Assembly (NCBI GenBank): GCA_958295675.1
Contig: OY282360.1
Coordinates: 1 to 50,132, forward strand
Direction: 5' to 3'
Source of the DNA: Minisyncoccota bacterium
GTDB lineage: Bacteria > Patescibacteriota > Minisyncoccia > Phycocordibacterales > JABAAK01
Length of the DNA: 50,132 nucleotides
Part shown: in pieces, positions 1 through 50,132 of the stretch
How the letters are laid out: each line of letters opens with the position of its first letter
Numbering within the stretch: the stretch's first letter is position 1
The notes under the pieces: generated by a model
Told to the model about the DNA's origin: nothing
Seen by the model: the letters and a program-made list of their open reading frames with translations, nothing else
Databases searched by the model: none
Program-made: the position numbers and the translations under genes

Positions 1-387
1 AAGTGTGCTGCAAATGCCGTAAAAAATACGGGCAAAACGAAACCATCGTGTTGAAAACAGTGTCATAAGTGCGGCAAGCAGCGTACAGAAAATAAAGAAA
101 TAGGGGTTGTCGGGGATGGCGATTAGATACAGAAGGACGGCACCGACAGCAACGGCACACACATAGTACTTCACTTTCACACTGCGAAATGTGTCATAGA
201 TAAGCGGAATAGCAACGAGAAAACCGGATATCACCTGAAGTAAGGTGGTTTGGATATCATGGGACAAACGATCAAACGACACATCATACACAAAAATATC
301 AATAACGAGTGATGCCACACTTGCCGCAAAAAAGATTAAAAAAACTAGCGCGCTGATTGAACGAACAAGTGTACCGGACATCTGCAT
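1..387 (-). CDS. Hypothetical integral membrane protein, 3'-truncated by the window edge
   Basis: Hand translation of the minus strand from ATG (complement of 385-387) gives MQMSGTLVRSISALVFLIFFAASVASLVIDIF..., which stays open to position 1 and is strongly hydrophobic. It is absent from the ORF track because no stop lies inside the window. Confidence 0.5.
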   Translation of the reverse strand, partial: MQMSGTLVRSISALVFLIFFAASVASLVIDIFVYDVSFDRLSHDIQTTLLQVISGFLVAIPLIYDTFRSVKVKYYVCAVAVGAVLLYLIAIPDNPYFFIFCTLLAALMTLFSTRWFRFARIFYGICSTL

Positions 388-433
388 ACCGCCACTATAC
401 CACGGTGATGATGTCACCGATTACAATCTATCG

Positions 434-2533
434 CTATATATCCAGCGTGGCATAGGTGGCGTTCTCCTGAATGAATGTCTTTCTCGGAGCAACCTCGCTG
501 CCCATAAGCATATCAAATGTTTTATCGGCGACTTCGGCATCTTCAATGGTTACGCGCTTCAAAATTCTATTTTCCGGATTCATAGTGGTATCTCTGAGTT
601 CTTCGTAATTCATCTCACCGAGCCCTTTATACCGCTGTACAAATATGCCGGATGGGTTTGCCGCTCCCTCTCCGACCGCTTTCTCCGCGGTGTCAGCATT
701 CTCATTCGCTTCCGCTTTCGCTGTTTTTCGTTTTGAAAGATCCTGTATGAATGCATCCCGCTCCTCATCCGAAAACGCATACCGCTCCTCCTTCCCTTTT
801 TTCACCTTATACAAAGGCGGCTGTGCAAAGTAAATATTCCCATTTTCAATAAGAGGTTTAAAGTGCCGGTAAAACAGAGTGAGCAACAGGGTGCGGATAT
901 GCGCGCCGTCCACATCGGCATCGGTGGCAATAATAACCTTGCCGTACCGCAATTTTTCTATATCAAACGACTCGCCGATGGAAGTGCCGAGCACGATAGC
1001 AAGCGATTTAATCTCTTCGGAGGTCATCATTCTATCTATGCGCACTCGCTCCACATTCAGTATCTTGCCGCGCAGCGGAAGTACCGCCTGTGTGCGGCGG
1101 TCGCGTCCCTGTTTCGCGGTGCCGCCCGCTGATTCCCCCTCCACAATGAAGAGCTCAGATTCATCCCTGCTTTTTGACTGGCAATCACCAAGCTTGCCGG
1201 GAAGCGTGCCGACATCAAACGCGCTTTTCCGCAGCACGCTGTCTTTCGCCGCGCGCGCAGCTTTTCGCGCTGTCAGCGCAAGGGTCGCTTTGGCAACAAT
1301 GTTTTTGGCATCCGCAGGATGTTCTTCCAAGAAAGCACTGAATGCGTCGCTGAAAGCGGTCTCCACGGCAGAACGCGCCTCAACACTTCCCAACTTCGCC
1401 TTGGTCTGCCCTTCAAACTGAATTTCCGGCAATTTAACAGAAATAACCGCAGTAAGCCCTTCCAGCACATCATCTCCGGTAAAACTGTCTCCTTCTTTAT
1501 TTAACTTTTTACTCTTGGCATAAGAGTTAATGGTGCGAGTAAGCGCGGTTTTGAATCCTGTCACATGTGTGCCGCCTTCAGGATTCGGAATAGTGTTCCC
1601 GAACGCAAAAATACGGGACGATATATCATCCACATATTGCAGTGCCACCTCCACACCGACATCGCCAACCTGTTTTTCTGTATAAAAGATGTGTTGATGA
1701 ACAGGTTTCTGCCTATTGTTATGGTGCCGCACAAAGGAAGTGAGACCGCTGTCGTAGAAGAAAGAATAAGTCGGTGCCGTCGGAATCTGTTGGTGTATAA
1801 ATAGTGATTCGGAATCAATGGTGCCGACAGCGCAATCACGGGCATCCACGATACGCACATGCATTGATTTAACAAGATAGGACTGGCTGCGCAGGTGATC
1901 TTTAATACGATCCGGTGAAAAGACATGTCCGTCAAAAGTGGTGGTGGTAAATGTTGTCTCATCGGGACGAAAAGTGATGACAGTGCCGTGCTCGCCGGTT
2001 TTGCCCAAATTCTTCACCTTGACGACCGGTTTGCCGAAATGGTACTCCTGATGGAACACTGATCCGTCACGATGCACAGTCGCCGACACCTCTTTGGAAA
2101 GCGCGTTGACAACAGAAACACCGACACCGTGCAATCCACCGGAGACGGAATAACCGCCCTCACCGAACTTACCTCCCGCGTGCAGTGTGGTCATGATAGT
2201 TTCAAGCGCGGACACCTTTGTTTTCGGATGCGTGTCAGTCGGAATACCGCGTCCATTGTCAGCAACCCGCACGGTATCGTCAGGCAATAATACAATCTCT
2301 ATCTCATCCGCATGACCGCCCATCGCTTCATCACGAGAGTTATCAAACACCTCCCAAACAAGGTGGTAGAGACCGTCGGTACCGGTGGTGCCGATATACA
2401 TACCCGGGCGGCGACGCACCGCCTCAAGCCCCTCAAGCACGGTGATATCACTCGCGCTATACTTGCCGGTACTTTTCTTTTTTGACGATCCTGTCGCTGT
2501 TTTTTTTACTGTCTTCTTCTTTGCTGTCGCCAT
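434..2533 (-). CDS. gyrB: DNA gyrase subunit B
   Basis: ORF 434..2656. I chose the internal ATG at 2533 (MATAKKK...) because the upstream extension is junk-like. GHKL ATPase motifs are present (LEAVRRRPGMYIG, GGLHGVGVSVVNALS), as are Toprim EGESAGG and PLRGKILNVE and the C-terminal YKGLGEMN. Confidence 0.95.
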   Translation of the reverse strand: MATAKKKTVKKTATGSSKKKSTGKYSASDITVLEGLEAVRRRPGMYIGTTGTDGLYHLVWEVFDNSRDEAMGGHADEIEIVLLPDDTVRVADNGRGIPTDTHPKTKVSALETIMTTLHAGGKFGEGGYSVSGGLHGVGVSVVNALSKEVSATVHRDGSVFHQEYHFGKPVVKVKNLGKTGEHGTVITFRPDETTFTTTTFDGHVFSPDRIKDHLRSQSYLVKSMHVRIVDARDCAVGTIDSESLFIHQQIPTAPTYSFFYDSGLTSFVRHHNNRQKPVHQHIFYTEKQVGDVGVEVALQYVDDISSRIFAFGNTIPNPEGGTHVTGFKTALTRTINSYAKSKKLNKEGDSFTGDDVLEGLTAVISVKLPEIQFEGQTKAKLGSVEARSAVETAFSDAFSAFLEEHPADAKNIVAKATLALTARKAARAAKDSVLRKSAFDVGTLPGKLGDCQSKSRDESELFIVEGESAGGTAKQGRDRRTQAVLPLRGKILNVERVRIDRMMTSEEIKSLAIVLGTSIGESFDIEKLRYGKVIIATDADVDGAHIRTLLLTLFYRHFKPLIENGNIYFAQPPLYKVKKGKEERYAFSDEERDAFIQDLSKRKTAKAEANENADTAEKAVGEGAANPSGIFVQRYKGLGEMNYEELRDTTMNPENRILKRVTIEDAEVADKTFDMLMGSEVAPRKTFIQENATYATLDI

Positions 2534-2728
2534 ATATACCCCATAGTATATCACAAAATTCAGATAGTTTACGACTCTAAAACCACCCCCTTTTTTGCGC
2601 AGACCGAGGAGGGTCATAACAGGATAGAAGGGACATACTGCGTAAAACCTCTTCACCCACTCCGCCCATCTCGTCGTAGGAGTATGAAGACAAGGACAGT
2701 GCGTTTTCCCACTCTCTATCTTTCATAT

Positions 2729-3313
2729 TTACAAATCTAACAACACTTGACTTTTTCTCAAATCTGGAGAAACCCATTTTTTTTCTTTCAAGTGTGTTAA
2801 GCAAACAACAGCCCCGAACTCGGAAAATTTTTTGTAGAACTCAGATTCTTTATCACCCCAGTACACAATTGCACAAGCCATGGGTGCTCCCTTGTCATTA
2901 TCGCCGTTTGTGAATTTGAGCCTGGTGTCGGACAAGAAACACACGCTGTTTGCTTTCCCAAAAATATACTCTTTCCAATGTCTTGTATTCACTGCGACAG
3001 GTATGAGGGCGAGAATTTCACTATTGTTTTTTTCATTTGTATCGCAACACCTCCTAATCCAATCCTTGATTGATGTATTGCTTCCCCTACTGATTCCGTA
3101 AGGCGGATTAACATAGATGGTTTTAAAATCCCAAGTATCAAGTAAACCATTATGTTGGGGAAGAGTATATTCAACCCTCGCATGTACAATAGAGTGTTCG
3201 TTTGAACAGGGATCTAGGTCTATTTTGCCAAAAAAATTTCTTACAGCATTGACATACTTTGGTGGTGTACACCAATCTTTCTTATCTGTAATTATGTTTC
3301 TACCTGCAGTCAT
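2729..3313 (-). CDS. Phage-type Dam-family DNA N6-adenine methyltransferase
   Basis: 194 aa with WCTPP, DLDPCS and the catalytic NPPYG motif, in the order typical of the small phage Dam family. The gene starts 4 nt downstream of the preceding ORF. The segment is AT-rich. Confidence 0.8.
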   Translation of the reverse strand: MTAGRNIITDKKDWCTPPKYVNAVRNFFGKIDLDPCSNEHSIVHARVEYTLPQHNGLLDTWDFKTIYVNPPYGISRGSNTSIKDWIRRCCDTNEKNNSEILALIPVAVNTRHWKEYIFGKANSVCFLSDTRLKFTNGDNDKGAPMACAIVYWGDKESEFYKKFSEFGAVVCLTHLKEKKWVSPDLRKSQVLLDL

Positions 3314-3317
3314 ATTG

Positions 3318-4463
3318 TTACCAATTCTTTTTTGAGAGAATGGTGATTTGTTTTCTTAATCTTTTAACTGTCAAGTCCTTTGGAGATATCACATATAGCC
3401 ATTTTTCAATCTTGTTTCTATTTTCTCTGAAGTATTCTTGCAATAGAAAATCTGCTTTCTGATTCATTTGCACTTTCGTGAACTGATTCTGTCTCTTTTT
3501 ACCACCTTTTCCGATATCATAACTGTCCAAGAAAGCTTTTTGAACAGGTTTATACTTTTTAAGAGGATTCAGAAGAAGTTCATCAATGAACATTGCCAAT
3601 CCTCCATCGGTTAAAAATACCAGCCAGTCATATGAACAACTCAAAACCAATAATTCTTTATTTGGATTATCAGAGGTAAACCAGTTGCCGTGATTACTTA
3701 CCACACCGATGGTAAGAATAATATTTTCATACATCTTCCTATCATCACTGTCAATAACCTCCTTTAACAACTTTTTAAACTCCTTGAAAATAAATTTACC
3801 ATTTACAGGTAACGCACCGCACAAAACACCATTCTCATTTCTTATTTTTTGCAATGATGATACTGATTTAGCAACATATGCCCCCTGCTTTGCTTTTTCA
3901 ATTGTTTGCGGACCTTTTTTCATTCCTTCTTCTACACCGACTCTTTTGCACTCTAACATTGCGAATGGTTTCTCCATTTGTTCTATAATTTCAATCACCA
4001 CCTCTTTTTGATTGTCCTTCTTTATAAAAGCAACAAGGACCCTATCTTGATTTTTTGCAAGAACACAAGCATTTTTAACCACTTCTTGAGTTGTTAAAAG
4101 TGATGAGTTTTTTACTTCATATTTTTCCCAAGCATTCTTTTTAATAAGACCGTCTTTTTCTAATGCTGCAAAAATCTTCTTTGTTGTAATCGGCAGTTTC
4201 TTTTCAATTGAAATCTGAACCTTCTTACAAACAGGGTGTATACTATATTCAACATTGTGAGAAATTTTATCGTTAGAATATTCTGCAAGATGTTTTTCAA
4301 TCCTCATACTGCTTTCAAAACCCCAATCTTTTATCAAATAAAATGTGATTATCTCAACCAAAGTTCCCAGAGCTCTTCCAGATGCTTTTTTTGCATCTTT
4401 TGTGTAATGAAAGATATGTTCAGCAAGTGTCTTTTGCAATTTATCTACGGATGGATATGACAT
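3318..4463 (-). CDS. Putative type II restriction endonuclease (PD-(D/E)xK-like), partner of the Dam-type methyltransferase
   Basis: 381-aa ORF immediately upstream of, and co-oriented with, the methyltransferase. It has a candidate E-x-K motif (AMLECKRVG). I recognise no other family signature, so the call rests mainly on context. Confidence 0.5.
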   Translation of the reverse strand: MSYPSVDKLQKTLAEHIFHYTKDAKKASGRALGTLVEIITFYLIKDWGFESSMRIEKHLAEYSNDKISHNVEYSIHPVCKKVQISIEKKLPITTKKIFAALEKDGLIKKNAWEKYEVKNSSLLTTQEVVKNACVLAKNQDRVLVAFIKKDNQKEVVIEIIEQMEKPFAMLECKRVGVEEGMKKGPQTIEKAKQGAYVAKSVSSLQKIRNENGVLCGALPVNGKFIFKEFKKLLKEVIDSDDRKMYENIILTIGVVSNHGNWFTSDNPNKELLVLSCSYDWLVFLTDGGLAMFIDELLLNPLKKYKPVQKAFLDSYDIGKGGKKRQNQFTKVQMNQKADFLLQEYFRENRNKIEKWLYVISPKDLTVKRLRKQITILSKKNW

Positions 4464-4648
4464 AGTAATTTCTTCTGAATTTTTACCTTACATTCATAAA
4501 GTATCAAGTCCTTTATGTACTTTTAGTATACCATTTTAGTAAAATGTTAAATTGATTATTAATCTTGTTCTCTTCTTCTAGAAAGATTTTTCTTCTTTTT
4601 AGATATTTTTACTTTTTTAATGAGTTATTAAAAGTATATAATACATGC

Positions 4649-5254
4649 ATGATACCAGATTTTCCAAAAGTAAAAGAGAAATTAAAATCTTCACTTAACA
4701 TTTTAATGAAACAAGAAATGGTGAAAAAATCACCACTGCTTTCTTTGATGGCTCTCAGACAGGTTTATGAAGGTGATAAAATGGGTATTTTGCGTGAAGA
4801 TGGGAAACATGAAGTGAATCATTTCAATGAGGTTTCATCTGAGGCGTCAATTTCTGCTGAACAGATGCAGGGATTATCTTCTGGAGATATGCAAAATATT
4901 TTCTCCGATATATCTACTAATATGGCATCTCAGGTTGAGAAAGGTATAATGCAATCAATTGAAAAAGGTGCTGCTGATGGTGGAAATGAAATAGCCATAC
5001 CGAAAATTGATCAAAATCTTATACTTGAAAGCATGAAGAGTATAAAAATTTATTTTCATAATGATGATAGAAACAAGCCATCAGAACAGGCAATTATTAC
5101 AGAATATCCGGCTGTTTTTGAGATATTAAAAAAGATTAAAGGAAAACAGACGCAAGAAGAAAAAGAAGAGTTTGAAAGAAGAAGAGAGGAAATTCTTGAT
5201 GAAAAATACAAAGAACATATGTCAGATCTTGAATCAAGAAAAATGGTTGATTAA
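4649..5254 (+). CDS. Hypothetical protein (201 aa) with a charged, coiled-coil-like C-terminus
   Basis: ORF 4565..5254. The first ATG in frame is at 4649 (MIPDFPKVKEK...). It is divergent from the RM pair, and its stop lies 4 nt before the next ATG. No motif recognised. Confidence 0.55.
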   Translation: MIPDFPKVKEKLKSSLNILMKQEMVKKSPLLSLMALRQVYEGDKMGILREDGKHEVNHFNEVSSEASISAEQMQGLSSGDMQNIFSDISTNMASQVEKGIMQSIEKGAADGGNEIAIPKIDQNLILESMKSIKIYFHNDDRNKPSEQAIITEYPAVFEILKKIKGKQTQEEKEEFERRREEILDEKYKEHMSDLESRKMVD

Positions 5255-5258
5255 TTAC

Positions 5259-7019
5259 ATGACTGAAAATGCTACAAAAATCAACAAATTTAAATTGTTT
5301 TGTGAACGGATTTTCAGAAAATTGTTCCACGCAAAAGGTGGCAACACCATTACGATCGGTGCTAGTGTTGACAAGATAATCACTTCTCCGCACAACGATC
5401 CCTTTTTACAAAGAGTTATTGAGCACTGGTTAGATTCAGTAAATGAACTTGGTTATCAAGTCTTGTTTTGTGAATGGCTTTTATTTCAAGGATATGCTGT
5501 CAAGTATGAAATAAGGAATCCTAACTTTGAACAAGGAAAAGATGTTGTTGCAGTTGATTCTGCAGGAATACCTCACGCATATCAACTAAAAGGTGGAAAT
5601 ATAAGCTTGCATCGTTGGCGCACAGAAGTTAAACCAGAAATTGAAGTATTGATTGGAGCCCCCATTATTCATCCTGGTGTAGATAGTTCTAAAGGTCATG
5701 TGTCATATTTGGTAACAAATGGAAATATAGATGACAGTGTAAGAGTGGAGATAGACAGTTTAAATCGTGGAATATGGAAAGAGAAACCGCTTAAGATTTT
5801 TTTGAGAGGGGATTTACTGCAAGGATTTCAAAAAATTGCCACTGAAGTTTTGCCTCAAGACGCACAGGCATATAGAACCCTCACCAACCTAATTTTTGTA
5901 GACGGCACTAGTTTTGTTGACCTAAAAGAAATATATCCCTTTCTATGTCAAATACTTCATATCAATGATCAAAAAAGGTCGATGGAACAAAGGAAAAGGG
6001 ATATATCTGCTGCAATTTTATACACAACTATGATTATTGGACCATATAGAGAGAAAGATAACTATGTCTCTATGATTAGGGTTATGGTTCTATTGCTGTC
6101 ATTAATTCTTTACCTGACTGATAGATATAATCTTCAAGAAAAATATTGGTTAAAGTCATATAATCTTGTGTGGGGTGATATTTTAGATACGGCAAAAAAA
6201 CTAGAGTCCGAAGTGGAAAGTAAGGGATTTACTGCACCTCTTATTGATCCTTTTGATAAAATTGATTTACCATTTTGCCCCGGTGTAAATTTAATGCTAT
6301 TCCGCAAACATGTCACCGCATCAATGATCTTTTCGTTTAAAATGTCTCAAATTATTAGTGGTGATTTTGATGTAGAAGATGTTTTGCAAAATGCGGTGTT
6401 TGATAAATATAAAAACATTTCACTCACATGGGGTGAGGCGAGTTTTTTGCCAGTCATGTTCCTTGCGTTGATGTGTGTATCTACTGAAAAAAATAAAGAA
6501 AATGGGATTACTTTAATGGAGTTTATCGTTAATGAAATATTAAAACATAATGGCAGAAACGCGGAAAATTCTATAGGTTTATTACCTCCATTTTTTGATT
6601 TAAATTTTCTGGCCGATAAAATTTCTGGTAATTTGGAAGAGCCGCTTGACCATCAAGGTAAACATCATTCATATTATATAAAACCAGTTCTAGAAATAAT
6701 GACGCGATTAGATCAGAAAGATTTTATATCTAAACAATGGAGAGAAATATCATTCATGTTTTTTGAAGAATTTATATTTGATCAAAAATTTGATTATTAC
6801 TTAATGCGTTCAAAAAAAGGGGAAAATAGAACAATCGTTCCAAAAAAAGAAAAAAGTTGGAAAGAGTTAGTCGGTGAATCAAATTCTTTTAATGGTAGCA
6901 CTCTGCCAGATTCAATAAAAAGATTTCCTGAATTTATACCTTTTTTCCTTTGTGTATTTCCTCATAGATTAAACTCCGATGTGCTTGGCTTTCTTTTTCA
7001 AAAATTGCAGGAAAAATAA
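5259..7019 (+). CDS. Hypothetical 586-aa protein: N-terminal Mrr-like PD-(D/E)xK nuclease signature plus a large helical C-terminal region
   Basis: ORF 5172..7019. I chose the ATG at 5259 (MTENATK...), just after the upstream stop. The N-terminus reads FCEWLLFQGYAV...GKDVVAVDSAGIPHAYQLKGG...SYLVTNGNIDDSVRVEI, which matches the E / D / (Q)xK / TT-S pattern of Mrr-type restriction folds. Confidence 0.65.
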   Translation: MTENATKINKFKLFCERIFRKLFHAKGGNTITIGASVDKIITSPHNDPFLQRVIEHWLDSVNELGYQVLFCEWLLFQGYAVKYEIRNPNFEQGKDVVAVDSAGIPHAYQLKGGNISLHRWRTEVKPEIEVLIGAPIIHPGVDSSKGHVSYLVTNGNIDDSVRVEIDSLNRGIWKEKPLKIFLRGDLLQGFQKIATEVLPQDAQAYRTLTNLIFVDGTSFVDLKEIYPFLCQILHINDQKRSMEQRKRDISAAILYTTMIIGPYREKDNYVSMIRVMVLLLSLILYLTDRYNLQEKYWLKSYNLVWGDILDTAKKLESEVESKGFTAPLIDPFDKIDLPFCPGVNLMLFRKHVTASMIFSFKMSQIISGDFDVEDVLQNAVFDKYKNISLTWGEASFLPVMFLALMCVSTEKNKENGITLMEFIVNEILKHNGRNAENSIGLLPPFFDLNFLADKISGNLEEPLDHQGKHHSYYIKPVLEIMTRLDQKDFISKQWREISFMFFEEFIFDQKFDYYLMRSKKGENRTIVPKKEKSWKELVGESNSFNGSTLPDSIKRFPEFIPFFLCVFPHRLNSDVLGFLFQKLQEK

Positions 7020-7117
7020 TAGGGTTTCAAGATTTGTTAGAAAAATAAATAAAAGGGTCAGACATCAGACAAAAGGGGAAAGTGGGATCCACCTTTCTAT
7101 AAAGAACAATAAACCCT

Positions 7118-7690
7118 CTATTCCAAGATATTTCCTAAAAAACTCATACGGTGTATGGAGCACGGACCGTGCGTCCGCACCGCATCCCGATGTTCACGCG
7201 TGCCGTACCCTTTGTTACGTTCAAATCCGTATACACCGAATTTGTCAGCGAAATCAACCATAGCGGCATCCCGATCCACCTTGGCAATAATAGACGCAAA
7301 TGCAATAAGCGGATGCTTTTCATCGCCTTTCACAATGTGGGTTGCGACATGGTGTTCCGGCAATGGAAGTCCGTAATCAGAGTAGACATGCGATATAGTG
7401 TTCATTCCTGACAATACCTCTCCGGATGCGCGTTGCAATGCTCGCGATATACCGATACTATCAATAGTTGAGGCACTGACAGAATACACACAAAAACGCA
7501 GAGTATCTCGCAAACTTAACGCGTGCGCTGCCCATTCCTGCCGCTTCGCCGGTGAAAGTTGTTTTGAGTCCCGTATACCGGCAAGCAAGTCCTCCGGATC
7601 ATCATCAGACAGCCACTGCACTGCGCATACCGTCACAGGACCAGCGAGCGGACCCCTGCCAACCTCATCAATACCGACTGTATGTTTCAT
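7118..7690 (-). CDS. rnhB: Ribonuclease HII
   Basis: ORF 7118..7849, with the internal ATG at 7690 chosen (MKHTVGIDEVGRGPLAGPV...). The DEVGRG catalytic motif and the KGDEK..ASI.AK region are typical of RNase HII. Confidence 0.9.
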   Translation of the reverse strand: MKHTVGIDEVGRGPLAGPVTVCAVQWLSDDDPEDLLAGIRDSKQLSPAKRQEWAAHALSLRDTLRFCVYSVSASTIDSIGISRALQRASGEVLSGMNTISHVYSDYGLPLPEHHVATHIVKGDEKHPLIAFASIIAKVDRDAAMVDFADKFGVYGFERNKGYGTREHRDAVRTHGPCSIHRMSFLGNILE

Positions 7691-8378
7691 GCGATCAGTG
7701 TACCGCACAATGATAGATATATTGAAAACCAAAAATTGGAAAAATGAGAGTGAAAATTTTTTTCTCACTAAATTAAATTTTGAAAATGAAAAAGAAAATA
7801 ATTGTCCCTGATGATATTGTTGTTGATTTTGATGATAATAGAATAACAAACACCATCTTACTCCTAAAAAACATTAGTAATGATTTTTTGCAAGTGATAT
7901 TTTACTCACTATAATTAACCGAATTAGGGTGGAAAAGATAGGTTTTTTAGGTGTGGATAGATAGGGGTAAGGATATAATGATATAATACAAAGTAGGGTC
8001 GCTTTATATGCTTGATACGAAAAACTTTGGAAGTTCAAAATATACTAGATTCTTTATTCTTTTACGACCCAACAATGAGAAAAATTGATTTTGATTAAAT
8101 TAAGGAGAGCATTAAGGAAAAAGGCAAGAATCTTGGATTTAATTTTTTTAAGATGATTTTTTACTCACTATAATTAACCGAGTTAAGAAAATTAAATATA
8201 ATAGCTGTCAATTATATGGCTAATAGGATTAGAATGACAAAAAATATAAGGGATTTCTAATAAAATCTTTAATGATTGATGTGGATAGGTATGGGTAGAT
8301 AACACTAAATCTTAGATTTGATAAAATCTTGTCTTGATAATTTTTTAAAGATTAACAACTTAAAAACAGAAATATAAC

Positions 8379-11300
8379 ATGAAATTCGGCTATCTCAATG
8401 TTCACAGTCACTATTCCCTACTTCGGGGTATAGCAAAGGTGCCGAAGATACTTGAAAAGGCGAAAGAGATGGGATGCGACACAGTGGCACTCACTGACAC
8501 GCACAACATGTATGGTGCGGTTGAGTTTTACAAAAAAGCGAAAGATATGGATATGCGACCCATTCTCGGTGTCACATTATTTGTTCGAGAAACGGAAAGC
8601 CCGCAGTTTCATCCGATTGTGCTCCTTGCGGAAAACAAGAAAGGATATCACAACATACTGATGCTTATCACCATGGCACACTTCGCTGAGGGTAACACGC
8701 CGTTTCTGACATATGAACAGATAGCGAAGTACAAAGACGGCATCATCGCGCTGTTGCCGGCGCTATACAACCCGGTGCAGCAGGCATTGGCACAGGACAA
8801 TATAGACGGTGCGAAAAAATATCTTAAGAACTACACGAGCATATTTACAAACAACAATGTATTTCTCGGCATATCCCCGCAGAATCCGACACCGAAAGAC
8901 GGTACACATATAAAACCGGCGACTGAAGCGATGGTGAATCTGGCGAAGGAAAACGGTGTCGGTGTCATTCCGCTGCCGCTGGTGTACCTGCTGAACGAGG
9001 ATGACACGGAAGGGCGCGAAGTGCTATTGCGCATTCAGAGTACTCAACTCTCCCCACAGGAAGACGGAGTATTTGAAGACCCATTATTGCTCCCGCAACG
9101 GAAGGATATTGAAGAGTGGGTGCAGACGATCTGTCCGGAATCACTGGAAACACTTGACACTATCATCAAACGATGTGATTGGGAACTTGAACTCGGCACA
9201 TGGGTGTTTCCGACACCTCCGGTACCTGAAGGTGCCGACCGTGTCGCTCTGTTGCGCGAATATATTGATAACGGCTATGAACAGCGCGGATTGCAAAAAA
9301 CAGAAGAGACCGAAGAACGGATTGAAACAGAGCTGCGAACAATTGTCGGACGCGGATATACGGATTATTTCCTCAGTGTGATTGATCTCATTCGGTATAT
9401 GCACAAGAACGGCATTCTCACCACCACACGGGGATCCGCCGCCGGCTCAATGGTGTCATACCTCGCAGGTATCACAAATGTGAATCCGATTGAGTACCAG
9501 TTGCCGTTTGAGCGTTTTCTGAACCCGTTCCGCCCTTCCCCGCCCGATGTTGATTTAGACATTGCTGATAATCGACGGAACGAGGTGATTGACTACATTA
9601 CAGAACGATTCGGGAAAGAGAAGGTGGCGCAAATCGGCACACTAGGAACCATGATGGCCCGGGCGGCGGTACGGGACACCGCGCGGGCGCTCGGGTATTC
9701 ATACATGAACGGCGATCGTATCGCCCGACTGATACCCATGGGCGTACAAGGCAGCCCTATGTATATTGACAAGGCAATGGATGAGGTAAGTGAGCTCAAG
9801 GAACTCTATGAATCAGATGAAACCGCGCGGCACATCATCACGGTCGCCAAGAAAATAGAGGGAAACGCGCGGCACATATCAGTGCATGCCGCGGGCGTGG
9901 TGATATCGCCGACCACAATAGTGGAATACACGCCGCTTGAGCAGGACCCGAAGGGTATAACAAACCGCCCGGTCACACAGTACAACATGCACGCTGTTGA
10001 GGATGCGGGCATGCTGAAGTTTGATATACTCGGCCTCACCAACCTCGCAATTCTTGCCGGCGCAGTGGCACTTGTAAAAAAGGACAGGGGTGAAGATATA
10101 GATGTTGAAAAAATTCCGATGGATGATCCGAAGACATTCACCATGATCAGCCGCGGATATACAACAGGTGTCTTCCAGTTGGGCGGCGACGGCATGACCG
10201 CTGTTCTGAAGAAGATGAAACCGACGACCATACACGACATCGCGGCAATTGTCGCGCTCTACCGTCCGGGACCGATGCGGAATATAGATGAGTATATTGA
10301 ACGAAAACAGGGGCGCAAACCGGCGACCTACCTCCATCCGGACATGGAAAAATATCTGAAAAATTCATACGGCGTGCTGGTATACCAGGACGACCTGCTC
10401 TACACCGCCATTGAGATAGCCGGCTACAACTGGAAAGAGGTGGATGTGTTCAGAAAAGCGGTCGGCAAGAAAATACCGGAACTGATGGCGCAACAGGAAA
10501 AAATTTTTAAAGAGCGCGTGCGGGAGCGCACCAAAATGCCGAACATTAAGGTTGATAAACTATGGAACCTGTTTGACCCGTTCAAGGGATACGGCTTCAA
10601 CAAAGCGCACGCCATGAGTTACGCAAAGGTCGCGTACCAAACGGCATACATGAAAGCGCACTTCCCCGCGCAGTATATGACCGCACATCTCAACGCGGTC
10701 GCCGGTGAAACAGAAAATGTCTCGGACATCATCTATGAATCAAAACGAATAGGATTGAAGGTGCTGCCGCCGGGACTGAATGAATCCGAAGATTTATTCA
10801 CCACAGAAAAAAATGAAAACCGGCATGAGGACATTCGTATCGGACTCGCGACTATCAAGCAGGTCGGTCACGCAGCCGCCGAGGCGATTATGAAAGAGCG
10901 AAAAAATGGCGGTCCGTACGCATCGTTAGAGGACTTTTTCATGCGCATCGCGCCGCACAAGGTTATCAACCGCAGAAATGCAGAAGCGCTCATCAAGGTT
11001 GGCGTGTTTGACGCATTTAAAAAGCGGAATGTGCTTTTAGGAAACATAGAATTACTCCTGCACTGCGTAAAGGACGCGCACACGAATATAGATCAATGCG
11101 CGCTCTTTGATGCCGCGCCGACCGTGTCACTGAATCTCAAACCGGCAACTGAGCAGGTGCATAAAATACAGGAACTCTACTGGGAGAAAGAACTGCTCGG
11201 CGTGTATGTCTCGGGACACCCGCTCCACTCATTTATCCGCGAAGGATTGCGCATAAGCGACATCAAACGCAAGGAGAAAAACAGCAAGGTGCTGACCACC

Positions 11301-11690
11301 GCCGTCATCGGACAGATGAGGCCGTTCAGAAACAAGTCAGGCGAAAAGATGTACTTCATCAGTTTGGAGGATGACACAAACGAAAAAATAGAGGCGGTCT
11401 GTTTCCCGGATGTGGCGAATGACGAAAAGGTGGAGCCGCTGCTCGCGCCCAACCGACCGGTGAAAGTGCGCGGCGGCACCACAATGCGCAATGAGCAGAT
11501 GACCATACGAATCGACAGCATTGAGATGCCCGCACCGGCACCGGCGGCACCGTCAGGAGGGGATAAAGAGAATGTCCTTCAGCGTCAGCCCGTCACGGAC
11601 AACACCGCCCCCGAAAACGATAAGAAGGATGAGCAGTATGCCGGCAAAGAGCAGCGCACCGGCATGCGGATCACGGAATACATCTCTTAA
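8379..11690 (+). CDS. dnaE: DNA polymerase III alpha subunit
   Basis: 1103 aa. PHP domain (NVHSHYSLL), GSAAGS, RFLNPFRPSPPDVDLD, FDILGL, YRPGPM, and an OB-fold region near the C-terminus. The last ~55 aa are low-complexity and overlap a convergent ORF. Confidence 0.95.
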   Translation: MKFGYLNVHSHYSLLRGIAKVPKILEKAKEMGCDTVALTDTHNMYGAVEFYKKAKDMDMRPILGVTLFVRETESPQFHPIVLLAENKKGYHNILMLITMAHFAEGNTPFLTYEQIAKYKDGIIALLPALYNPVQQALAQDNIDGAKKYLKNYTSIFTNNNVFLGISPQNPTPKDGTHIKPATEAMVNLAKENGVGVIPLPLVYLLNEDDTEGREVLLRIQSTQLSPQEDGVFEDPLLLPQRKDIEEWVQTICPESLETLDTIIKRCDWELELGTWVFPTPPVPEGADRVALLREYIDNGYEQRGLQKTEETEERIETELRTIVGRGYTDYFLSVIDLIRYMHKNGILTTTRGSAAGSMVSYLAGITNVNPIEYQLPFERFLNPFRPSPPDVDLDIADNRRNEVIDYITERFGKEKVAQIGTLGTMMARAAVRDTARALGYSYMNGDRIARLIPMGVQGSPMYIDKAMDEVSELKELYESDETARHIITVAKKIEGNARHISVHAAGVVISPTTIVEYTPLEQDPKGITNRPVTQYNMHAVEDAGMLKFDILGLTNLAILAGAVALVKKDRGEDIDVEKIPMDDPKTFTMISRGYTTGVFQLGGDGMTAVLKKMKPTTIHDIAAIVALYRPGPMRNIDEYIERKQGRKPATYLHPDMEKYLKNSYGVLVYQDDLLYTAIEIAGYNWKEVDVFRKAVGKKIPELMAQQEKIFKERVRERTKMPNIKVDKLWNLFDPFKGYGFNKAHAMSYAKVAYQTAYMKAHFPAQYMTAHLNAVAGETENVSDIIYESKRIGLKVLPPGLNESEDLFTTEKNENRHEDIRIGLATIKQVGHAAAEAIMKERKNGGPYASLEDFFMRIAPHKVINRRNAEALIKVGVFDAFKKRNVLLGNIELLLHCVKDAHTNIDQCALFDAAPTVSLNLKPATEQVHKIQELYWEKELLGVYVSGHPLHSFIREGLRISDIKRKEKNSKVLTTAVIGQMRPFRNKSGEKMYFISLEDDTNEKIEAVCFPDVANDEKVEPLLAPNRPVKVRGGTTMRNEQMTIRIDSIEMPAPAPAAPSGGDKENVLQRQPVTDNTAPENDKKDEQYAGKEQRTGMRITEYIS

Positions 11691-11786
11691 CTGCTGCAAC
11701 CCACCCTTAAATCCGCCGTTCAGAAAAAGAAAAAAGATAACAACGACAATAATGACAAAAAATAGGAGCCAACCTTGGTAAGTCAT
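11553..11786 (-). CDS. Possible small two-TM membrane protein at the end of the ABC exporter operon
   Basis: ORF 11553..11810, with the internal ATG at 11786 (MTYQGWLLFFVIIVVVIFFLFL...GALLFAGILLILLIVFGGG). It has two clear hydrophobic helices, but it overlaps the dnaE 3' tail by ~138 nt on the opposite strand, so only one of the two readings may be real there. Confidence 0.3.
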   Translation of the reverse strand: MTYQGWLLFFVIIVVVIFFLFLNGGFKGGLQQLRDVFRDPHAGALLFAGILLILLIVFGGGVVRDGLTLKDILFIPS

Positions 11787-11806
11787 ACAACGCACAGTAT
11801 ACCGTA

Positions 11807-12520
11807 TCACCGCGCATGTTGTTTTGATCGTTTCGGCCGACCGTCCTTCTCTATTACCCCGTCCTTCAGAACAATCAAACGGGATGCTTCCTCCGCGTAC
11901 TCCAATTCATGCGTCACCATAACGATGGTCTGTCCCGCGCGGTGCAGTTCATGAAAGATGTCTATCACCTGCCGGGACCGATCGCCGTCAAGATTGGCGG
12001 TCGGCTCATCGGCAAAAAGAACCGACGGCTGATGCACAATAGCGCGGGCAATGGAGACACGCTGGCTCTCGCCACCTGAAAGCTGACTCGGCGTGTGGTT
12101 TATGCGATCCGCCATACCGAAGCGGGAGAGTGCCTTAACCGCCTGTTTTTTAGCACTCTGAAGCGGTGTGCCGCGCATCAGCACAGGCAGCGCGACATTC
12201 TCCCACGCGCGCATCTCCGGCAGCAGCGCGTAATCCTGAAACACAAAACCGAAAGTTTCCAGGCGATAGGATGTTTTCTGACGCATGGACATGGAAGCGG
12301 CATCCGTGTCGCCGACGAATACAGTGCCGGCAGTCGGGACATCCAACAGACCGATTTGATACACCAAGGTGCTCTTCCCCGCCCCGGACGCGCCGGTAAT
12401 AGCGACAAACTCGCCCTCAGAGACGGTCATATCAATACCCTTGAGTACCGCGGTCACCTGCGCGCCGTCCTGAAATGATTTCTGTAATTGTTTTGCCTGT
12501 AATACTTGCATATACCTCAT
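11807..12520 (-). CDS. ABC transporter ATP-binding protein (MacB/LolD/FtsE-like)
   Basis: Walker A GASGAGKST, ABC signature LSGGESQR, Walker B LFADEPT and an H-loop VTHE. Confidence 0.9.
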   Translation of the reverse strand: MRYMQVLQAKQLQKSFQDGAQVTAVLKGIDMTVSEGEFVAITGASGAGKSTLVYQIGLLDVPTAGTVFVGDTDAASMSMRQKTSYRLETFGFVFQDYALLPEMRAWENVALPVLMRGTPLQSAKKQAVKALSRFGMADRINHTPSQLSGGESQRVSIARAIVHQPSVLFADEPTANLDGDRSRQVIDIFHELHRAGQTIVMVTHELEYAEEASRLIVLKDGVIEKDGRPKRSKQHAR

Positions 12521-12522
12521 TA

Positions 12523-13860
12523 TTATCGCCCGCGTACGGAATCAATTGCCGGTCGCCGAATGATGCGGTGAGCAGGTATGAGCCCTGCGATAGCGGTCGC
12601 GAACAGCAGAAGGGCGACATACAGCGTGGTACGCGGCGTGGTCACATATAGCACGCCGTCACTGAACGGAAACGGTATCGGATTCGCGGCGAAAAACGGC
12701 ACGAGCAGCAGGTACAGAACGGCAAGCCCGAGAGAGACACCGAGAAAGGCGAAAAACAATGCGTACAGTACATACGAAATGCGGATTGCAGTCGGTGTAA
12801 TCCCTATCGCTTTCAGAATGCCTATAAACTTCTGCCGAGAAACGGCGGTCACAAAAATAATTATAAAAATAGTGATGGATGAAACCGCCAGACCGATGGA
12901 GCCGACGACCATGCCGAGCATTCTGAACACGGTCCGTACATCATCCAGAAATGATCCTATCGCTTCATCAACCGTCTCTATAGTGGCATACATCCCGAAA
13001 CCGTCCCGAAGCAATCGTTCTTTCACCACAACAGCATCCTGCGAATCAAACAGCCGCACGGCAATGCCGGAGACATCGTTCGCGGGATTCGAGACATGGC
13101 CGCGCGCCTCATCAATGTGCATCATAATATTGAGATCCAGCTCACCCGCCTTGGTGCGGTACACCCCCCGCACCCGGTACTTCTGCAGCACACCGCCGGG
13201 GTTCGCGCGCCGCACCTGCACCGATCCCGGCTGCTCAGCATCACTGCCGCCGACGGATAAAAAGTCACCGCTCTTGGTATCGCCGAGCCGGATATAGACA
13301 AAGTCCCCGGGATACACACCGGAGAGTACGCCCGCGCCGAACGGCGAGTAACGCTCAAGCAGCGCGCTGCCGATAAGCACATCGCGCCGGCTGCCGTTCG
13401 CGCTGAAATACTCACCCTCAAGCAGATGATCCTGCAGATTGGTTGTCATTGATTCAGATGCCGGATCAACGCCGAGCACGGTTGTCCTGACACTCTGCCG
13501 TTTCTCATTCGCGTTTATAACATTAAAAATCTCACTCTCGGTAATCACCTCTGCGCTGACACCGAGACGGGGCGACATTGATTCAACCCGAGGGTCCGAA
13601 CGCAAAACCGGCAGAATATGCTGTGTCCGATTCACGAATGTTTCCCCCTCTTTCGGCGAAACATACACATCACCGATAGCGCGCTCGCGCAAACCGTCAA
13701 AAGAACCGACCACAATACCCTCAAGAATACCGCCGATAACGGTGAGGTTCAGGAAAGTGAGCAGCATCACAAAAGTAATCAGCACTGTTGTCCATGGATT
13801 CGCCCCGCGGACATACCGCGCGGTAAGAAAGAATCCGACTGCGATATCACTTTTCTTCAT
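12523..13860 (-). CDS. ABC transporter permease, FtsX/MacB family
   Basis: ORF 12523..13887. I chose the ATG at 13860 (MKKSDIAV...), which overlaps the upstream stop. Layout is an N-terminal TM, a large extracytoplasmic domain, then a C-terminal three-TM FtsX-like block (ILKAIGITPTAI...). Confidence 0.85.
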   Translation of the reverse strand: MKKSDIAVGFFLTARYVRGANPWTTVLITFVMLLTFLNLTVIGGILEGIVVGSFDGLRERAIGDVYVSPKEGETFVNRTQHILPVLRSDPRVESMSPRLGVSAEVITESEIFNVINANEKRQSVRTTVLGVDPASESMTTNLQDHLLEGEYFSANGSRRDVLIGSALLERYSPFGAGVLSGVYPGDFVYIRLGDTKSGDFLSVGGSDAEQPGSVQVRRANPGGVLQKYRVRGVYRTKAGELDLNIMMHIDEARGHVSNPANDVSGIAVRLFDSQDAVVVKERLLRDGFGMYATIETVDEAIGSFLDDVRTVFRMLGMVVGSIGLAVSSITIFIIIFVTAVSRQKFIGILKAIGITPTAIRISYVLYALFFAFLGVSLGLAVLYLLLVPFFAANPIPFPFSDGVLYVTTPRTTLYVALLLFATAIAGLIPAHRIIRRPAIDSVRGR

Positions 13861-15400
13861 GAAGGTCGTCCTTAAGAATGACGACATCGTCCGTGGTCAA
13901 CTCGCCCGTCACCACCACAGCGCCATCCTCAAGATGCGCGCCGACGCTCACCGGCACAGTCATCCTGTCCCCGCCGCGCTCTACAATCACATACTCTTCG
14001 GAATCGCGCTTCATCACCGCGCTTCGCGGCACAGCGAACACAGCAACCGCGACACCGACCGGAATACGCACATTAACCGTCATCCCGGAACGAAGAGTAA
14101 CATCAGAATCCTCCACATCAAACACGACCGTATACACGGGCACATCATTAATCCGCTTTTCTGTCGCGTCAACGGTGCGCACCCGCACAGCAATCCGCTC
14201 ACCGGTCGCTTCAACAACCGCCCGCATACTCTGATCCGGGCTGATGTTCTGTATCTCCACTTCCGTCACATTCACAGAAAGGTCGTAACCGTCCTGCGAA
14301 ACAAACCGAACCGCTTCCGTTCCCGGCTGCACAAATTCTCCGACACGCACAAAGACCTCGCCGATGATACCGGAAAACGGTGCCCGCACCTGCGTCTTCG
14401 CCAATTGCAGTTCAAGCCGGTTCAGTCGTTCCTGTTCGGCATCCACCTGCGCTTTCTGCGCGAGCCGATCCGCTTCCGTGCTGCCGGCAAGGGATTCATC
14501 CGACTGAGCGAGCGTGAGGTTATATTTCGCCCGAGCGACCGCCATCTCATTCAAATGCTTCGTAACGGACACCGTCGCATCAAGCAGCACACTGCGCATT
14601 TTCGCCAACAGCAGCACGGTATTCTGATTCTGCTCCTGGAATGAACGAATCGGCAGCAGAAAATCATAGGTTTCAACGATGCCGTCGTACAGCACCCGCA
14701 AATCTTTGGAGAACTGCCGCAAAATCACCGCGACCTGCTGATAGTTTGTCGTATCAATATTTGACCATGCGCGCCAACGGTTAAAGATGTCCTCCGCACC
14801 CTTCCGCACCCTGTTTATCCGCTGCTTCGTCAGGACGGATACATCTCCGACGAACAACGGATCATCCAATGTGCCGCCGAAAAAGGAGTCCAGTTCGGTA
14901 TGCACCATATTCTCAATTTTCACAGCAGTCTGCTGTGCGGTAACAAGCGCGAGACGCACCTCGTTCTCTAAAATTTGTTCGGAAACATCAGCATTTGCCT
15001 GCACACGAACCCGCTCGTTCTGCTCCGGTCCCTCAACAAAACTGTTCAAACGAACCTTTTCCCGCTCAAGCTGCGACTGCTGCGCGTCCGCTTCCGCTCG
15101 GAGCGTCGCTGCATCAAGCGTGGCGATAACAGACCCGGCGGCAACAGTATCACCCGCCTCATAGTGCACCTGCCGCACCGCACCGCCCTCTTCAAACGCC
15201 AAAGTCACATCATTCCGCGCCTCAATAGTGCCGGTCGCCACAGCGAAATCCTGATGCTGAGTAAGAACAACCTGCGCTCGATTTTTACCGTTAGATTCTG
15301 CCATATCGTACAATAGATTACTAAGAAAAGTATACACCAAAAAAGCGACCCCGAGCACGGCGATAACGAACAAAAAATACTTGAATGAAAAAATTTTCAT
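13847..15400 (-). CDS. HlyD/MacA-family periplasmic adaptor (membrane fusion protein) with a long coiled-coil
   Basis: N-terminal TM anchor, a lipoyl-like segment (GTIEARNDVTLAFEEGGAVRQVHYEAGDTVAAGSVIATLD), a long helical hairpin, and a second half-lipoyl (VRAPFSGIIGEVFVRVGEFV). It is the first gene of a three-gene exporter operon. Confidence 0.8.
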   Translation of the reverse strand: MKIFSFKYFLFVIAVLGVAFLVYTFLSNLLYDMAESNGKNRAQVVLTQHQDFAVATGTIEARNDVTLAFEEGGAVRQVHYEAGDTVAAGSVIATLDAATLRAEADAQQSQLEREKVRLNSFVEGPEQNERVRVQANADVSEQILENEVRLALVTAQQTAVKIENMVHTELDSFFGGTLDDPLFVGDVSVLTKQRINRVRKGAEDIFNRWRAWSNIDTTNYQQVAVILRQFSKDLRVLYDGIVETYDFLLPIRSFQEQNQNTVLLLAKMRSVLLDATVSVTKHLNEMAVARAKYNLTLAQSDESLAGSTEADRLAQKAQVDAEQERLNRLELQLAKTQVRAPFSGIIGEVFVRVGEFVQPGTEAVRFVSQDGYDLSVNVTEVEIQNISPDQSMRAVVEATGERIAVRVRTVDATEKRINDVPVYTVVFDVEDSDVTLRSGMTVNVRIPVGVAVAVFAVPRSAVMKRDSEEYVIVERGGDRMTVPVSVGAHLEDGAVVVTGELTTDDVVILKDDLHEEK

Positions 15401-15472
15401 GAATTACACCCAGTGTATCACACACGAAGTAGTAAATAGCGAAAAAGAAAGAAAGTGATATAATCAAACTAT

Positions 15473-15545
15473 GGTGCCTATGGTGTAATGGTTAGCACTC
15501 AGGTTTGTGGAACCTGCAGAAAGGGTTCGAATCCCTTTAGGCACC
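15473..15545 (+). tRNA. tRNA-His (anticodon GTG) with encoded G-1
   Basis: Hand fold: G-1 plus acceptor GTGCCTA/TAGGCAC, anticodon stem CAGGT/ACCTG, loop TTGTGGA, T-arm AAGGG-TTCGAAT-CCCTT, discriminator C. Confidence 0.85.
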
Positions 15546-15693
15546 CAATAAAGTTTTCATGGATGGATTTCCTACATATTTGCTACAGTAACTTAGGTTT
15601 CTCTGGCGGTCCTGTCATATGTGAATATAAAGAGATAACAGATCTCTACGACCAACTTCCGCTTACCTACCTTGCAAAACCGGCGCACCCTCT

Positions 15694-16932
15694 TTACTGC
15701 CGCCACTCAAATCGCTCTCGTAAAATATCCTTGTTATGGCTTACCATAATGGAAGATAAATCCTCATTATACATTACCGAAAGATTATTAGTTGCTTCAA
15801 TTGGATTTGAATTTGAGTATATATCCTCAAATTTTACAATCCCGCTATCAACATGCAACACGATGTGGTAATCTTTAATATTTTTGTGTACACTCCGCTC
15901 CATGTATATTAAATTTTTGTAATTGTCTATCAGGATAAATTCCTCTTTGTTCCTCACAAATTTTATAGGAACCACATGATGCAAATCAAAACCATCGCGC
16001 TTGATTACTTTATGATTGGAAAAGTACTCCTGTTTAACACTGAGTCTTCGTTGTTGTCTTGATATTTCAGGAAAGATGCCAAACTTACCTCTGTTTAGCG
16101 CAAAGTTTTTCTCACGAACATCAAAATAAATTGTATTCTTCAATAACTGCATTATCTGTTGAGTTTCATTTCTCCAGTTATGAAAATCTCTCTTTACTGT
16201 TTTACTGCCGTCAAAATTGTCTGGATTGCAATAGTCTTTTAGCATTCTATGAACATTTTTCTTCTGGAGTTCATTGAGATCCCGATACGAACTAAGTAAA
16301 TATATTTTTTCTTCGGCAGTCTTCCGCGTATCGGACAAGATATATTGAAACTCTGTGTACGATATTGAGTCATTACTATACGTACTATGATATATCATCT
16401 CTGCAAGATCAGAAATTGCATCACCAAACAATGTATCTATCTTTCTTGAAAATATATAATATTGACCAACGATTGTTTCTTCTTGTATTAATGCAATCGC
16501 ATCTTCAGTTAATTTTACAAAGTGAACATGAGAACGATTATTTGGATCCAACATTTTTTTATCCTTACCAAACCGGTCTATGAAACCCGCTCGACTGAAG
16601 TCAACAAAGAAATTTTTCTTAAGAGAATTCTCTGTAGTCCTTCCAATTTCACTATTGATTTTCTCAACAACAACAGCAAATTCTGGATGCGTGCCCTCCG
16701 CGCTTTCTCTGATTACATCAGTTGATATATCGCCCAACGGAACAGGTAAAAAATCATCCTGAACAACATCGTACACATTCTTCAAAATCGCTATAACAAT
16801 ATCCATATCATATCTGTTGTGTTGAGAGATTTGTATACCCCGATAATCATCCCGCTGAACCCTTTCAACAATGTATTGCAAGAACTCATTACAGGGTTCT
16901 ATATTCAAAATTTTTTCCAACATCTCTTCCAT
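15694..16932 (-). CDS. Putative restriction endonuclease with a C-terminal HNH-type motif
   Basis: 412 aa, last gene of a three-gene co-oriented cluster with two methyltransferases. The C-terminal region DLHHVVPIKFVRNKEEFILIDNYKNLIYMERSVHKNI fits an H-N-(N)-H nuclease pattern. The segment is AT-rich. Confidence 0.6.
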   Translation of the reverse strand: MEEMLEKILNIEPCNEFLQYIVERVQRDDYRGIQISQHNRYDMDIVIAILKNVYDVVQDDFLPVPLGDISTDVIRESAEGTHPEFAVVVEKINSEIGRTTENSLKKNFFVDFSRAGFIDRFGKDKKMLDPNNRSHVHFVKLTEDAIALIQEETIVGQYYIFSRKIDTLFGDAISDLAEMIYHSTYSNDSISYTEFQYILSDTRKTAEEKIYLLSSYRDLNELQKKNVHRMLKDYCNPDNFDGSKTVKRDFHNWRNETQQIMQLLKNTIYFDVREKNFALNRGKFGIFPEISRQQRRLSVKQEYFSNHKVIKRDGFDLHHVVPIKFVRNKEEFILIDNYKNLIYMERSVHKNIKDYHIVLHVDSGIVKFEDIYSNSNPIEATNNLSVMYNEDLSSIMVSHNKDILRERFEWRQ

Positions 16933-16938
16933 ACATCT

Positions 16939-17784
16939 TTACCCCCTCTTTTTATCAGCAATAAAAAGTGCTTTCTGCATGCTTGGTGATTTAACAACCA
17001 TTTTCCTATTTATACCATGCAAACTATCATTTGCCAAACTAACAAATTCTTCACTACTATCAGCACACAAAAAATTCCTACCTAACACTTTAGAAACCAG
17101 TGCCGTTGTGCCGCTACCAACAAAACAATCGAATACAACATCCCCTTCGTTGCTGCTTGCTCTGATTATCCTCTCCAGCATCTCGGTTGGTTTCGGTGTT
17201 GCATGACTCATTTTCTGAACTTTACCATTTACCTTATTCTTATGCCGTTCACTCGTAATATGCCACACATCCCCACACAACTTGCCGTTCGGATTCGGAA
17301 ACCACCGCTTACCGTTCTTCACAATACCTTTTTTCGCCGCATGCGCAATTCTATCCTTTGATTCATATGCGACACGCACATCGTCAGCATTAAAAACATT
17401 TGGAGACCCTTTTGAAAAAAACAACACTGTCTCCTGATTCGGAATAAATCTGTTTTTCGTATGTGAAAAACCATCTCGCTTATCCCAAGTAATCCAATTC
17501 TGAAACAGCAAATATTCTTTTTGAATCAAGAAATTGAAAATCTTAGCGCAATTATACGGCGTGTTGAAAATATACAAACTGCTACCTCTTTTTAATTTCG
17601 GTAACAGTGCATCTATCCACAAAAAGGTAAATTCAAAAAATGCTTGTTCGCTTGAAAAAGTATCCCAATCGCCTTTATTCAAGAAATATGGAGGATCCAA
17701 AACAGCCAAATCAACACATTCATCCTCAGTTGCTTTCATGAAATCAAAGCAATCAGACACGATAATTTTATTTAAATTTCTCAT
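16939..17784 (-). CDS. DNA methyltransferase, N6A/N4C beta-class (DPPY)
   Basis: Catalytic VLDPPYF near the N-terminus and an AdoMet motif FDCFVGSGTT near the C-terminus, the order of the N6_N4 MTase family. Confidence 0.85.
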   Translation of the reverse strand: MRNLNKIIVSDCFDFMKATEDECVDLAVLDPPYFLNKGDWDTFSSEQAFFEFTFLWIDALLPKLKRGSSLYIFNTPYNCAKIFNFLIQKEYLLFQNWITWDKRDGFSHTKNRFIPNQETVLFFSKGSPNVFNADDVRVAYESKDRIAHAAKKGIVKNGKRWFPNPNGKLCGDVWHITSERHKNKVNGKVQKMSHATPKPTEMLERIIRASSNEGDVVFDCFVGSGTTALVSKVLGRNFLCADSSEEFVSLANDSLHGINRKMVVKSPSMQKALFIADKKRG

Positions 17785-18637
17785 GTTTCCTTGCCTCTTC
17801 TAATTTTTTATTTATAATTTTCGCATAACTTTTCACAACTTCATATCCGATATAGTTTCTACCCCACTCCTTCGCAACCTTAAGCGTGGTGCCAGAGCCG
17901 GCAAACGGATCCAAAACCGTTTCGCCAACAAAGGTAAATAATCGCACGCACCGCTCCACTATTTCCTCAGGCATGAGGGCACAATGGCTTCCGAATGCCA
18001 AATCCTTTTTGTTTGGTACTGGTATATCCCACACTTGTTTTGTGAAGCGCACCCAATCTTTCTGAGTTAACTTACTTTTCTTTTTTATTTCTTCCGGCAA
18101 ATCATTGACGGGTTTACCATCCTTCACAAAAACACTGACAAATTCGGTAGTGTTTTGCGCGTAGAAATTCCTCGGATATGGATAACTGCCGAACATTAAA
18201 CTCTTCCTCGGATTTGTCCTATTCCAAATATACAGGTCATACAAATGCATGTGGCGGATTTTTTTCACTATTGAATTTTCAATGTCGGAAGAGATATTAA
18301 AAATATGCCGGGTATAGTGCTCGCTGTAGTCCTTTTTCGGAACCGGCATTAGTGGTGTATTAATGACAAGTTTTCCATTCGGAGTAAGTACCCGATAACA
18401 TTCTCTCCACACTGACAACACCTCCTTGATGTATGCATCATAACTTTTAATATCACCAATCTGTGCTTTCGCTTTGGTGTGTACCTGTTTTTTTTGGTGT
18501 CCGTCTAAAGCGTAGTTTTTCACATTATAGTACGGTGGACTGGTGACAATGAGGTGCACACTATTGGACGGTACCTCCGCCATACTCTTCGCATCTTTAT
18601 AAAAAACGGTATTGAGAAAATCTATTTTTTTGCGCAT
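17768..18637 (-). CDS. DNA methyltransferase, N4C/N6A beta-class (SPPY)
   Basis: Catalytic TSPPYYN and C-terminal LDPFAGSGTT. It overlaps the next methyltransferase by 17 nt. Confidence 0.85.
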   Translation of the reverse strand: MRKKIDFLNTVFYKDAKSMAEVPSNSVHLIVTSPPYYNVKNYALDGHQKKQVHTKAKAQIGDIKSYDAYIKEVLSVWRECYRVLTPNGKLVINTPLMPVPKKDYSEHYTRHIFNISSDIENSIVKKIRHMHLYDLYIWNRTNPRKSLMFGSYPYPRNFYAQNTTEFVSVFVKDGKPVNDLPEEIKKKSKLTQKDWVRFTKQVWDIPVPNKKDLAFGSHCALMPEEIVERCVRLFTFVGETVLDPFAGSGTTLKVAKEWGRNYIGYEVVKSYAKIINKKLEEARKHEKFK

Positions 18638-19110
18638 ATTTCATACTTACTTCTTATCTACTATTGTTCCATACTTTTTTCCCATCACAGAACATATCAA
18701 GATTAGGTTCAAATAACAGTATATATTTACTACCATTAGTCAAATTTACCTTTCACGGAGGCTCGCAGTTATTATTTTTCCTTATGATGGGTGTTGAGGT
18801 TGAAGAAATCAAGAATACTGTGGGTATTGATGACGAATATTTTGCACAATTTCAATGAATAAGTCATATATCTTTTATTTTTGGCATTTTCAAGGCAGAA
18901 ATTAAGATATATTGTGGACAATAATAAAATATAAATGTATAATAAATACACATGAAAAACAACAGCCAAAACAAATTTTATTCTGAATGTGTAGAAGAGA
19001 GGTACTCAGAGACAACAGGGACAATTGAAGAGAATCCTCCGTATGAATTTTTTTCAGGAATCCCGTTAGAAAAAGAGGATTACATTTACACAGATACAAA
19101 CCGATCAATA

Positions 19111-19725
19111 TTACCCACGGACATAGGCACTAACATTAACACATAGCGAATCACCTATCTCTGGAACCTTTATATCTTTAATAATATTCTTATCCTTCGC
19201 AAAAGATAAATCTTTGGACGAACCTTGTCTAAAAAGTTCTTTTATTTCATCTTCTGTAATATTAGTATTACTTGCAATAATACCTGCTATTTTTTCTTCG
19301 TCTTTTTCTATCCTGCTTTCCATCTCCCTAACATTACTTAAATCAAGTGCTTGGTCAGCGAAAATACGACATTTTGTACCATGGAAAAGAAAGGTGGAGT
19401 GAGGACATGCAAACCTTTCATTTCCGGCAAGAAAAATAACGGTTGCAACAGAATCAATATTTCCCATATTATAAACAATGATTTTTGTAGATAAAGATTT
19501 TAAAAAATTATAAAAGGTTATCCCTGCGGAAACATCACCACCTGGAGAAGAAAAAAGAAAGGAAATCGAAGAAGGGTTTTGACCACTAATCTGTAAAAAT
19601 GTGTTCATAAGATTTTGAACATTAGGGAGACTTATATCTCCAAAAAAACTTATAAAAACATTGTTCCCAGATACCTGTCTCTGCGGTAACGCTTGTACAT
19701 CCTGAACTTGCTGATTTGGCTCCAT
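19111..19725 (-). CDS. ClpP/SppA-fold serine protease-like protein (orphan)
   Basis: ORF 19111..19764. I chose the ATG at 19725, which avoids overlap with the nrdA stop. SSPGGDVSAG aligns to the ClpP INSPGG motif, NMGNIDSVATVIFLAG places a Ser where the ClpP nucleophile sits, and STFLFHG places a His at the ClpP catalytic His. The segment is AT-rich. Confidence 0.65.
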   Translation of the reverse strand: MEPNQQVQDVQALPQRQVSGNNVFISFFGDISLPNVQNLMNTFLQISGQNPSSISFLFSSPGGDVSAGITFYNFLKSLSTKIIVYNMGNIDSVATVIFLAGNERFACPHSTFLFHGTKCRIFADQALDLSNVREMESRIEKDEEKIAGIIASNTNITEDEIKELFRQGSSKDLSFAKDKNIIKDIKVPEIGDSLCVNVSAYVRG

Positions 19726-19738
19726 GTTCCTAATTACC

Positions 19739-22123
19739 TTAACTCCCACACGCAATGCAGACATTCGGATCGTCGTCGTCGTTTACCTGTTGTGCGGGAA
19801 CCGGCACCTCTTCTTTTTGAGGCACCACCTCCGAATCGGGTTCAACAAACTTTGTCTTATCAACAGAAAATTGCACCGCCTCTACCGCCGGTGTGTTGCG
19901 CAGGTAGTACATACCAGCTTTGAGACCCCGCTTCCACGCATGAAAGTGAAGTGCGGTTACCTTGCCCGCCGTTGCGCCGCGCATGTGAATATTCATGCTC
20001 ATGCTCTGACAGATGTACGGACCGCGATCCGCCGCCATATCAACAATGGAACGCTGTGGTATTTCCCAGACGGTGCGGTAGCGCATACGAATATCCTCCG
20101 GAATCTCTTTGATGTTCTGCACCGAACCGCGGGCGGCGACAAGTTTGAGCCGAAGTTCCTCGCTCCACACGCCGACTTCCTGAAGATCGCGCAGAAGGTG
20201 TTTGTTAATTAAAATAAATTCACCGGAAAGAACCCGTCGGACATAGAGGTTGGAGGTAAACGGTTCTATGGACTCATTATTACCGAATATCTGCGCGGTG
20301 GTCGCTGTCGGCATGGGTGCCATGAAGAGTGAATTGCGCAGACCGTGCTGCACCATGTCAGCACGCAGCTTTTCCCAATCCCACAGTCCGGAATCAGGCA
20401 CAACACCCCATAGGTCAAACTGGAACTTCCCTTCAGACGCGGGCGAACCGGCGAAGGTCTCGTAGACACCTTCCTTTTTGGCGATCTCAATAGATGCCTC
20501 AATCGCGCCGTGATAAATGGTCTCGAAAATGTTCTTATTCAATTCCCTTGCACGCGGCTCGTCAAAATTAAATTTCATCATTGCAAATGTGTCCGCGAGT
20601 CCCTGAATGCCGATACCCATCGGACGATGGCGCATATTGGAAGTCCTTGTTTCATTCAGTGCGTAATGGTTGCGATCAATCACCTTGTTGAGGTTTCGGC
20701 AGATGATTTTCGCGACATCATGCAGACGCTTAAAGTCATAGGAATTATCTTCTTTTACAAAACGGTTCACACAGATGGACGCGAGGTTGCAGATTGCGGT
20801 CTCCTTATCATCGGAATACTCAATAATCTCAGTGCAGAGATTGCTGCTGCGAATCGTGCCGAGGTTTTTTTGATTTGATTTGCGGTTCGCGGTATCTTTG
20901 TACAGCATGTACGGTGTCCCTGTCTCAATCTGCGCGTCAATAATGTGAAACCACAGGTCACGCGCTTTGACAGTTCTTCTGCCCCGTCCTTCACTCTCAT
21001 ACTGACGGTACAGCTCTTCAAATTCCTTGCCGTGCACCTTAAACAATCCCGGGCATTCTTTAGGACACATCAATGTCCATTCTTCATCCGCCTCAACGCG
21101 GCGCATGAATTCATCGGGAATCCATAGTCCCAAAAAGAGATCGCGGGTGCGCCGTTCCGGTGCGCCGTGATTTTTCTTAAGGTCCAGAAAATCAAACACG
21201 TCGGCGTGCCACGGCTCAAGGTAAATAGCGAACGCTCCTTTGCGCTTACCGCCCTGATCCACATATCGCGCGGTCTCGTTAAAGGTACGCAGCATCGGAA
21301 CGAGCCCGTTTGATGTTCCCCGTGATTTGGTGATAAAACTCCCTTTCGCGCGAATATTATGCACACTGATGGAGAGACCTCCGCCTGACTGTGATACCAG
21401 TGCCGCATCCGTCATTGTTTTGAATATGCCGCGTATACTGTCCGCGGACATCGAAAGCAGAAAACATGAGCTCATTTGCGGAATGGGTGTTCCTGCGTTA
21501 AAGAGTGTCGGTGTTGCGTGTGTGAAATCCTTCTGGGATGTGTGGTGATAGGTTTCAAAAGCGGCGTCCAGATTATTGCCATGTATGCCGAGCGCGACCC
21601 GCATGAACATATGCTGCGGGCGTTCCACTGCCCGTCCATTCATCTGCATCAGGTACTTTTGCTTTTCCAATGTCTTGAATCCAAAAAAGTCAAAAGATTC
21701 ATAATCCCTATCATGATCTATCTCCGCATCTATTCGTTCTCCGTGTTTGGTCACGATATCAAGCAGTTCATCTGACACGAATGGTGCGTGTTGCCCTGTC
21801 TTCGGCTCCACATACGCGTGCAGCATTTTGATTGTCTTAGTAAATGACGGATCTGTGTCTTTATGCAGATTAGAGATGGCTATACGCGCCGCAAGTTTTA
21901 AGAAGTCAGAGTGTGTGGTTGCCATAGAGGCGCATACGCGCGCGGCAAGGTCATCAAGTTCAGTTGTTTTTATATTATCCTGCAGTCCGTCAACAACCCG
22001 CTGAGTAATTTCGGCAGGGTCAATAAACTTGGTGTCTAACCCTTCGGTAAGATTGGTGAGACGCTCAAGGATAGCGTCAAAGCGAACCTCCTCGCGCCGA
22101 CCATCCCGTTTGATGACATACAT
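19739..22123 (-). CDS. nrdA: Ribonucleotide-diphosphate reductase alpha subunit (class I, with ATP-cone)
   Basis: N-terminal ATP-cone (VIKRDGRREEVRFDAILERL), an active-site SNLCTEI loop and a C-terminal CIACGS redox tail. Confidence 0.95.
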   Translation of the reverse strand: MYVIKRDGRREEVRFDAILERLTNLTEGLDTKFIDPAEITQRVVDGLQDNIKTTELDDLAARVCASMATTHSDFLKLAARIAISNLHKDTDPSFTKTIKMLHAYVEPKTGQHAPFVSDELLDIVTKHGERIDAEIDHDRDYESFDFFGFKTLEKQKYLMQMNGRAVERPQHMFMRVALGIHGNNLDAAFETYHHTSQKDFTHATPTLFNAGTPIPQMSSCFLLSMSADSIRGIFKTMTDAALVSQSGGGLSISVHNIRAKGSFITKSRGTSNGLVPMLRTFNETARYVDQGGKRKGAFAIYLEPWHADVFDFLDLKKNHGAPERRTRDLFLGLWIPDEFMRRVEADEEWTLMCPKECPGLFKVHGKEFEELYRQYESEGRGRRTVKARDLWFHIIDAQIETGTPYMLYKDTANRKSNQKNLGTIRSSNLCTEIIEYSDDKETAICNLASICVNRFVKEDNSYDFKRLHDVAKIICRNLNKVIDRNHYALNETRTSNMRHRPMGIGIQGLADTFAMMKFNFDEPRARELNKNIFETIYHGAIEASIEIAKKEGVYETFAGSPASEGKFQFDLWGVVPDSGLWDWEKLRADMVQHGLRNSLFMAPMPTATTAQIFGNNESIEPFTSNLYVRRVLSGEFILINKHLLRDLQEVGVWSEELRLKLVAARGSVQNIKEIPEDIRMRYRTVWEIPQRSIVDMAADRGPYICQSMSMNIHMRGATAGKVTALHFHAWKRGLKAGMYYLRNTPAVEAVQFSVDKTKFVEPDSEVVPQKEEVPVPAQQVNDDDDPNVCIACGS

Positions 22124-22250
22124 ATACTAATAGCATAGAATTGTTGGAATGGTGTGGGGAAGCGTGTCCACAAACCCGAACATATGGGTCAATTAAATCA
22201 ATGGATGCTGGAGAGCACAACTGACCAAATGCCTATTGACACATGACGGG

Positions 22251-23285
22251 TCAGAAGTCCAAACCCAAATTAAAATCCCGATGCACATCCTGATTGGTTG
22301 CGACACCGGCTTTCTGATATTCGGACACCCGACGCTCAAAAAAGTTAGTTTTCCCCTCGAGTGATATCATCTCCATGAAATCAAACGGGTTCTGTGCGTT
22401 AAACATCTTCTTAAGACCGAGCTCAGTCAGCAGGTGATCGGCAACGTATTCAATGTACTGCGACATTCTGTCCGCGTTCATGCCGATGAGCCGCACCGGC
22501 AGTGATTCGGTCACGAACTCCTTCTCAAGCGCAACAGCTTCAGTGATGATGGACGACATTCGCTCTTCGGAAAGTTTGTTCACAACATGATCACGGTAAA
22601 GCATGCAGGCGAAATCACGATGCATTCCCTCATCCCTGGAAATCAGTTGGTTTGCGAATGATAAACTGGGCATCAATCCGCGGTGCTTGAGCCAAAAGAT
22701 GGAACAAAAACTTCCGGAAAAAAAGATACCTTCCACAACAGCGAAAGCGATAAGTCGTTCAACAAAACTTCCCTGTTCAATCCATCGGAGCGCCCAGTCC
22801 GCTTTTTTCTTCACGGACGGAACGGTGGTAATGGCGTTCAGTAAATGATTCTGCTCCTCCTTGTCACGAATATACGAATCAATCAACAGTGAATAGGTAT
22901 GGGAATGTATATTTTCAATAGCAATCTGAAATCCGTAAAAAAACTTCGCCTCAATATACTGCACCTGGCTCATAAAATCCTCCGCGAGATTCTTGTTAAC
23001 AATACCGTCTGACGCGGCGAAGAAGGCGAGAACATGCTTAACGAAGTACCGCTCATCATCAGTAAGCCGATCATGCCAATCAATGAGGTCATCTGAAAAA
23101 TCAATTTCCTCAGGAACCCAAAAATTAGCGACAGAACGACGATAGAACTCCCAGATGTCGTTGTGCACTATGGGAAACAGCACAAACCGTTCCGCATCAG
23201 CGGCAAGCAGCGGTTCGGTACGCGCATCCTGCTGCAGCCCGGCGGGTTTGGATATACCAGATATATTTATAGAAGTGTTTTCCAT
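22251..23285 (-). CDS. nrdB: Ribonucleotide-diphosphate reductase beta subunit
   Basis: Ferritin-like di-iron motifs ([21 protein letters not shown]) and an acidic C-terminal tail. It lies immediately upstream of nrdA on the same strand. Confidence 0.95.
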
Positions 23286-23458
23286 GATGCTTTATGAGAA
23301 GTAAAGACAAACAAAGATAGTATACCTGACAAACAAAAATTAAATCGGAAATGGGAAGAAAAACCCTGTGAAAATTGTGGAAACTTTACAGAACACCATA
23401 TAGTTATATAATCAAAATCTGTTGCGAAAGCGTATGAAGTGCGATACCATACTGTGCA

Positions 23459-24085
23459 ATGCTGACTGACACACAAATAACGCCGATACACGCGAAAAAT
23501 CGCCGGGATATACAAATCACCCCAGGCGACACCATTCGTGTGCACCAAAAGATAGTGGAGGGTGAGAAAACCCGTACACAGGTGTTTGAGGGTATTGTCA
23601 TTGCCTGCAAACACGGATCGGAAGCGGGGTCCACATTCACCGTCAGGAGGGTGGGATCGGACGGCATCGCGGTTGAGAAGATATTCCCTCTGTACTCTCC
23701 GATGATTGATAAGATAGAAGTGACCAAACGCACAAAGACGAGACGAGCAAAACTCTATTTCCTCAGAGATAAGACACCGAAACAAATCAGAGAAAAACTC
23801 CGAAGAACAAAAATAGTGTCTGAAGAGATGACCAATGAACCGAACGATGCAGATTCTTCGGAGCCGACAGAAGTGACACAGGAAGAAACAGCGGCGGAAC
23901 AGCCGGAACAGAAACCGGCGACAGACACAGAAAACCAAAACACAGAGGCAGAGGAACAAAAAACTGAAGAGGAGGAGCAGGTGCCGGAAATAAAAGAAGA
24001 ATCAGCGGCGGAAATAAAACAGGAAGACAAGGAATCGGCACAAAAAGAAACACCGACGGAACCAGAAGCGAAAAAAGATGCATAG
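23459..24085 (+). CDS. rplS: Ribosomal protein L19 with a ~90-aa acidic/lysine-rich C-terminal extension
   Basis: The first ~115 aa match L19 ([27 protein letters not shown]..., RRAKLYFLR). The remainder is an E/K/T/Q-rich low-complexity tail. Confidence 0.9.
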
Positions 24086-24106
24086 CCGAGGTATACTGTT
24101 CAATAT

Positions 24107-24190
24107 GCCCAGGTGGCGAAATTGGTAGACGCGTACGCTTCAGGAGCGTATGGGAGCAATCCTGTGGAGGTTCAAGTCCTCTCCTGGGCA
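24107..24190 (+). tRNA. tRNA-Leu (anticodon CAG), long variable arm
   Basis: Hand fold: acceptor GCCCAGG/CCTGGGC, anticodon stem TACGC/GCGTA with loop TTCAGGA, a long variable arm, and T-loop TTCAAGT. Confidence 0.85.
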
Positions 24191-24193
24191 CCC

Positions 24194-24656
24194 GAGAGCA
24201 CAAAATACCAGTGCCGAAGAAAGAATCCGTGGTACAATAAAAAATACCCGTTACAATCCACATGATGTCTGTACATTAACAGCACATCTTGTGTCCCGCG
24301 ATTAGTGGGAATGCGCCCGCAAGGGTGGTAATACCACGGTTTCCCTGTTCCTCAAAAAATAGGGACACGAAAGTATTACAATAAATTGTTTGTTTCTGAA
24401 TGCATTAATACTGTGTATTAATACATTCACAAGAACAGACTTTTTCTTTGCAAGCCATTGCTTGATATAGAAGTAAATTTGTAATCAGTAACGGGCAGAG
24501 CTGAACGAGGACGGGCTTTTGCCCTCCGAGATATAACTCGGGATTATGAATTTACTTATATTGTTATGGAAAAAATAAAAAACTTACTATTCCTATTAAG
24601 AGTAGTAAGAATTATTATTGAAATGATAGCGATGTGCTTGTATAAGAAGTTTAAGT
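24194..24656 (+). ncRNA. Candidate structured leader/ncRNA of the reverse transcriptase (possible msr-msd-like template RNA)
   Basis: ~460 nt with no credible ORF directly upstream of the RT on the same strand. It contains several hairpins: GTGTCCC 24291-24297 pairing with GGGACAC 24362-24368; a 14-bp AT-rich hairpin at 24398-24428; and a 10-bp hairpin at 24583-24609. Boundaries and strand are unverified. Confidence 0.3.
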
Positions 24657-25565
24657 ATGATGCATCAAACTGAACAAGAACACTTTGACTTCTTATACAA
24701 GCACACCAGCAGAGACAAGATATTGGATCCGCAGGTACAGTACATCGTTTCACACATTGACAGTCACTACCGTGAAGAGAAAAGATTAAAAGCAAGTGGA
24801 GGTTTTAGAGTTCTGCATAAACCCTCCGAGCAACTGAAACAGATTCAAATAAAGATACTGGAAGAAATCAAAAAAATTAATGCGGAAAAGTGCACTATAT
24901 CGCCGAGAGTGTTCGGTCTAGGTGAAAGTAACATGAAAGAAAATGTGCTTCCACACGCAAAAAACAGACATATATTCAAGATTGACATAAAGGATTTTTT
25001 TGACAGTGTAAATTATGAAAAAGTAAAGACAGGTTTCAAGGCACTCGGCTGCAACGATGAAAAAGCGGAAATACTGACGCGGTTGTGTACCTACAAATAC
25101 TGCATACCGCAAGGAGTGCCGACGAGCTCAATGCTCGCGTCAATCTGTCTGAAAAACTGCGATAGACGCATTGAAAACCTGTGCGAGGAATTGGGTATGG
25201 TATACACCAGATATGCTGATGACATTACGATATCCTGTAAAAATAAAATAACGGATGAAACGCAGAGAAATATCAAAAAAATTATCACGCAAGAGGGTCT
25301 CACAACAAACGAAAAAACAAAGGTGGTTGATACACGAAGCGAACCATGTGAGATTACCGGCGTTATACTACAAAACGGTAAAATGATGACAAAATATCAC
25401 CCTGATCAGGAAAAACACGACTTCATCAAGAAAAGAATACCTATCAAACAGAGTGAGATAGATCCACAACTCTGTGGAGTATTGGAATGGATCAGAAATA
25501 TAGACCCTGAGTACTATCATACACTGACCAACAACCAAAGAACAGCAAAAATGCAATCAGAGTAA
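24657..25565 (+). CDS. Retron-type reverse transcriptase
   Basis: 302 aa. The RT motifs appear in order: NVLPHAKNRHIFKIDIKDFFDSV (NAxxH-like region plus motif 1/2), IPQGVPTSSMLASI (motif 4), YTRYADDITIS (YADD catalytic motif), TTNEKTKV, then EITGVIL (a VTG-like motif characteristic of retron RTs). The size is typical of retron RTs. Confidence 0.85.
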   Translation: MMHQTEQEHFDFLYKHTSRDKILDPQVQYIVSHIDSHYREEKRLKASGGFRVLHKPSEQLKQIQIKILEEIKKINAEKCTISPRVFGLGESNMKENVLPHAKNRHIFKIDIKDFFDSVNYEKVKTGFKALGCNDEKAEILTRLCTYKYCIPQGVPTSSMLASICLKNCDRRIENLCEELGMVYTRYADDITISCKNKITDETQRNIKKIITQEGLTTNEKTKVVDTRSEPCEITGVILQNGKMMTKYHPDQEKHDFIKKRIPIKQSEIDPQLCGVLEWIRNIDPEYYHTLTNNQRTAKMQSE

Positions 25566-25728
25566 GCAACAACAGACGACTTTGCAAGGTATAGGAGGAC
25601 ATGATGGTGAACGGAACAAATCAGCACAGCATTTTTGGTCTCGGATTTTTGTGAAGTGGAGTAGAGTAAAAAGACGAGATGAGAGAAATAGAGCGGCTGT
25701 ATACACCACCGAACATATCTTGCACCTT

Positions 25729-26451
25729 TTACACCCTCTCACACAACGCTTTGGCAGCGGCAAAATCTTTTGGATACTCCGCGACTATATCAACTCTTTC
25801 ACTCTGGTAGTGTAATTGCAGTGACAGCCGGCGCGCATGCAGAGCGAGACGGGTGAAACCGAGTAATGGAGAGTGTTTCGGCGCATACCGAGCATCACAC
25901 ACAATGGGTGTTCCTAATGACTGCGCATGTACGCGGATTTGGTGTGTGCGACCGGTCTGAGGATAAAACGATATGAGTGAGGTGTTCTCTTTGCACGCGG
26001 CAATGACCGCATACTCGGTACACGCATCCCGGCTCATACCGCGAATGTTACGTGTTGTTTGCTTCCGAAAATCTGATCGGCTCTTCCCTATAGGCAAGCG
26101 CACGGTGCCGCGTGTGTTTTTTGGCTTGCCGTATACAAACGCATGGTATTCTTTTTCAATCTTTCCTTTCTGAAAATGTTTTTTTATCTCAGCGAAGGTC
26201 TCCTGATCTTTCGCAATGAGCATGGCTCCGGATGTCTCCCTGTCTAAACGGTGCACAATGCCGGGTCTGTGGATTGTATTCCCCTGCTGATCGGTGTAGG
26301 TCTCGCCAACCTCTTGCAGTGCCGGATACTGCTCGCACAGCCAATCCGACAGGGTGCGGTCAGTATTGACACCGGCGTGCACCACCAAGCCGGACGGCTT
26401 ATCAATCGCTAAAAGGTGTTCGTCCTCGTAAATGACGGTTGGTTCCTGCAT
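25729..26451 (-). CDS. RluA-family pseudouridine synthase
   Basis: VIYEDEHLLAIDKPSGLVVH and the catalytic HRLDRETSGAMLIAK motif. There is no N-terminal S4 domain. Confidence 0.9.
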   Translation of the reverse strand: MQEPTVIYEDEHLLAIDKPSGLVVHAGVNTDRTLSDWLCEQYPALQEVGETYTDQQGNTIHRPGIVHRLDRETSGAMLIAKDQETFAEIKKHFQKGKIEKEYHAFVYGKPKNTRGTVRLPIGKSRSDFRKQTTRNIRGMSRDACTEYAVIAACKENTSLISFYPQTGRTHQIRVHAQSLGTPIVCDARYAPKHSPLLGFTRLALHARRLSLQLHYQSERVDIVAEYPKDFAAAKALCERV

Positions 26452-26528
26452 TGGTGGGCGATGCAGGGCTCGAACCTGCGGCCTTCTGGGTGTAAACCAG
26501 ACGCTCTAGCCAACTGAGCTAATCGCCC
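26452..26528 (-). tRNA. tRNA-Val (anticodon TAC), CCA encoded
   Basis: The reverse complement folds as GGGCGAT-TA-GCTC..GAGC-G-TCTGG-TTTACAC-CCAGA-AGGCC-GCAGG-TTCGAGC-CCTGC-ATCGCCC-A-CCA. Confidence 0.9.
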
Positions 26529-26562
26529 TACCGCCTAATATACCACACGCCTATTTGTCCTG

Positions 26563-27609
26563 TTAAGAGCCGGTGCCGCGCGAAACCGCTGTTTTAACCG
26601 GGTAGCCGAGATCTATTTTCTCATCGTGCAGCTTTTCTAAAATACCCAAATGAACGGTGTGTCTGGTGTCAACAAACTCATCAAAAGTTGCGCCCTCTAT
26701 TTTATACACCGCCTCAAACATAACGGCATGCTCGCCGAATTCAAGGATTTTCGCATAACCGAACAATACTTTATTATGTGAAGAAACAACATCTTCAATC
26801 AGTTTCGGGATGCTCTGAAGTTTTTCCGGGGTGGTTTTATATGCAACAGGAATGGTGTGAACCACCTTTCTTTGGGTGCGGTCGGTAATATTGCGAAGCT
26901 CGGTGCCGACCAATTGCTCATTCGGAACGACAATCTTTTCACCGGAGAAGGCGCGAACATGAGTCGTTTTAATGCCGACGCGCTCAACTGTTCCGCTGAT
27001 AGATCCTATCTCAATACTGTCTCCCTCCGAAAACGGCTTATCGAAAAAAATCACAAAGGAACTGAAAAGATCCGCGAGTATTTTCTGAAACGCGAACGCG
27101 ATGGCGATACCACCGATACCGAGACCCGCAACAAGCGCCGTTATATTAACGCCGAGGTTTGACAGTACGAATGTGAACACAAAAAGCGCGGAAACAATTT
27201 TCAAAAGCATGCTGATTGCCGGCAGCGCGGTTGTGAATGCTCTGCGTGTGCCTCCGACACTCTCTACATACTCTTTACCGAAAAAATCAATGAGGCGGAA
27301 CAGGATGATAACCACCGCAACACCAAGAAAGATAACCAATACATGGCCGAGTGCATTTTCAACAACGGACGGAGTAGTGATGAAGAAGCGAAAAGCTATG
27401 AGAAAGGCGAGGATTGCGTAGAACTTTGAGCCGAATGAACGGATAACCACAACAAGCGTATCATCAATTTTTGTGTCCGTCTTTCTTGACCTTCTGACAA
27501 CATGACGCACAAGCAGTGTGCGGATAATAATACCGAGACCGATAACAGCGAGAAATGCGACGATGGCGATAGCGATATCTGGAGCGGTATTATTGTAGAT
27601 TTCAAACAT
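26563..27609 (-). CDS. Mechanosensitive ion channel, MscS family
   Basis: N-terminal TM helices followed by the MscS beta-domain signature (FFDKPFSEGDSIEIGSISGTVERVGIKTTHVRAFSGEKIVVPN). Confidence 0.9.
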   Translation of the reverse strand: MFEIYNNTAPDIAIAIVAFLAVIGLGIIIRTLLVRHVVRRSRKTDTKIDDTLVVVIRSFGSKFYAILAFLIAFRFFITTPSVVENALGHVLVIFLGVAVVIILFRLIDFFGKEYVESVGGTRRAFTTALPAISMLLKIVSALFVFTFVLSNLGVNITALVAGLGIGGIAIAFAFQKILADLFSSFVIFFDKPFSEGDSIEIGSISGTVERVGIKTTHVRAFSGEKIVVPNEQLVGTELRNITDRTQRKVVHTIPVAYKTTPEKLQSIPKLIEDVVSSHNKVLFGYAKILEFGEHAVMFEAVYKIEGATFDEFVDTRHTVHLGILEKLHDEKIDLGYPVKTAVSRGTGS

Positions 27610-27612
27610 ATA

Positions 27613-27801
27613 CTACACTGTACCAAACATTTTTCCGACAATCAATAAATAAAGCAGAGTGAAAAAAATCCCTTCCCAAATATACAGACGATTGGACATG
27701 CTTGACACGATAAAAAGAACGGTTACTTCTATAAGCGCGGGAATGCCGATGCGCAACACAACATCGCCGGCGACAAACGGACTGACACCTGCTATCGTCA
27801 A
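27613..27801 (-). CDS. Possible small hydrophobic protein (TTG start), perhaps a remnant of a larger membrane-protein gene
   Basis: 62-aa hydrophobic ORF ending 4 nt before mscS. Another hydrophobic 33-codon ORF (ATG at 27940) lies upstream in a different frame. Confidence 0.25.
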   Translation of the reverse strand: MTIAGVSPFVAGDVVLRIGIPALIEVTVLFIVSSMSNRLYIWEGIFFTLLYLLIVGKMFGTV

Positions 27802-27981
27802 ACCTATATGCTGCGCACTGCGGAGAAAATATCAATGATCAGTAAAACAGTAGAATAAAGAAGTGTGCGAGCAGGTTAATCACGCTATAGGTCAGGAGAA
27901 AAGAAATGATAAACAAATTAATGTGAGAGAGTATGCGCATGTGTAGGTATAGTACCACAAAAAATAAAGTATACTGATTAT

Positions 27982-28503
27982 ATGAAAACCGAAAAAGACA
28001 GCGTACAGGAAGAAAAAAATGAGCGGCGGTATTTACCGGACGATGTTAAACCATTGGTCTCTTGGCAGCTGGAAGAAGAAAAGAAGGCATATTCAAAAGA
28101 CAAAGAATTGTTGGTCATCCTTGTCGGTGCGGGTGCTGTAATACTCGCAATCCTTGTTGAAACTTACATATTTGCCGTGCTGCTCGCGGTGGCTACATGT
28201 CTATTCACATACATCGGACGGCAGAAACCGAAAAAGATGACATTCAGTATCACAGACATCGGTCTGTTCCTTGACGACGACTTCCTGCAATTAGAAGAAG
28301 TACACAATTTTAATATTATTGACGATCCTGGTGAGCGGGCGCGTTTGCTGCTTGGGGTACAGAAGATGGTTCATGTAAATGAGATTGTGCCAATATATGA
28401 TACTGACATAGAGCAGATAAAAACAACTTTGAAAGATTTAGGTATAAAAGAAGACGAAACACTTGAGCCGTCTATACTGGACCATCTTGTTAAATTTATA
28501 TAA
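27982..28503 (+). CDS. Hypothetical membrane protein (two TM helices)
   Basis: 173-aa ORF with a charged N-terminus, the hydrophobic hairpin LLVILVGAGAVILAILVETYIFAVLLAVATCLF, and a soluble C-terminal domain. No family recognised. Confidence 0.6.
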   Translation: MKTEKDSVQEEKNERRYLPDDVKPLVSWQLEEEKKAYSKDKELLVILVGAGAVILAILVETYIFAVLLAVATCLFTYIGRQKPKKMTFSITDIGLFLDDDFLQLEEVHNFNIIDDPGERARLLLGVQKMVHVNEIVPIYDTDIEQIKTTLKDLGIKEDETLEPSILDHLVKFI

Positions 28504-28543
28504 AACGACAGGTGAAAAACCTGATTATGATATAGTAACTTTC

Positions 28544-28633
<90 letters not shown>

Positions 28634-28760
28634 ATACCAGATACGGTTATTTGCCTGTATCGGAGAATACGGTCTCCAGGTAGTCAGCCACCTATCGGTA
28701 TACATGTTCCTGTATCTTCACATCATCTTTGAAAACTACAGAAATTCTTCACAGGACGAG

Positions 28761-28832
28761 TGACCCTACGGGGAATCGAACCCCGGTTTCAGCCGTGAGA
28801 GGGCTGCGTCCTAGCCGCTAGACGATAGGGCC
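28761..28832 (-). tRNA. tRNA-Glu (anticodon CTC)
   Basis: The reverse complement is GGCCCTATCGTCTAGCGGCTAGGACGCAGCCCTCTCACGGCTGAAACCGGGGTTCGATTCCCCGTAGGGTCA. It has the typical Glu D-arm, with anticodon stem CAGCC/GGCTG and loop CTCTCAC. Confidence 0.85.
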
Positions 28833-28927
28833 GCATAGCATAAACATATACTAACACACAGACATTAAAAACACACCCTGCAGTAACACAAAAATAGGCA
28901 ATAAAGTGATATACTAAACGGCGTAGC

Positions 28928-29004
28928 GGGCGATTAGCTCAGTTGGCTAGAGCGCTTCCTTGACGTGGAAGAGGTCACAGGTTCAAATCCTGTATCGCCC
29001 ACCA
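28928..29004 (+). tRNA. tRNA-Val (anticodon GAC), CCA encoded
   Basis: GGGCGAT-TA-GCTC..GAGC-G-CTTCC-TTGACGT-GGAAG-AGGTC-ACAGG-TTCAAAT-CCTGT-ATCGCCC-A-CCA. Confidence 0.9.
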
Positions 29005-31584
29005 CTAACTGCACGGCGACAGAGTTACACTATCTTTCTGTGAACTGATGGATTTTGTTGTTATTCCTGTGTTTTGTTGTATTGATACCGGTATACACCC
29101 GCCCAGCTTATTGTTTTGAAGTTTTAGTGTTAATAATGACGGCAACCTACCTAATGATGCCGGAATCTCACCGGTCAGCGTGTTGCCACTCAAGTCTATT
29201 TCTGTAAGTGTTTTCAGACGACCAAGCGATTCTGGAATCTGACCCTTAAGTCCTCCGTTTTTTCGAATCCATACAAGAGATCCCGAACGGACATTCACAC
29301 CGTTCCAGGAAGCAATTGATTCGGTGCGGCTCCAACTATTTAACGCCGTCCTTCCCGTTCCAACAAGAGTATCTTTCGCGGCAAGCAATGTTTCACAATC
29401 ATGATACAATTGTGTTCTGAGTGTTTCTCCCCCACATCCACCAAACGGCGCATTCGGATTAGGGTCAAAGATAACCTTCTGACTCCGCACACCATCGTCA
29501 GTACGCATCTGCACTATAAGCACCTTGTTCTGGAAAGAGGTTCTTAGAATCTCCGTCTTCAAATTATCAAGAATGATATGACTGTCTTTGTTATTAATTT
29601 TCTCTGCAGCAGCAGCACAGGTAGTACCGCCTCCGGCACATGTAATATCATTTCTCTTCAAGAAGGTGTCTGTGTCCATAAAGTGAAAAAAGCGATTAGG
29701 ACTGCTGAGAGTAATAAATTTATTATTATTACTACTGTCCACCGCATAAATATTCACCTCAAAATAGTACGGAGCGTTGGTGCCCGATTTTGCATGGCTG
29801 GGTACTGCCACCACAATCTTATCCTTAGTCGGATCCCGTGACGTACTCATATCAAGTTTCAAACTTACGTCCGGCACAGGGATGGTCTTCGCGACATTCC
29901 TATCAACCGCCCGTTCCGGCAACACCCGTACCGCAGCACTGATAGGGCCGACCTCGTTCCATGAACTTGTATCCACTGCACCATTACACAAATCGGCTTC
30001 AGTTCTGTTCGTGTTTGTTGGATTCGGATCTGTTGCGGTCGGCCTTGGTGGCGATTGATACCAACAGCGCAACTCATACTCTGTGTCACGGACAACAGCA
30101 TCATTATGAGTGGTGGACCCTACCGTACTCGTTGTCAAAAAGTTTGTTTTAAAACACGATGCGACACGATTAGTGAGTCGCTCGGCAATTTTACAAAAAG
30201 CGTTATTTGAATCGGGGCTGGTGAAATTGTCAATGCTTACCTCAAAATCAACCAAACCTCCTTCAGTAAGAACAGCAGGAGATATTCTGAACAATCGTAG
30301 AACAAGAGATTTGACCGAAATACCTCTACTATCCTCTGCATTGATATCTCCAAAAATCTTATGAACATGTCTGTCGGTACATCTAAGACGAAATTGGGAT
30401 ATTGGAGAAAATAATGTTTCAAAATAACTGTACCCAACAGTATTACTACCTCCCGACCCAGGCGACAACTTGTTAGCACTCACTGTTCTTGGTGGAGGAG
30501 AACCAAGAGAAACCCACTGCGCCTTACTTCGTCCCAAAGGACAAAAAATATTAAGTATGATTCTTTGCCCGATGCGGGCGGTACGGGATGATGGTGCTAT
30601 TGCCGCTTGTGGGGCTACATTGCTCTTGAAACCGAGTGACGGGATGTCTACTGCATTTGAAAAACCGGTGTTGTGTCCGGAAGGCAGACAGTTATTCACA
30701 TCAGTCGTGCTCCCGAAATTAGGACCGAATGACCAATCACCACTCTTTTGCGACCACCCGCAACCGAACAATTGCATGTATGGGAATGTAATACCGGCAC
30801 AATACTGATTTGTACAACCAGTACCCGGAGTAGGGTTATTGACATCGGTCGGGATTTCTCGAACAAACGGACGCACACCTTTCCAACCGGACGGAACTGA
30901 CGATGATGTCACCGTCCTGCCGTCACCTCCCACAATGAAAGGACTCGCGGGACCGAGAAGGATAAAATCGCGTAAAAGCGGAGCATACGCACAACCGACA
31001 ACGGTAACAGTTGTGCCGGCGGTTGTTCCCCCATCTGGAACATTTGGAATAATATGATCGTCTTTGTCAACACCATTACTACCAGCATTGACACGAACAA
31101 TCCGTGCCTGCCTGTTAGCACCGGTAAGCCCATAACAACTTCCCTCATCAATTCCTGTTGTTGTGGAATCGTCAGCGGGAAACTTATCAAGGTCAAAATA
31201 AATCGCCCCATAGACCGGCGACCATGCATGTCCTCGTATCTCTCCTGTCTTTATGTCTGAAGAGTCATCAAAATCTCCGTCAGCATTAGCATCGTATCCA
31301 TCATGGTAGTACTTAACAGCATTTTTCCAAACCACTGAATCGTCACATACACCAATATTACAGGTGGTGGCTGGTAGAGTGGCAGTGTTACTACAGCCCT
31401 GTATTGGAGTACTGGAAGAACTGACATTACTAATGGGCATATCACAGGTTGTACGCGCCCACACATCTAGTCGTTCATTCCAAATATAACTATGCAGGTT
31501 CCATGGCGTGCTTTGTGCGGCTGCGGAGTGCGGCACAGCAATAAAAAATACCGCACAAAGCACGCACAACAGATACAGAACCAT
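29005..31584 (-). CDS. Large secreted/surface protein with C-terminal leucine-rich repeats
   Basis: ORF 29005..31650. I chose the ATG at 31584, which gives a signal-peptide-like start (MVLYLLCVLCAVFFIAVPHSAAAQ). The C-terminus carries plant-type LRR units (GQIPESLGRLKTLTEIDLSGNTLTGEIPASLGRLPSLLTLKLQNNKLGG). Confidence 0.75.
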   Translation of the reverse strand: MVLYLLCVLCAVFFIAVPHSAAAQSTPWNLHSYIWNERLDVWARTTCDMPISNVSSSSTPIQGCSNTATLPATTCNIGVCDDSVVWKNAVKYYHDGYDANADGDFDDSSDIKTGEIRGHAWSPVYGAIYFDLDKFPADDSTTTGIDEGSCYGLTGANRQARIVRVNAGSNGVDKDDHIIPNVPDGGTTAGTTVTVVGCAYAPLLRDFILLGPASPFIVGGDGRTVTSSSVPSGWKGVRPFVREIPTDVNNPTPGTGCTNQYCAGITFPYMQLFGCGWSQKSGDWSFGPNFGSTTDVNNCLPSGHNTGFSNAVDIPSLGFKSNVAPQAAIAPSSRTARIGQRIILNIFCPLGRSKAQWVSLGSPPPRTVSANKLSPGSGGSNTVGYSYFETLFSPISQFRLRCTDRHVHKIFGDINAEDSRGISVKSLVLRLFRISPAVLTEGGLVDFEVSIDNFTSPDSNNAFCKIAERLTNRVASCFKTNFLTTSTVGSTTHNDAVVRDTEYELRCWYQSPPRPTATDPNPTNTNRTEADLCNGAVDTSSWNEVGPISAAVRVLPERAVDRNVAKTIPVPDVSLKLDMSTSRDPTKDKIVVAVPSHAKSGTNAPYYFEVNIYAVDSSNNNKFITLSSPNRFFHFMDTDTFLKRNDITCAGGGTTCAAAAEKINNKDSHIILDNLKTEILRTSFQNKVLIVQMRTDDGVRSQKVIFDPNPNAPFGGCGGETLRTQLYHDCETLLAAKDTLVGTGRTALNSWSRTESIASWNGVNVRSGSLVWIRKNGGLKGQIPESLGRLKTLTEIDLSGNTLTGEIPASLGRLPSLLTLKLQNNKLGGCIPVSIQQNTGITTKSISSQKDSVTLSPCS

Positions 31585-31754
31585 GGTGGAAATTAATACG
31601 GAGTGATGTAATGAAATGCTCAAGAACTGCATACAAAATGGAACATGCAAAAAGTATACTTGTATGGTACTACAAAATAGTTAGGTCAATTAATATACTA
31701 TGGAAAACAATCTGTATCAAGAAAATAGTTTGTACTGTATACTGAAAAGCATCG

Positions 31755-31826
31755 CTCCCTATAGTTTAATGGATAGAACGCAGGCTTGCGGAGCTTGTAA
31801 TGCAGGTTCGACTCCTGCTAGGGAGG
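31755..31826 (+). tRNA. tRNA-Arg (anticodon GCG by hand fold), C1:G72 acceptor end
   Basis: Acceptor CTCCCTA/TAGGGAG, anticodon stem CAGGC/GCTTG (one G-U) with loop TTGCGGA, and T-arm GCAGG-TTCGACT-CCTGC. The 5' end could be one nt further upstream. Confidence 0.7.
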
Positions 31827-31872
31827 CCGAAAACGGTGTATAATAAAGGTAAAATAAATACAACACAAAAAG

Positions 31873-31898
31873 AAAAGGAGACCGTTCGGTCTCCTTTT
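31873..31898. terminator. Bidirectional rho-independent terminator
   Basis: AAAA-GGAGACC-GTTC-GGTCTCC-TTTT lies between the convergent tRNA-Arg and the lytic-transglycosylase-like gene. Confidence 0.6.
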
Positions 31899-31918
31899 GA
31901 GTATGTGCGCCAACTTGC

Positions 31919-32881
31919 TCATATCCCGACACCAAAAAAGATGTGTTGAGCGATTGGCAGCTGATCCATCACCTTGTTGTGGTATGCAATTCCCTTTGGA
32001 GAATTCCAGTACGCAGGACCGGCGTAGTATCCGCCGATCTTCCGGAAGTTATCCAGAACCCCAATTTCACGCAGAATCAAGGCGGTTGCCATGACTGAAT
32101 GTTCAGGATTCCAAGGGTTCGACGGTTCAGAAATGCCGAGTGCGCGACTGATGTGATCATTCGCAGGATCATACCTGTACCGCCACTCAAAACTTCCATT
32201 TCTGGGCGACGCTCTGTCGAGACGAAACATGTTAAGAATGGCTATTTTTGCGCACGGACCAAAACTCGTCTCACGAGCACACGGACCGGATATGGTAGGC
32301 ATGAATCCAAGCCGAAAATCTGCTAATGCCGAATCAGTTTCAGGATTCATGGTACCACTGACATCCAAACCCGCCCCCATGAATAGGTTCAGGAAGGATT
32401 GCAGTAACAAAACATCCCGGTTGGTGGTTTCACGCGACGAAAAAATCGCATTAGATTTGTTGTACACACCATCAATGCGCATGCCGGAAAAAACCATCCA
32501 TGTTGAGGCAAGTATCCTGCCGGGACCGATTGCACCACCACCACCACTGCTTGATTGCGATGCACATGCGGTATACGGATTATACCCATGCTGATGCGCA
32601 AGAGCGAGTACGGGAATGCCATCGCGCGCAATGTTTGACCCAAGAACCAATGACCCCGGAGGTCCCATGTCTGTCCCGAATTTTGTCTCAACAAGCAGAA
32701 CTGCTCCGATGTAATCCGAGGGTACACCGGTCGCTCGTTCTGCTGTCAGAACAAAGCGAACCATTCGCTCACGCGGAACTGGAACGCATGTATCCAAAGT
32801 GCTCTTTGCTCCTGTTGCACCAAAAGATGGCACGAAGAACAAGGATGCAAAAAAACACAGTGCAAATGTAAACCTACTCAT
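31919..32881 (-). CDS. Secreted MltB-like lytic transglycosylase-family protein, paralog 1
   Basis: ORF 31919..32905. I chose the ATG at 32881, which has a GGAG upstream. It has a signal peptide, LLVETKFG (candidate catalytic Glu), GGGGAIGPGRILASTW (resembles the GAMGxxQFxPSTW motif of MltB-type SLT_2 domains), and a PG-binding-like segment DVLLLQSFLN... Confidence 0.65.
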   Translation of the reverse strand: MSRFTFALCFFASLFFVPSFGATGAKSTLDTCVPVPRERMVRFVLTAERATGVPSDYIGAVLLVETKFGTDMGPPGSLVLGSNIARDGIPVLALAHQHGYNPYTACASQSSSGGGGAIGPGRILASTWMVFSGMRIDGVYNKSNAIFSSRETTNRDVLLLQSFLNLFMGAGLDVSGTMNPETDSALADFRLGFMPTISGPCARETSFGPCAKIAILNMFRLDRASPRNGSFEWRYRYDPANDHISRALGISEPSNPWNPEHSVMATALILREIGVLDNFRKIGGYYAGPAYWNSPKGIAYHNKVMDQLPIAQHIFFGVGI

Positions 32882-32959
32882 ATCACCTTCTCCTTTGTGA
32901 AACAAGGTTGAAATCCAACATTACAATAACATAATATAATATTTAAGTCAAAATATAGC

Positions 32960-32993
32960 GTATAAAAAGTAGAGGAGGACGATAGTCCTCCTC
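32960..32993 (-). terminator. Putative rho-independent terminator of paralog 2
   Basis: A 9-bp stem GAGGAGGAC/GTCCTCCTC with loop GATA overlaps the stop codon and is followed on the minus strand by a T-rich run. Confidence 0.5.
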
Positions 32994-33975
32994 ATAAGAG
33001 TGCTCGCGCTTGCGGAACATTAGCCACCACCTTTTGATAGTAGCCAACCCCATTCTGCCAGTTACCGCTACCGGCATAATAAGAGCTAATCGCTCGGCGT
33101 GGTTCCTGAAGAACTCCAAGATCCAGCAGATAGAGCGCGACCCCCATCACAGAATGACTCGGCACCCATGGATCTGAAGGACCTTGAATACCAAGTGCCT
33201 GCGCAACCTTGTCGTTTGAGCGGTCATACACATAATTCCACTCAAAGTAATTGTTGCGAGGTTCTGCGACCCTGGTGTGCCACAAAATATTCATTTTGGT
33301 ACACGCCCCGAATCGGCGCTGATGTGCTGCAGTCATACAGAGTCCGGACATTTGAGGGGTATACCCTTGATTGAACCGGATCATGCTGCCTGCGGTCTCC
33401 TCGTCAAAAACGCCGGAAGGGGAAACTTCGATGTGACCTTTCATGAACACGCCAAGAATATACTGCAGTAACAGCACATCAAAGCGGTTTTGGCTTGCAT
33501 CACCCTTTTGATGAAAGAATCTATCTCTCACCCTCCCCTCACTAGAGACCTCACTATAGAAACCCCTAATGCGAATACCACCAAGCGACAGCCATGTTGA
33601 CGGCAGTATCTGCCCAACCCCCATAGCTCCGCCAAAATGCCCGTTTGCCTTGGATGCGCATGCGGTATATGGGTTGTACCCCAACAAATCCGCTATTGCG
33701 ATGGCAGGTATGCCGTCCCTAGACAGTCGCGCATGGTGGACCAATGCTCCTGGCACCCCGGTATTTCTGCCATAGCTACTTTCTACGAGCAGCAGGGCTG
33801 CCAACCATTCGGCTGGTACGCCGGTTCTGGACGACGCAAACAGGACTGCCTGCGCCATATCTGACTGAGAGGCCGGGACACAGGAATCCATGGTGGTCCT
33901 GTGTTCCGAGGTATTGGCGAAATACGCCACACCACCGACAAATGTCAGTATGAGAATAATGATCATGGACTTCAT
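32992..33975 (-). CDS. Secreted MltB-like lytic transglycosylase-family protein, paralog 2
   Basis: GGAGG RBS upstream, a signal/anchor start (MKSMIIILILTFVGGVAYF), LLVESSYGRNTG, and GGAMGVGQILPSTW. It is collinear with the downstream paralog along its whole length. Confidence 0.7.
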   Translation of the reverse strand: MKSMIIILILTFVGGVAYFANTSEHRTTMDSCVPASQSDMAQAVLFASSRTGVPAEWLAALLLVESSYGRNTGVPGALVHHARLSRDGIPAIAIADLLGYNPYTACASKANGHFGGAMGVGQILPSTWLSLGGIRIRGFYSEVSSEGRVRDRFFHQKGDASQNRFDVLLLQYILGVFMKGHIEVSPSGVFDEETAGSMIRFNQGYTPQMSGLCMTAAHQRRFGACTKMNILWHTRVAEPRNNYFEWNYVYDRSNDKVAQALGIQGPSDPWVPSHSVMGVALYLLDLGVLQEPRRAISSYYAGSGNWQNGVGYYQKVVANVPQARALL

Positions 33976-34068
33976 TCTTTCTCCTCCTTAGAAACAGGAA
34001 TGAACAAACTATATAAATAATAACATATTTATTACTTATAGTCAATAAACCTATGGAATTTGGGGTTT

Positions 34069-35805
34069 TTAGGGCAAAATCGCTAATTTTTTATATTGTT
34101 CCTCAGTATCCCTTTCCTCCACCTTCTTAAAAAGCACCTGAACACCGGAAATCTTGTAATGTGATGGAGGGGTGCGGTAACGCCACGCACTGCTCTCTCC
34201 AACCCCGTGTTCACTGGCAATAATGGACTCGGCAGTGAAAAATGATTGTATTTTTTGTGATGTTTTTGGCAAAAACGGCTGTATGAGAACAGAAAGTGAG
34301 CGGATGACATGAAGAAGTACCAGAAGGTCTGTCTGTGCTTGTTGCGGTGTACGCTCCGCCGTTTTCCACGGCTCCTTGGTATGCGCAAATTGATTACTCA
34401 ACTCCGCAATCCGCAAAATGTCCCGAAACGCTTGACGAAACTTCCCTTTTTCAATAAACACCCCGACGGATTCAAATGTCTGCTCTGCAGCCGCGAGCAA
34501 TTGTTTTGAAGATGCATCAAGATCAGTATGCGTAGAAACCCCATCTGGAAATTCCTTTTCAACAAAAGCACATATTCTGTTCACCAAGTTGCCGAATGTA
34601 CCGATTAGTTCTCCATTGACCAATTCACCGAATTTAGACCACCGAAAATCAATATCTGATGTTTCTGGCCCTTGTGCTGTGAAGAAATAGCGGAGCAGTT
34701 CAGAATCAAAATGCTGCAAAAAATCAGGAATCCATACTGCCCACGATCTACTTGTTGAAAACTGTTTACCCTCAAGGGTAAGATACTCAGACGCGAACAC
34801 TCGGTCAGGTAGGTGCAGGTTACCAAGCGCCATAAACACTACCGGAAGTACGAGAGTATGAAACGGCACATTGTCTTTACCGTGCACATAATAATGCTTC
34901 GCATCCGAACTCTGCCACCATGCCCGCCATGCATCGGCATCACCAGACATTCGCGCCCAGTGGCGTGACGCGGACAAATAACCGAGTACCGCATCAAACC
35001 AAACATACAATCGTTTGCTGTCATACCCTTCAAGCGGAACCGACACACCCCAATCGGTATCTCTGGTTATTGCCCGATCCTGCATTCCCTGCTTGAGAAA
35101 ACTCTTCGTGAACTGCGCGGCGTTGACACTCCATGCGCCACCTACGCTTTCAACCCACCGCTCCAAATCTTCCTGAAATGCGCTGAGCTTGAGGTAGAAA
35201 TGCTCTGATTCGCGAACTTCAAGCGCAGCATCAGATACCGAAGCATCCGTGTTGAGCATGTTTGCGTTCACGCGCGGACCGCGCAAGGAAAGTGGGTCAA
35301 GAAGCGCGCCGCATTCATCACATTGATCACCGCGCGCGCTGTCGTACCCACAATGAGGACATTCACCCTCAACAAACCTATCAGGAAGAAAACGGTTCAA
35401 AAATGGCGAGTACAGTGCCTTGCCAACCTTGGTGTATACATGCTTTTTATTATAAAGTTCAAGGAAGATTTCCTGCACCACCTCAGCATGCTCGGGCGTT
35501 GTTGTTTTTGTATATAGATCAAAAGTAAAGCCAATATCATCAACAAGTGTTTTCTTGAACTCCTTATGGTAGCGATCGGCAATGGATGCCGGGGACACAT
35601 TCTGTTTGATAGATTCAATGACAATCGGCGTGCCGTAACAATCACTACCGGAAACAAAAAGCACCCTATCCCCTTTGAGGCGGTGGTATCGAGCGAGCAC
35701 ATCAGCGCCTATCAGCGAGGCAATATGACCGAGATGCAAAGAGCCGTTCGCATACGGCCACGCCGATGCGATAAGAATGTGCTGTTTCCCGTTCTCGTTC
35801 CCCAT
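34069..35805 (-). CDS. metG: Methionyl-tRNA synthetase (core enzyme without the C-terminal tRNA-binding domain)
   Basis: HIGH motif (SLHLGH), zinc knuckle CPHCGYDSARGDQCDECG, KMSKS-like KFSTSRS, and a helical anticodon-binding domain. Confidence 0.95.
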   Translation of the reverse strand: MGNENGKQHILIASAWPYANGSLHLGHIASLIGADVLARYHRLKGDRVLFVSGSDCYGTPIVIESIKQNVSPASIADRYHKEFKKTLVDDIGFTFDLYTKTTTPEHAEVVQEIFLELYNKKHVYTKVGKALYSPFLNRFLPDRFVEGECPHCGYDSARGDQCDECGALLDPLSLRGPRVNANMLNTDASVSDAALEVRESEHFYLKLSAFQEDLERWVESVGGAWSVNAAQFTKSFLKQGMQDRAITRDTDWGVSVPLEGYDSKRLYVWFDAVLGYLSASRHWARMSGDADAWRAWWQSSDAKHYYVHGKDNVPFHTLVLPVVFMALGNLHLPDRVFASEYLTLEGKQFSTSRSWAVWIPDFLQHFDSELLRYFFTAQGPETSDIDFRWSKFGELVNGELIGTFGNLVNRICAFVEKEFPDGVSTHTDLDASSKQLLAAAEQTFESVGVFIEKGKFRQAFRDILRIAELSNQFAHTKEPWKTAERTPQQAQTDLLVLLHVIRSLSVLIQPFLPKTSQKIQSFFTAESIIASEHGVGESSAWRYRTPPSHYKISGVQVLFKKVEERDTEEQYKKLAILP

Positions 35806-35837
35806 ACAACTACAGTGTACCGCAAAAGAGAATGCGG

Positions 35838-36185
35838 CTATGTCAGACGAGACCCGATCGGCACATCATGTGGCGGCTCCACAACACGCACCACCTCATC
35901 ACCCGACTCTCCAGTGTATGAAGCACACACTAACATGCCGTTGCTTTCTGTCCCGAGTATCTCGCGCGATCTGAGGTTGGCGACAACAATACAATTCACC
36001 CCAACAAGATCATCCGGACTGTAATGCCGACCGATACCGGAAAGAATGGTGCGCGGATTCGTTTCGCCAACATCAACAGAAAGATTGAGCATTTTGTTTG
36101 AACCCTCAACAGCAGTGACAGATACAATGCGTCCGACAAGGAGGTGGACGGCAGAAAACTGTTCAATATCAATCACTCCGTCCAT
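35838..36185 (-). CDS. Stand-alone tRNA-binding domain protein (Trbp111/CsaA/MetRS-C-terminal-like OB fold)
   Basis: The 115 aa read VHLLVGRIVSVTAVEGSNKMLNLSVDVGE...RTILSGI...VGVNCIVVANLRSREILGTESNGMLV, the signature of the EMAP/Trbp111 tRNA-binding OB fold. Confidence 0.85.
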   Translation of the reverse strand: MDGVIDIEQFSAVHLLVGRIVSVTAVEGSNKMLNLSVDVGETNPRTILSGIGRHYSPDDLVGVNCIVVANLRSREILGTESNGMLVCASYTGESGDEVVRVVEPPHDVPIGSRLT

Positions 36186-36190
36186 AACCG

Positions 36191-36454
36191 CTACGCATTC
36201 GGTTTAATTGCCCGAGATAAGACTGATTTTCTGCGTGAAGCGGTTCGCTTTGTGATAACACCACGCTTCGCCGCCTTATCTATTGCTCTCTGCGCAGCAC
36301 GGTACTCAGTTCTTGCTTTCACAGCATCTCCTTCCCGATGCAGAGTCCGTACACTTTTAATCATAGAGCGCATGGTACGAAAACGACGAAGATTAAAAAC
36401 GCGCCGACGCGCCGACGCGCGAATTTCTTTTTTAGCTGATGCAGTAATAGCCAT
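36191..36454 (-). CDS. rpsT: Ribosomal protein S20
   Basis: ORF 36191..36481, with the internal ATG at 36454 chosen (MAITASAKKEIRASARRR...). It is basic and helical, with the typical S20 N-terminus. Confidence 0.85.
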   Translation of the reverse strand: MAITASAKKEIRASARRRVFNLRRFRTMRSMIKSVRTLHREGDAVKARTEYRAAQRAIDKAAKRGVITKRTASRRKSVLSRAIKPNA

Positions 36455-36524
36455 ACCCATCACAGTACAGTAAACAGGCACAAATACGCAAGTCGGTGTA
36501 GGACTGATAGTATACTAACTATAT

Positions 36525-37097
36525 ATGATCGGCACACTGACCGGCAAAGCAAAAGATGCCGGAAAAGGTATAATTATCGTTGAAACCGACGGTGGTGTCG
36601 GGTATACAGTCGGTGTGTCAGCGGCGACAAAAAACACTGTGCTCAAAAAAGGTACCTGCACACTGCACACCCACACCGTTATTCGCAAAGACACCATAGA
36701 GTTATTCGGGTTCCCTGAACGGGAAGAATATTCAGCGTTCCTATTGCTTATCACTGTCTCAGGCATCGGTCCGAAAAAAGCTCTGACCATACTGGAAGCC
36801 ATGCCGATACCGACACTACTGCAAACAATCAAAAACGAAGATACTGACACACTCATCTCGTTCGGCATAGGAAAAAAGCAAGCGCAACGAATAATACTGG
36901 AACTGCAGCGCAAAATAGAAACCGCTGACGGCGAAACAGGTATGTCCAGTGATATCATCGCGGCACTGATTGCGCTCGGATATGACAAGAAAGAAATTAT
37001 AGAAACATTGAAACACGCACCGCCAAAAACAGAAACCATAGAAGAACAAATACAGGAAACATTAAAAGCCATGCGAAGCAGTCAATATAACCAGTAA
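36525..37097 (+). CDS. ruvA: Holliday junction DNA helicase subunit RuvA
   Basis: N-terminal OB start (MIGTLTGK...GVGYTV), two HhH motifs (VSGIGPKKALTIL, GIGKKQAQRIILEL), and a short domain III. Confidence 0.9.
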   Translation: MIGTLTGKAKDAGKGIIIVETDGGVGYTVGVSAATKNTVLKKGTCTLHTHTVIRKDTIELFGFPEREEYSAFLLLITVSGIGPKKALTILEAMPIPTLLQTIKNEDTDTLISFGIGKKQAQRIILELQRKIETADGETGMSSDIIAALIALGYDKKEIIETLKHAPPKTETIEEQIQETLKAMRSSQYNQ

Positions 37098-37119
37098 TTA
37101 CTGCTATACTGGGCGATAT

Positions 37120-38190
37120 ATGAACCAAACATCAACGATTATCACGGTATGTCTCTTCTTCGCGCTCGTTGCCGGCATTATTGTCATCTATCAAGAAGAG
37201 ATACGGAAGATGGAATTTTTTGGTCGCCTGCAAACATCGCCGGTTGCAGGTGTCGCGATAGGAGAGACAACAAGAGATGGGAATAGAGCGGGAAATCCGG
37301 TGGTCGTAAAACCAATACAACCGATTGGCAGTGTTGCTGTTTCATCGTTTTCCAGTAGTCATGGCGGCAGATTCGGCAACGGACGCATTGTTGATTCAAA
37401 TGTGAGGGACCGAAAAGAAGTGACGCCTGGAACAGTGCTCCACACCATTGCCGGCGGCGTGAGCGACTACTACGCTCGAGGTTTTTTGGAGGAAGCCGCA
37501 CAGTTATATGACCCGTCGCCGCATGCCGGTTTTATAGCATTCCTTGACCGGACATCAGGTGTGAAAGAATCACGATCAGACAGGGAGTATTTTGTGTTGG
37601 TAGTATCAAGCGCACTTGCAGCACCAATCACCATAACAGATTGGAAGGTATTTGATCGGCACAAAAAAACATCACATAAATTACCGAAAGGTGTGAAGGT
37701 TCCGGGAACCGAGGGCACACAAAGACAGATACCGGTCAAAATTGAAGCCGGAGACAAGATTATTGTTTCATCAGGAAGATCGCCAATCGGATTCTCATTT
37801 CATGTCAACAAATGTTCAGGATATCGTTCTCAGTTCAAAAACTTTGTACCGACTGTCAAAACCAACTGTCCGGATCCGCTTGAAGAATTTATCGCGGATG
37901 GAACAGTCCCATACACCGACAACGAGTGTTACAAAACAGTGGACAGGATGAGAAGATGCACGGTTATCACACATATCCCGGCAATAGTCACAAATGAGTG
38001 CCGCGACTTTCTGGAAAATGTGGTGACCGAAAGAGGATGTGTCTCGCTGCACAGAAATGATCCCGACTTCTTCACACGGGAATGGCGGCTGTTTCTTGAA
38101 TCAAGAAAAGATCTCTGGAAAAATGAAAACAATATCTTGTATCTCCTTGATGATGAAAACAGAATGGTAGCAACACTGGTATACAGATAG
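37120..38190 (+). CDS. Hypothetical membrane-anchored extracytoplasmic protein
   Basis: 356-aa ORF with an N-terminal TM anchor (IITVCLFFALVAGIIVIY) and a Cys-containing C-terminal region. No family recognised. Confidence 0.6.
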   Translation: MNQTSTIITVCLFFALVAGIIVIYQEEIRKMEFFGRLQTSPVAGVAIGETTRDGNRAGNPVVVKPIQPIGSVAVSSFSSSHGGRFGNGRIVDSNVRDRKEVTPGTVLHTIAGGVSDYYARGFLEEAAQLYDPSPHAGFIAFLDRTSGVKESRSDREYFVLVVSSALAAPITITDWKVFDRHKKTSHKLPKGVKVPGTEGTQRQIPVKIEAGDKIIVSSGRSPIGFSFHVNKCSGYRSQFKNFVPTVKTNCPDPLEEFIADGTVPYTDNECYKTVDRMRRCTVITHIPAIVTNECRDFLENVVTERGCVSLHRNDPDFFTREWRLFLESRKDLWKNENNILYLLDDENRMVATLVYR

Positions 38191-38260
38191 TCAAAGTGCT
38201 ACACTGCCGCTGTGAGTAAAAACTCGCCGTGTGTCTTTTCTTAAAACACACACCAACCTC

Positions 38261-38333
38261 CCGCCCATAGCTCAGTTGGTAGAGCGGCGGCCTTTTAAGC
38301 CGACGGTCCCAGGTTCGAATCCTGGTGGGCGGA
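38261..38333 (+). tRNA. tRNA-Lys (anticodon TTT), C1:G72 acceptor end
   Basis: Acceptor CCGCCCA/TGGGCGG, D-arm GCTC-AGTTGGTA-GAGC, anticodon loop CTTTTAA, T-arm CCAGG-TTCGAAT-CCTGG, discriminator A. Confidence 0.85.
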
Positions 38334-39812
38334 CTTTCCAGTACAACCTACGACACACTCCCTATCGGTCGTGTGGCTGTTGTGTGCGGTGCGGCATGCT
38401 GCCGCACCGTAGAGGGCTTTCCATGCGCTACGCGGGGTGAAACGGACGGTGTGACCTGTAAGAGTGCGGTTCAAGCCAATCTCTTTGAAAAAATCCGACA
38501 AATCAGCAGGGTCGGTGCTTGCAGTGATGTTTTGTATCGCCGTTGCTCGCTCTATCACAGATAGTGCCGGTTCAAGCCACGAATCACCATCGCCTGAGAC
38601 ACTCCGCATCTTTTCCCTAATTTCCGCCTTTTCATCAAGTAAGGTGTTTTTCTTGGCAATATACTCATCACGGGTAATATCACCAGAAAGAGACATATCC
38701 AGAAGACGATCAAGATACTCCTCACAGTGTTTCATATCCCTGCGGAGTGTCTCGGTGCGACTTACTCCCGCCCGTGTTTCTGTCTCGTACAATTCACGAA
38801 GTTTACCTCCAATTTCCTCAGACATGGCGGAAGTGAGAGAAATTTTTTGTAGTGCCGAGCGAACCTCCTCGTCAATTCTTTCACCGCGGACATACTTACC
38901 TGAACATTTTCCTTTTTTCTTGGTGCAATGATAGTAAGTATGTCCTTTTTGAATTGACGAGGTAATGGAACAGCCACAGTAAGCACAAACAAGCAGCTGA
39001 CGAAACGGGTGTTGTGCTGAATCATGTTTTCTCACCTCTCGCCCTCGCTGTTCCATAACCGCTTGGCACTTATCAAAAAGTTTCTTGGTGATGAGTGGTG
39101 TATGCACCCCTTCGTAGGTTTCGCCTCCCCACACCACCAACCCGTAATATATTGGGTTGTTAAGTATCCAATGAACATTGCTTGTGGGAGTGAGCTTGCC
39201 CTGTCTATTTTTAAATCTGAGACATTGAAAGGTGAACTTACCGGTGGCATATTTTTCAAAAAGCGAAACCACGATGGGTGCATACTCGGGGTCGGGGTCT
39301 ATAGTATTTGTATTGCGGTTATTTATATACCCAAAAGGTGCTCGTGAAGGATGGACACCTCGTCGCGCCTTATTCCTCATGCCACGGCGCACATTCTCAC
39401 TAAGATTGTCCACATAGAGTTTACTCTGACCGAATGCGAGGGTGAGGCAGAAAATACCATGTGGTGTATTTTCAAAGGTATAAGTTGGAAAGCGCAGGAT
39501 GGTATCACATTGTTCCACCAATTCAACCAACTTCGCACCATCCGTCATGTTGCGGGCAAGTCTATCCGGGTGCCACGCCAAAATACCTGCCGCCTCACCC
39601 TTGGCGATGCGACCAAGCATCGCTTCAAAAACTTTTCTCCCAGATTTCTTGGCGCTTTGTTTTTCAACTAAAACTTCAACAATGTAAATACCGTTCTTGC
39701 GAGCAAAAGCGTGAAGTTCAGACACTTGATCTGGTATACTCTGCACTTGTTTATCTCTGTCATCCGTACTTTTGCGAGCGTAGATAAAAAGTTTTTGTAA
39801 GGATTCGGTCAT
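38295..39812 (-). CDS. Large serine recombinase (integrase)
   Basis: N-terminal resolvase catalytic domain (IYARKSTDD with the nucleophile Ser, and HPDRLARN), a recombinase domain, a zinc ribbon (CAYCGCSITS...YYHCTKKKGKC), and a coiled-coil region. The ORF runs 39 nt into tRNA-Lys, and its TAA stop is complementary to the anticodon loop. Confidence 0.9.
   Translation of the reverse strand: MTESLQKLFIYARKSTDDRDKQVQSIPDQVSELHAFARKNGIYIVEVLVEKQSAKKSGRKVFEAMLGRIAKGEAAGILAWHPDRLARNMTDGAKLVELVEQCDTILRFPTYTFENTPHGIFCLTLAFGQSKLYVDNLSENVRRGMRNKARRGVHPSRAPFGYINNRNTNTIDPDPEYAPIVVSLFEKYATGKFTFQCLRFKNRQGKLTPTSNVHWILNNPIYYGLVVWGGETYEGVHTPLITKKLFDKCQAVMEQRGREVRKHDSAQHPFRQLLVCAYCGCSITSSIQKGHTYYHCTKKKGKCSGKYVRGERIDEEVRSALQKISLTSAMSEEIGGKLRELYETETRAGVSRTETLRRDMKHCEEYLDRLLDMSLSGDITRDEYIAKKNTLLDEKAEIREKMRSVSGDGDSWLEPALSVIERATAIQNITASTDPADLSDFFKEIGLNRTLTGHTVRFTPRSAWKALYGAAACRTAHNSHTTDRECVVGCTGKSAHQDSNLGPSA
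38331..38520 (+). repeat. IR-A1: left copy of a perfect 190-bp inverted repeat (contains the 3' end of the recombinase gene)
   Basis: In my hand alignment the sequence is identical to the reverse complement of 39859..40048. ORF-track entries 38325..38564(+) and 39809..40054(-) translate identically across it. Confidence 0.9.
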
Positions 39813-39858
39813 AGTAAATGAATTATATCATACCGACCCCGTCTCACTAACAACACAA

Positions 39859-40048
39859 AAGCACCGACCCTGCTGATTTGTCGGATTTTTTCAAAGAGAT
39901 TGGCTTGAACCGCACTCTTACAGGTCACACCGTCCGTTTCACCCCGCGTAGCGCATGGAAAGCCCTCTACGGTGCGGCAGCATGCCGCACCGCACACAAC
40001 AGCCACACGACCGATAGGGAGTGTGTCGTAGGTTGTACTGGAAAGTCC
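39859..40048 (-). repeat. IR-A2: right, inverted copy of the 190-bp repeat, 46 bp upstream of the recombinase start codon
   Basis: It is the reverse complement of 38331..38520. ORF 39878..40099(+) repeats the last ~55 aa of the recombinase (DFFKEIGLNRTLTGHTVRFTPRSAWKALYGAAACRTAHNSHTTDRECVVGCTGKS). Confidence 0.9.
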
Positions 40049-40219
40049 TCTCACCAGATTGCGTTGGAACTAAGGCTATACCTGAAATCCGGCAATTAAG
40101 TCGCTCCGCTTACTTTGGGGACTTGCTGCGCAAGACCCCTCCGTGCGCTCCGCTCCCGCGCCAATCACCGCCGGCATTTTCTTTTTCAAATTCCTCCGCC
40201 GCCCAACCCCGCGTGCTCG
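40044..40219 (+). repeat. IR-B1: left copy of an imperfect ~175-bp inverted repeat flanking the RM+SIR2 cassette
   Basis: It aligns by hand with the reverse complement of 43761..43935. The first 30 nt are identical (AGTCCTCTCACCAGATTGCGTTGGAACTAA), followed by scattered substitutions and then loss of similarity after CGTGCTCG. It is GC-richer than the cargo. Confidence 0.75.
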
Positions 40220-40540
40220 CCGCCGTCTGTTTCTGTTCTTTTTGCTTGAAAAGGTGGGGGTTTGGGGTTTCTCATTTAACCCAGTAGCACGCGAACCAAC
40301 AGCAAAAGAAAATTTTGGTGTTGGCGAGGAGGAGGAACCAACAGTAATCCGCCCGTGAATCTCCCGACAGGGTTTTCACGGGCGGATTTCCCTTTAATGA
40401 CAATTTTACCTATATTTTACTTGCTAAAAACAGACTTGATCAAATTCTCCTTAGATACTAAAATATGGATGTAGTACTTGATTAGAGTGTGGATAGCTCG
40501 CTCTTGATCAAATAAGGTGTATGAATTAAAATATAAATAT

Positions 40541-41335
40541 ATGGCTTCTTCAAGTATGAAAAAAAACAGAGTCCATAACGGCGATATTATGGATCTATTG
40601 AAAGAATTACCAGCTAACAGCGTAGATATGGTTTTTGGTGACCCTGATTATAATGTTGGCATAAACTATGACGGAAAAAGGTATACAAAAAATTTTGAAG
40701 AATACGTTGAATGGTACATAAACCTAACAAATGAATGTATGCGAGTATTAAAAAAACAAGGAAATGCTTTTATGATAAATTATCCAAAACAAAACGCACA
40801 CCTACGCGTGAAATATTTGGATATTCATTACCCATTAACCACAGAATATGTATGGGTATATAACACAAATGTGGGACACACACCAAAACGATTCACGACG
40901 GCACACAGAAGCATATTACACATACGCCCTTCAAAAGATAATAAGTTTTTTAAGACCCAAGTTGCTCAACCATATAAAAATCCAACAGATCGGAGAATAA
41001 AAAATAACATAAAAAATGGATCAAAAGGACGAATGCCTTACTCATGGTTTGAATTTAATCTGGTAAAGAATGTCAGCAAAGAAAAAACGCTCCACGCATG
41101 TCAAATACCACAAGATCTATCGGAGCTCCTGATAAAATCATGTACCAAAAAAAATGATACTGTGTTGATATTGTTCGCTGGAAGTGGTGCGGAATTGGAG
41201 GTTTGTAAAAATCTTGAAAGAAATTTTCTCTCGGCTGAAATGCATAAAAAATATTACAAAATGATACAAGAACGATTAAAGAACGGATCAGTGCCCAACA
41301 AATACAAACTAAAAAATGGAAAAAGATGTTACTAA
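40541..41335 (+). CDS. DNA methyltransferase, N6A/N4C beta-class (variant DPDY catalytic motif)
   Basis: ORF 40517..41335 (GTG). I chose the first ATG, at 40541. It has the VFGDPDYNVG catalytic motif and a C-terminal AdoMet motif ILFAGSGAELE. It is convergent with the next gene and overlaps it by 4 nt. Confidence 0.8.
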   Translation: MASSSMKKNRVHNGDIMDLLKELPANSVDMVFGDPDYNVGINYDGKRYTKNFEEYVEWYINLTNECMRVLKKQGNAFMINYPKQNAHLRVKYLDIHYPLTTEYVWVYNTNVGHTPKRFTTAHRSILHIRPSKDNKFFKTQVAQPYKNPTDRRIKNNIKNGSKGRMPYSWFEFNLVKNVSKEKTLHACQIPQDLSELLIKSCTKKNDTVLILFAGSGAELEVCKNLERNFLSAEMHKKYYKMIQERLKNGSVPNKYKLKNGKRCY

Positions 41336-42150
41336 TTTCTCACAATCCTATATTCCGCATTCTTTATTAAAGACAGAGAGGACATATCGTACGGCTCAGT
41401 AAAGGTGTATTTATAAAGACGGATGATTGATCCTGTGCTGGTTTGTCTGCGCAACAAATAGCAAGCATTCAAATCAGATATTGCCAATCCCTCTTTTTTA
41501 TGCTTTGTATAATACAGAAAGGGTAAATATATTTGAGAAACAGCAAAATCTTTTGGAAAACCATTTTTTGCCTCAAAAACAGTCACTATACCATTCTCCT
41601 CTGCTGTCATATCTATCTCGATCTGTTGATTATTGAGAGAAACCCTCTCACCCCCTATGTAATATGTTGCGGTCAAATTCGTCCTATGTGAGTTATATAT
41701 CTTTGGCGTCGCAGCAACTTCGCTATACAAAAAATCATGCATTATCCTTTGGTTATAGGCGACCGACAGTATATTTGATTCACTTGTATTCAATTCATTA
41801 AGAATGCTTGCTCTATAATTTCTTTCTATCACATTTTGTATATCCTCAAACACATGATAGCCATACTTCACACCCTTCACAAATTTATGTCTCCCCTTTC
41901 CAAGGTGAACAACAAAGTAATCATTATTTCGCAATACCGGAGGGAGTTTTTCTGTATTATCTATATGAAACACATCAAATGGATTTTGAAACCCCGTTTT
42001 CCTGCAAACACTCTTGACTAGTTCATTATCAAAAACTAAATCACTTGTAAACTGTGCGCTGTCGCCGCCACTTCCTTCTTGTACTTTACCACCACAACAA
42101 CGCGAAAAAATCTCTTCTTGTGTTTGTTGTTTTTTGCTTGGTTGGGGCAT
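41332..42150 (-). CDS. Putative type II restriction endonuclease (PD-(D/E)xK)
   Basis: 272 aa, tail-to-tail with the methyltransferase. It has a candidate D...E-x-K motif (IEIDMTAEENGIVTVFEAKNG). The call rests on context plus this motif. Confidence 0.5.
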   Translation of the reverse strand: MPQPSKKQQTQEEIFSRCCGGKVQEGSGGDSAQFTSDLVFDNELVKSVCRKTGFQNPFDVFHIDNTEKLPPVLRNNDYFVVHLGKGRHKFVKGVKYGYHVFEDIQNVIERNYRASILNELNTSESNILSVAYNQRIMHDFLYSEVAATPKIYNSHRTNLTATYYIGGERVSLNNQQIEIDMTAEENGIVTVFEAKNGFPKDFAVSQIYLPFLYYTKHKKEGLAISDLNACYLLRRQTSTGSIIRLYKYTFTEPYDMSSLSLIKNAEYRIVRN

Positions 42151-42240
42151 AATTATATTCTACAACAAAAATGCGGTTGGTGTTATTGGGACAATTGCTT
42201 CTATATATACAAAACAAAAAGAGGTGGTAATATAACTTAT

Positions 42241-43314
42241 ATGCATGTCGTTATTGTTGGAGCCGGAGCAAGTATTGCTTGTTATGAGGACATAAGAGAT
42301 AAGAGTGACTTGCCACAACTGCCGTCAATGGACAACTTTATTGATGTGGTGGGTTTAGCAAGTGTGTTTGAAAAATATGGACAGCAAGTGCCGAATGAAA
42401 ACATAGAGGTGGTGTACTCACGACTACAGAAAGAAGGTAATAACGCCCTTATCAAAGATTTGGAAGATGAAATTTTTAAGTACTTCTGTTCAATGCGATT
42501 ACCTGACAACGAAGTGACGGTATATGATAAATTAATATGCTCATTGGACCCAGGATGTGGTGATATGATATTTAGTTTTAACTGGGATCCTTTGTTAATA
42601 CAAGCGCTGATACGCAACCAAAAAACACTAAATGATCGTGCGCCTCGGATAAGATTTTTGCACGGCAATGTCGGGTTTTGTTATTGTGATAACTGCGATC
42701 CGATGAATAGAATGCAGAACATAGAGAACAAGCCGGTTGAGAGTCTTAGATGTCCGACCTGTGGAAACATGGTTAAAACACAAAAATTACTATATCCTGT
42801 GGAGAATAAAGACTACGCAGAAACCGATTTATTGAAGATTGATTGGAAAGAATTTGATGAATCGTTGCGTCGAGCAAATATAGTGACAATCTTCGGATAT
42901 AGTTGCCCTAAAACAGATGCTGAAGCAAGGAGACGATTGGAAGAGGCATTCAAAGAAAGAAATAATGGTCCAGCTAAGCCCGATTTATATTTCATTAATA
43001 CAACAGAAGAAAAACAATTGAAGGAGAATTGGGATAATCTAATATTTGCGAATGCTGAAGGTGAATATACAGATTTTTTTAAAAAAATGGATGAACATCC
43101 AATATCACACTGGCCACATATGTTCAGTATTTTCTGGGTGTGTGGTTATTTGCTTTCCAATCCATATAGTGGACAAGGTATCTTGAAAGATAGTAAAATT
43201 ATTGCAATGAGAAAGAGATACGAAAAAACAAAATCGCTTCAAGATTACCAGGCGTATATCAGCCACATCATTGAACTGGACACACCACACAGAGAACAGT
43301 TTAAAAAGCGGTAG
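42241..43314 (+). CDS. SIR2-like (sirtuin-fold) protein with a Cys4 zinc ribbon
   Basis: ORF 42079..43314. I chose the ATG at 42241, which is preceded by GAGGTGG. It has a Rossmann start VVIVGAGASIA, FSFNWDPLL (equivalent to the TxNYD motif), a catalytic-His context RFLHGNV, CDNCDP...CPTCG, and IFGYS. Confidence 0.75.
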   Translation: MHVVIVGAGASIACYEDIRDKSDLPQLPSMDNFIDVVGLASVFEKYGQQVPNENIEVVYSRLQKEGNNALIKDLEDEIFKYFCSMRLPDNEVTVYDKLICSLDPGCGDMIFSFNWDPLLIQALIRNQKTLNDRAPRIRFLHGNVGFCYCDNCDPMNRMQNIENKPVESLRCPTCGNMVKTQKLLYPVENKDYAETDLLKIDWKEFDESLRRANIVTIFGYSCPKTDAEARRRLEEAFKERNNGPAKPDLYFINTTEEKQLKENWDNLIFANAEGEYTDFFKKMDEHPISHWPHMFSIFWVCGYLLSNPYSGQGILKDSKIIAMRKRYEKTKSLQDYQAYISHIIELDTPHREQFKKR

Positions 43315-43760
43315 ACAGGCACATTTCTCCAAAATCAAAATATCTAAAATATCAAATTTTATACACGCAATACACAAAATCTTTTTCCTCATACCCAGAA
43401 ACACCGAAAATGCCAACCCGATACACATGAAATGTCAACGGAGAACACAGCATTTCCGACTCCAGACTTTTGCGAAGCAAAAGGATGGAGTGGGAAAAAC
43501 GGAACAAAGCGTTCCGCACCTCGCGGAAGAGTGAAAAAATGGCGAAGTGTTTGTGTATACAACTGCTTCGCTGTTTTTGAACAAGCGAGGTGCGGATCTG
43601 CGGAGTGGAGTGGTGCGTTTCTTATATACCAAGCCCTTCCGCCGTCTCATTTTCTTTTACCACTTCCCTCGTGCACGGAGCGGTGTTCCCCAACCAGACA
43701 AACACCCCATCGCCGCACATCACTCTACTGGTACTTCCCATCACCTCTACTGCACCGCGA

Positions 43761-43935
43761 CGAGCACGCAGGGATGGTGCGCGAATTGAAAGGAAAAAGA
43801 AAATGTTCGGCGGTTGGGCGAGGGAGCGGAGCGAACGTAGGGGTCTTGCGCAGCAAGTCCCTGGAGTAAGCGGAGCGACTTAATCACCGGATTTCAGGTA
43901 TCGCATTAGTTCCAACGCAATCTGGTGAGAGGACT
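43761..43935 (-). repeat. IR-B2: right, inverted copy of the imperfect ~175-bp repeat
   Basis: Its reverse complement aligns to 40044..40219. It ends with ...AATCTGGTGAGAGGACT, which resembles the 3' end of tRNA-Lys (AATCCTGGTGGGCGGACT). Confidence 0.75.
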
Positions 43936-43968
43936 GAACTAGTGTGAAGTTGATGTTGTATCTCATTA

Positions 43969-45123
43969 CTAATTAGTAAAAATCTCTATATATCTCCTAT
44001 ACTCATACATCTGTGACCGACTCTTCTTTTTTCTGGGACTGAGAATATTCAATGCGACCATTCTGTTAATCGCAGTTTGAACTTTGACCCTGCTAAGACC
44101 TGTCTCCTTTTGAAGATCCGAGTTTGTTGTAATAGGAACCCGATAAAGATAATTCAATATTTTGAGCACATTCTCCGAAGATCGTTTATCAATCTGTACA
44201 ATTTTTTCTCTATCAACATCTCTCAAATCAGAAAGTTGTTCTATGGTCTTAATTGAATCATCTGCTATTTCTATAACCGCATCAAGAAAAAAATCAACCC
44301 AGGCATCAACTTCCCCCTTTGAATAGTGAAACAGCCGCTCATAATAGACATCTCTATATTTTCTGAAATAATGGGAAAGATACAGCAATGGTTTTTCCAT
44401 AATCTTTTTTTCTGCAAAGAATAGTGTTACAAGCATTCTTCCTGTCCGACCGTTCCCGTCAAGAAATGGATGTATGGTCTCAAATTGCGCATGAACAAGT
44501 GCCGCCTGTATAACAGGAGAAAGTAAAAGATTTTTTGAGTGGATGAATTTCTCCAAATCACCAATTGTTTTTGATACCTCAGTGTGTGGCGGAGGAATAA
44601 AGCGTGCGTCTGATATATTTCTCCCTCCTATCCAATTTTGAGAGGTTCGAAACTCGCCGGGTGTGTTGCTTGGATTGCTCGTTCTCGCCCCGGACATCAG
44701 GGTAAAATGCATCAATTTTATTAGTCGCTCACTAATAGGTAATTTTTTTAATTCGTTGAGCCCTGAATTAAGTCCGCGTATGTAATACAATATATCTTCA
44801 ACATCATCCGGAAGGTATGATGATGATCGTACATTTGATTCCAACACATCTTCAAATTCTGCATTTGTCCCCTCTATTTTACTGGAAGCGGTCGCATCCT
44901 TATTGAGATACATAAAGATAAAAAAATCAACATCAGGAATATGGTGCGCAATTCCATTCAAATGACTCATTTTTGCTCGTGCCTCTTCACTTTTCATGAG
45001 AATGCGCATATCAAACTGCAACATATCCTTTGAAGGAAATTTTTCCGGAATAAAAGATGCGTATCCTTTTGGTTGTTTTATAAAGCGACCCACTAATTTT
45101 CTTGATTTCTTTGTCTGTTCCAT
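43969..45123 (-). CDS. Fic-family protein (AMPylase-type) with an N-terminal inhibitory helix and a C-terminal wHTH-like domain
   Basis: ORF 43969..45159, with the internal ATG at 45123 chosen (MEQTKKSRK...). It has the Fic motif HPFLDGNGRTGR and an inhibitory (S/T)xxxE(G/N) motif in SSKIEGT upstream of the core. Confidence 0.9.
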   Translation of the reverse strand: MEQTKKSRKLVGRFIKQPKGYASFIPEKFPSKDMLQFDMRILMKSEEARAKMSHLNGIAHHIPDVDFFIFMYLNKDATASSKIEGTNAEFEDVLESNVRSSSYLPDDVEDILYYIRGLNSGLNELKKLPISERLIKLMHFTLMSGARTSNPSNTPGEFRTSQNWIGGRNISDARFIPPPHTEVSKTIGDLEKFIHSKNLLLSPVIQAALVHAQFETIHPFLDGNGRTGRMLVTLFFAEKKIMEKPLLYLSHYFRKYRDVYYERLFHYSKGEVDAWVDFFLDAVIEIADDSIKTIEQLSDLRDVDREKIVQIDKRSSENVLKILNYLYRVPITTNSDLQKETGLSRVKVQTAINRMVALNILSPRKKKSRSQMYEYRRYIEIFTN

Positions 45124-45336
45124 ATGTATAAATATAGCATATTTTTCTACATATAACAATGTATATGTGTAAAAATATACAATTTTTACACATTAAATAA
45201 AGCAAGTGTGTAAATTTTTTCAAAACCATAGAAATACGCTTATTTTTCAAGAGATTTTAGTTCTCATAAAATATACATTGCACTGAAAGCACATTCTTGC
45301 CGATCCTATTTGAAACTAAAGTAAAATAAGGAGTAT

Positions 45337-45348
45337 TTTCCAGTACAA
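45337..45348 (+). repeat. Candidate attR core: direct copy of the 12-bp sequence found next to tRNA-Lys
   Basis: TTTCCAGTACAA occurs at 38335..38346 (just after tRNA-Lys), at 45337..45348 in direct orientation, and at 40033..40044 in inverted orientation inside IR-A2. Confidence 0.55.
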
Positions 45349-45408
45349 GACAAAACACGCTTGCTATCGCCCCGCCTTTCAAAAAATAAAATACTATGAC
45401 CGAGTTCT

Positions 45409-46107
45409 CTACACAACAAGCACAATATGTTCAATGATTTCTTCGTCAGTTTCTCCGCGCAAACGCCCCTGACGAACAATGCGCTCAGCATCAAGAAACA
45501 CATTAAAAGGATTGCCGAACGCGGAAATTGCGCCTTTTGTCTTGGTGTACACAAACGGCTTGACACCGGCTTCGGCTGCATTTTGTGCTCCAGAAACAAG
45601 GGCGAACATTCGTAATTGCCACAAAAGAATATTTAACAGCGATGTCGGCGATTCACCCCGTAACAGCGCCCGATGTAGTGCCGTAAATGTCTTCACACGA
45701 TCGTGTTTCATAAACACATCAGTAAATGCGAATAATGACCGGGTGTCTTCCCTCTTCTCCTGATCCGCAAACCGCTGCACCGACACATCGCACTTCGCAA
45801 AATGTTTCTCCTGTGCCGGACTTAACGACGGCTCAAAAACAATGAACACATGCGGTGATTCGCGGTACGCGGTGATATTGTTCATCAAGTGATCAGACAC
45901 CGAATCAGAAATCAATTCATCACAAAAAACAATATATTTATTCTCAAAAAGTCCTTGCCCTAAAAGTAACTCTTCCGGAGATTGCTGTGATACATCCGGA
46001 GAAAGGTGAATATACTCCGCCTGTTCCCGTTTCTTTCGGCAGGCATGTACAAACTCTCTCGCCCGCTCCCGCGCAGAAAACCGATTGCCGCAAAATACAT
46101 ATAACAT
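45409..46107 (-). CDS. holA: Probable DNA polymerase III delta subunit (short form)
   Basis: ORF 45409..46149. I chose the ATG at 46107, which avoids overlap with polA. The N-terminus (MLYVFCGN..., LFENKYIVF) and C-terminal helical region (LLWQLRMFALV, AGVKPFVYTK) resemble delta subunits. The match is weaker than for the other calls. Confidence 0.55.
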   Translation of the reverse strand: MLYVFCGNRFSARERAREFVHACRKKREQAEYIHLSPDVSQQSPEELLLGQGLFENKYIVFCDELISDSVSDHLMNNITAYRESPHVFIVFEPSLSPAQEKHFAKCDVSVQRFADQEKREDTRSLFAFTDVFMKHDRVKTFTALHRALLRGESPTSLLNILLWQLRMFALVSGAQNAAEAGVKPFVYTKTKGAISAFGNPFNVFLDAERIVRQGRLRGETDEEIIEHIVLVV

Positions 46108-46130
46108 AGGAGCAGTATACCAAACCCTTC

Positions 46131-48476
46131 TTATTCCAGCGAGCCCCACGCCCGCCCTTTTCTTACATTCACTACAAGTGGAAACGGTTTCCGATTCGGC
46201 GGATAGACGGATTCCATAGCATCCGTAACAATAGCAACCACATCATCAACATCTTCGGGACGCATTTCAAACAATAATTCGTCATGTATCTGCAGCACCA
46301 TGCGCACATCGGAACCTTTCTTCTTTTTCTTCAATAGCGAATCAACACTAATCATCGCCAACTTTATTATGTCGGCGGCGGTTCCCTGCACAACACTATT
46401 AACTGCCATGCGCTCCGCCTGAGCGCGGACAAATGAAAGTGATGAGGTGATGCCGTCTATCGGACGAACCCTGCCGAACACTGTGGTGACGGAACCGGAT
46501 TCCGCAGCATCCCGCTTCACTCCGTCAATATACGCAAACAGTCCCGGAAATGCCTTTTTATACTCACCGAGAAATTTCCCCGCATCCGCAAAAGAAAAAC
46601 CTGTTGATCTGCGCAGTGCCTGCGCGCCCATGCCGTACAGGATGCCGAAATTTATAGCTTTAGCGCTGGAGCGTTGGTCAGATGTTACCTTATCCAACGG
46701 TACAGAAAATATTCTTGCCGCGGTTGCTGTGTGTATATCACCCCCTTCACTGAAAATCTGAATCATCTCTTTGTCTTGTGACAGAATTGCCGCGAGGCGC
46801 AATTCTATCTGTGAATAGTCAATGGAAACCATCGTCCAGCCGTCCGGAGCGACAAACAAGTTGCGTATTGCCGCTCCGTCCTGACCGCCGACAGGAATAT
46901 TCTGCAGATTCGGATCGCGGGAAGACAGACGACCGGTCGTGGTGCCGTTTTGCTGGAAAGTAGTGTGGATTCTGCCATCTTCCCCGACAAAATCAGGCAG
47001 TGCGTCGGTATAGGTTGAGCGAAGTTTTTCATAGTGTCTGTACTCAAGTATAAGCGGAATAATAGAGTGGTCATCGGTCATCTCAAGCAGCACGGATTCT
47101 TTGGTGGTCCGACCGCCGGATGCAGTTTTAGACGGACGCTTTGGATTCAGATTAAGGTCGGTATACAGCACCTCTCCCAACTGTTTGGGCGAATTAATGT
47201 TAAATTCCTTACCGGCAAGAGTATGTATCTTTTTTGTGAGAGAGGTGATATTCTTCCGATATGTCTTACTCAGTTTTTCTGCGGCAGCGGTATCAAAACA
47301 AATGCCGGTGTTTTCCATGTTCTCAATAATAGGTATAAGCGGTTTTTCAATATTCTCCCACACAGATAACCTGCCGGCCTTCCGAAGATTGTCCAGTAAT
47401 ATTTTTGTCGCGTCATTGTAATCCTCGGTCCTGGTGTGTGTACGGACATCGTCCGACCCTGCGTTTGTCTGCGATGCGTCAAGCACCCACAGCATTATTG
47501 CCGCCTCTTTTGCGATCGGCGATTCCGCATCTTTCACCATTTTGTCTTCTGGTTGCGCGGTGTCTGCCCCTTTTTCGTCTCCGGACCGCCCTGTTATAGC
47601 ATCCAAACGCGCAAACAATGATTCAAATGAATACCGTTCAAGTGTTTCCCGCGCATCCGCATATACAATCATTTCTTTCCATGGTTTTACATCATTGTGA
47701 GGAACACGAACAGGAACATCGGTGTGGATGGTTGCCAAATCACGGGAGGTAAAGGCATGCTCCTTTCCGTCGGTTAAAAGTGTCTCGATTCGCTTTGTGA
47801 AACCAGCTTCCTGCAGTTTCCCATCATCCAGTGCTTTGTAAATTGCGTCAAGACCGCCGAATGCGGCAATGAGCCGTTTTGCGAATGTGTCACCTATACC
47901 CGGAACGCCCGTTATGTTATCAGACGCATCTCCAGCAAGACCTTTATAATCAATAATATATTTTGACGGATAACCGTTCTTCTTCTCAACCTCTTTTTCA
48001 TCGTAAAGCACAAAATCGTTCATCCCTTTTTTCAAAAAGTAAACACGAATGCCGTCATGCACGGTGAGTTGCAACAAATCGCCATCACAGGAAACAATCA
48101 CCACATCTTCGCCGTTTCGGGCATCCGCAAGCGCAAGTGTGCCGAGCAGGTCGTCCGCTTCATGTCCTGCTTTTTCCACCACATGAACACCGTATGACAT
48201 GAGTACGCCGCGCGCGGCTTCTATCTGTGCAATCATGTCTTCCTCCGGCATTTCTCTATTCGCCTTATACGATTCGTGTGACTCCTGCCGGAAGGTTTGT
48301 TCCGGTCGGTCAAAACATGCGACGACATGATCCGGCTCCATCTGGGCAATGATTCGAAAAAGAGTATTGGTAAGTCCGAACAGTGCGCCGGTTGATGTTC
48401 CGTCCTGTGCCCGCAAATCAGGAATGGCATAGTATGCCCGATACAAAAGCGCGAGTGTGTCTATATATACAATCAT
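46131..48476 (-). CDS. polA: DNA polymerase I (5' nuclease plus polymerase domains, reduced central exonuclease region)
   Basis: 5'-3' exonuclease/H3TH motifs (LLYRAYYA, GLAGDASDNITGVPGIGDTFA), polymerase motif A DYSQIELR, motif B RSSAKAINFGILYG, and motif C LQIHDELLFE. Confidence 0.95.
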   Translation of the reverse strand: MIVYIDTLALLYRAYYAIPDLRAQDGTSTGALFGLTNTLFRIIAQMEPDHVVACFDRPEQTFRQESHESYKANREMPEEDMIAQIEAARGVLMSYGVHVVEKAGHEADDLLGTLALADARNGEDVVIVSCDGDLLQLTVHDGIRVYFLKKGMNDFVLYDEKEVEKKNGYPSKYIIDYKGLAGDASDNITGVPGIGDTFAKRLIAAFGGLDAIYKALDDGKLQEAGFTKRIETLLTDGKEHAFTSRDLATIHTDVPVRVPHNDVKPWKEMIVYADARETLERYSFESLFARLDAITGRSGDEKGADTAQPEDKMVKDAESPIAKEAAIMLWVLDASQTNAGSDDVRTHTRTEDYNDATKILLDNLRKAGRLSVWENIEKPLIPIIENMENTGICFDTAAAEKLSKTYRKNITSLTKKIHTLAGKEFNINSPKQLGEVLYTDLNLNPKRPSKTASGGRTTKESVLLEMTDDHSIIPLILEYRHYEKLRSTYTDALPDFVGEDGRIHTTFQQNGTTTGRLSSRDPNLQNIPVGGQDGAAIRNLFVAPDGWTMVSIDYSQIELRLAAILSQDKEMIQIFSEGGDIHTATAARIFSVPLDKVTSDQRSSAKAINFGILYGMGAQALRRSTGFSFADAGKFLGEYKKAFPGLFAYIDGVKRDAAESGSVTTVFGRVRPIDGITSSLSFVRAQAERMAVNSVVQGTAADIIKLAMISVDSLLKKKKKGSDVRMVLQIHDELLFEMRPEDVDDVVAIVTDAMESVYPPNRKPFPLVVNVRKGRAWGSLE

Positions 48477-48949
48477 ATAAGTGGGGTGGGTATGTGTGCT
48501 GTGCGGGCAATATTCTCCAACGCAAAGGTATGCACACCATCTTTCATATCAATGGCAATGGTATGTGTATCCGGTGGCAGATGCTCCACCACACGCTCCG
48601 ACCATTCAACAACAACAAGGGTATTCGGTGAAGTGATCACATCATCCCATCCAATAGTCTGAATCTCAGACACTTCAAGACGATACGCATCAATATGGAT
48701 AAGTCGCGCAAAAACAGAGTCGTCGGTAACATAATCGGAACGCAGTACAAAAGTTGGGCTGGTGACGGTATCACTGACACCAAGTATTTCGGCGATACAT
48801 TTTGTCAGCGCGGTCTTTCCGGCTCCGAGCGGACCGGACAGCGCAAGAACAACAGCTCGCCTGTTTATGTCCGCCGATTGCTTCAATAGATTGACAACAT
48901 GCTGCGCAAATTGACGGGTATCTTCCAATGTGTGTGTGATTGTCTGCAT
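48473..48949 (-). CDS. tsaE: tRNA t6A37 biosynthesis protein TsaE (YjeE ATPase)
   Basis: ORF 48473..49066, with the internal ATG at 48949 chosen (MQTITHTL...). It has the P-loop SGPLGAGKT, SPTFVL and HIDAYRL. It overlaps the polA start in an ATGA arrangement. Confidence 0.85.
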   Translation of the reverse strand: MQTITHTLEDTRQFAQHVVNLLKQSADINRRAVVLALSGPLGAGKTALTKCIAEILGVSDTVTSPTFVLRSDYVTDDSVFARLIHIDAYRLEVSEIQTIGWDDVITSPNTLVVVEWSERVVEHLPPDTHTIAIDMKDGVHTFALENIARTAHIPTPLI

Positions 48950-49018
48950 ACTCACAGAGTACCATTTTCCCAATCCAGAAGAAAAATAAGTAGGCATGGT
49001 GTGGTACAGTACACATGT

Positions 49019-50132
49019 ATGCAGAACAGCATGACAGACACGATACAGCATCAACTGCAGGAACACAGGACACAGGAAGAAGAACGGTTAATTGAGTATC
49101 TTTCTGAAAAATACAAAATACCGGTTGTAAGGCTTGGGGACATACAGGTAAACACTAATGCCCTGCAGTTAATCAGTGAAGAAGATGCGCGTGAAGCAAA
49201 AATGGCGATATATGAGCGATCAAGAGGGAAACTGACAATTGCGGCAAATGAACCGAACAATCCGAAAATGAAAGAGGTGCTGCGCGTACTTGAAGGTAAG
49301 GGATACTCACACAAACTCACACTCACAACAACAAAGACACTTGAACAGATGTGGGAATTTTACAGGGACATCGTCGCAACAAGTGCAACAACACCCGGCA
49401 CTGTATCAATCACAAATGAAAATCTTGAGGAAGCCGTGAAAAATGTAAACTCGGTGGAGGCAGTAATAGAAATGTTGAACAAACTCGGTTCCATGAGTAA
49501 GGCGAGGCGAATATCAAAAAATGTGGAGTACATTGCCGCTGCGGCACTGGCGGTCAATACTTCTGACATACACCTCGAACCGTCGCGGGACGGAGGAATA
49601 GTTCGGTTTCGCGTAGACGGTGTTCTTACAGACATTATCACACTCCCAAGAGATGAATTTAAAAGACTTATCACGCGCATGAAACTGGTGGCACGAATGA
49701 AGATAACCGCGAAAGGAGCGCAAGACGGCGGTTTTGTAGTCCGCCTGTCAGATAGAACTATAAGTGTCCGAGCATCAATCATACCCGAGGAGGAAGGAGG
49801 ATCCTTTGTGCTCCGTCTTTTGGATCCAAAAAATGTCATACATGAAATAGAATCAATCGGTCTGCACCCGGTTATCCTGGATGTGTTTCAAAAAAACATC
49901 AAACGGCCGAACGGTCTAATACTCACCACCGGTCCGACAGGGTCAGGAAAGACCACCACACTGTATTCGTTTCTCAATGCGATAAAAACACCGGAGGTAA
50001 AAATCATCACGCTGGAAGACCCGATTGAGTACCGACTTGAAGGTATCGTACAGACGCAAATCACAAAAAAATATACATTCGGATCCGGATTGCGCGCCAT
50101 TCTCAGGCAGGATCCGGACATCATTCTTGTCG
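49019..50132 (+). CDS. Type II/IV secretion (type IV pilus) assembly ATPase, PilB/GspE family, 3'-truncated
   Basis: Hand translation from the ATG at 49019 gives MQNSMTDTIQ...SDIHLEPSRDGGIVRFRVDGVL...LRLLDPKN...Walker A TGPTGSGKTTT...LRQDPDIILV and stays open to the window end. It is absent from the ORF track because there is no stop. Confidence 0.9.
   Translation, partial: MQNSMTDTIQHQLQEHRTQEEERLIEYLSEKYKIPVVRLGDIQVNTNALQLISEEDAREAKMAIYERSRGKLTIAANEPNNPKMKEVLRVLEGKGYSHKLTLTTTKTLEQMWEFYRDIVATSATTPGTVSITNENLEEAVKNVNSVEAVIEMLNKLGSMSKARRISKNVEYIAAAALAVNTSDIHLEPSRDGGIVRFRVDGVLTDIITLPRDEFKRLITRMKLVARMKITAKGAQDGGFVVRLSDRTISVRASIIPEEEGGSFVLRLLDPKNVIHEIESIGLHPVILDVFQKNIKRPNGLILTTGPTGSGKTTTLYSFLNAIKTPEVKIITLEDPIEYRLEGIVQTQITKKYTFGSGLRAILRQDPDIILV

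Follow-up and report, generated by a model that had tools for sequence, protein, structure and literature searches.

The window (the whole stretch of 50,132 nucleotides that was analysed) carries an island between gyrB and rnhB, in which two plus-strand genes, separated by 4 nt, are divergent from a DNA methyltransferase gene and an orphan ORF (Table 1). The initial annotation had described the two genes as tightly coupled ORFs; the coordinates, starts, and stops that it gave are exact, and all of the peptide strings that it quoted are found in the translations. When 4649-7019 was shuffled 200 times, the maximal stop-free run was 84 codons on average and never exceeded 138, compared with the 586 and 201 observed, and homologues of the large protein are found down to E = 2e-194 for the closest; the small and large ORFs are therefore not chance occurrences. 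The start codon at 4649 is backed by an N-terminus, M(L/I)PDFP, that is common to the whole small-protein family.

Table 1. Features of the two-gene cassette and of the adjoining part of the island (positions in the window)
Feature	Coordinates	Strand	Remarks
Dam-type N6-adenine DNA methyltransferase (context only, outside the cassette)	2729..3313	-	PF05869, E = 1.4e-16
Orphan 381-aa ORF (context only, outside the cassette)	3318..4463	-	Ends 4 nt upstream of the methyltransferase gene
Presumed divergent promoter region	4464..4648	.	185 nt, 21% GC (0.211), separating the small gene from the divergent 381-aa ORF
Small partner gene	4649..5254	+	201 aa; ATG at 4649, TAA at 5252-5254
Large gene	5259..7019	+	586 aa; ATG at 5259, stop codon 7017-7019; predicted N-terminal PD-(D/E)xK nuclease, then C-terminal all-alpha domain
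N-terminal extension of large protein, 44 residues	5259..5390	+	Helix 2-24, then disordered 26-41; pLDDT 43-76
Predicted PD-(D/E)xK (Mrr/MspJI-like) nuclease core, residues ~48-181	5400..5801	+	Invariant columns, AF2 topology, Foldseek
Putative catalytic codons	E63 5445-5447, D95 5541-5543, Q109 5583-5585, K111 5589-5591	+	Codons checked
C-terminal, almost all-helical domain, ~390 residues	5856..7016	+	Alignment, AF2 model

The description of the island as an AT-rich insertion agrees with its base composition, which is 33% GC where both flanking genes are approximately 50%. The GC content is 0.32 for the small gene, 0.33 for both the large gene and the 381-aa ORF, and 0.385 for the methyltransferase gene, against 0.50, 0.50, and 0.51 for gyrB, rnhB, and dnaE, and this fits a foreign origin. 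The genes on either side are identified by Pfam (GyrB domains, RNase_HII, DNA_pol3_alpha). There are no flanking direct repeats at the island borders and no tRNA at the edges. The divergent genes had been taken for an RM pair, and one half of this stands: the methyltransferase matches the PADLOC orphan methyltransferase (E = 5.7e-19) and PHROG 111 (E = 1.1e-29) in addition to its Pfam family. For the endonuclease half, the 381-aa ORF has no match in Pfam, NCBIfam, PADLOC, PHROGs, the PDB, or plasmids; from its position it may be the restriction enzyme of the pair. A consensus promoter scan between the divergent genes found no site above background, and it is the position of this region that suggests a promoter role. 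A scan for terminators was likewise uninformative.

The N-terminal part of the large protein is predicted, by its modelled fold and its active-site residues, to belong to the PD-(D/E)xK nuclease superfamily. Among 118 homologues E63, D95, Q109, and K111 are invariant, as are E91, K94, and N154 elsewhere in the core, and the alignment thus shows a complete, invariant set of predicted PD-(D/E)xK active-site residues (E63, D95, Q109-x-K111). The D...QxK configuration is typical of Mrr and MspJI. In the AF2 model (pLDDT 90.8, pTM 0.90) the core has an alpha-beta-beta-beta-alpha-beta topology (H63-76, b80-84, b96-99, b105-111, H117-133, b148-153), with each of the putative catalytic residues on the expected element: the acidic residue where beta-2 begins, QxK in beta-3, and the glutamate in helix 1. 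The best PDB fold match of the large protein in Foldseek is MspJI (prob 1.0, E = 3.7e-3), and there are matches at prob 1.0 to viral 'restriction endonuclease' and Mrr-domain proteins. Pfam Mrr_cat (PF04471) is matched neither by the window protein at E <= 1 nor by 31 diverse family members at E <= 0.1, and an hhalign comparison of the large-protein family with one Mrr_cat protein is not significant. The Mrr-like assignment made initially holds for the fold and the superfamily, and the E/D/QxK layout on which it was based is borne out by the alignment and by the canonical core of the model. The fourth motif, which had been read as TT-S, is actually T153-N154-G155 (LVTNG). The 44-residue extension ahead of the core is missing from most homologues, which begin at approximately residue 45, and a similar one is present in a subset of them (P0049, P0051, P0055).

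Beyond the nuclease, the stretch of approximately 400 aa that had been noted as helical and without a known motif corresponds to a domain in which neither profiles nor folds give a convincing match; in the full-length fold search, alpha-solenoids appear only at prob <= 0.1 and LmuA at 0.47. This domain has three invariant residues, N268, E393 (in WGE), and W494, with R247, E318, R349, N431, Y445, S471, R483, and R570 near-invariant. A role for it as a 'sensor' is conjecture.

The small protein, acidic with a pI of 5.3, is mostly helical, and its family shares, besides the N-terminal motif given above, the motifs (H/Y)EGD and GN and a C-terminal tail, SRK(M/L)VD. Its AF2 model is weak (pLDDT 68.8), and a fold search with this weak model gave no match. 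Pfam finds no DNA-binding or known antitoxin domain in it, with 34 members of the family profile-scanned. That it has no recognisable motif had been noted initially, and indeed no family or PDB match was found.

Neither protein matches anything in Pfam, NCBIfam, PADLOC 2.0, or PHROGs, with 0 families at E <= 1 for either one among the PADLOC-DB 2.0.0 HMMs, and searches of the PDB by sequence and by profile gave nothing beyond chance. Individual profile scans of 31 members of the large-protein family and 34 of the small-protein family returned scattered noise only. Across the profile and fold searches the only result is a generic nuclease fold, which places the pair in neither a named system nor a non-defence family; placement in either had been set beforehand as telling against a new defence module.

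The large-protein family comprises at least 1,468 clusters at 50% identity (representatives, E <= 1e-3), and among the best 150 of these 1,468 representatives nearly all have the same architecture. A word-index search with the large protein gave 163 matches. The small gene is directly upstream of the large gene in 54/54 locus records, whether searched from the large or from the small protein, and the co-occurrence of the pair in other genomes, on which the initial proposal depended, is thereby seen. In 40 records the start of the large gene falls within the small gene, by 35-55 nt and in each case in the +1 frame. The pairwise identities of the two proteins correlate (r = 0.89, a value reached by 0/999 permutations), which shows that they co-evolve. 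The two genes are always co-linear, adjacent or overlapping, and co-evolving, and they are therefore inherited and expressed as one unit. The conserved +1 overlap raised the possibility of a programmed frameshift fusing both proteins; this was rejected, since a separate in-frame start codon is present in each of the overlaps examined and a fusion is unnecessary.

The distribution of the operon is patchy; it takes in more than 12 phyla of bacteria and 3 lineages of archaea, with carriers as different as ultra-small Patescibacteria, Bathyarchaeia, and methanogens. Cultured carriers include Salinarimonas rosea DSM 21201, Actinospica acidithermotolerans, and Methanolobus zinderi. In one genome per species from 185,579 species, 42 loci were found, which is a lower bound from a pattern-based search. 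Several copies are degraded (L033, L034, L038, L043, L044). There was no match in 50,697 phage genome records, and one IMG/VR contig that carries the cassette looks like a defence island.

The genomic position of the cassette is never conserved. Known defence genes are present within approximately 5 kb in 8 of the 15 loci annotated gene by gene, a small sample with a bias towards long contigs and without a matched background. The kinds of defence found near the cassette are type I and II RM, Mrr, GmrSD, OLD nucleases, and a Qat-like operon. The neighbours include the Dam methyltransferase in the window, type I RM and a RES-domain protein (L002), HinfI with a methyltransferase and Fic (L046), Mrr_cat with a D12 methyltransferase and HNH (L047), an EcoRI methylase with GmrSD/HNH (L049), KAP-NTPase/QueC-like/TatD with a GmrSD-like protein (L050), an OLD-type endonuclease with a helicase (L051), and an Eco57I-like methyltransferase with OLD-TOPRIM and TatD (L053). 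Five other annotated loci have integrase, recombinase, toxin-antitoxin, or phage-lysin genes, and two of the 15, L045 (Myxococcota) and L048 (Acidobacteriota), have no defence or mobile genes nearby. Pooled Pfam counts over 370 neighbouring ORFs include many housekeeping genes; a few methyltransferase domains are present among the pooled neighbours. When 629 neighbouring ORFs were clustered, no family was represented at more than 4 loci, and a three-gene system with a third conserved gene was rejected on this count.

On balance it is somewhat probable that the cassette is an unnamed, self-contained, and horizontally mobile two-component nuclease module, directed most likely against phages or other invading DNA. 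The earlier proposal of a defence or abortive-infection module is supported, none of the outcomes tested having told against it, and it is the genomic context that points to such a function. The large protein would be a Mg2+-dependent DNA endonuclease, and its helical C-terminal domain probably a regulatory or recognition module, acting perhaps through oligomerisation or by binding a ligand or nucleic acid. The small acidic protein would be made in step with the large one through coupled translation and may bind to it, either keeping the nuclease off until there is an infection cue or providing target recognition. Once activated, the nuclease might cut the invading DNA or the cell's own DNA, the latter amounting to abortive infection. 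A regulator or inhibitor role for the small protein, whose weak model lends no structural support, is suggested tentatively.

The cassette could instead be a two-subunit Type IV restriction enzyme, in which the nuclease cuts foreign-modified DNA and the C-terminal domain, the small protein, or both read the base. MspJI being the best fold match, the matches to viral Mrr-domain proteins, and an active site of the D...QxK kind familiar from Mrr and MspJI all point this way, as does the frequent location of the cassette beside RM systems and DNA methyltransferases, a common setting for Type IV enzymes. Metagenomic selections have also revealed many unrecognised nucleases with modification-dependent defence (PMC12366544). 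However, no known modified-base reader (SRA, EVE/ASCH/YTH, DUF4268, or winged helix) is found by Pfam in 31 family members or by fold search, there is neither an McrBC-like NTPase partner nor a GmrS-like domain, and single-chain Type IV enzymes are not known to need an obligatory 200-aa partner. A Type IV enzyme is considered unlikely.

The gene order, with the small gene first, the nuclease second, and translation coupled or overlapping, would also suit a toxin-antitoxin-like addiction module, with a nuclease toxin and a small acidic antitoxin that stabilise the carrier island or plasmid and have no dedicated anti-phage role. The cassette is carried on a mobilisable plasmid and in islands bearing an integrase or recombinase, and two loci, L034 and L038, retain an intact small gene beside a broken large one, as would be expected if a toxin decays first. 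These frameshifts come from long-read MAGs, however, and are possibly assembly errors. The small protein does not have the DNA-binding domain typical of type II antitoxins, and at 200 aa and 540 aa the two proteins are large for a toxin-antitoxin system. Overall, a pure addiction role seems quite unlikely, although addiction and defence are not mutually exclusive.

That the large protein is a housekeeping or accessory nuclease of DNA repair or recombination, NucS/EndoMS-like or resolvase-like and with an accessory subunit, is very improbable. Foldseek matches the nuclease cores of XPF and Mus81, and that of NucS/EndoMS superposes on the core of the large protein (2vld, 5gke; prob ~1.0, rmsd 4.4-5.0), but the matches span only the generic core of approximately 120 residues, with E values of 0.18 or worse throughout and of 0.18-0.34 for NucS/EndoMS, and the N-terminal dimerisation and DNA-binding domain of NucS is missing from the cassette. 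Nor does the cassette behave as a housekeeping gene: it is mobile and patchy, with at least 42 loci in the pattern-based scan of one genome for each of 185,579 species, its position is never conserved, its GC content is foreign, and some copies have decayed. Least credible of all is that the cassette is the restriction subunit of an adjacent methyltransferase's RM system and not an independent module, since, although a methyltransferase is within 2 kb in the window, L046, L047, L049, L002, and L053, these enzymes are from unrelated families (Dam, N6_N4, D12, EcoRI-type, HsdM, Eco57I-like), several are already paired with their own endonuclease (HinfI, HsdR, GmrSD/HNH), no methyltransferase family co-clusters with the cassette, and the gene tables of L045, L048, L052, L054, L055, and L056 contain no DNA methyltransferase.

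Should the mobile nuclease module indeed serve in defence, a widespread family would be added that annotation with Pfam, NCBIfam, PADLOC 2.0, and PHROGs misses entirely. A bolder form of this reading, to which we give rather less than an even chance, is that it is a very broad immune module, in which an Mrr-like nuclease is governed by the helical domain, with its invariant polar/arginine pocket, and by the obligate partner, on a sensing principle unlike that of any characterised system. Any new trigger or recognition mechanism would reside in the conserved small partner and the large helical domain, and the nuclease could be useful as a reagent if it is modification- or structure-specific.

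Among known systems, Mrr and MspJI share the alpha-beta-beta-beta-alpha-beta core and the E...D...QxK layout with the large protein. In the cassette, however, an N-terminal nuclease leads into a helical domain of approximately 390 residues that has no counterpart in Mrr or MspJI, an SRA or winged-helix reader is missing, and there is an obligatory 200-aa partner gene. Lamassu is similar in that LmuA has an N-terminal PD-(D/E)xK (Cap4/Mrr-type) nuclease followed by a helical region and is in an operon with a small partner of approximately 200 aa (LmuC). LmuA (9hr5_C) is indeed the fourth-ranked PDB fold hit, over 418 aligned columns, but the match is weak (prob 0.47, TM 0.15-0.20, rmsd 25.7). 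The cassette also differs in having no conserved SMC-like third gene (LmuB) and no PADLOC Lamassu match, and on these three grounds membership of Lamassu was rejected.

A sister cassette is present on plasmid pdjl-6-4 of Rhodococcus qingshengii, with the same two-gene layout and a 35-nt overlap, encoding a 195-aa hypothetical protein (WP_054801557.1) and a 511-aa 'restriction endonuclease' (WP_064075238.1), a name that is automatic annotation only. Homology of the small protein extends from end to end (hhalign prob 97.9%, E = 5e-13), and the nuclease domain is also homologous (prob 99%, E = 4.5e-18), while approximately 350 C-terminal residues cannot be aligned to the family profile and are either very divergent or a different domain. 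Only this distant sister passes Mrr_cat, its large protein scoring 22.8 bits against a cut-off of 21. It adjoins an OLD-type endonuclease and helicases.

MdgA and MdgB, modification-dependent nucleases obtained by metagenomic selection from the soil phyla Acidobacteriota and Actinomycetota, protect E. coli, and the fact that they were formerly unrecognised shows that unannotated nucleases of such a kind can be real defences (PMC12366544). They are set apart from the cassette by description, being single-gene and carrying DUF4268, where the cassette proteins match no Pfam family. DdgA, by its description, occurs in Patescibacteria alone and has no structural homology to known proteins (PMC12366544), and from such descriptions identity of the cassette with the Dallas, San Juan, or Mdg defences of that study was likewise rejected. 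Known defence repertoires are thin in genome-reduced Patescibacteria and archaea (PMC12988326; PMC12366544), among which the cassette would, if the defence reading is true, be one of few candidate immune modules. The defence hypothesis is directly testable, since the cassette is available in several cultured organisms and on one plasmid.

The two plus-strand ORFs of the cassette, 4 nt apart, lie exactly where the initial annotation had placed them. Stop-free runs in shuffles of the same DNA do not exceed 138 codons and the best homologue of the large protein has E = 2e-194, which means that neither ORF is a chance product. The AT-rich insertion that had been described is also present, as the GC content is 33% at 2729-7019 and ~50% in the flanks, where Pfam identifies gyrB, RNase HII, and dnaE. 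This is compatible with a foreign insertion; flanking repeats, a tRNA, and an integrase were looked for at the borders of this island and none were found. The divergent RM pair reported there stands for the methyltransferase, which is Dam-type, and not for the 'endonuclease', a 381-aa ORF for which Pfam, NCBIfam, PADLOC, PHROGs, PDB, and plasmids gave no match and which therefore owes this label to its position. It has a possible ...D...ECK motif (MLECKRVG) and, should it prove to be the cognate restriction enzyme, would belong to an undescribed family.

Features of the window and of other loci carrying cassette relatives (L handles; nt positions)
Feature	Position	Strand	Remark
Dam-type methyltransferase	2729-3313	-	divergent from cassette
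Orphan ORF	3318-4463	-	381 aa; 4 nt upstream of methyltransferase gene
Small gene	ATG 4649 to TAA 5252-5254	+	201 aa
Large gene	ATG 5259 to 7019	+	586 aa
NRKLVD* and ENWL motifs, separated	5228-5254 and ~5418-5432
N-terminal extension, large protein	5259-5390		44 residues
Insertion, large protein	~6255-6285		~residues 333-341
tRNA-His	15474-15546		edge of second low-GC island
HNH-like ORF	15694-16932	-	412 aa; 'DLHHVVP' motif
Adjacent DNA methyltransferase-like ORFs	16939-17784 and 17768-18637	-	DPPY and SPPY motifs
Small-large gene overlap, examples	L002:7986-8035, L048:7995-8047, L052:7566-7606, L053:7554-7597		36 further loci
GHKL/MORC-like ATPase gene	L054:4586-6448		620 aa; Acidobacteriota
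DUF4238 proteins	L053:13806-14597, L056:8655-9671
OLD-family (TOPRIM) ATP-dependent nucleases	L051:1-325, L053:4934-6904
TatD DNases	L050:6686-7408, L053:9933-10691

Two other stretches of the window are low in GC. The first (15474-19800, GC ~0.37) begins directly after tRNA-His and, judged by eye from its ORFs, probably encodes a type II RM system that has two methylases. The other lies at 40000-46000 (GC 0.365-0.41).

In all 54 locus records tested by HMM, the window included, a homologue of the small gene is directly upstream of the large gene on the same strand, confirming that the two co-occur in other genomes. About 50 of these records are distinct, as four repeat places already represented. 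Scanning a single genome for each species supplied 42 loci, and others lie on metagenome contigs, a single IMG/VR contig, and a single plasmid. Three more loci have this arrangement in their gene tables, and the pairing was likewise found when the search started from the small protein. Pairwise identities of the small and large proteins are correlated (r = 0.89), with none of 999 permutations as high.

In 40 of the 54 records the two genes overlap: the start of the large gene lies 35-55 nt within the small gene and is in the +1 frame in every case. Within this conserved dual-coding overlap, the stretch ..AGAAAACTGGTTGACTAA encodes both the NRKLVD* tail of the small protein and the ENWL motif of the large protein. 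In the window's clade (Patescibacteria, Bacteroidota, Myxococcota, Thermodesulfobacteriota), the overlap has given way to separate genes a few nt apart. That both motifs are kept there despite the separation indicates that each is under protein-level selection. No recurring third gene was found near the cassette. In L054, the ATPase gene (HATPase_c, HATPase_c_3) overlaps the start of the small gene by 4 nt, and this may be a three-gene variant.

Searches of the large protein against Pfam, NCBIfam, PADLOC, PHROGs, and PDB sequences gave no match. Its AlphaFold2 model, built on a 118-sequence alignment, is confident (pLDDT 90.8, pTM 0.90) and has a canonical PD-(D/E)xK core at residues ~48-181, with E63 in helix 1, D95 at the start of strand 2, and Q109-x-K111 in strand 3. 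These nuclease-motif residues are invariant in the alignment, as are E91, K94, N154, N169, P199, N268, E393, and W494. For Mrr and MspJI, it is this D...QxK variant of the active site that has been described. The top Foldseek matches in the PDB are all PD-(D/E)xK superfamily nucleases: MspJI (prob 1.0, E = 3.7e-3), NucS/EndoMS (prob ~1, rmsd 4.4-5.0), and then LmuA, EcoT38I, EcoO109I, XPF/Mus81, and Can2. The best matches in a viral fold library are 'restriction endonuclease' and Mrr-domain proteins. Since Pfam Mrr_cat is reached by none of 31 diverse family members, the Mrr-like N-terminus of the initial annotation holds as a matter of fold and superfamily. The 511-aa 'restriction endonuclease' WP_064075238.1, from the distant sister cassette of Rhodococcus, does pass Mrr_cat and bridges the family to Mrr.

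Residues ~200-586, previously described as helical and without a recognised motif, are almost wholly helical in the model and match only solenoids, at low probability. This region keeps conserved polar, aromatic, and arginine residues of its own, which would point to a functional site more than to a passive scaffold. The N-terminal extension consists of an amphipathic helix and then a disordered linker and is common to only a subset of homologues; the ~9-residue insertion has low model confidence. For the small protein, as had been noted, no motif is recognisable: no library matched it, either by itself or through 34 members of its family. With a pLDDT of 68.8 its model is weak, and the model found no fold match, so the small protein may, speculatively, fold only on its partner. 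The protein is acidic (its pI is 5.3, the family median 5.55), and its conserved elements are the M(L/I)PDFP, (H/Y)EGD, and GN motifs, a buried F, and a (R/K)ESxRKLVD tail.

Gene-by-gene Pfam tables were made for 15 loci, and in 8 of these known defence genes lie within ~5 kb: a Dam-type MTase (the window), type I RM and a RES-domain protein (L002), HinfI, an MTase, and Fic (L046), Mrr_cat, D12 MTase, HNH, and resolvase (L047), EcoRI methylase and GmrSD/HNH (L049, the closest relative), KAP NTPase, an unknown, QueC-like, TatD, and GmrSD-like genes (L050, an IMG/VR contig), an OLD-type endonuclease and helicase on a mobilisable plasmid (L051, Rhodococcus), and an Eco57I-like MTase, OLD-TOPRIM, TatD, and relaxase (L053). 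Five more have integrase/recombinase fragments, phage-type lysins, a HigBA-like pair, or HNH and XRE genes; the tables of the other two hold neither defence nor mobile-element-type genes. Pooled, the 370 neighbouring ORFs include RM parts, resolvases, integrases, TIR, HD, pPIWI_RE, and DUF559, along with much housekeeping. As raw, uncontrolled counts, these neighbourhoods are suggestive of a defence context. DUF4238, OLD-family, and TatD proteins recur beside the cassette in unrelated loci and may themselves be part of the same defence islands. L050 (IMGVR_UViG_3300050335_000119) is the only 'viral' contig with the cassette. Its layout (SF1 helicase, Qat-like KAP/QueC/TatD operon in the gene order of Qat, cassette, GmrSD-like gene) looks like a stacked defence island, unlike a phage structural region. 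The contig may represent a satellite or the accessory region of a prophage, or may be misclassified.

An exhaustive HMM search found 1,468 representatives of the large family at 50% clustering, 694 of them at E <= 1e-30. The best 150 of the 1,468 are mostly ~490-570 aa and cover nearly the whole profile, apart from a few shorter fragments and one of 708 aa, so that the architecture is nearly fixed. Carriers are Patescibacteria, Bacteroidota, Myxococcota, Thermodesulfobacteriota, many Acidobacteriota, Chloroflexota, Actinomycetota, Alpha- and Gammaproteobacteria, Latescibacterota, and Eisenbacteria, and among archaea Methanolobus, Bathyarchaeia, and Nitrososphaerota. Only 42 loci were found among 185,579 species (one genome each), a lower bound because the scan was pattern-based. 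Split or truncated copies (L033, L034, L038, L043, L044), which may be assembly errors, are as expected of dispensable genes.

With a conserved unit, a nuclease fold, and an intact active site, the cassette is best supported as a two-component module for defence or abortive infection that is built on a nuclease. The large protein would cleave DNA, coupled translation would bring it into a complex with the small protein, and the helical domain and small protein might serve regulation or recognition. A two-subunit Type IV modification-dependent enzyme and a toxin-antitoxin addiction module both overlap with this model. A repair nuclease or a subunit of the neighbouring RM system fits the distribution and context poorly.

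Neither protein is named in any library tested (dated 2023 to 2026), and literature searches found no description of the cassette. It is rated as a putative nuclease-effector defence module whose partner and helical domain are so far uncharacterised, and deserves experimental test. The nearest published analogues are unrecognised nucleases from metagenomic selection (PMC12366544), which by their description are set apart from the cassette as single genes with other domain content.

Follow-up and report, generated by a model that had tools for sequence, protein, structure and literature searches.

A retron-type reverse transcriptase with a covarying leader RNA and a conserved overlapping small ORF in a CPR-like genome: a candidate minimal retron-like module

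The analysis of the window, which is the whole stretch of 50,132 nt, was focused on a reverse transcriptase (RT) ORF and the leader that separates it from tRNA-Leu. The upstream neighbour was the gene for ribosomal protein L19, and the gap between the RT stop codon and the downstream RluA-type gene was 163 nt. The arrangement given in the preliminary description (L19 upstream, tRNA-Leu, leader and a convergent rluA-family gene) was borne out in all its positions, and the 302-aa RT ORF that it had reported was found where expected with a match to Pfam RVT_1. The genes and the leader were located as follows:

24106-24193: tRNA-Leu(cag), 5' of the leader
24194-24656: leader of 463 nt, from tRNA-Leu to the RT ORF
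24566-24673 (+): SP, small ORF of 35 aa, MEKIKNLLFLLRVVRIIIEMIAMCLYKKFKYDASN, with its stop codon 17 nt inside the RT ORF
24657-25565 (+): retron-type reverse transcriptase, 302 aa, Pfam RVT_1 84.8 bits, alternative start ATG at 24660
25729-26451 (-): RluA-type gene (PseudoU_synth_2), convergent to the RT

The N-A-x-x-H and V-T-G motifs are, together with YxDD, the hallmarks of retron RTs. The nine-member RT alignment showed conservation of N[VA]xxH, YxDD and ITG[VI], and the window RT carried YADD and EITGV as noted earlier. A profile search of the PDB showed that the closest solved structure was Ec86 RT (1.7e-40, profile positions 18-292, full length). All top PADLOC matches were retron RTs, with 180-199 bits for the window RT, and the best NCBIfam model was retron_St85_RT with 190.5 bits, below its cutoff of 235. 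On these three profile searches, which agreed with the preliminary description, the RT is assigned to the retron type. RT_II-A (PDLC02941) was the first-ranked PADLOC model, with 165-201 bits for the clade versus 270-374 for genuine II-A representatives. With RT_III-A the clade scored 160-180 bits versus 284-446 for the proteins of P0007, P0008 and P0009, and with RT_VI it scored 157-183 bits, ranking second or third behind RT_II-A and never first. Genuine members of other retron types reached 270-446 bits on their own PADLOC model. Judged by profile scores, the RT appears to fit none of the defined retron subtypes. The nearest RT relatives outside the clade were II-A-like or III-A, with 34-36% identity to III-A in a word-indexed search.

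Among RTs of CPR genomes, ~80% reportedly belong to DGRs (PMC8632793), which would favour an RT from another retroelement, be it a DGR or a piece of a group II intron, standing beside an unrelated leader. This origin is extremely improbable. The group II maturase model TIGR04416 gave 56.5 bits (cutoff 300) and Rfam found no intron, while no TR/VR-like long direct repeat, Avd or target gene was found for a DGR. The retron motifs were present and the Ec86 RT match extended over the full length. The group II intron or DGR identity was rejected on the low TIGR04416 score, the missing TR/VR repeat and the retron motifs.

Nine independent homologous loci were found, with RT identities of 40-70% and each in a different neighbourhood. 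These nine are all the loci found, and those beyond the first ones came from protein look-ups only. An initial RT-based search for related loci returned a single distant locus, and a scan at DNA level with an exact degenerate pattern of the stem around the RT start (Y...X2, below) had 0 matches in metagenome_contigs, genome_contigs and viral_contigs. The parts common to the nine loci were a host-type -10 box, an a1/a2-like terminal helix, the helices P1-P7, the SP ORF and a 21-bp stem around the RT start. In the flanks of the nine loci, no large effector was adjacent or common, no HTH gene was common, and no other gene was shared. Several loci had R-M, HNH, AAA_15, SocA/Panacea, SMC or CBASS genes as neighbours, which fits defence islands. 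In addition, at the locus of a more distant RT (L180, 37% identity) a 55-aa ORF overlapped the RT start via ATGA.

The leader began with a promoter-like box followed by a series of helices:

24230-24238 (+): extended -10-like box TGGTACAAT, conserved in position among homologous loci
24247-24254 (+): a1-like 5' arm CCCGTTAC of the terminal long-range helix, pairing with 24488-24495
24259-24379 (+): msr-like stem-loops P1-P4, recurring in individual MFE folds of the loci
24259-24293 (+): P1
24294-24310 (+): P2, with compensatory changes in 4 of 6 pairs
24314-24327 (+): P3, with a GCAA loop
24328-24379 (+): P4, with outer-stem covariation read from the sequences
24383-24445 (+): P5, long hairpin of variable sequence, inverted repeat I1
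24467-24561 (+): P6 domain, inverted repeat I3, stem 24467-24486 / 24542-24561
24488-24495 (+): a2-like 3' arm GTAACGGG of the terminal helix, directly 3' of the P6 5' arm

The leader forms a structured RNA that is conserved and shows covariation. The MFE of 24243-24710 was -164.2 kcal/mol versus -97.0 +/- 5.4 for shuffles (z = -12.4), which confirmed the hairpin-rich character described earlier. The preliminary description had also proposed a check for conservation and covariation of the leader in homologous loci, and both were found in the a1/a2 helix and in the Y/X2 stem, as detailed below. An Rfam search of the leader returned no family, with only tRNAs and chance miRNA matches. The promoter has no -35, and a sigma-70 scan therefore missed it. 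The promoter assignment rests instead on the genome's own GGTAYAMT motif, which was enriched before genes in this genome (13 matches versus 4.1 +/- 2.0 expected, mostly just 5' of genes), and the transcript start is predicted at ~24244-24247.

The a1/a2 helix of 8-10 bp connected the first nucleotides past the promoter to a site ~240 nt downstream. The a1/a2 positions were complementary with differing sequences in 7-8 of the nine loci (Fisher p = 1.9e-8) by a position-anchored run-length test, used in place of a simple duplex-energy shuffle test that was uninformative. Next to a1 there was no conserved branching G, the first G being 1-10 nt downstream and varying by locus. Alignment of the 5' domain of six loci with MAFFT and alifold recovered P2 alone because L001 and L004 misalign, and the assignment of P1, P3, P4 and P5 rests on individual folds and on reading of the sequences. 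A long hairpin was present at the P5 position in every locus with unrelated sequences, and its position 5' of a2 makes P5 the candidate msd, the stem-loop that would be reverse-transcribed. The P6 stem enclosed a2 and two small hairpins, and its 3' arm ended 4 nt before the SP start codon. Compensatory changes in P6 were seen both in the alifold consensus and in the pair counts. The MFE fold of L006 formed a1/a2 in place of P6, therefore a1/a2 and P6 are probably alternatives or a pseudoknot. For P6, P7 and Y/X2 on six loci, none of 500 shuffles reached the covariation score.

The presence of just one RT, preceded by a structured RNA and lacking any large partner gene, would also suit a DRT2/DRT9-type system, in which a concatemeric or homopolymeric cDNA is the effector or encodes one, as the preliminary description had considered. 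Such a system is very unlikely here. The NCBIfam scores of the RT were 60.5 bits for Drt2 (cutoff 390), 65.9 for Drt3a (200) and 14.5 for Drt4 (450), and its best profile and structure-sequence matches were all retron RTs. Stop-free concatemers in 24243-24565 (5778, maximum 180 nt) were no commoner than in shuffles (2283-16989, maximum up to 258 nt), and the candidate template hairpin P5 was not conserved in sequence.

The leader, which the preliminary description had called non-coding, is not purely so and contains the 35-codon SP ORF. The SP frame was open in all nine loci with lengths of 31-45 aa, while the other sense frames held 2-7 stops. Indels among the loci were in frame, and variability was higher at the third codon position (0.50) than at the other two (0.37 and 0.32). 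In all nine loci SP ended within 1-35 nt of the RT start, therefore there is no room for another gene between them. Gene callers had already annotated SP in L002 and L177. That SP has no SD is in keeping with this genome, in which only 6 of 43 ORFs have one. The peptide was cationic and amphipathic with a Lys-rich N-terminus, and it was modelled as a single helix with a pLDDT of 94.6 (AF2, single-sequence model). A profile search of 5.8 billion proteins with SP retrieved its own clade only (the L002 gene call), and SP matched no PADLOC or Pfam family.

One hairpin was located within the coding sequence of SP:

24583-24609 (+): P7 hairpin, inverted repeat I21, in the alifold consensus with 2 compensated pairs

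The most conserved SP residues, CLYKK, were encoded by the Y arm of the stem described below. With P7 also inside the ORF, the peptide could owe part of its conservation to constraints on the RNA. In 5 of 6 core loci, one antisense frame of SP was likewise stop-free. The SP start codon was unpaired in the MFE fold of the window, which makes a repression of SP by P6 uncertain. Overall, SP is put forward as the candidate effector or toxin of the module, and as its likeliest toxic effector if there is one. The earlier statement that the locus has no effector gene was accurate for large effectors. As a description of the whole locus it is not safe, because a conserved SP ORF overlapping the RT start was present in the leader of nine loci.

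The overlap of SP with the RT coincided with a second set of complementary elements:

24446-24457 (+): X1, short X2 copy with complementarity to the 5' half of Y (degraded in the window)
24633-24656 (+): Y, 5' stem arm (inverted repeat I2 of 24 nt, 92% complementary)
24682-24705 (+): X2, 3' arm of the stem, within RT codons 9-16 (FDFLYKHT)

Y encoded the SP residues CLYKKF and included the SD-like TAAGAAGT of the RT. Over the nine loci, the Y/X2 stem had 21 pairs that were 95.2% paired, with 10 compensated pairs versus 4.4 +/- 1.4 in shuffles (0/500). The X1:Y complementarity was 9-11 nt in L006, L001, L008 and L096 and only a run of 5 nt in the window, with a Fisher p = 2.8e-7 over the nine loci.

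The same geometry could be read in another way, with SP acting only as a leader peptide (uORF) whose translation opens Y/X2 to regulate the RT, the output being cDNA or an effector encoded elsewhere, two options that the preliminary description had raised. In all loci the SP stop was at or just past the RT start and Y was inside SP, which is the classic geometry of translational coupling. The conserved SP C-terminus coincided with the Y arm, SP had no homology to known toxins, and there was no neutralising HTH, all of which would suit a leader peptide. However, a conserved length class, a Lys-rich N-terminus and an amphipathic, hydrophobic helix across RTs of 40-70% identity are not needed by a pure leader, and in the closest functional precedent the embedded small proteins are toxins. 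In addition, no candidate trans effector was common to the loci and no DRT2-like stop-free template was found. The leader-peptide role is therefore considered rather doubtful, although it is the likeliest of the alternatives to a toxic SP that were weighed.

The limits of the module were examined from the loci and from synteny. The leader was conserved among homologous loci, conservation stopped at the RT stop codon, and the neighbours differed in all nine loci. With moderate confidence, 24230-25565 is read as a single self-contained 1.35-kb module of one transcript and two genes, forming a minimal retron-like system. The host was CPR-like, as proposed earlier, with an NrdA 83% identical to the NrdA of a Ca. 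Paceibacterota MAG. An L19-based synteny search showed that the element was absent from syntenic relatives, and an RluA-based synteny search returned distant taxa only. Within this reduced genome, the element coincided with a rearrangement junction. No integrase was present at the locus, and a search downstream of the RT for an att-like duplication of the tRNA 3' end found short chance repeats only.

Some features of the window copy would agree with a decaying or orphan retron remnant that has lost its effector and is non-functional. A C-terminal CPxC was present in 6 of 9 relatives and missing from the window RT. Compared to a 70%-identical homologue, the window RT was without ~21 nt that include the CPxC codons and the stop codon used originally, and its frame continues into what was the 3' UTR. 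The degraded X1, the reduced genome and the position at a rearrangement junction point in the same direction. On the other side, the RT ORF with its full set of catalytic motifs, the SP frame and every helix were intact, with the folding z-score given above. The effector-poor architecture was the norm in all nine loci and not a truncation specific to the window. The degenerate orphan suggested in the preliminary description is unlikely because the whole module was conserved in nine loci.

The reading preferred here, held as somewhat more probable than the alternatives taken together, is that of a minimal two-gene retron-like defence module made of a structured RNA, SP and the RT. A host-type promoter would drive a structured RNA of ~420 nt whose 5' part has the anatomy of a retron ncRNA, with a1 pairing to a2, the msr-like P1-P4 between them and P5 as the likely template. 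The same transcript would run on into SP and then the RT as a 'hybrid RNA', as in type VI retrons. SP, as a cationic amphipathic single-helix peptide, would act as the toxic effector, and the RT, with or without its cDNA, would be the partner that controls it. The 21-bp Y/X2 stem would bury the ribosome-binding region of the RT. The Y arm is within the SP ORF, therefore ribosomes finishing SP should open the stem, and RT synthesis would thereby be coupled to SP synthesis. Y could alternatively pair with X1, and a2 adjoins the P6 stem, which abuts the SP start. Reverse transcription proceeding leftward from a2, followed by removal of the template by RNase H, would remodel the RNA and alter the translation of SP and the RT. 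The expected role is phage defence via abortive infection.

A more specific version is tentative and has well below an even chance. It would make the clade a previously unclassified retron RT lineage in CPR-like small genomes that reached or kept the combination of a hybrid RNA and a small toxic peptide in its most reduced form, and did so independently of type VI. Such a lineage would manage with two genes in 1.35 kb and no HTH, and RT translation would be gated by the 21-bp stem, which ribosomes translating the peptide would have to open. Reverse transcription would rewire the RNA via three competing pairings (X1/Y/X2 and a1/a2/P6), and it would be the RNA, not a repressor protein, that switches between the armed and the firing state.

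If the toxic role of SP is true, retron RTs described as effector-less can have a hidden effector, encoded by a tiny ORF in the ncRNA leader. Such ORFs are missed by gene callers and by rules of the PADLOC/DefenseFinder type, so retron censuses may under-count complete systems. The mechanism of a hybrid RNA with a small toxin would also extend beyond type VI and beyond HTH-dependent versions. The module would add a candidate retron-type defence system to Patescibacteria, among which DGR RTs reportedly predominate (PMC8632793). At 1.35 kb, it would offer a minimal system for dissecting RNA switching, translational coupling and reverse transcription, and compact RT-ncRNA pairs are of practical interest as retron editing parts.

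Comparison with known systems showed partial likeness to several. The RT shared its best models (RT_II-A, retron_St85_RT and the Ec86 RT structure) with type II-A retrons (Ec86/Eco1, St85/Sen2). The gene order of Sen2 is ncRNA, effector and RT, and the order here was ncRNA, the candidate effector SP and RT. In contrast to II-A, no ORF for a nucleoside deoxyribosyltransferase-like effector was present at the locus, and the RT scored below the II-A representatives and the NCBIfam cutoff. The PRTase-associated III-A retrons included the nearest RT relatives by word-indexed search (34-36% identity), but the P0007, P0008 and P0009 loci carry PRTase-CE and a 100-126-aa protein upstream of the ncRNA and RT, and the clade was without both. 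Hok, TisB and Fst are small membrane peptides of type I toxin-antitoxin systems. SP resembled them as a cationic helix of 30-45 aa, hydrophobic or amphipathic, with its translation region in a conserved switchable mRNA structure. Unlike in these systems, no antisense RNA gene was evident, the partner would be the RT with its RNA or cDNA, and there was no sequence similarity.

Type VI retrons, described only recently, encode a small toxic protein within a structured transcript of ~450-470 nt, with inverted repeats around it (bioRxiv 10.1101/2025.10.22.683967; 10.64898/2026.04.27.721009). The small protein is the toxin in both Retron-Vpa2 (bioRxiv 10.1101/2025.10.22.683967) and Retron-Sen3 (bioRxiv 10.64898/2026.04.27.721009); its translation is under msDNA control in Vpa2 (bioRxiv 10.1101/2025.10.22.683967), and the HTH protein neutralises it in Sen3 (bioRxiv 10.64898/2026.04.27.721009). 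According to the type VI retron literature, a Cro/C1-type HTH gene is upstream of or overlaps the RT in ~78% of members, the small proteins form the clusters cl2075, cl2760, cl3272, cl3897 and 'Large', and a CPR member (Levybacteria) is on record. The module differed from type VI in that no Cro/C1 HTH gene was present and SP abuts or overlaps the RT, so that the neutralising or repressing partner of both studied type VI systems was missing. SP had 31-45 aa compared to 55-79 aa in type VI with no detectable homology, the distal inverted-repeat arm X2 was part of the RT coding region and helps to enclose the RT start, and the 157-183 bits of the RT on RT_VI were never first-ranked. In agreement with type VI, an msr-msd-like ncRNA and a gene for a small helical protein would share one structured transcript of ~450 nt, the single transcript being predicted here. 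Conserved inverted repeats linked the ncRNA to the small-gene region, RNA helices passed through the small ORF (P7 and Y in SP, between P6 and Y/X2), and a short RT of ~280-300 aa was downstream. Overall, the module looks like a stripped-down cousin of type VI retrons.

The 302-aa RT ORF (Pfam RVT_1 match of 84.8 bits; YADD and EITGV present) was separated from the upstream tRNA-Leu by a gap of 463 nt and from a convergent RluA-type gene by a spacer of 163 nt, beyond which a tRNA-Val and then an MscS-like gene were located. The preliminary description was accurate on the RT ORF, both motifs, tRNA-Leu, the position of the leader and the convergent rluA-type gene. The arrangement was as follows.

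23459-24085, ribosomal protein L19 gene
24106-24193, tRNA-Leu(cag)
24566-24673 (+), SP, the small ORF in the RT leader, MEKIKNLLFLLRVVRIIIEMIAMCLYKKFKYDASN in the window copy, an open frame in nine loci
24657-25565 (+), RT ORF, 302 aa
25729-26451 (-), RluA-type pseudouridine synthase gene, convergent to the RT

The L19 protein had 208 aa, with the Pfam L19 domain covering residues 17-111 only and a C-terminal tail of ~90 residues that was acidic, E/K/T-rich and of low complexity. Near the module, ORFs of 875 aa (29005-31632 (-)) and 173 aa (27982-28503 (+)) had no Pfam match at 1e-5. An N6_N4 DNA methylase gene was also present in the window at 17768-18637 (-).

All strong PADLOC matches of the RT were to retron RTs (RT_II-A, 199 bits; RT_VI, 180 bits; RT_III-A, 180 bits). 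The best NCBIfam model was retron_St85_RT with 190.5 bits, under its cutoff of 235 bits, and the NCBIfam models for Drt2, Drt3a, Drt4 and group II maturase were all far under their cutoffs. A search of the clade profile against solved structures returned Ec86 RT first (1.7e-40, end-to-end alignment) followed by Kva2, Ec67, Ec78 and Ec83, and N[VA]xxH, YxDD and ITG[VI] were kept in the clade alignment. Best-model PADLOC scores of clade members were 165-201 bits; genuine proteins on their own models scored 284-446 bits (III-A) and 270-374 bits (II-A). An exhaustive HMMER search against 1.84 billion cluster representatives produced only 20 proteins at E <= 1e-30, which showed a small family at 42-70% identity before identity fell to <=37%. 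Based on the model scores, the structure-profile match and the motifs, the RT is by sequence retron-type but did not fit any defined subtype, and the earlier retron-type assignment was thus borne out. A group II intron or DGR was rejected, with the maturase model far under cutoff and no family found in an Rfam search of the leader. A DRT2-like templated ORF, the cDNA output with a stop-free concatenated template that had been suggested earlier, was also checked and rejected as no stop-free concatemer signal was found.

Nine independent loci were recovered (window, L006, L001, L002, L004, L008, L096, L177 and L179), with RT identities to the window of 40-70% pairwise. All nine neighbourhoods differed and included R-M methylases, HNH, AAA_15, SocA/Panacea, SMC, CBASS-like and housekeeping genes. 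No flanking gene common to the nine loci was found and comparison of the homologous loci showed no conservation beyond the RT stop, whereas ~450 nt upstream of the RT was conserved; the unit of inheritance therefore extends from promoter to RT stop. In L177 (1-3579), two inverted SP-RT module copies, one with a full-length RT and one with an RT of 261 aa, converged on a DUF2726 gene; L178 had a single copy. The arrangement in L177 is either a true inverted duplication or the result of misassembly. Contigs L012 (3528-10041) and L013 carried a type III-A retron (PRTase-CE, a ~110-aa protein, then RT) with a second, unlike RVT_1 gene (337 aa) and an HNH protein of 503 aa downstream; two tandem RT systems appear to be present.

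For the host, NrdA shared 83% identity with its counterpart in a Ca. Paceibacterota MAG (641-kb chromosome); the contig carrying the RT has 724 kb. Synteny comparison of window 23459-27609 with relatives (L181-L183, L187, L195 and L199) showed that mscS, tRNA-Val, rluA, L19 and tRNA-Leu were collinear and without the RT in the Paceibacter and Kaiserbacteria relatives. In the window, the mscS, tRNA-Val and rluA block was inverted, and the module was located at the inversion junction after tRNA-Leu. No integrase was present and a repeat scan found no att-like repeat at the module, and none of the other family members had a tRNA-Leu beside the module.

The leader contained a promoter box, and the GGTAYAMT box was enriched with 13 matches vs 4.1 +/- 2.0 expected.

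24230-24238, promoter box TGGTACAAT, matching the genome's own promoter-like motif and conserved in homologues
24090-24097, 23319-23326 (-), 7697-7704 (-), 46114-46121 (-) and 35814-35821 (-), example GGTAYAMT boxes

Many window genes were directly behind such a box. The boxes (-10-like) were only a few nt ahead of tRNA-Leu and of many start codons, and it seems that leaderless mRNAs, or mRNAs with very short leaders, predominate in this genome.

The fold of 24243-24710 had -164.2 kcal/mol vs -97.0 +/- 5.4 in dinucleotide shuffles (z = -12.4). With this score, the conservation upstream of the RT and helices that covary across loci, the leader stood up as a structured RNA. Its elements were as follows.

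24247-24254, a1, CCCGTTAC, terminal helix arm at the predicted 5' end, pairs with a2
24383-24445, P5, long hairpin, shape conserved and sequence free
24467-24486 / 24542-24561, P6 stem, encloses a2 and two small hairpins
24488-24495, a2, GTAACGGG, pairs with a1
24633-24656, Y, inverted-repeat arm, pairs with X2
24682-24705, X2, inverted-repeat arm, pairs with Y

In other loci, the positions of a1 and a2 were complementary with unrelated sequences (TCCGTCGC/GCGACGGA, TCTGTCGGAT/ATCCGACAGA, TCATCTCCT/GGGAGATGA, TCTGTCACC/GGTGACAGA and GGTCTCTAC/GTGGAGGCT; Fisher p = 1.9e-8 in a position-anchored test). Stem-loops P1-P4 were situated between the two arms, P2 covaried among loci and the P3 loop was GNRA. 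Conservation of P5 in shape and not in sequence is typical of an msd stem. P6 ended 4 nt upstream of the SP start and P7 was inside SP. The SP stop codon and the RT start codon were both within the Y/X2 loop. Across the nine loci, the 21-pair stem was 95.2% paired, with compensatory changes in 10 pairs vs 4.4 +/- 1.4 in shuffles (0/500), and pairing collapsed on sliding the register. P6, P7 and Y/X2 jointly passed the covariation controls. Between P5 and P6, X2 had a short upstream copy, X1, with complementarity to Y in its 5' half (Fisher p = 2.8e-7). The X1:Y match was strong in four loci and weak in the window, and X1 covaried with Y in L096. Because of these overlapping complementarities, competing pairings exist (a1/a2 vs P6; X1:Y vs Y:X2). 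The MFE fold of L006 formed a1/a2 in place of P6, and in the window MFE the SP start codon was already unpaired. The window MFE also paired 24248-24257 (CCGTTACAAT) with 24560-24569 (ATTGTTATGG, SP start codon included) in place of a1/a2, which was not evident in other loci.

All nine loci had an ATG-initiated ORF of 31-45 codons at the position of SP, with its end within 1-35 nt of the RT start codon; the overlap with the RT was 14-35 nt in eight loci, and SP of L179 stopped 3 nt before the RT start. The SP frame was stop-free in every locus vs 2-7 stops in each of the other two sense frames, length differences were in frame, and divergence was highest at the third codon position (0.50 vs 0.37 and 0.32). 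Gene callers annotated SP in two loci. The peptides were cationic (+3 to +7) with a hydrophobic 18-residue window (Kyte-Doolittle 1.3-2.2; helical hydrophobic moment 0.43-0.57), and the AF2 model of the window SP was one helix (pLDDT 94.6). Profile searches matched SP to no known family, which makes it an orphan. A distant RT (37% identity, L180) was joined to a 55-aa ORF by an ATGA overlap. As only six of the window's 43 long ORFs had an SD-like motif, its absence before SP is not evidence against translation. Part of the coding signal may be structural since the codons of the invariant CLYKK lie in an arm of an RNA stem and there is also an open antisense frame. This 79-aa antisense ORF (24556-24795 (-)) spans the SP region and RT start; the corresponding frame had no stops in five of the six core loci but was broken in L008, and the ORF probably just mirrors the sense ORF. 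Overall, with SP conserved in 9/9 leaders, the earlier reading that the locus has no effector is most likely wrong.

RT C-termini were compared at window 25520-25565, L006 ~2590-2650 and L008 3384-3668. A CPxC motif ended six of nine clade RTs and might form a metal site with YH(H)G and the conserved Cys before ITG. The L008 RT was frameshifted near its end with CPYC in another frame. The window RT had lost CPxC through a ~21-nt deletion relative to L006 and reads into the former 3' UTR, as could be expected of a degenerate remnant; however, the same architecture is the norm across the family, and so a remnant, or the degenerate or orphan retron proposed earlier, is unlikely.

In the proposed mechanism, a single transcript would start at a1, and the RT would bind the msr-like part and copy leftward from a2 via the P6 5' arm, X1 and P5. 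SP would probably be the toxic output, controlled by the RT, its cDNA or both. Because Y is part of the SP ORF and contains the SD-like TAAGAAGT of the RT, ribosomes finishing SP should melt Y/X2 and permit RT initiation. With such coupling, production of the presumed antidote or controller would depend on that of the toxin. After reverse transcription, loss of the template strand (P6 5' arm, X1) would release the P6 3' arm beside the SP start. X2 would then be the only partner left for Y, and the relative translation of SP and RT would change.

The description that best fits the locus is that of a minimal small-peptide retron-like module that is HTH-less and has an RT of an unclassified lineage. 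Confidence is high for its architecture and moderate for its toxin and defence function. Among type VI retrons, the subject of two preprints from 2025-2026, Retron-Vpa2 has a ~470-nt 'hybrid RNA' made up of msr-msd and a small toxic protein coding sequence, with the SP ribosome-binding site and start codon within stem-loops and a 3' end that folds back via inverted repeats; repression of SP translation is lifted as msDNA accumulates, and reverse transcription is kept in check by an HTH protein (bioRxiv 10.1101/2025.10.22.683967). In Retron-Sen3, SP is constitutive and neutralised by HTH, the SP gene lies between inverted repeats IR1/IR2, and covariation extends across its coding sequence; HTH is present in ~78% of type VI members and known SPs are 55-79 aa (bioRxiv 10.64898/2026.04.27.721009). 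One type VI representative is from Ca. Levybacteria, a CPR lineage (type VI preprint data). The module described here follows the same logic of a structured transcript with an embedded small protein. However, the module lacks both an HTH gene and the space for one, its SP is shorter than those of type VI and has no sequence relationship to them, and its RT is not assignable to type VI.

Follow-up and report, generated by a model that had tools for sequence, protein, structure and literature searches.

A large serine recombinase element at a tRNA-Lys 3' end carries an inverted internal attP site and a putative spare copy of the recombinase gene 3' end

In a stretch of 50,132 nucleotides from a Minisyncoccota bacterium (the window; contig OY282360.1), a restriction-modification pair and a weakly Sir2-like gene lie between two imperfect inverted repeats, beside a serine recombinase gene and close to a tRNA-Lys gene. 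Does the cassette move or invert by itself, as a first-pass annotation of the sequence suggested when it took the repeats for pseudo-att sites or, alternatively, for paired small RNAs, or does it belong to something larger?

The repeat, given by that annotation as about 175 bp, is real. A repeat search of the whole window, together with alignments, placed its imperfect arms at 40044-40226 and 43754-43935 (IR2), with main arms of 119 nt that are 92% complementary (40044-40162 and 43817-43935) and a weaker extension of 52 nt at 73% (40175-40226 and 43754-43805). The outer 30 nt of both arms are identical (AGTCCTCTCACCAGATTGCGTTGGAACTAA, 30/30) and identity then decays inward, the successive 30-nt blocks from the outer end having 30, 26, 27, 26, 22 and 21 matches; the substitution blocks GGCT/TGCG and CAAT/TGAT described earlier are found in the alignment, as is the shared hairpin GGGGACTTGC-TGC-GCAAGACCCC, at 40117-40139 on the forward strand and, for its partner, 43840-43862. 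G+C content is also higher in the arms than in the cargo genes (55-59% against 36%). The only other long repeat in the region is the neighbouring pair of 199 nt at 99% identity (IR1, 38322-38520 and 39859-40057), which IR2 overlaps by 14 nt (40044-40057) and not by the 5 nt first counted. Identity is unequal within the window, 99% for IR1 and roughly 85% for IR2, a difference that a duplication of a single age does not explain.

Comparison of three sites accounts for both pairs. The short sequence GGACT is common to all three and is the only part of the junction sequence present at each of them. At site A it lies at 38331-38335 (forward strand), between the tRNA and an arm that we call X, and is the crossover region of attL. 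The tRNA is tRNA-Lys(UUU), at 38261-38334 on the forward strand (ARAGORN; Rfam, 71.8 bits); attL takes its B-type half-site from the T-arm and acceptor 3' end of this tRNA, whose 3' end at 38322-38335 reads CTGGTGGGCGGACT. At site B the core lies at 40044-40048 on the reverse strand and, read as the reverse complement, joins Y' to X, which makes this an intact, inverted, internal attP. At site C, 43931-43935 on the forward strand, the core joins Y' to an outside sequence, Z; this is attR and the end of the element. Sites A and B match from GGACT rightwards, and sites B and C match up to GGACT. IR1 is thus two P' arms: X of attL (38336-38520, forward strand), whose reverse strand encodes about 60 C-terminal residues of the recombinase, and X' of the internal attP (39859-40043, forward strand), which lies upstream of the recombinase start and 47 nt from it. 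IR2 is likewise two P arms (Y), the left one (40044-40226, forward strand) belonging to the internal attP and the right one (43754-43935, reverse strand) to attR. Positions 38335-43935 are a single integrative element of 5.6 kb, inserted at the tRNA-Lys 3' end by its own large serine recombinase (LSR).

The likeness of the repeat ends to tRNA-Lys, noted at first pass, also has a place in this arrangement. The outer ends of IR2 both read CTGGTGAGAGGACT and are the P half-site, which mimics the T-arm and acceptor end of the tRNA; the left arm includes a T-loop mimic (reverse complement TAGTTCCAAC). Compared with its place in the tRNA, the GTTC motif of the P arm is shifted away from the core by 4 bp in the window and by 5 bp in most relatives. 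Of 76 homologous loci scored for this, 50 had GTTCGR-to-core distances of 23 nt (P arm) and 18 nt (tRNA arm); a further 24 scored otherwise only through the script choosing a second, inner motif, and in the examples of these that were inspected the outer motif was again at 23 nt. In phage LSR systems (phiC31, Bxb1, A118/LI, SPbeta SprA) the outer half-site motif of attP is likewise set 4-5 bp further out from the centre than that of attB, the published shift being 5 bp, or 4 bp in SPbeta (PMC11722253). By this spacing, the P arm imitates the tRNA end with the canonical attP/attB geometry of LSRs.

The recombinase gene in its integrated form occupies 38295-39812 on the reverse strand and encodes 505 amino acids with Pfam Resolvase, Recombinase and Zn_ribbon_recom domains. 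Its frame passes through the core and ends in codons antisense to the tRNA (KSAHQDSNLGPSA, then stop) and not in the native C-terminal tail, IALELRLYLKSGN, which is encoded by the first 51 nt of Y. Because the core lies inside the reading frame and Y encodes the native tail, the observed insertion exchanges that tail for tRNA-antisense codons. A spare 3' end of the gene is found at 39878-40099 on the forward strand, where a frame open through X, core and Y (a 73-aa ORF with a TTG start) closes with the native end KSSHQIALELRLYLKSGN and a stop; short ORFs equivalent to it have also been called in public data. Its tail codons lie at 40049-40099 in the left arm, the hairpin beginning 18 nt past the native stop codon, and a second copy of them, ending SSHQIALELMRYLKSGD and a stop, lies at 43880-43930 in the right arm, so that the tail frame is open in both Y arms of the window. 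Across homologous loci the recombinase frame passes through the core in 117 of 123, the tail is conserved in its attP context, and its stop position is constant although TGA, TAA and TAG all occur. Between the window and one related locus (L001) the tail differs by synonymous changes, and in 33 sequences its in-frame pN/pS was 0.31, the other forward frames giving 0.95 and 1.31, although a low value (0.35) was also obtained in one antisense frame. The inverted internal attP thus keeps a complete spare copy of the gene 3' end. The first-pass annotation had allowed that the repeat could be a fragment of a known gene duplicated by chance; the arms do hold a duplicated gene end, but the duplication is read here as being by design and not of chance origin.

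Conservation of the tail partly coincides with that of a DNA motif, CGAAC, which encodes R-T.

This coding content bears directly on the proposal that the arms are paired small RNAs or a structured cis-regulatory RNA. Each arm has a GC-rich hairpin, and GC-rich palindromes whose stem sequences differ recur in the P arms of other loci. Against this, both arms code for the recombinase tail in their outer 51 nt, and the hairpin changes position with subfamily, falling inside the tail codons in the subfamily with about 1 kb of cargo. Further, Rfam returned nothing for the arms, whether at the gathering threshold or with E <= 1, and promoter-like and terminator-like signals in them do not exceed shuffled expectation. 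An RNA role is very unlikely.

The layout was then compared over 152 non-redundant homologous loci, mostly from Patescibacteria and each fetched by way of its recombinase. The recombinase-flanking repeat is present in 128 of them (109 of the 116 in which both arms have room), with a median length of 100 nt and a median identity of 99%; its outer end is overlapped in 101 loci by a convergent tRNA, and 13 amino-acid types are represented among these tRNAs. Among the 66 loci for which 2.5 kb or more of upstream sequence is available, 44 have the second repeat adjoining the first and 22 have none within the contig; the overlap of the two is 4-7 nt in most loci. The three junctions are exactly B-o-P', P-o-P' and P-o-B' in 29 loci. 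This layout is shared by more than 100 related elements from uncultured bacteria, ultra-small ones among them, and we found no published description of it.

Could the internal attP be a functionless leftover of tandem or nested insertions, that is, of two successive elements since decayed? Serial insertion at one tRNA does occur: beyond its far Y arm, L001 has an X-like arm and recombinase fragments, L137 and L161 have a recombinase or a remnant beside a foreign Y arm, and the window itself has a decayed X-like (P'-arm-like) remnant at 45330-45369 (forward strand; 73% over 40 nt) at the far edge of the tRNA-Lys island. Tandem insertion, however, would leave attP-like junctions in direct and not inverted orientation, and in 128 of 152 loci, from several phyla, the internal site is inverted and occupies the same position, about 50 nt upstream of where the recombinase gene begins. 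Its constant position and the near-perfect arm copies argue that it is inherited and maintained and not accidental, and we regard a mere leftover as very unlikely.

Between the Y arms of the window lie a Type II N4/N6 DNA methyltransferase (40517-41335, forward strand; Pfam N6_N4_Mtase, E = 1e-35; PADLOC MTase_II, E = 4e-119), a putative Type II restriction endonuclease (41332-42150, reverse strand; DUF6996/DUF6997; PADLOC REase_II, E = 9e-14) and a protein of 357 aa counted from the first ATG (42241-43314, forward strand). The last is weakly Sir2-like: no Pfam match was found, its seven best PDB sequence matches are all sirtuins at E = 0.2-0.9, and NCBIfam CobB/deacylase models reach E = 2e-4, far under their cut-offs. 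Homologous repeats in other loci do flank other cargo, as the first-pass annotation had proposed to check, and cargo is unrelated even in elements that are otherwise 80-88% identical. The slot between the Y arms thus appears to be freely exchangeable, holding here the restriction-modification pair and the Sir2-like gene.

Such exchange, between otherwise close relatives, is also what would be seen if the cassette were an independently mobile or invertible sub-module, a non-autonomous unit with the Y arms as its terminal inverted repeats that is flipped (phase variation) or moved alone by the neighbouring recombinase. The arms are inverted and end in the recombinase core, L019 shows that arms can be combined across subtypes, and by reasoning an inversion between sites B and C, which have the same P half-site, would regenerate the same types of site. 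The arms are indeed parts of att sites of the adjacent LSR, but that they bound a separate cassette is not supported: the left one has no free end, being joined through the core to an X arm as half of a complete attP, and the right one forms the attR of the entire element, which comprises recombinase and cargo. Recombination between attP and attR is not a reaction of canonical large serine integrases. No cargo inversion was seen, the orientation being the same in all 23 loci inspected in the subfamily with about 1 kb of cargo, and no Y-flanked cassette lacking a recombinase was found, though all loci were fetched through the recombinase, which makes this a weak test. In addition, L081 and L084 share an identical 6.6-kb stretch that begins inside the far Y arm, spans the cargo and the recombinase and reaches the X arm; it lies beside two different right-hand flanks, which argues that the unit moves as a whole. 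Independent movement of the cassette is therefore unlikely. The probable reading of the locus is an LSR element with an inverted spare attP, a spare gene 3' end and a free cargo slot.

If this is correct, excision by attL x attR recombination would give a circle in which two inverted attP copies lie between the recombinase segment and the cargo segment, and would restore the full-length recombinase gene. The exchange of tails upon insertion probably disables or re-tunes the enzyme, which would give control of directionality without a separate factor. The spare 3' end could serve to restore full-length enzyme through inversion between the X arms; alternatively, insertion via the other attP might restore it, or the spare may be expressed as a small C-terminal protein acting in trans. 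For this element neither an excised circle nor an empty tRNA-Lys site nor an inverted form was observed, and exact-protein look-ups returned no other copy of this genome.

The first of these roles corresponds to a two-state switch, in which the recombinase or RecA inverts the recombinase segment between the X arms. In one state the gene body would end in the junk tail on the tRNA side and lie antisense to tRNA read-through; in the other it would be joined to the spare native tail and lie downstream of the tRNA promoter. On this view the need for the spare to carry the tail would be the sole reason for the Y repeat. The near-perfect X arms (family median and window both 99%) and the completeness and coding constraint of the spare are consistent with this. 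So is the recombinase being co-directional with the tRNA in L033 and L079, but these are the only 2 of about 130 loci to show it and neither is clean: the usual orientation is found in a twin contig that is 100% identical to that of L033, and since both contigs break at the repeat a choice of assembly path could explain the flip, while L079 has no canonical Y arm. We hold the switch as a tentative possibility; it is compatible with the spare-attP reading, not exclusive of it, and bears only on the purpose of the spare.

How does this element relate to known systems? With the phage LSR systems it shares the Resolvase, Recombinase and zinc ribbon domains, a short common core and hybrid attL and attR sites, but its recombinase is only about 25% identical to any phage integrase and scores under the NCBIfam cut-offs for CcrA and XisF. 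In contrast to those systems, the elements are of 2.5-6 kb without phage genes or a recognisable directionality factor, carry a second, inverted attP, have attP within the integrase reading frame, and have repeats reaching 80-200 bp, far more than the 40-50 bp of an att site. In myxophage Mx8 (IntP/attP) and in integration-dependent immunity of mycobacteriophages, attP lies in the 3' end of a gene and integration alters the C-terminus and thereby activity or stability; these are tyrosine integrases of full phages, and they are not known to have an inverted spare copy. Also similar are the archaeal 'suicidal' (SSV-type) tyrosine integrases, whose integrase gene contains att and is broken when integration into a tRNA gene takes place, the intact gene acting as its own directionality control, a trait called exclusive to Archaea in a review (PMC8371274). 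There, however, a tyrosine recombinase is split into large N- and C-terminal halves, whereas the loss here, from a serine recombinase of a bacterium, is of only the last 13-20 codons, and the element retains an inverted spare of the gene 3' end.

Serine invertases (Hin, Gin, Cin, Pin) also have a segment between inverted recombination sites, which for Hin includes the recombinase gene, but they are small serine recombinases with 26-bp sites and an enhancer, and have no integration function or tRNA junction; in the elements described here, orientation variants are nearly missing from assemblies. The predicted circle resembles the yeast 2-micron plasmid (FLP/FRT) in having two target-bearing inverted repeats and two unique segments, one encoding the recombinase; the likeness is of layout only, as FLP is a tyrosine recombinase and the plasmid is a replicon, whereas the element has no replication gene. 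Tycheposons and tRNA cargo islands share site-specific insertion at tRNAs, variable and often defensive cargo and, for tycheposons, serial accretion with decayed remnants; tycheposons have tyrosine recombinases in 910 of 937 cases and in many cases replication genes, and a search of the paper that describes them (10.1101/2020.12.28.424599) brought up neither an attP that is internal and inverted nor a recombinase gene that is split. The remnant at 45330-45369 lies just before a conserved flanking gene and is similar to the X arm of L001.

The first-pass annotation had placed an imperfect inverted repeat of about 175 bp on either side of the restriction-modification and Sir2-like genes next to the large serine recombinase (LSR) gene (38295-39812, minus strand) of the 5.6-kb element at tRNA-Lys. 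A repeat search finds it at the same place, 40044-40162 and 43817-43935 (119 nt, 92% complementary), and follows it more weakly into 40175-40226 and 43754-43805 (73%). Gapped alignment of the two copies, here called the Y arms, agrees that their outermost 30 nt are identical; inward from there the matches per 30-nt block are 26, 27, 26, 22 and 21. The blocks of substitutions between the arms are present as described, as is the hairpin that they share (40117-40139 and 43840-43862), and the arms are indeed richer in G+C (55-59%) than the cargo genes (36%). Each Y arm has CTGGTGAGAGGACT at its outer end.

A second inverted repeat of 199 nt (38322-38520 and 39859-40057, the X arms) encloses the LSR gene and holds its last 60 or so codons; its inner arm overlaps the left Y arm by 14 nt. 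Within the window this LSR-flanking repeat is 99% identical, against about 85% for the Y repeat. Together the arms create three junctions around the sequence GGACT. Site A, at 38331, reads tRNA, GGACT, X, which is attL (B-o-P'); site B, the reverse complement of 40044-40048, reads Y', GGACT, X, which is attP (P-o-P'); and site C, at 43931, reads Y', GGACT, Z, which is attR (P-o-B'). Z is the flank beyond the attR core, reads GAACTAGTGTGAAG from 43936 onward and would directly follow GGACT in the predicted empty site. Since sites A and B are identical to the right of the core and sites B and C to its left, the element (38335-43935), as judged from these junction sequences, holds an intact inverted attP between its recombinase segment and its cargo segment; on the same reading the Y repeat is the pair of P arms and the 199-nt repeat the pair of P' arms. 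The earlier suggestion that the repeat ends are att sites of the adjacent recombinase therefore agrees with the logic of the three junctions.

The protein encoded by the LSR gene (505 aa) has the domain set of this class: PF00239 Resolvase (E = 9e-24), PF07508 Recombinase (2e-13) and a PF13408 zinc ribbon (6e-9), all three matches exceeding their Pfam cut-offs, and its translation contains a candidate nucleophile serine in the motif YARKST. It differs from the Hin/Gin-type invertases, which are small and have a C-terminal helix-turn-helix in place of the Recombinase and zinc-ribbon domains. Phage integrases are only about 25% identical to it, and it scores under the NCBIfam cut-offs for both CcrA and XisF.

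The ends of the Y arms had also been likened to half of a tRNA-Lys site. The tRNA-Lys(UUU) gene (38261-38334) has the 3' end CTGGTGGGCGGA, followed by CT, and the likeness stands; the sequence is a P half-site, an imitation of attB that shows the offset canonical for this class. Among 76 loci of the family described below, 50 place the start of the T-loop mimic GTTCGR at a distance from the core of 23 nt on the P-arm side and 18 nt on the tRNA side. A further 24 of the 76 score -6, the script having taken a second, inner GTTC, and the printed examples among them show the outer GTTCGR at 23 nt. For the window and its closest relative, L001, the two distances are 22 nt and 18 nt respectively. 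On attB half-sites the outer DNA-binding domain of LSRs is positioned 5 bp nearer the centre than it is on attP (4 bp in SPbeta), and this shift of 4-5 bp is what tells the two kinds of half-site apart (PMC11722253). The outer motif of the B-type sites studied here is displaced towards the centre by the same 4-5 bp, and it is because the T-loop mimic is offset as published that the P half-site is read as an imitation of attB; we infer that GTTCGR is the motif of the DBD2/zinc-ribbon. The arms reach 80-200 bp past a normal att site. In the tail-coding P arm of L009, L012 and other loci of the tRNA-Gln/Asn types, two copies of the motif AAATCCGAAC are spaced by about 27 nt, the second being in another frame and less conserved; from its sequence the repeated motif could be a putative accessory binding site.

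Two other explanations had been offered for the Y arms. One made the restriction-modification and Sir2-like genes an independent module bounded by the repeat. Against this speak the left arm, which is half of the internal attP, and two homologous loci, L081 and L084, that are 100% identical over 6.6 kb, a stretch that starts within the far Y arm, spans cargo and recombinase and reaches the X arm. Past the core, L081 (11408-11520) enters a tRNA-Gln gene and L084 (6642-6760), whose X arm has a 36-nt insertion, enters a tRNA-like fragment (GGTTTAACTCCCG); an identical unit beside different flanks argues, at the level of sequence, for recent movement of the whole unit. The other explanation, that the arms encode paired small RNAs, fares no better: only tRNAs reach the Rfam gathering threshold, no Rfam match at E <= 1 lies within 40044-40226 or 43754-43935, and promoter and terminator scans of the arms gave nothing above shuffled expectation. 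Between the Y arm and the methyltransferase gene lies an inverted repeat whose 14-bp arms match perfectly across a loop of 15 nt (AATCCGCCCGTGAA...TTCACGGGCGGATT, 40346-40388), whose sole Rfam match is weak and sub-threshold (P35, E = 0.26).

More familiar architectures were also considered. An insertion sequence or MITE should have terminal inverted repeats and a target-site duplication; the element is bounded by X beside the tRNA and by Y' beside Z, neither being an inverted copy of the other, and there is no duplication beyond the recombination core. A head-to-head dimer of a simpler element is rejected since the repeated unit Y'-core-X is no palindrome and neither unique segment mirrors the other. 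Direct integration of a single-stranded dumbbell intermediate is rejected as well, since strand exchange would leave the chromosome hairpin-capped.

The same arrangement was found in a broad family. Scans of genomes and metagenomes detected 160 loci whose recombinases share 39-47% identity with the window LSR, and removal of eight duplicates left 152; the hosts are Patescibacteria and other bacterial bins. The metagenome scan gave no relative above 47% identity, and no exact protein match was returned for the recombinase, for the Fic gene or for the core gene upstream; neither an excised circle nor an empty site nor an inverted form of this element was seen. The window belongs to a genome of Patescibacteria type, and its closest relative, L001, is a complete Candidatus Paceibacterota chromosome, with a recombinase 79% identical and both island flanks syntenic. 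Its tRNA-Lys site is likewise occupied, with a repeat of 145-164 nt (96-100%) around the recombinase and one of 345 nt (96%) around 5.9 kb of cargo. A recombinase-flanking repeat (median 100 nt, 99% identity) is present in 128 of the 152 loci, or in 109 of the 116 with room for both arms, and in 101 loci a convergent tRNA gene, of 13 amino-acid types in all, overlaps its outer end. A second repeat abuts the first in 44 of the 66 loci with at least 2.5 kb upstream, the overlap in most loci being 4-7 nt. In 29 loci read base by base the pattern of attL, inverted attP and attR holds, so that hybrid junctions with a common short core, as in other LSR elements, are found there as well as in the window; the core consists of the last few tRNA bases, e.g. 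GCACCA, CCGCCA or CAGC. Many contigs stop just beyond the recombinase-flanking repeat, the usual effect of an inverted repeat on short-read assembly. In L019 the internal X arm and the tRNA X arm (9760-10000 and 11300-11470) are from different subfamilies and the recombinase-flanking repeat is consequently missing, which on sequence grounds suggests module exchange between elements at the core.

The attP site lies within the recombinase gene. Of 123 loci, 117 have an LSR frame that stays open through X and continues past the core. After integration the frame proceeds along the antisense strand of the tRNA gene, and the resulting tail varies between loci except for D/E-S-N, which derives from the T-loop and is never absent. 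Along attP, through X, core and Y, the frame leads into a native tail that is conserved across the family. This tail ends in ...SVLNKIRTFFRENPDADF before the stop in the tRNA-Gln and tRNA-Asn subfamilies and in ...IALELRLYLKSGN before the stop in the window, and reads ...SILELVRTHFAACGG... in the largest subfamily and ...VALELKKHF... in L001. The window LSR would thus end natively in ...KSSHQIALELRLYLKSGN and ends, as integrated, in ...KSAHQDSNLGPSA, the insertion having replaced the native last 13 residues with DSNLGPSA. The tail is replaced in about 130 other loci too, and only the last 13-20 codons are touched in the family.

Several observations point to coding constraint on the native tail. 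Among 33 distinct sequences of the tRNA-Gln/Asn type the stop position is fixed while TGA, TAA and TAG are all used, and pN/pS is 0.31 in the LSR frame compared to 0.95 and 1.31 in the other forward frames, with a similarly low 0.35 in one antisense frame; this last value, and the overlap of CGAAC (coding for R-T) with the DNA motif, qualify the evidence for constraint. The window and L001 differ synonymously in 4 of the first 6 tail codons. The tail frame is open in both window Y arms, to the stop after ...SSHQIALELRLYLKSGN in the internal arm and after ...SSHQIALELMRYLKSGD in the far arm, and the substitution blocks of the first-pass annotation are amino-acid changes inside the LSR tail. The internal attP therefore holds a complete second 3' end of the LSR gene, termed the spare, as an open frame of 73 aa (39878-40099); spare copies are called as ORFs of 51-86 aa in public data. 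When the C-terminal 85 aa plus tail were used as the query for intact full-length enzymes, only short ORFs (spares), C-terminal fragments and one decayed remnant were returned.

The repeat does flank other cargo elsewhere. Elements that are 80-98% identical in the recombinase segment and arms carry unrelated cargo, and the cargo slot is exchangeable between elements. The usual cargo is one gene, identified by Pfam as a SAM methyltransferase, an ADP-ribosyltransferase, a Na/Ca exchanger, an SRPBCC or DKNYY protein, or a protein of no known family. The slot was also considered as the seat of a conserved partner gene, e.g. a directionality factor, and this was rejected as the proteins encoded there form no clusters. 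The window element carries a Type II methyltransferase (PADLOC E = 4e-119), a candidate DUF6996/6997 restriction enzyme (E = 9e-14) and a 357-aa protein that is only weakly Sir2-like; all three genes are recent imports at the tRNA-Lys hotspot. L001 carries a helix-turn-helix protein, an AAA_15/AAA_21 ATPase, a Vsr endonuclease and a C-5 methyltransferase. The gene for its 360-aa helix-turn-helix protein is present in two identical copies (3891-4973 and 17075-18157), one of them in the cargo slot, and so is probably an insertion sequence.

In 17 loci of a subfamily with about 1 kb of cargo, four separate stretches of the recombinase gene recur as perfect inverted copies around the cargo, inside the Y arms: the 5' leader, codons 30-39 and 45-52 approximately, and the stretch just upstream of X (in L063, 8767-8794 and 9684-9769 versus 9964-10155 and 11332-11356). 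The pieces are colinear with the recombinase gene when the element is read as a circle. A 28-nt piece is nearly invariant although the recombinases of those loci differ by 15-25%, and from its sequence one of the pieces looks like a reused promoter or leader for the divergent cargo gene.

These features suggest how such an element might work. Recombination of attL with attR would yield a circle with two inverted copies of attP and would restore the full-length LSR gene. Only the inverted orientation allows both copies to coexist without deletion of the intervening DNA. The directionality of serine integrases is thought to require a separate factor, and none is recognisable in elements of 2.5-3 kb. 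The exchange of the tail upon insertion probably disables or re-tunes the recombinase, so that such a factor would not be needed. The spare might then be a source of full-length enzyme by three alternative routes: the segment between the X arms could invert; insertion could proceed through the other attP, leaving the gene intact and co-directional with the tRNA; or the spare could be expressed as a small trans-acting protein. Tentatively, then, and with the balance of probability still against it, these elements may be self-disabling shuttles in which insertion through an attP within the gene swaps the tail and locks the element, while the inverted spare that travels with it provides a reset, by inversion, alternative insertion or a trans-acting protein, in place of a directionality factor.

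The excess of loci in which the gene is split (about 130 to 2) fits a stable, locked state. The recombinase segment is flipped in two of about 130 loci, L033 and L079, neither of which is clean, and the assemblies give the consensus only. In L033 the tRNA lies upstream of the recombinase and is co-directional with it, and a twin contig, L126, is 100% identical and has the usual orientation; the pair is rejected as proof of inversion, since both contigs end at the repeat and the assembler could take either path. L079 (9191-11167) has a co-directional upstream tRNA, no canonical Y arm, and non-canonical sequence past the distal core. The cargo orientation is uniform in 23 of 23 inspected loci of the subfamily with about 1 kb of cargo, again as assembly consensus.

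Integration that breaks the integrase gene is known from archaeal tyrosine integrases of the SSV type and has been called exclusive to Archaea (PMC8371274). The likeness lies in a recombination site within the integrase's own coding sequence, so that insertion disrupts the gene; SSV-type "suicidal" enzymes (the Phage_integr_3 clade) are, however, tyrosine recombinases, and the window enzyme, a bacterial serine recombinase, is not a member. No description of a serine recombinase with twin inverted attP sites, or with attP within its frame, was found in the literature, which was covered incompletely, and the architecture may have been described before. An odd local repeat is turned into a general rule for a large and phylogenetically broad family of very small serine-recombinase elements with twin inverted attP and the site within the recombinase gene. 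The tail swap, if true, would be a new answer to the questions of gene-disrupting integration and directionality, would provide a bacterial serine-recombinase counterpart of the archaeal integrases, and would make the elements minimal, widespread carriers of defence genes and other one-gene cargo in Patescibacteria, Omnitrophota and Planctomycetota bins. For annotation, the arrangement accounts for the frequent contig breaks beside these genes in ultra-small bacteria and shows how the boundaries of the elements and of their cargo can be drawn. Furthermore, because each integrated copy keeps an intact attP beside attL and attR, sequence alone suffices to derive the matching attP/attB pairs of over 100 diverse integrases, which is of use for enzyme discovery.

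Elements have also inserted serially at the same tRNA. In L001 an X-like arm and fragments of a recombinase come after the far Y arm, and in L137 and L161 the Y arm of a neighbouring element has given a recombinase, or what remains of one, a native-like tail once more. A decayed X-like sequence (45330-45369, 73% over 40 nt, nearer to the L001 arm) adjoins the conserved flanking gene on the far side of the window island; from its sequence it is probably left over from an earlier tRNA-Lys insertion. Between attR and this remnant, outside the element and inside the tRNA-Lys island, the hotspot also harbours a SoFic-type Fic/DOC defence gene (43969-45159, minus strand; PADLOC E = 1e-105) whose product has a C-terminal winged helix.

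An AT-rich region directly after tRNA-His (15474-18637) encodes a 412-aa protein and two N4/N6 methyltransferases and may be another cargo island; it contains no recombinase and no repeat of the tRNA-His end. A second AT-rich block (2729-7019, 31-35% G+C) encodes a Dam-like methyltransferase and three proteins without a Pfam match. Finally, the inverted pair of tRNA-Val genes at 26452-26528 and 28928-29004 (anticodons TAC and GAC) was scored as a repeat of 77 nt and 78% and is ordinary paralogy.
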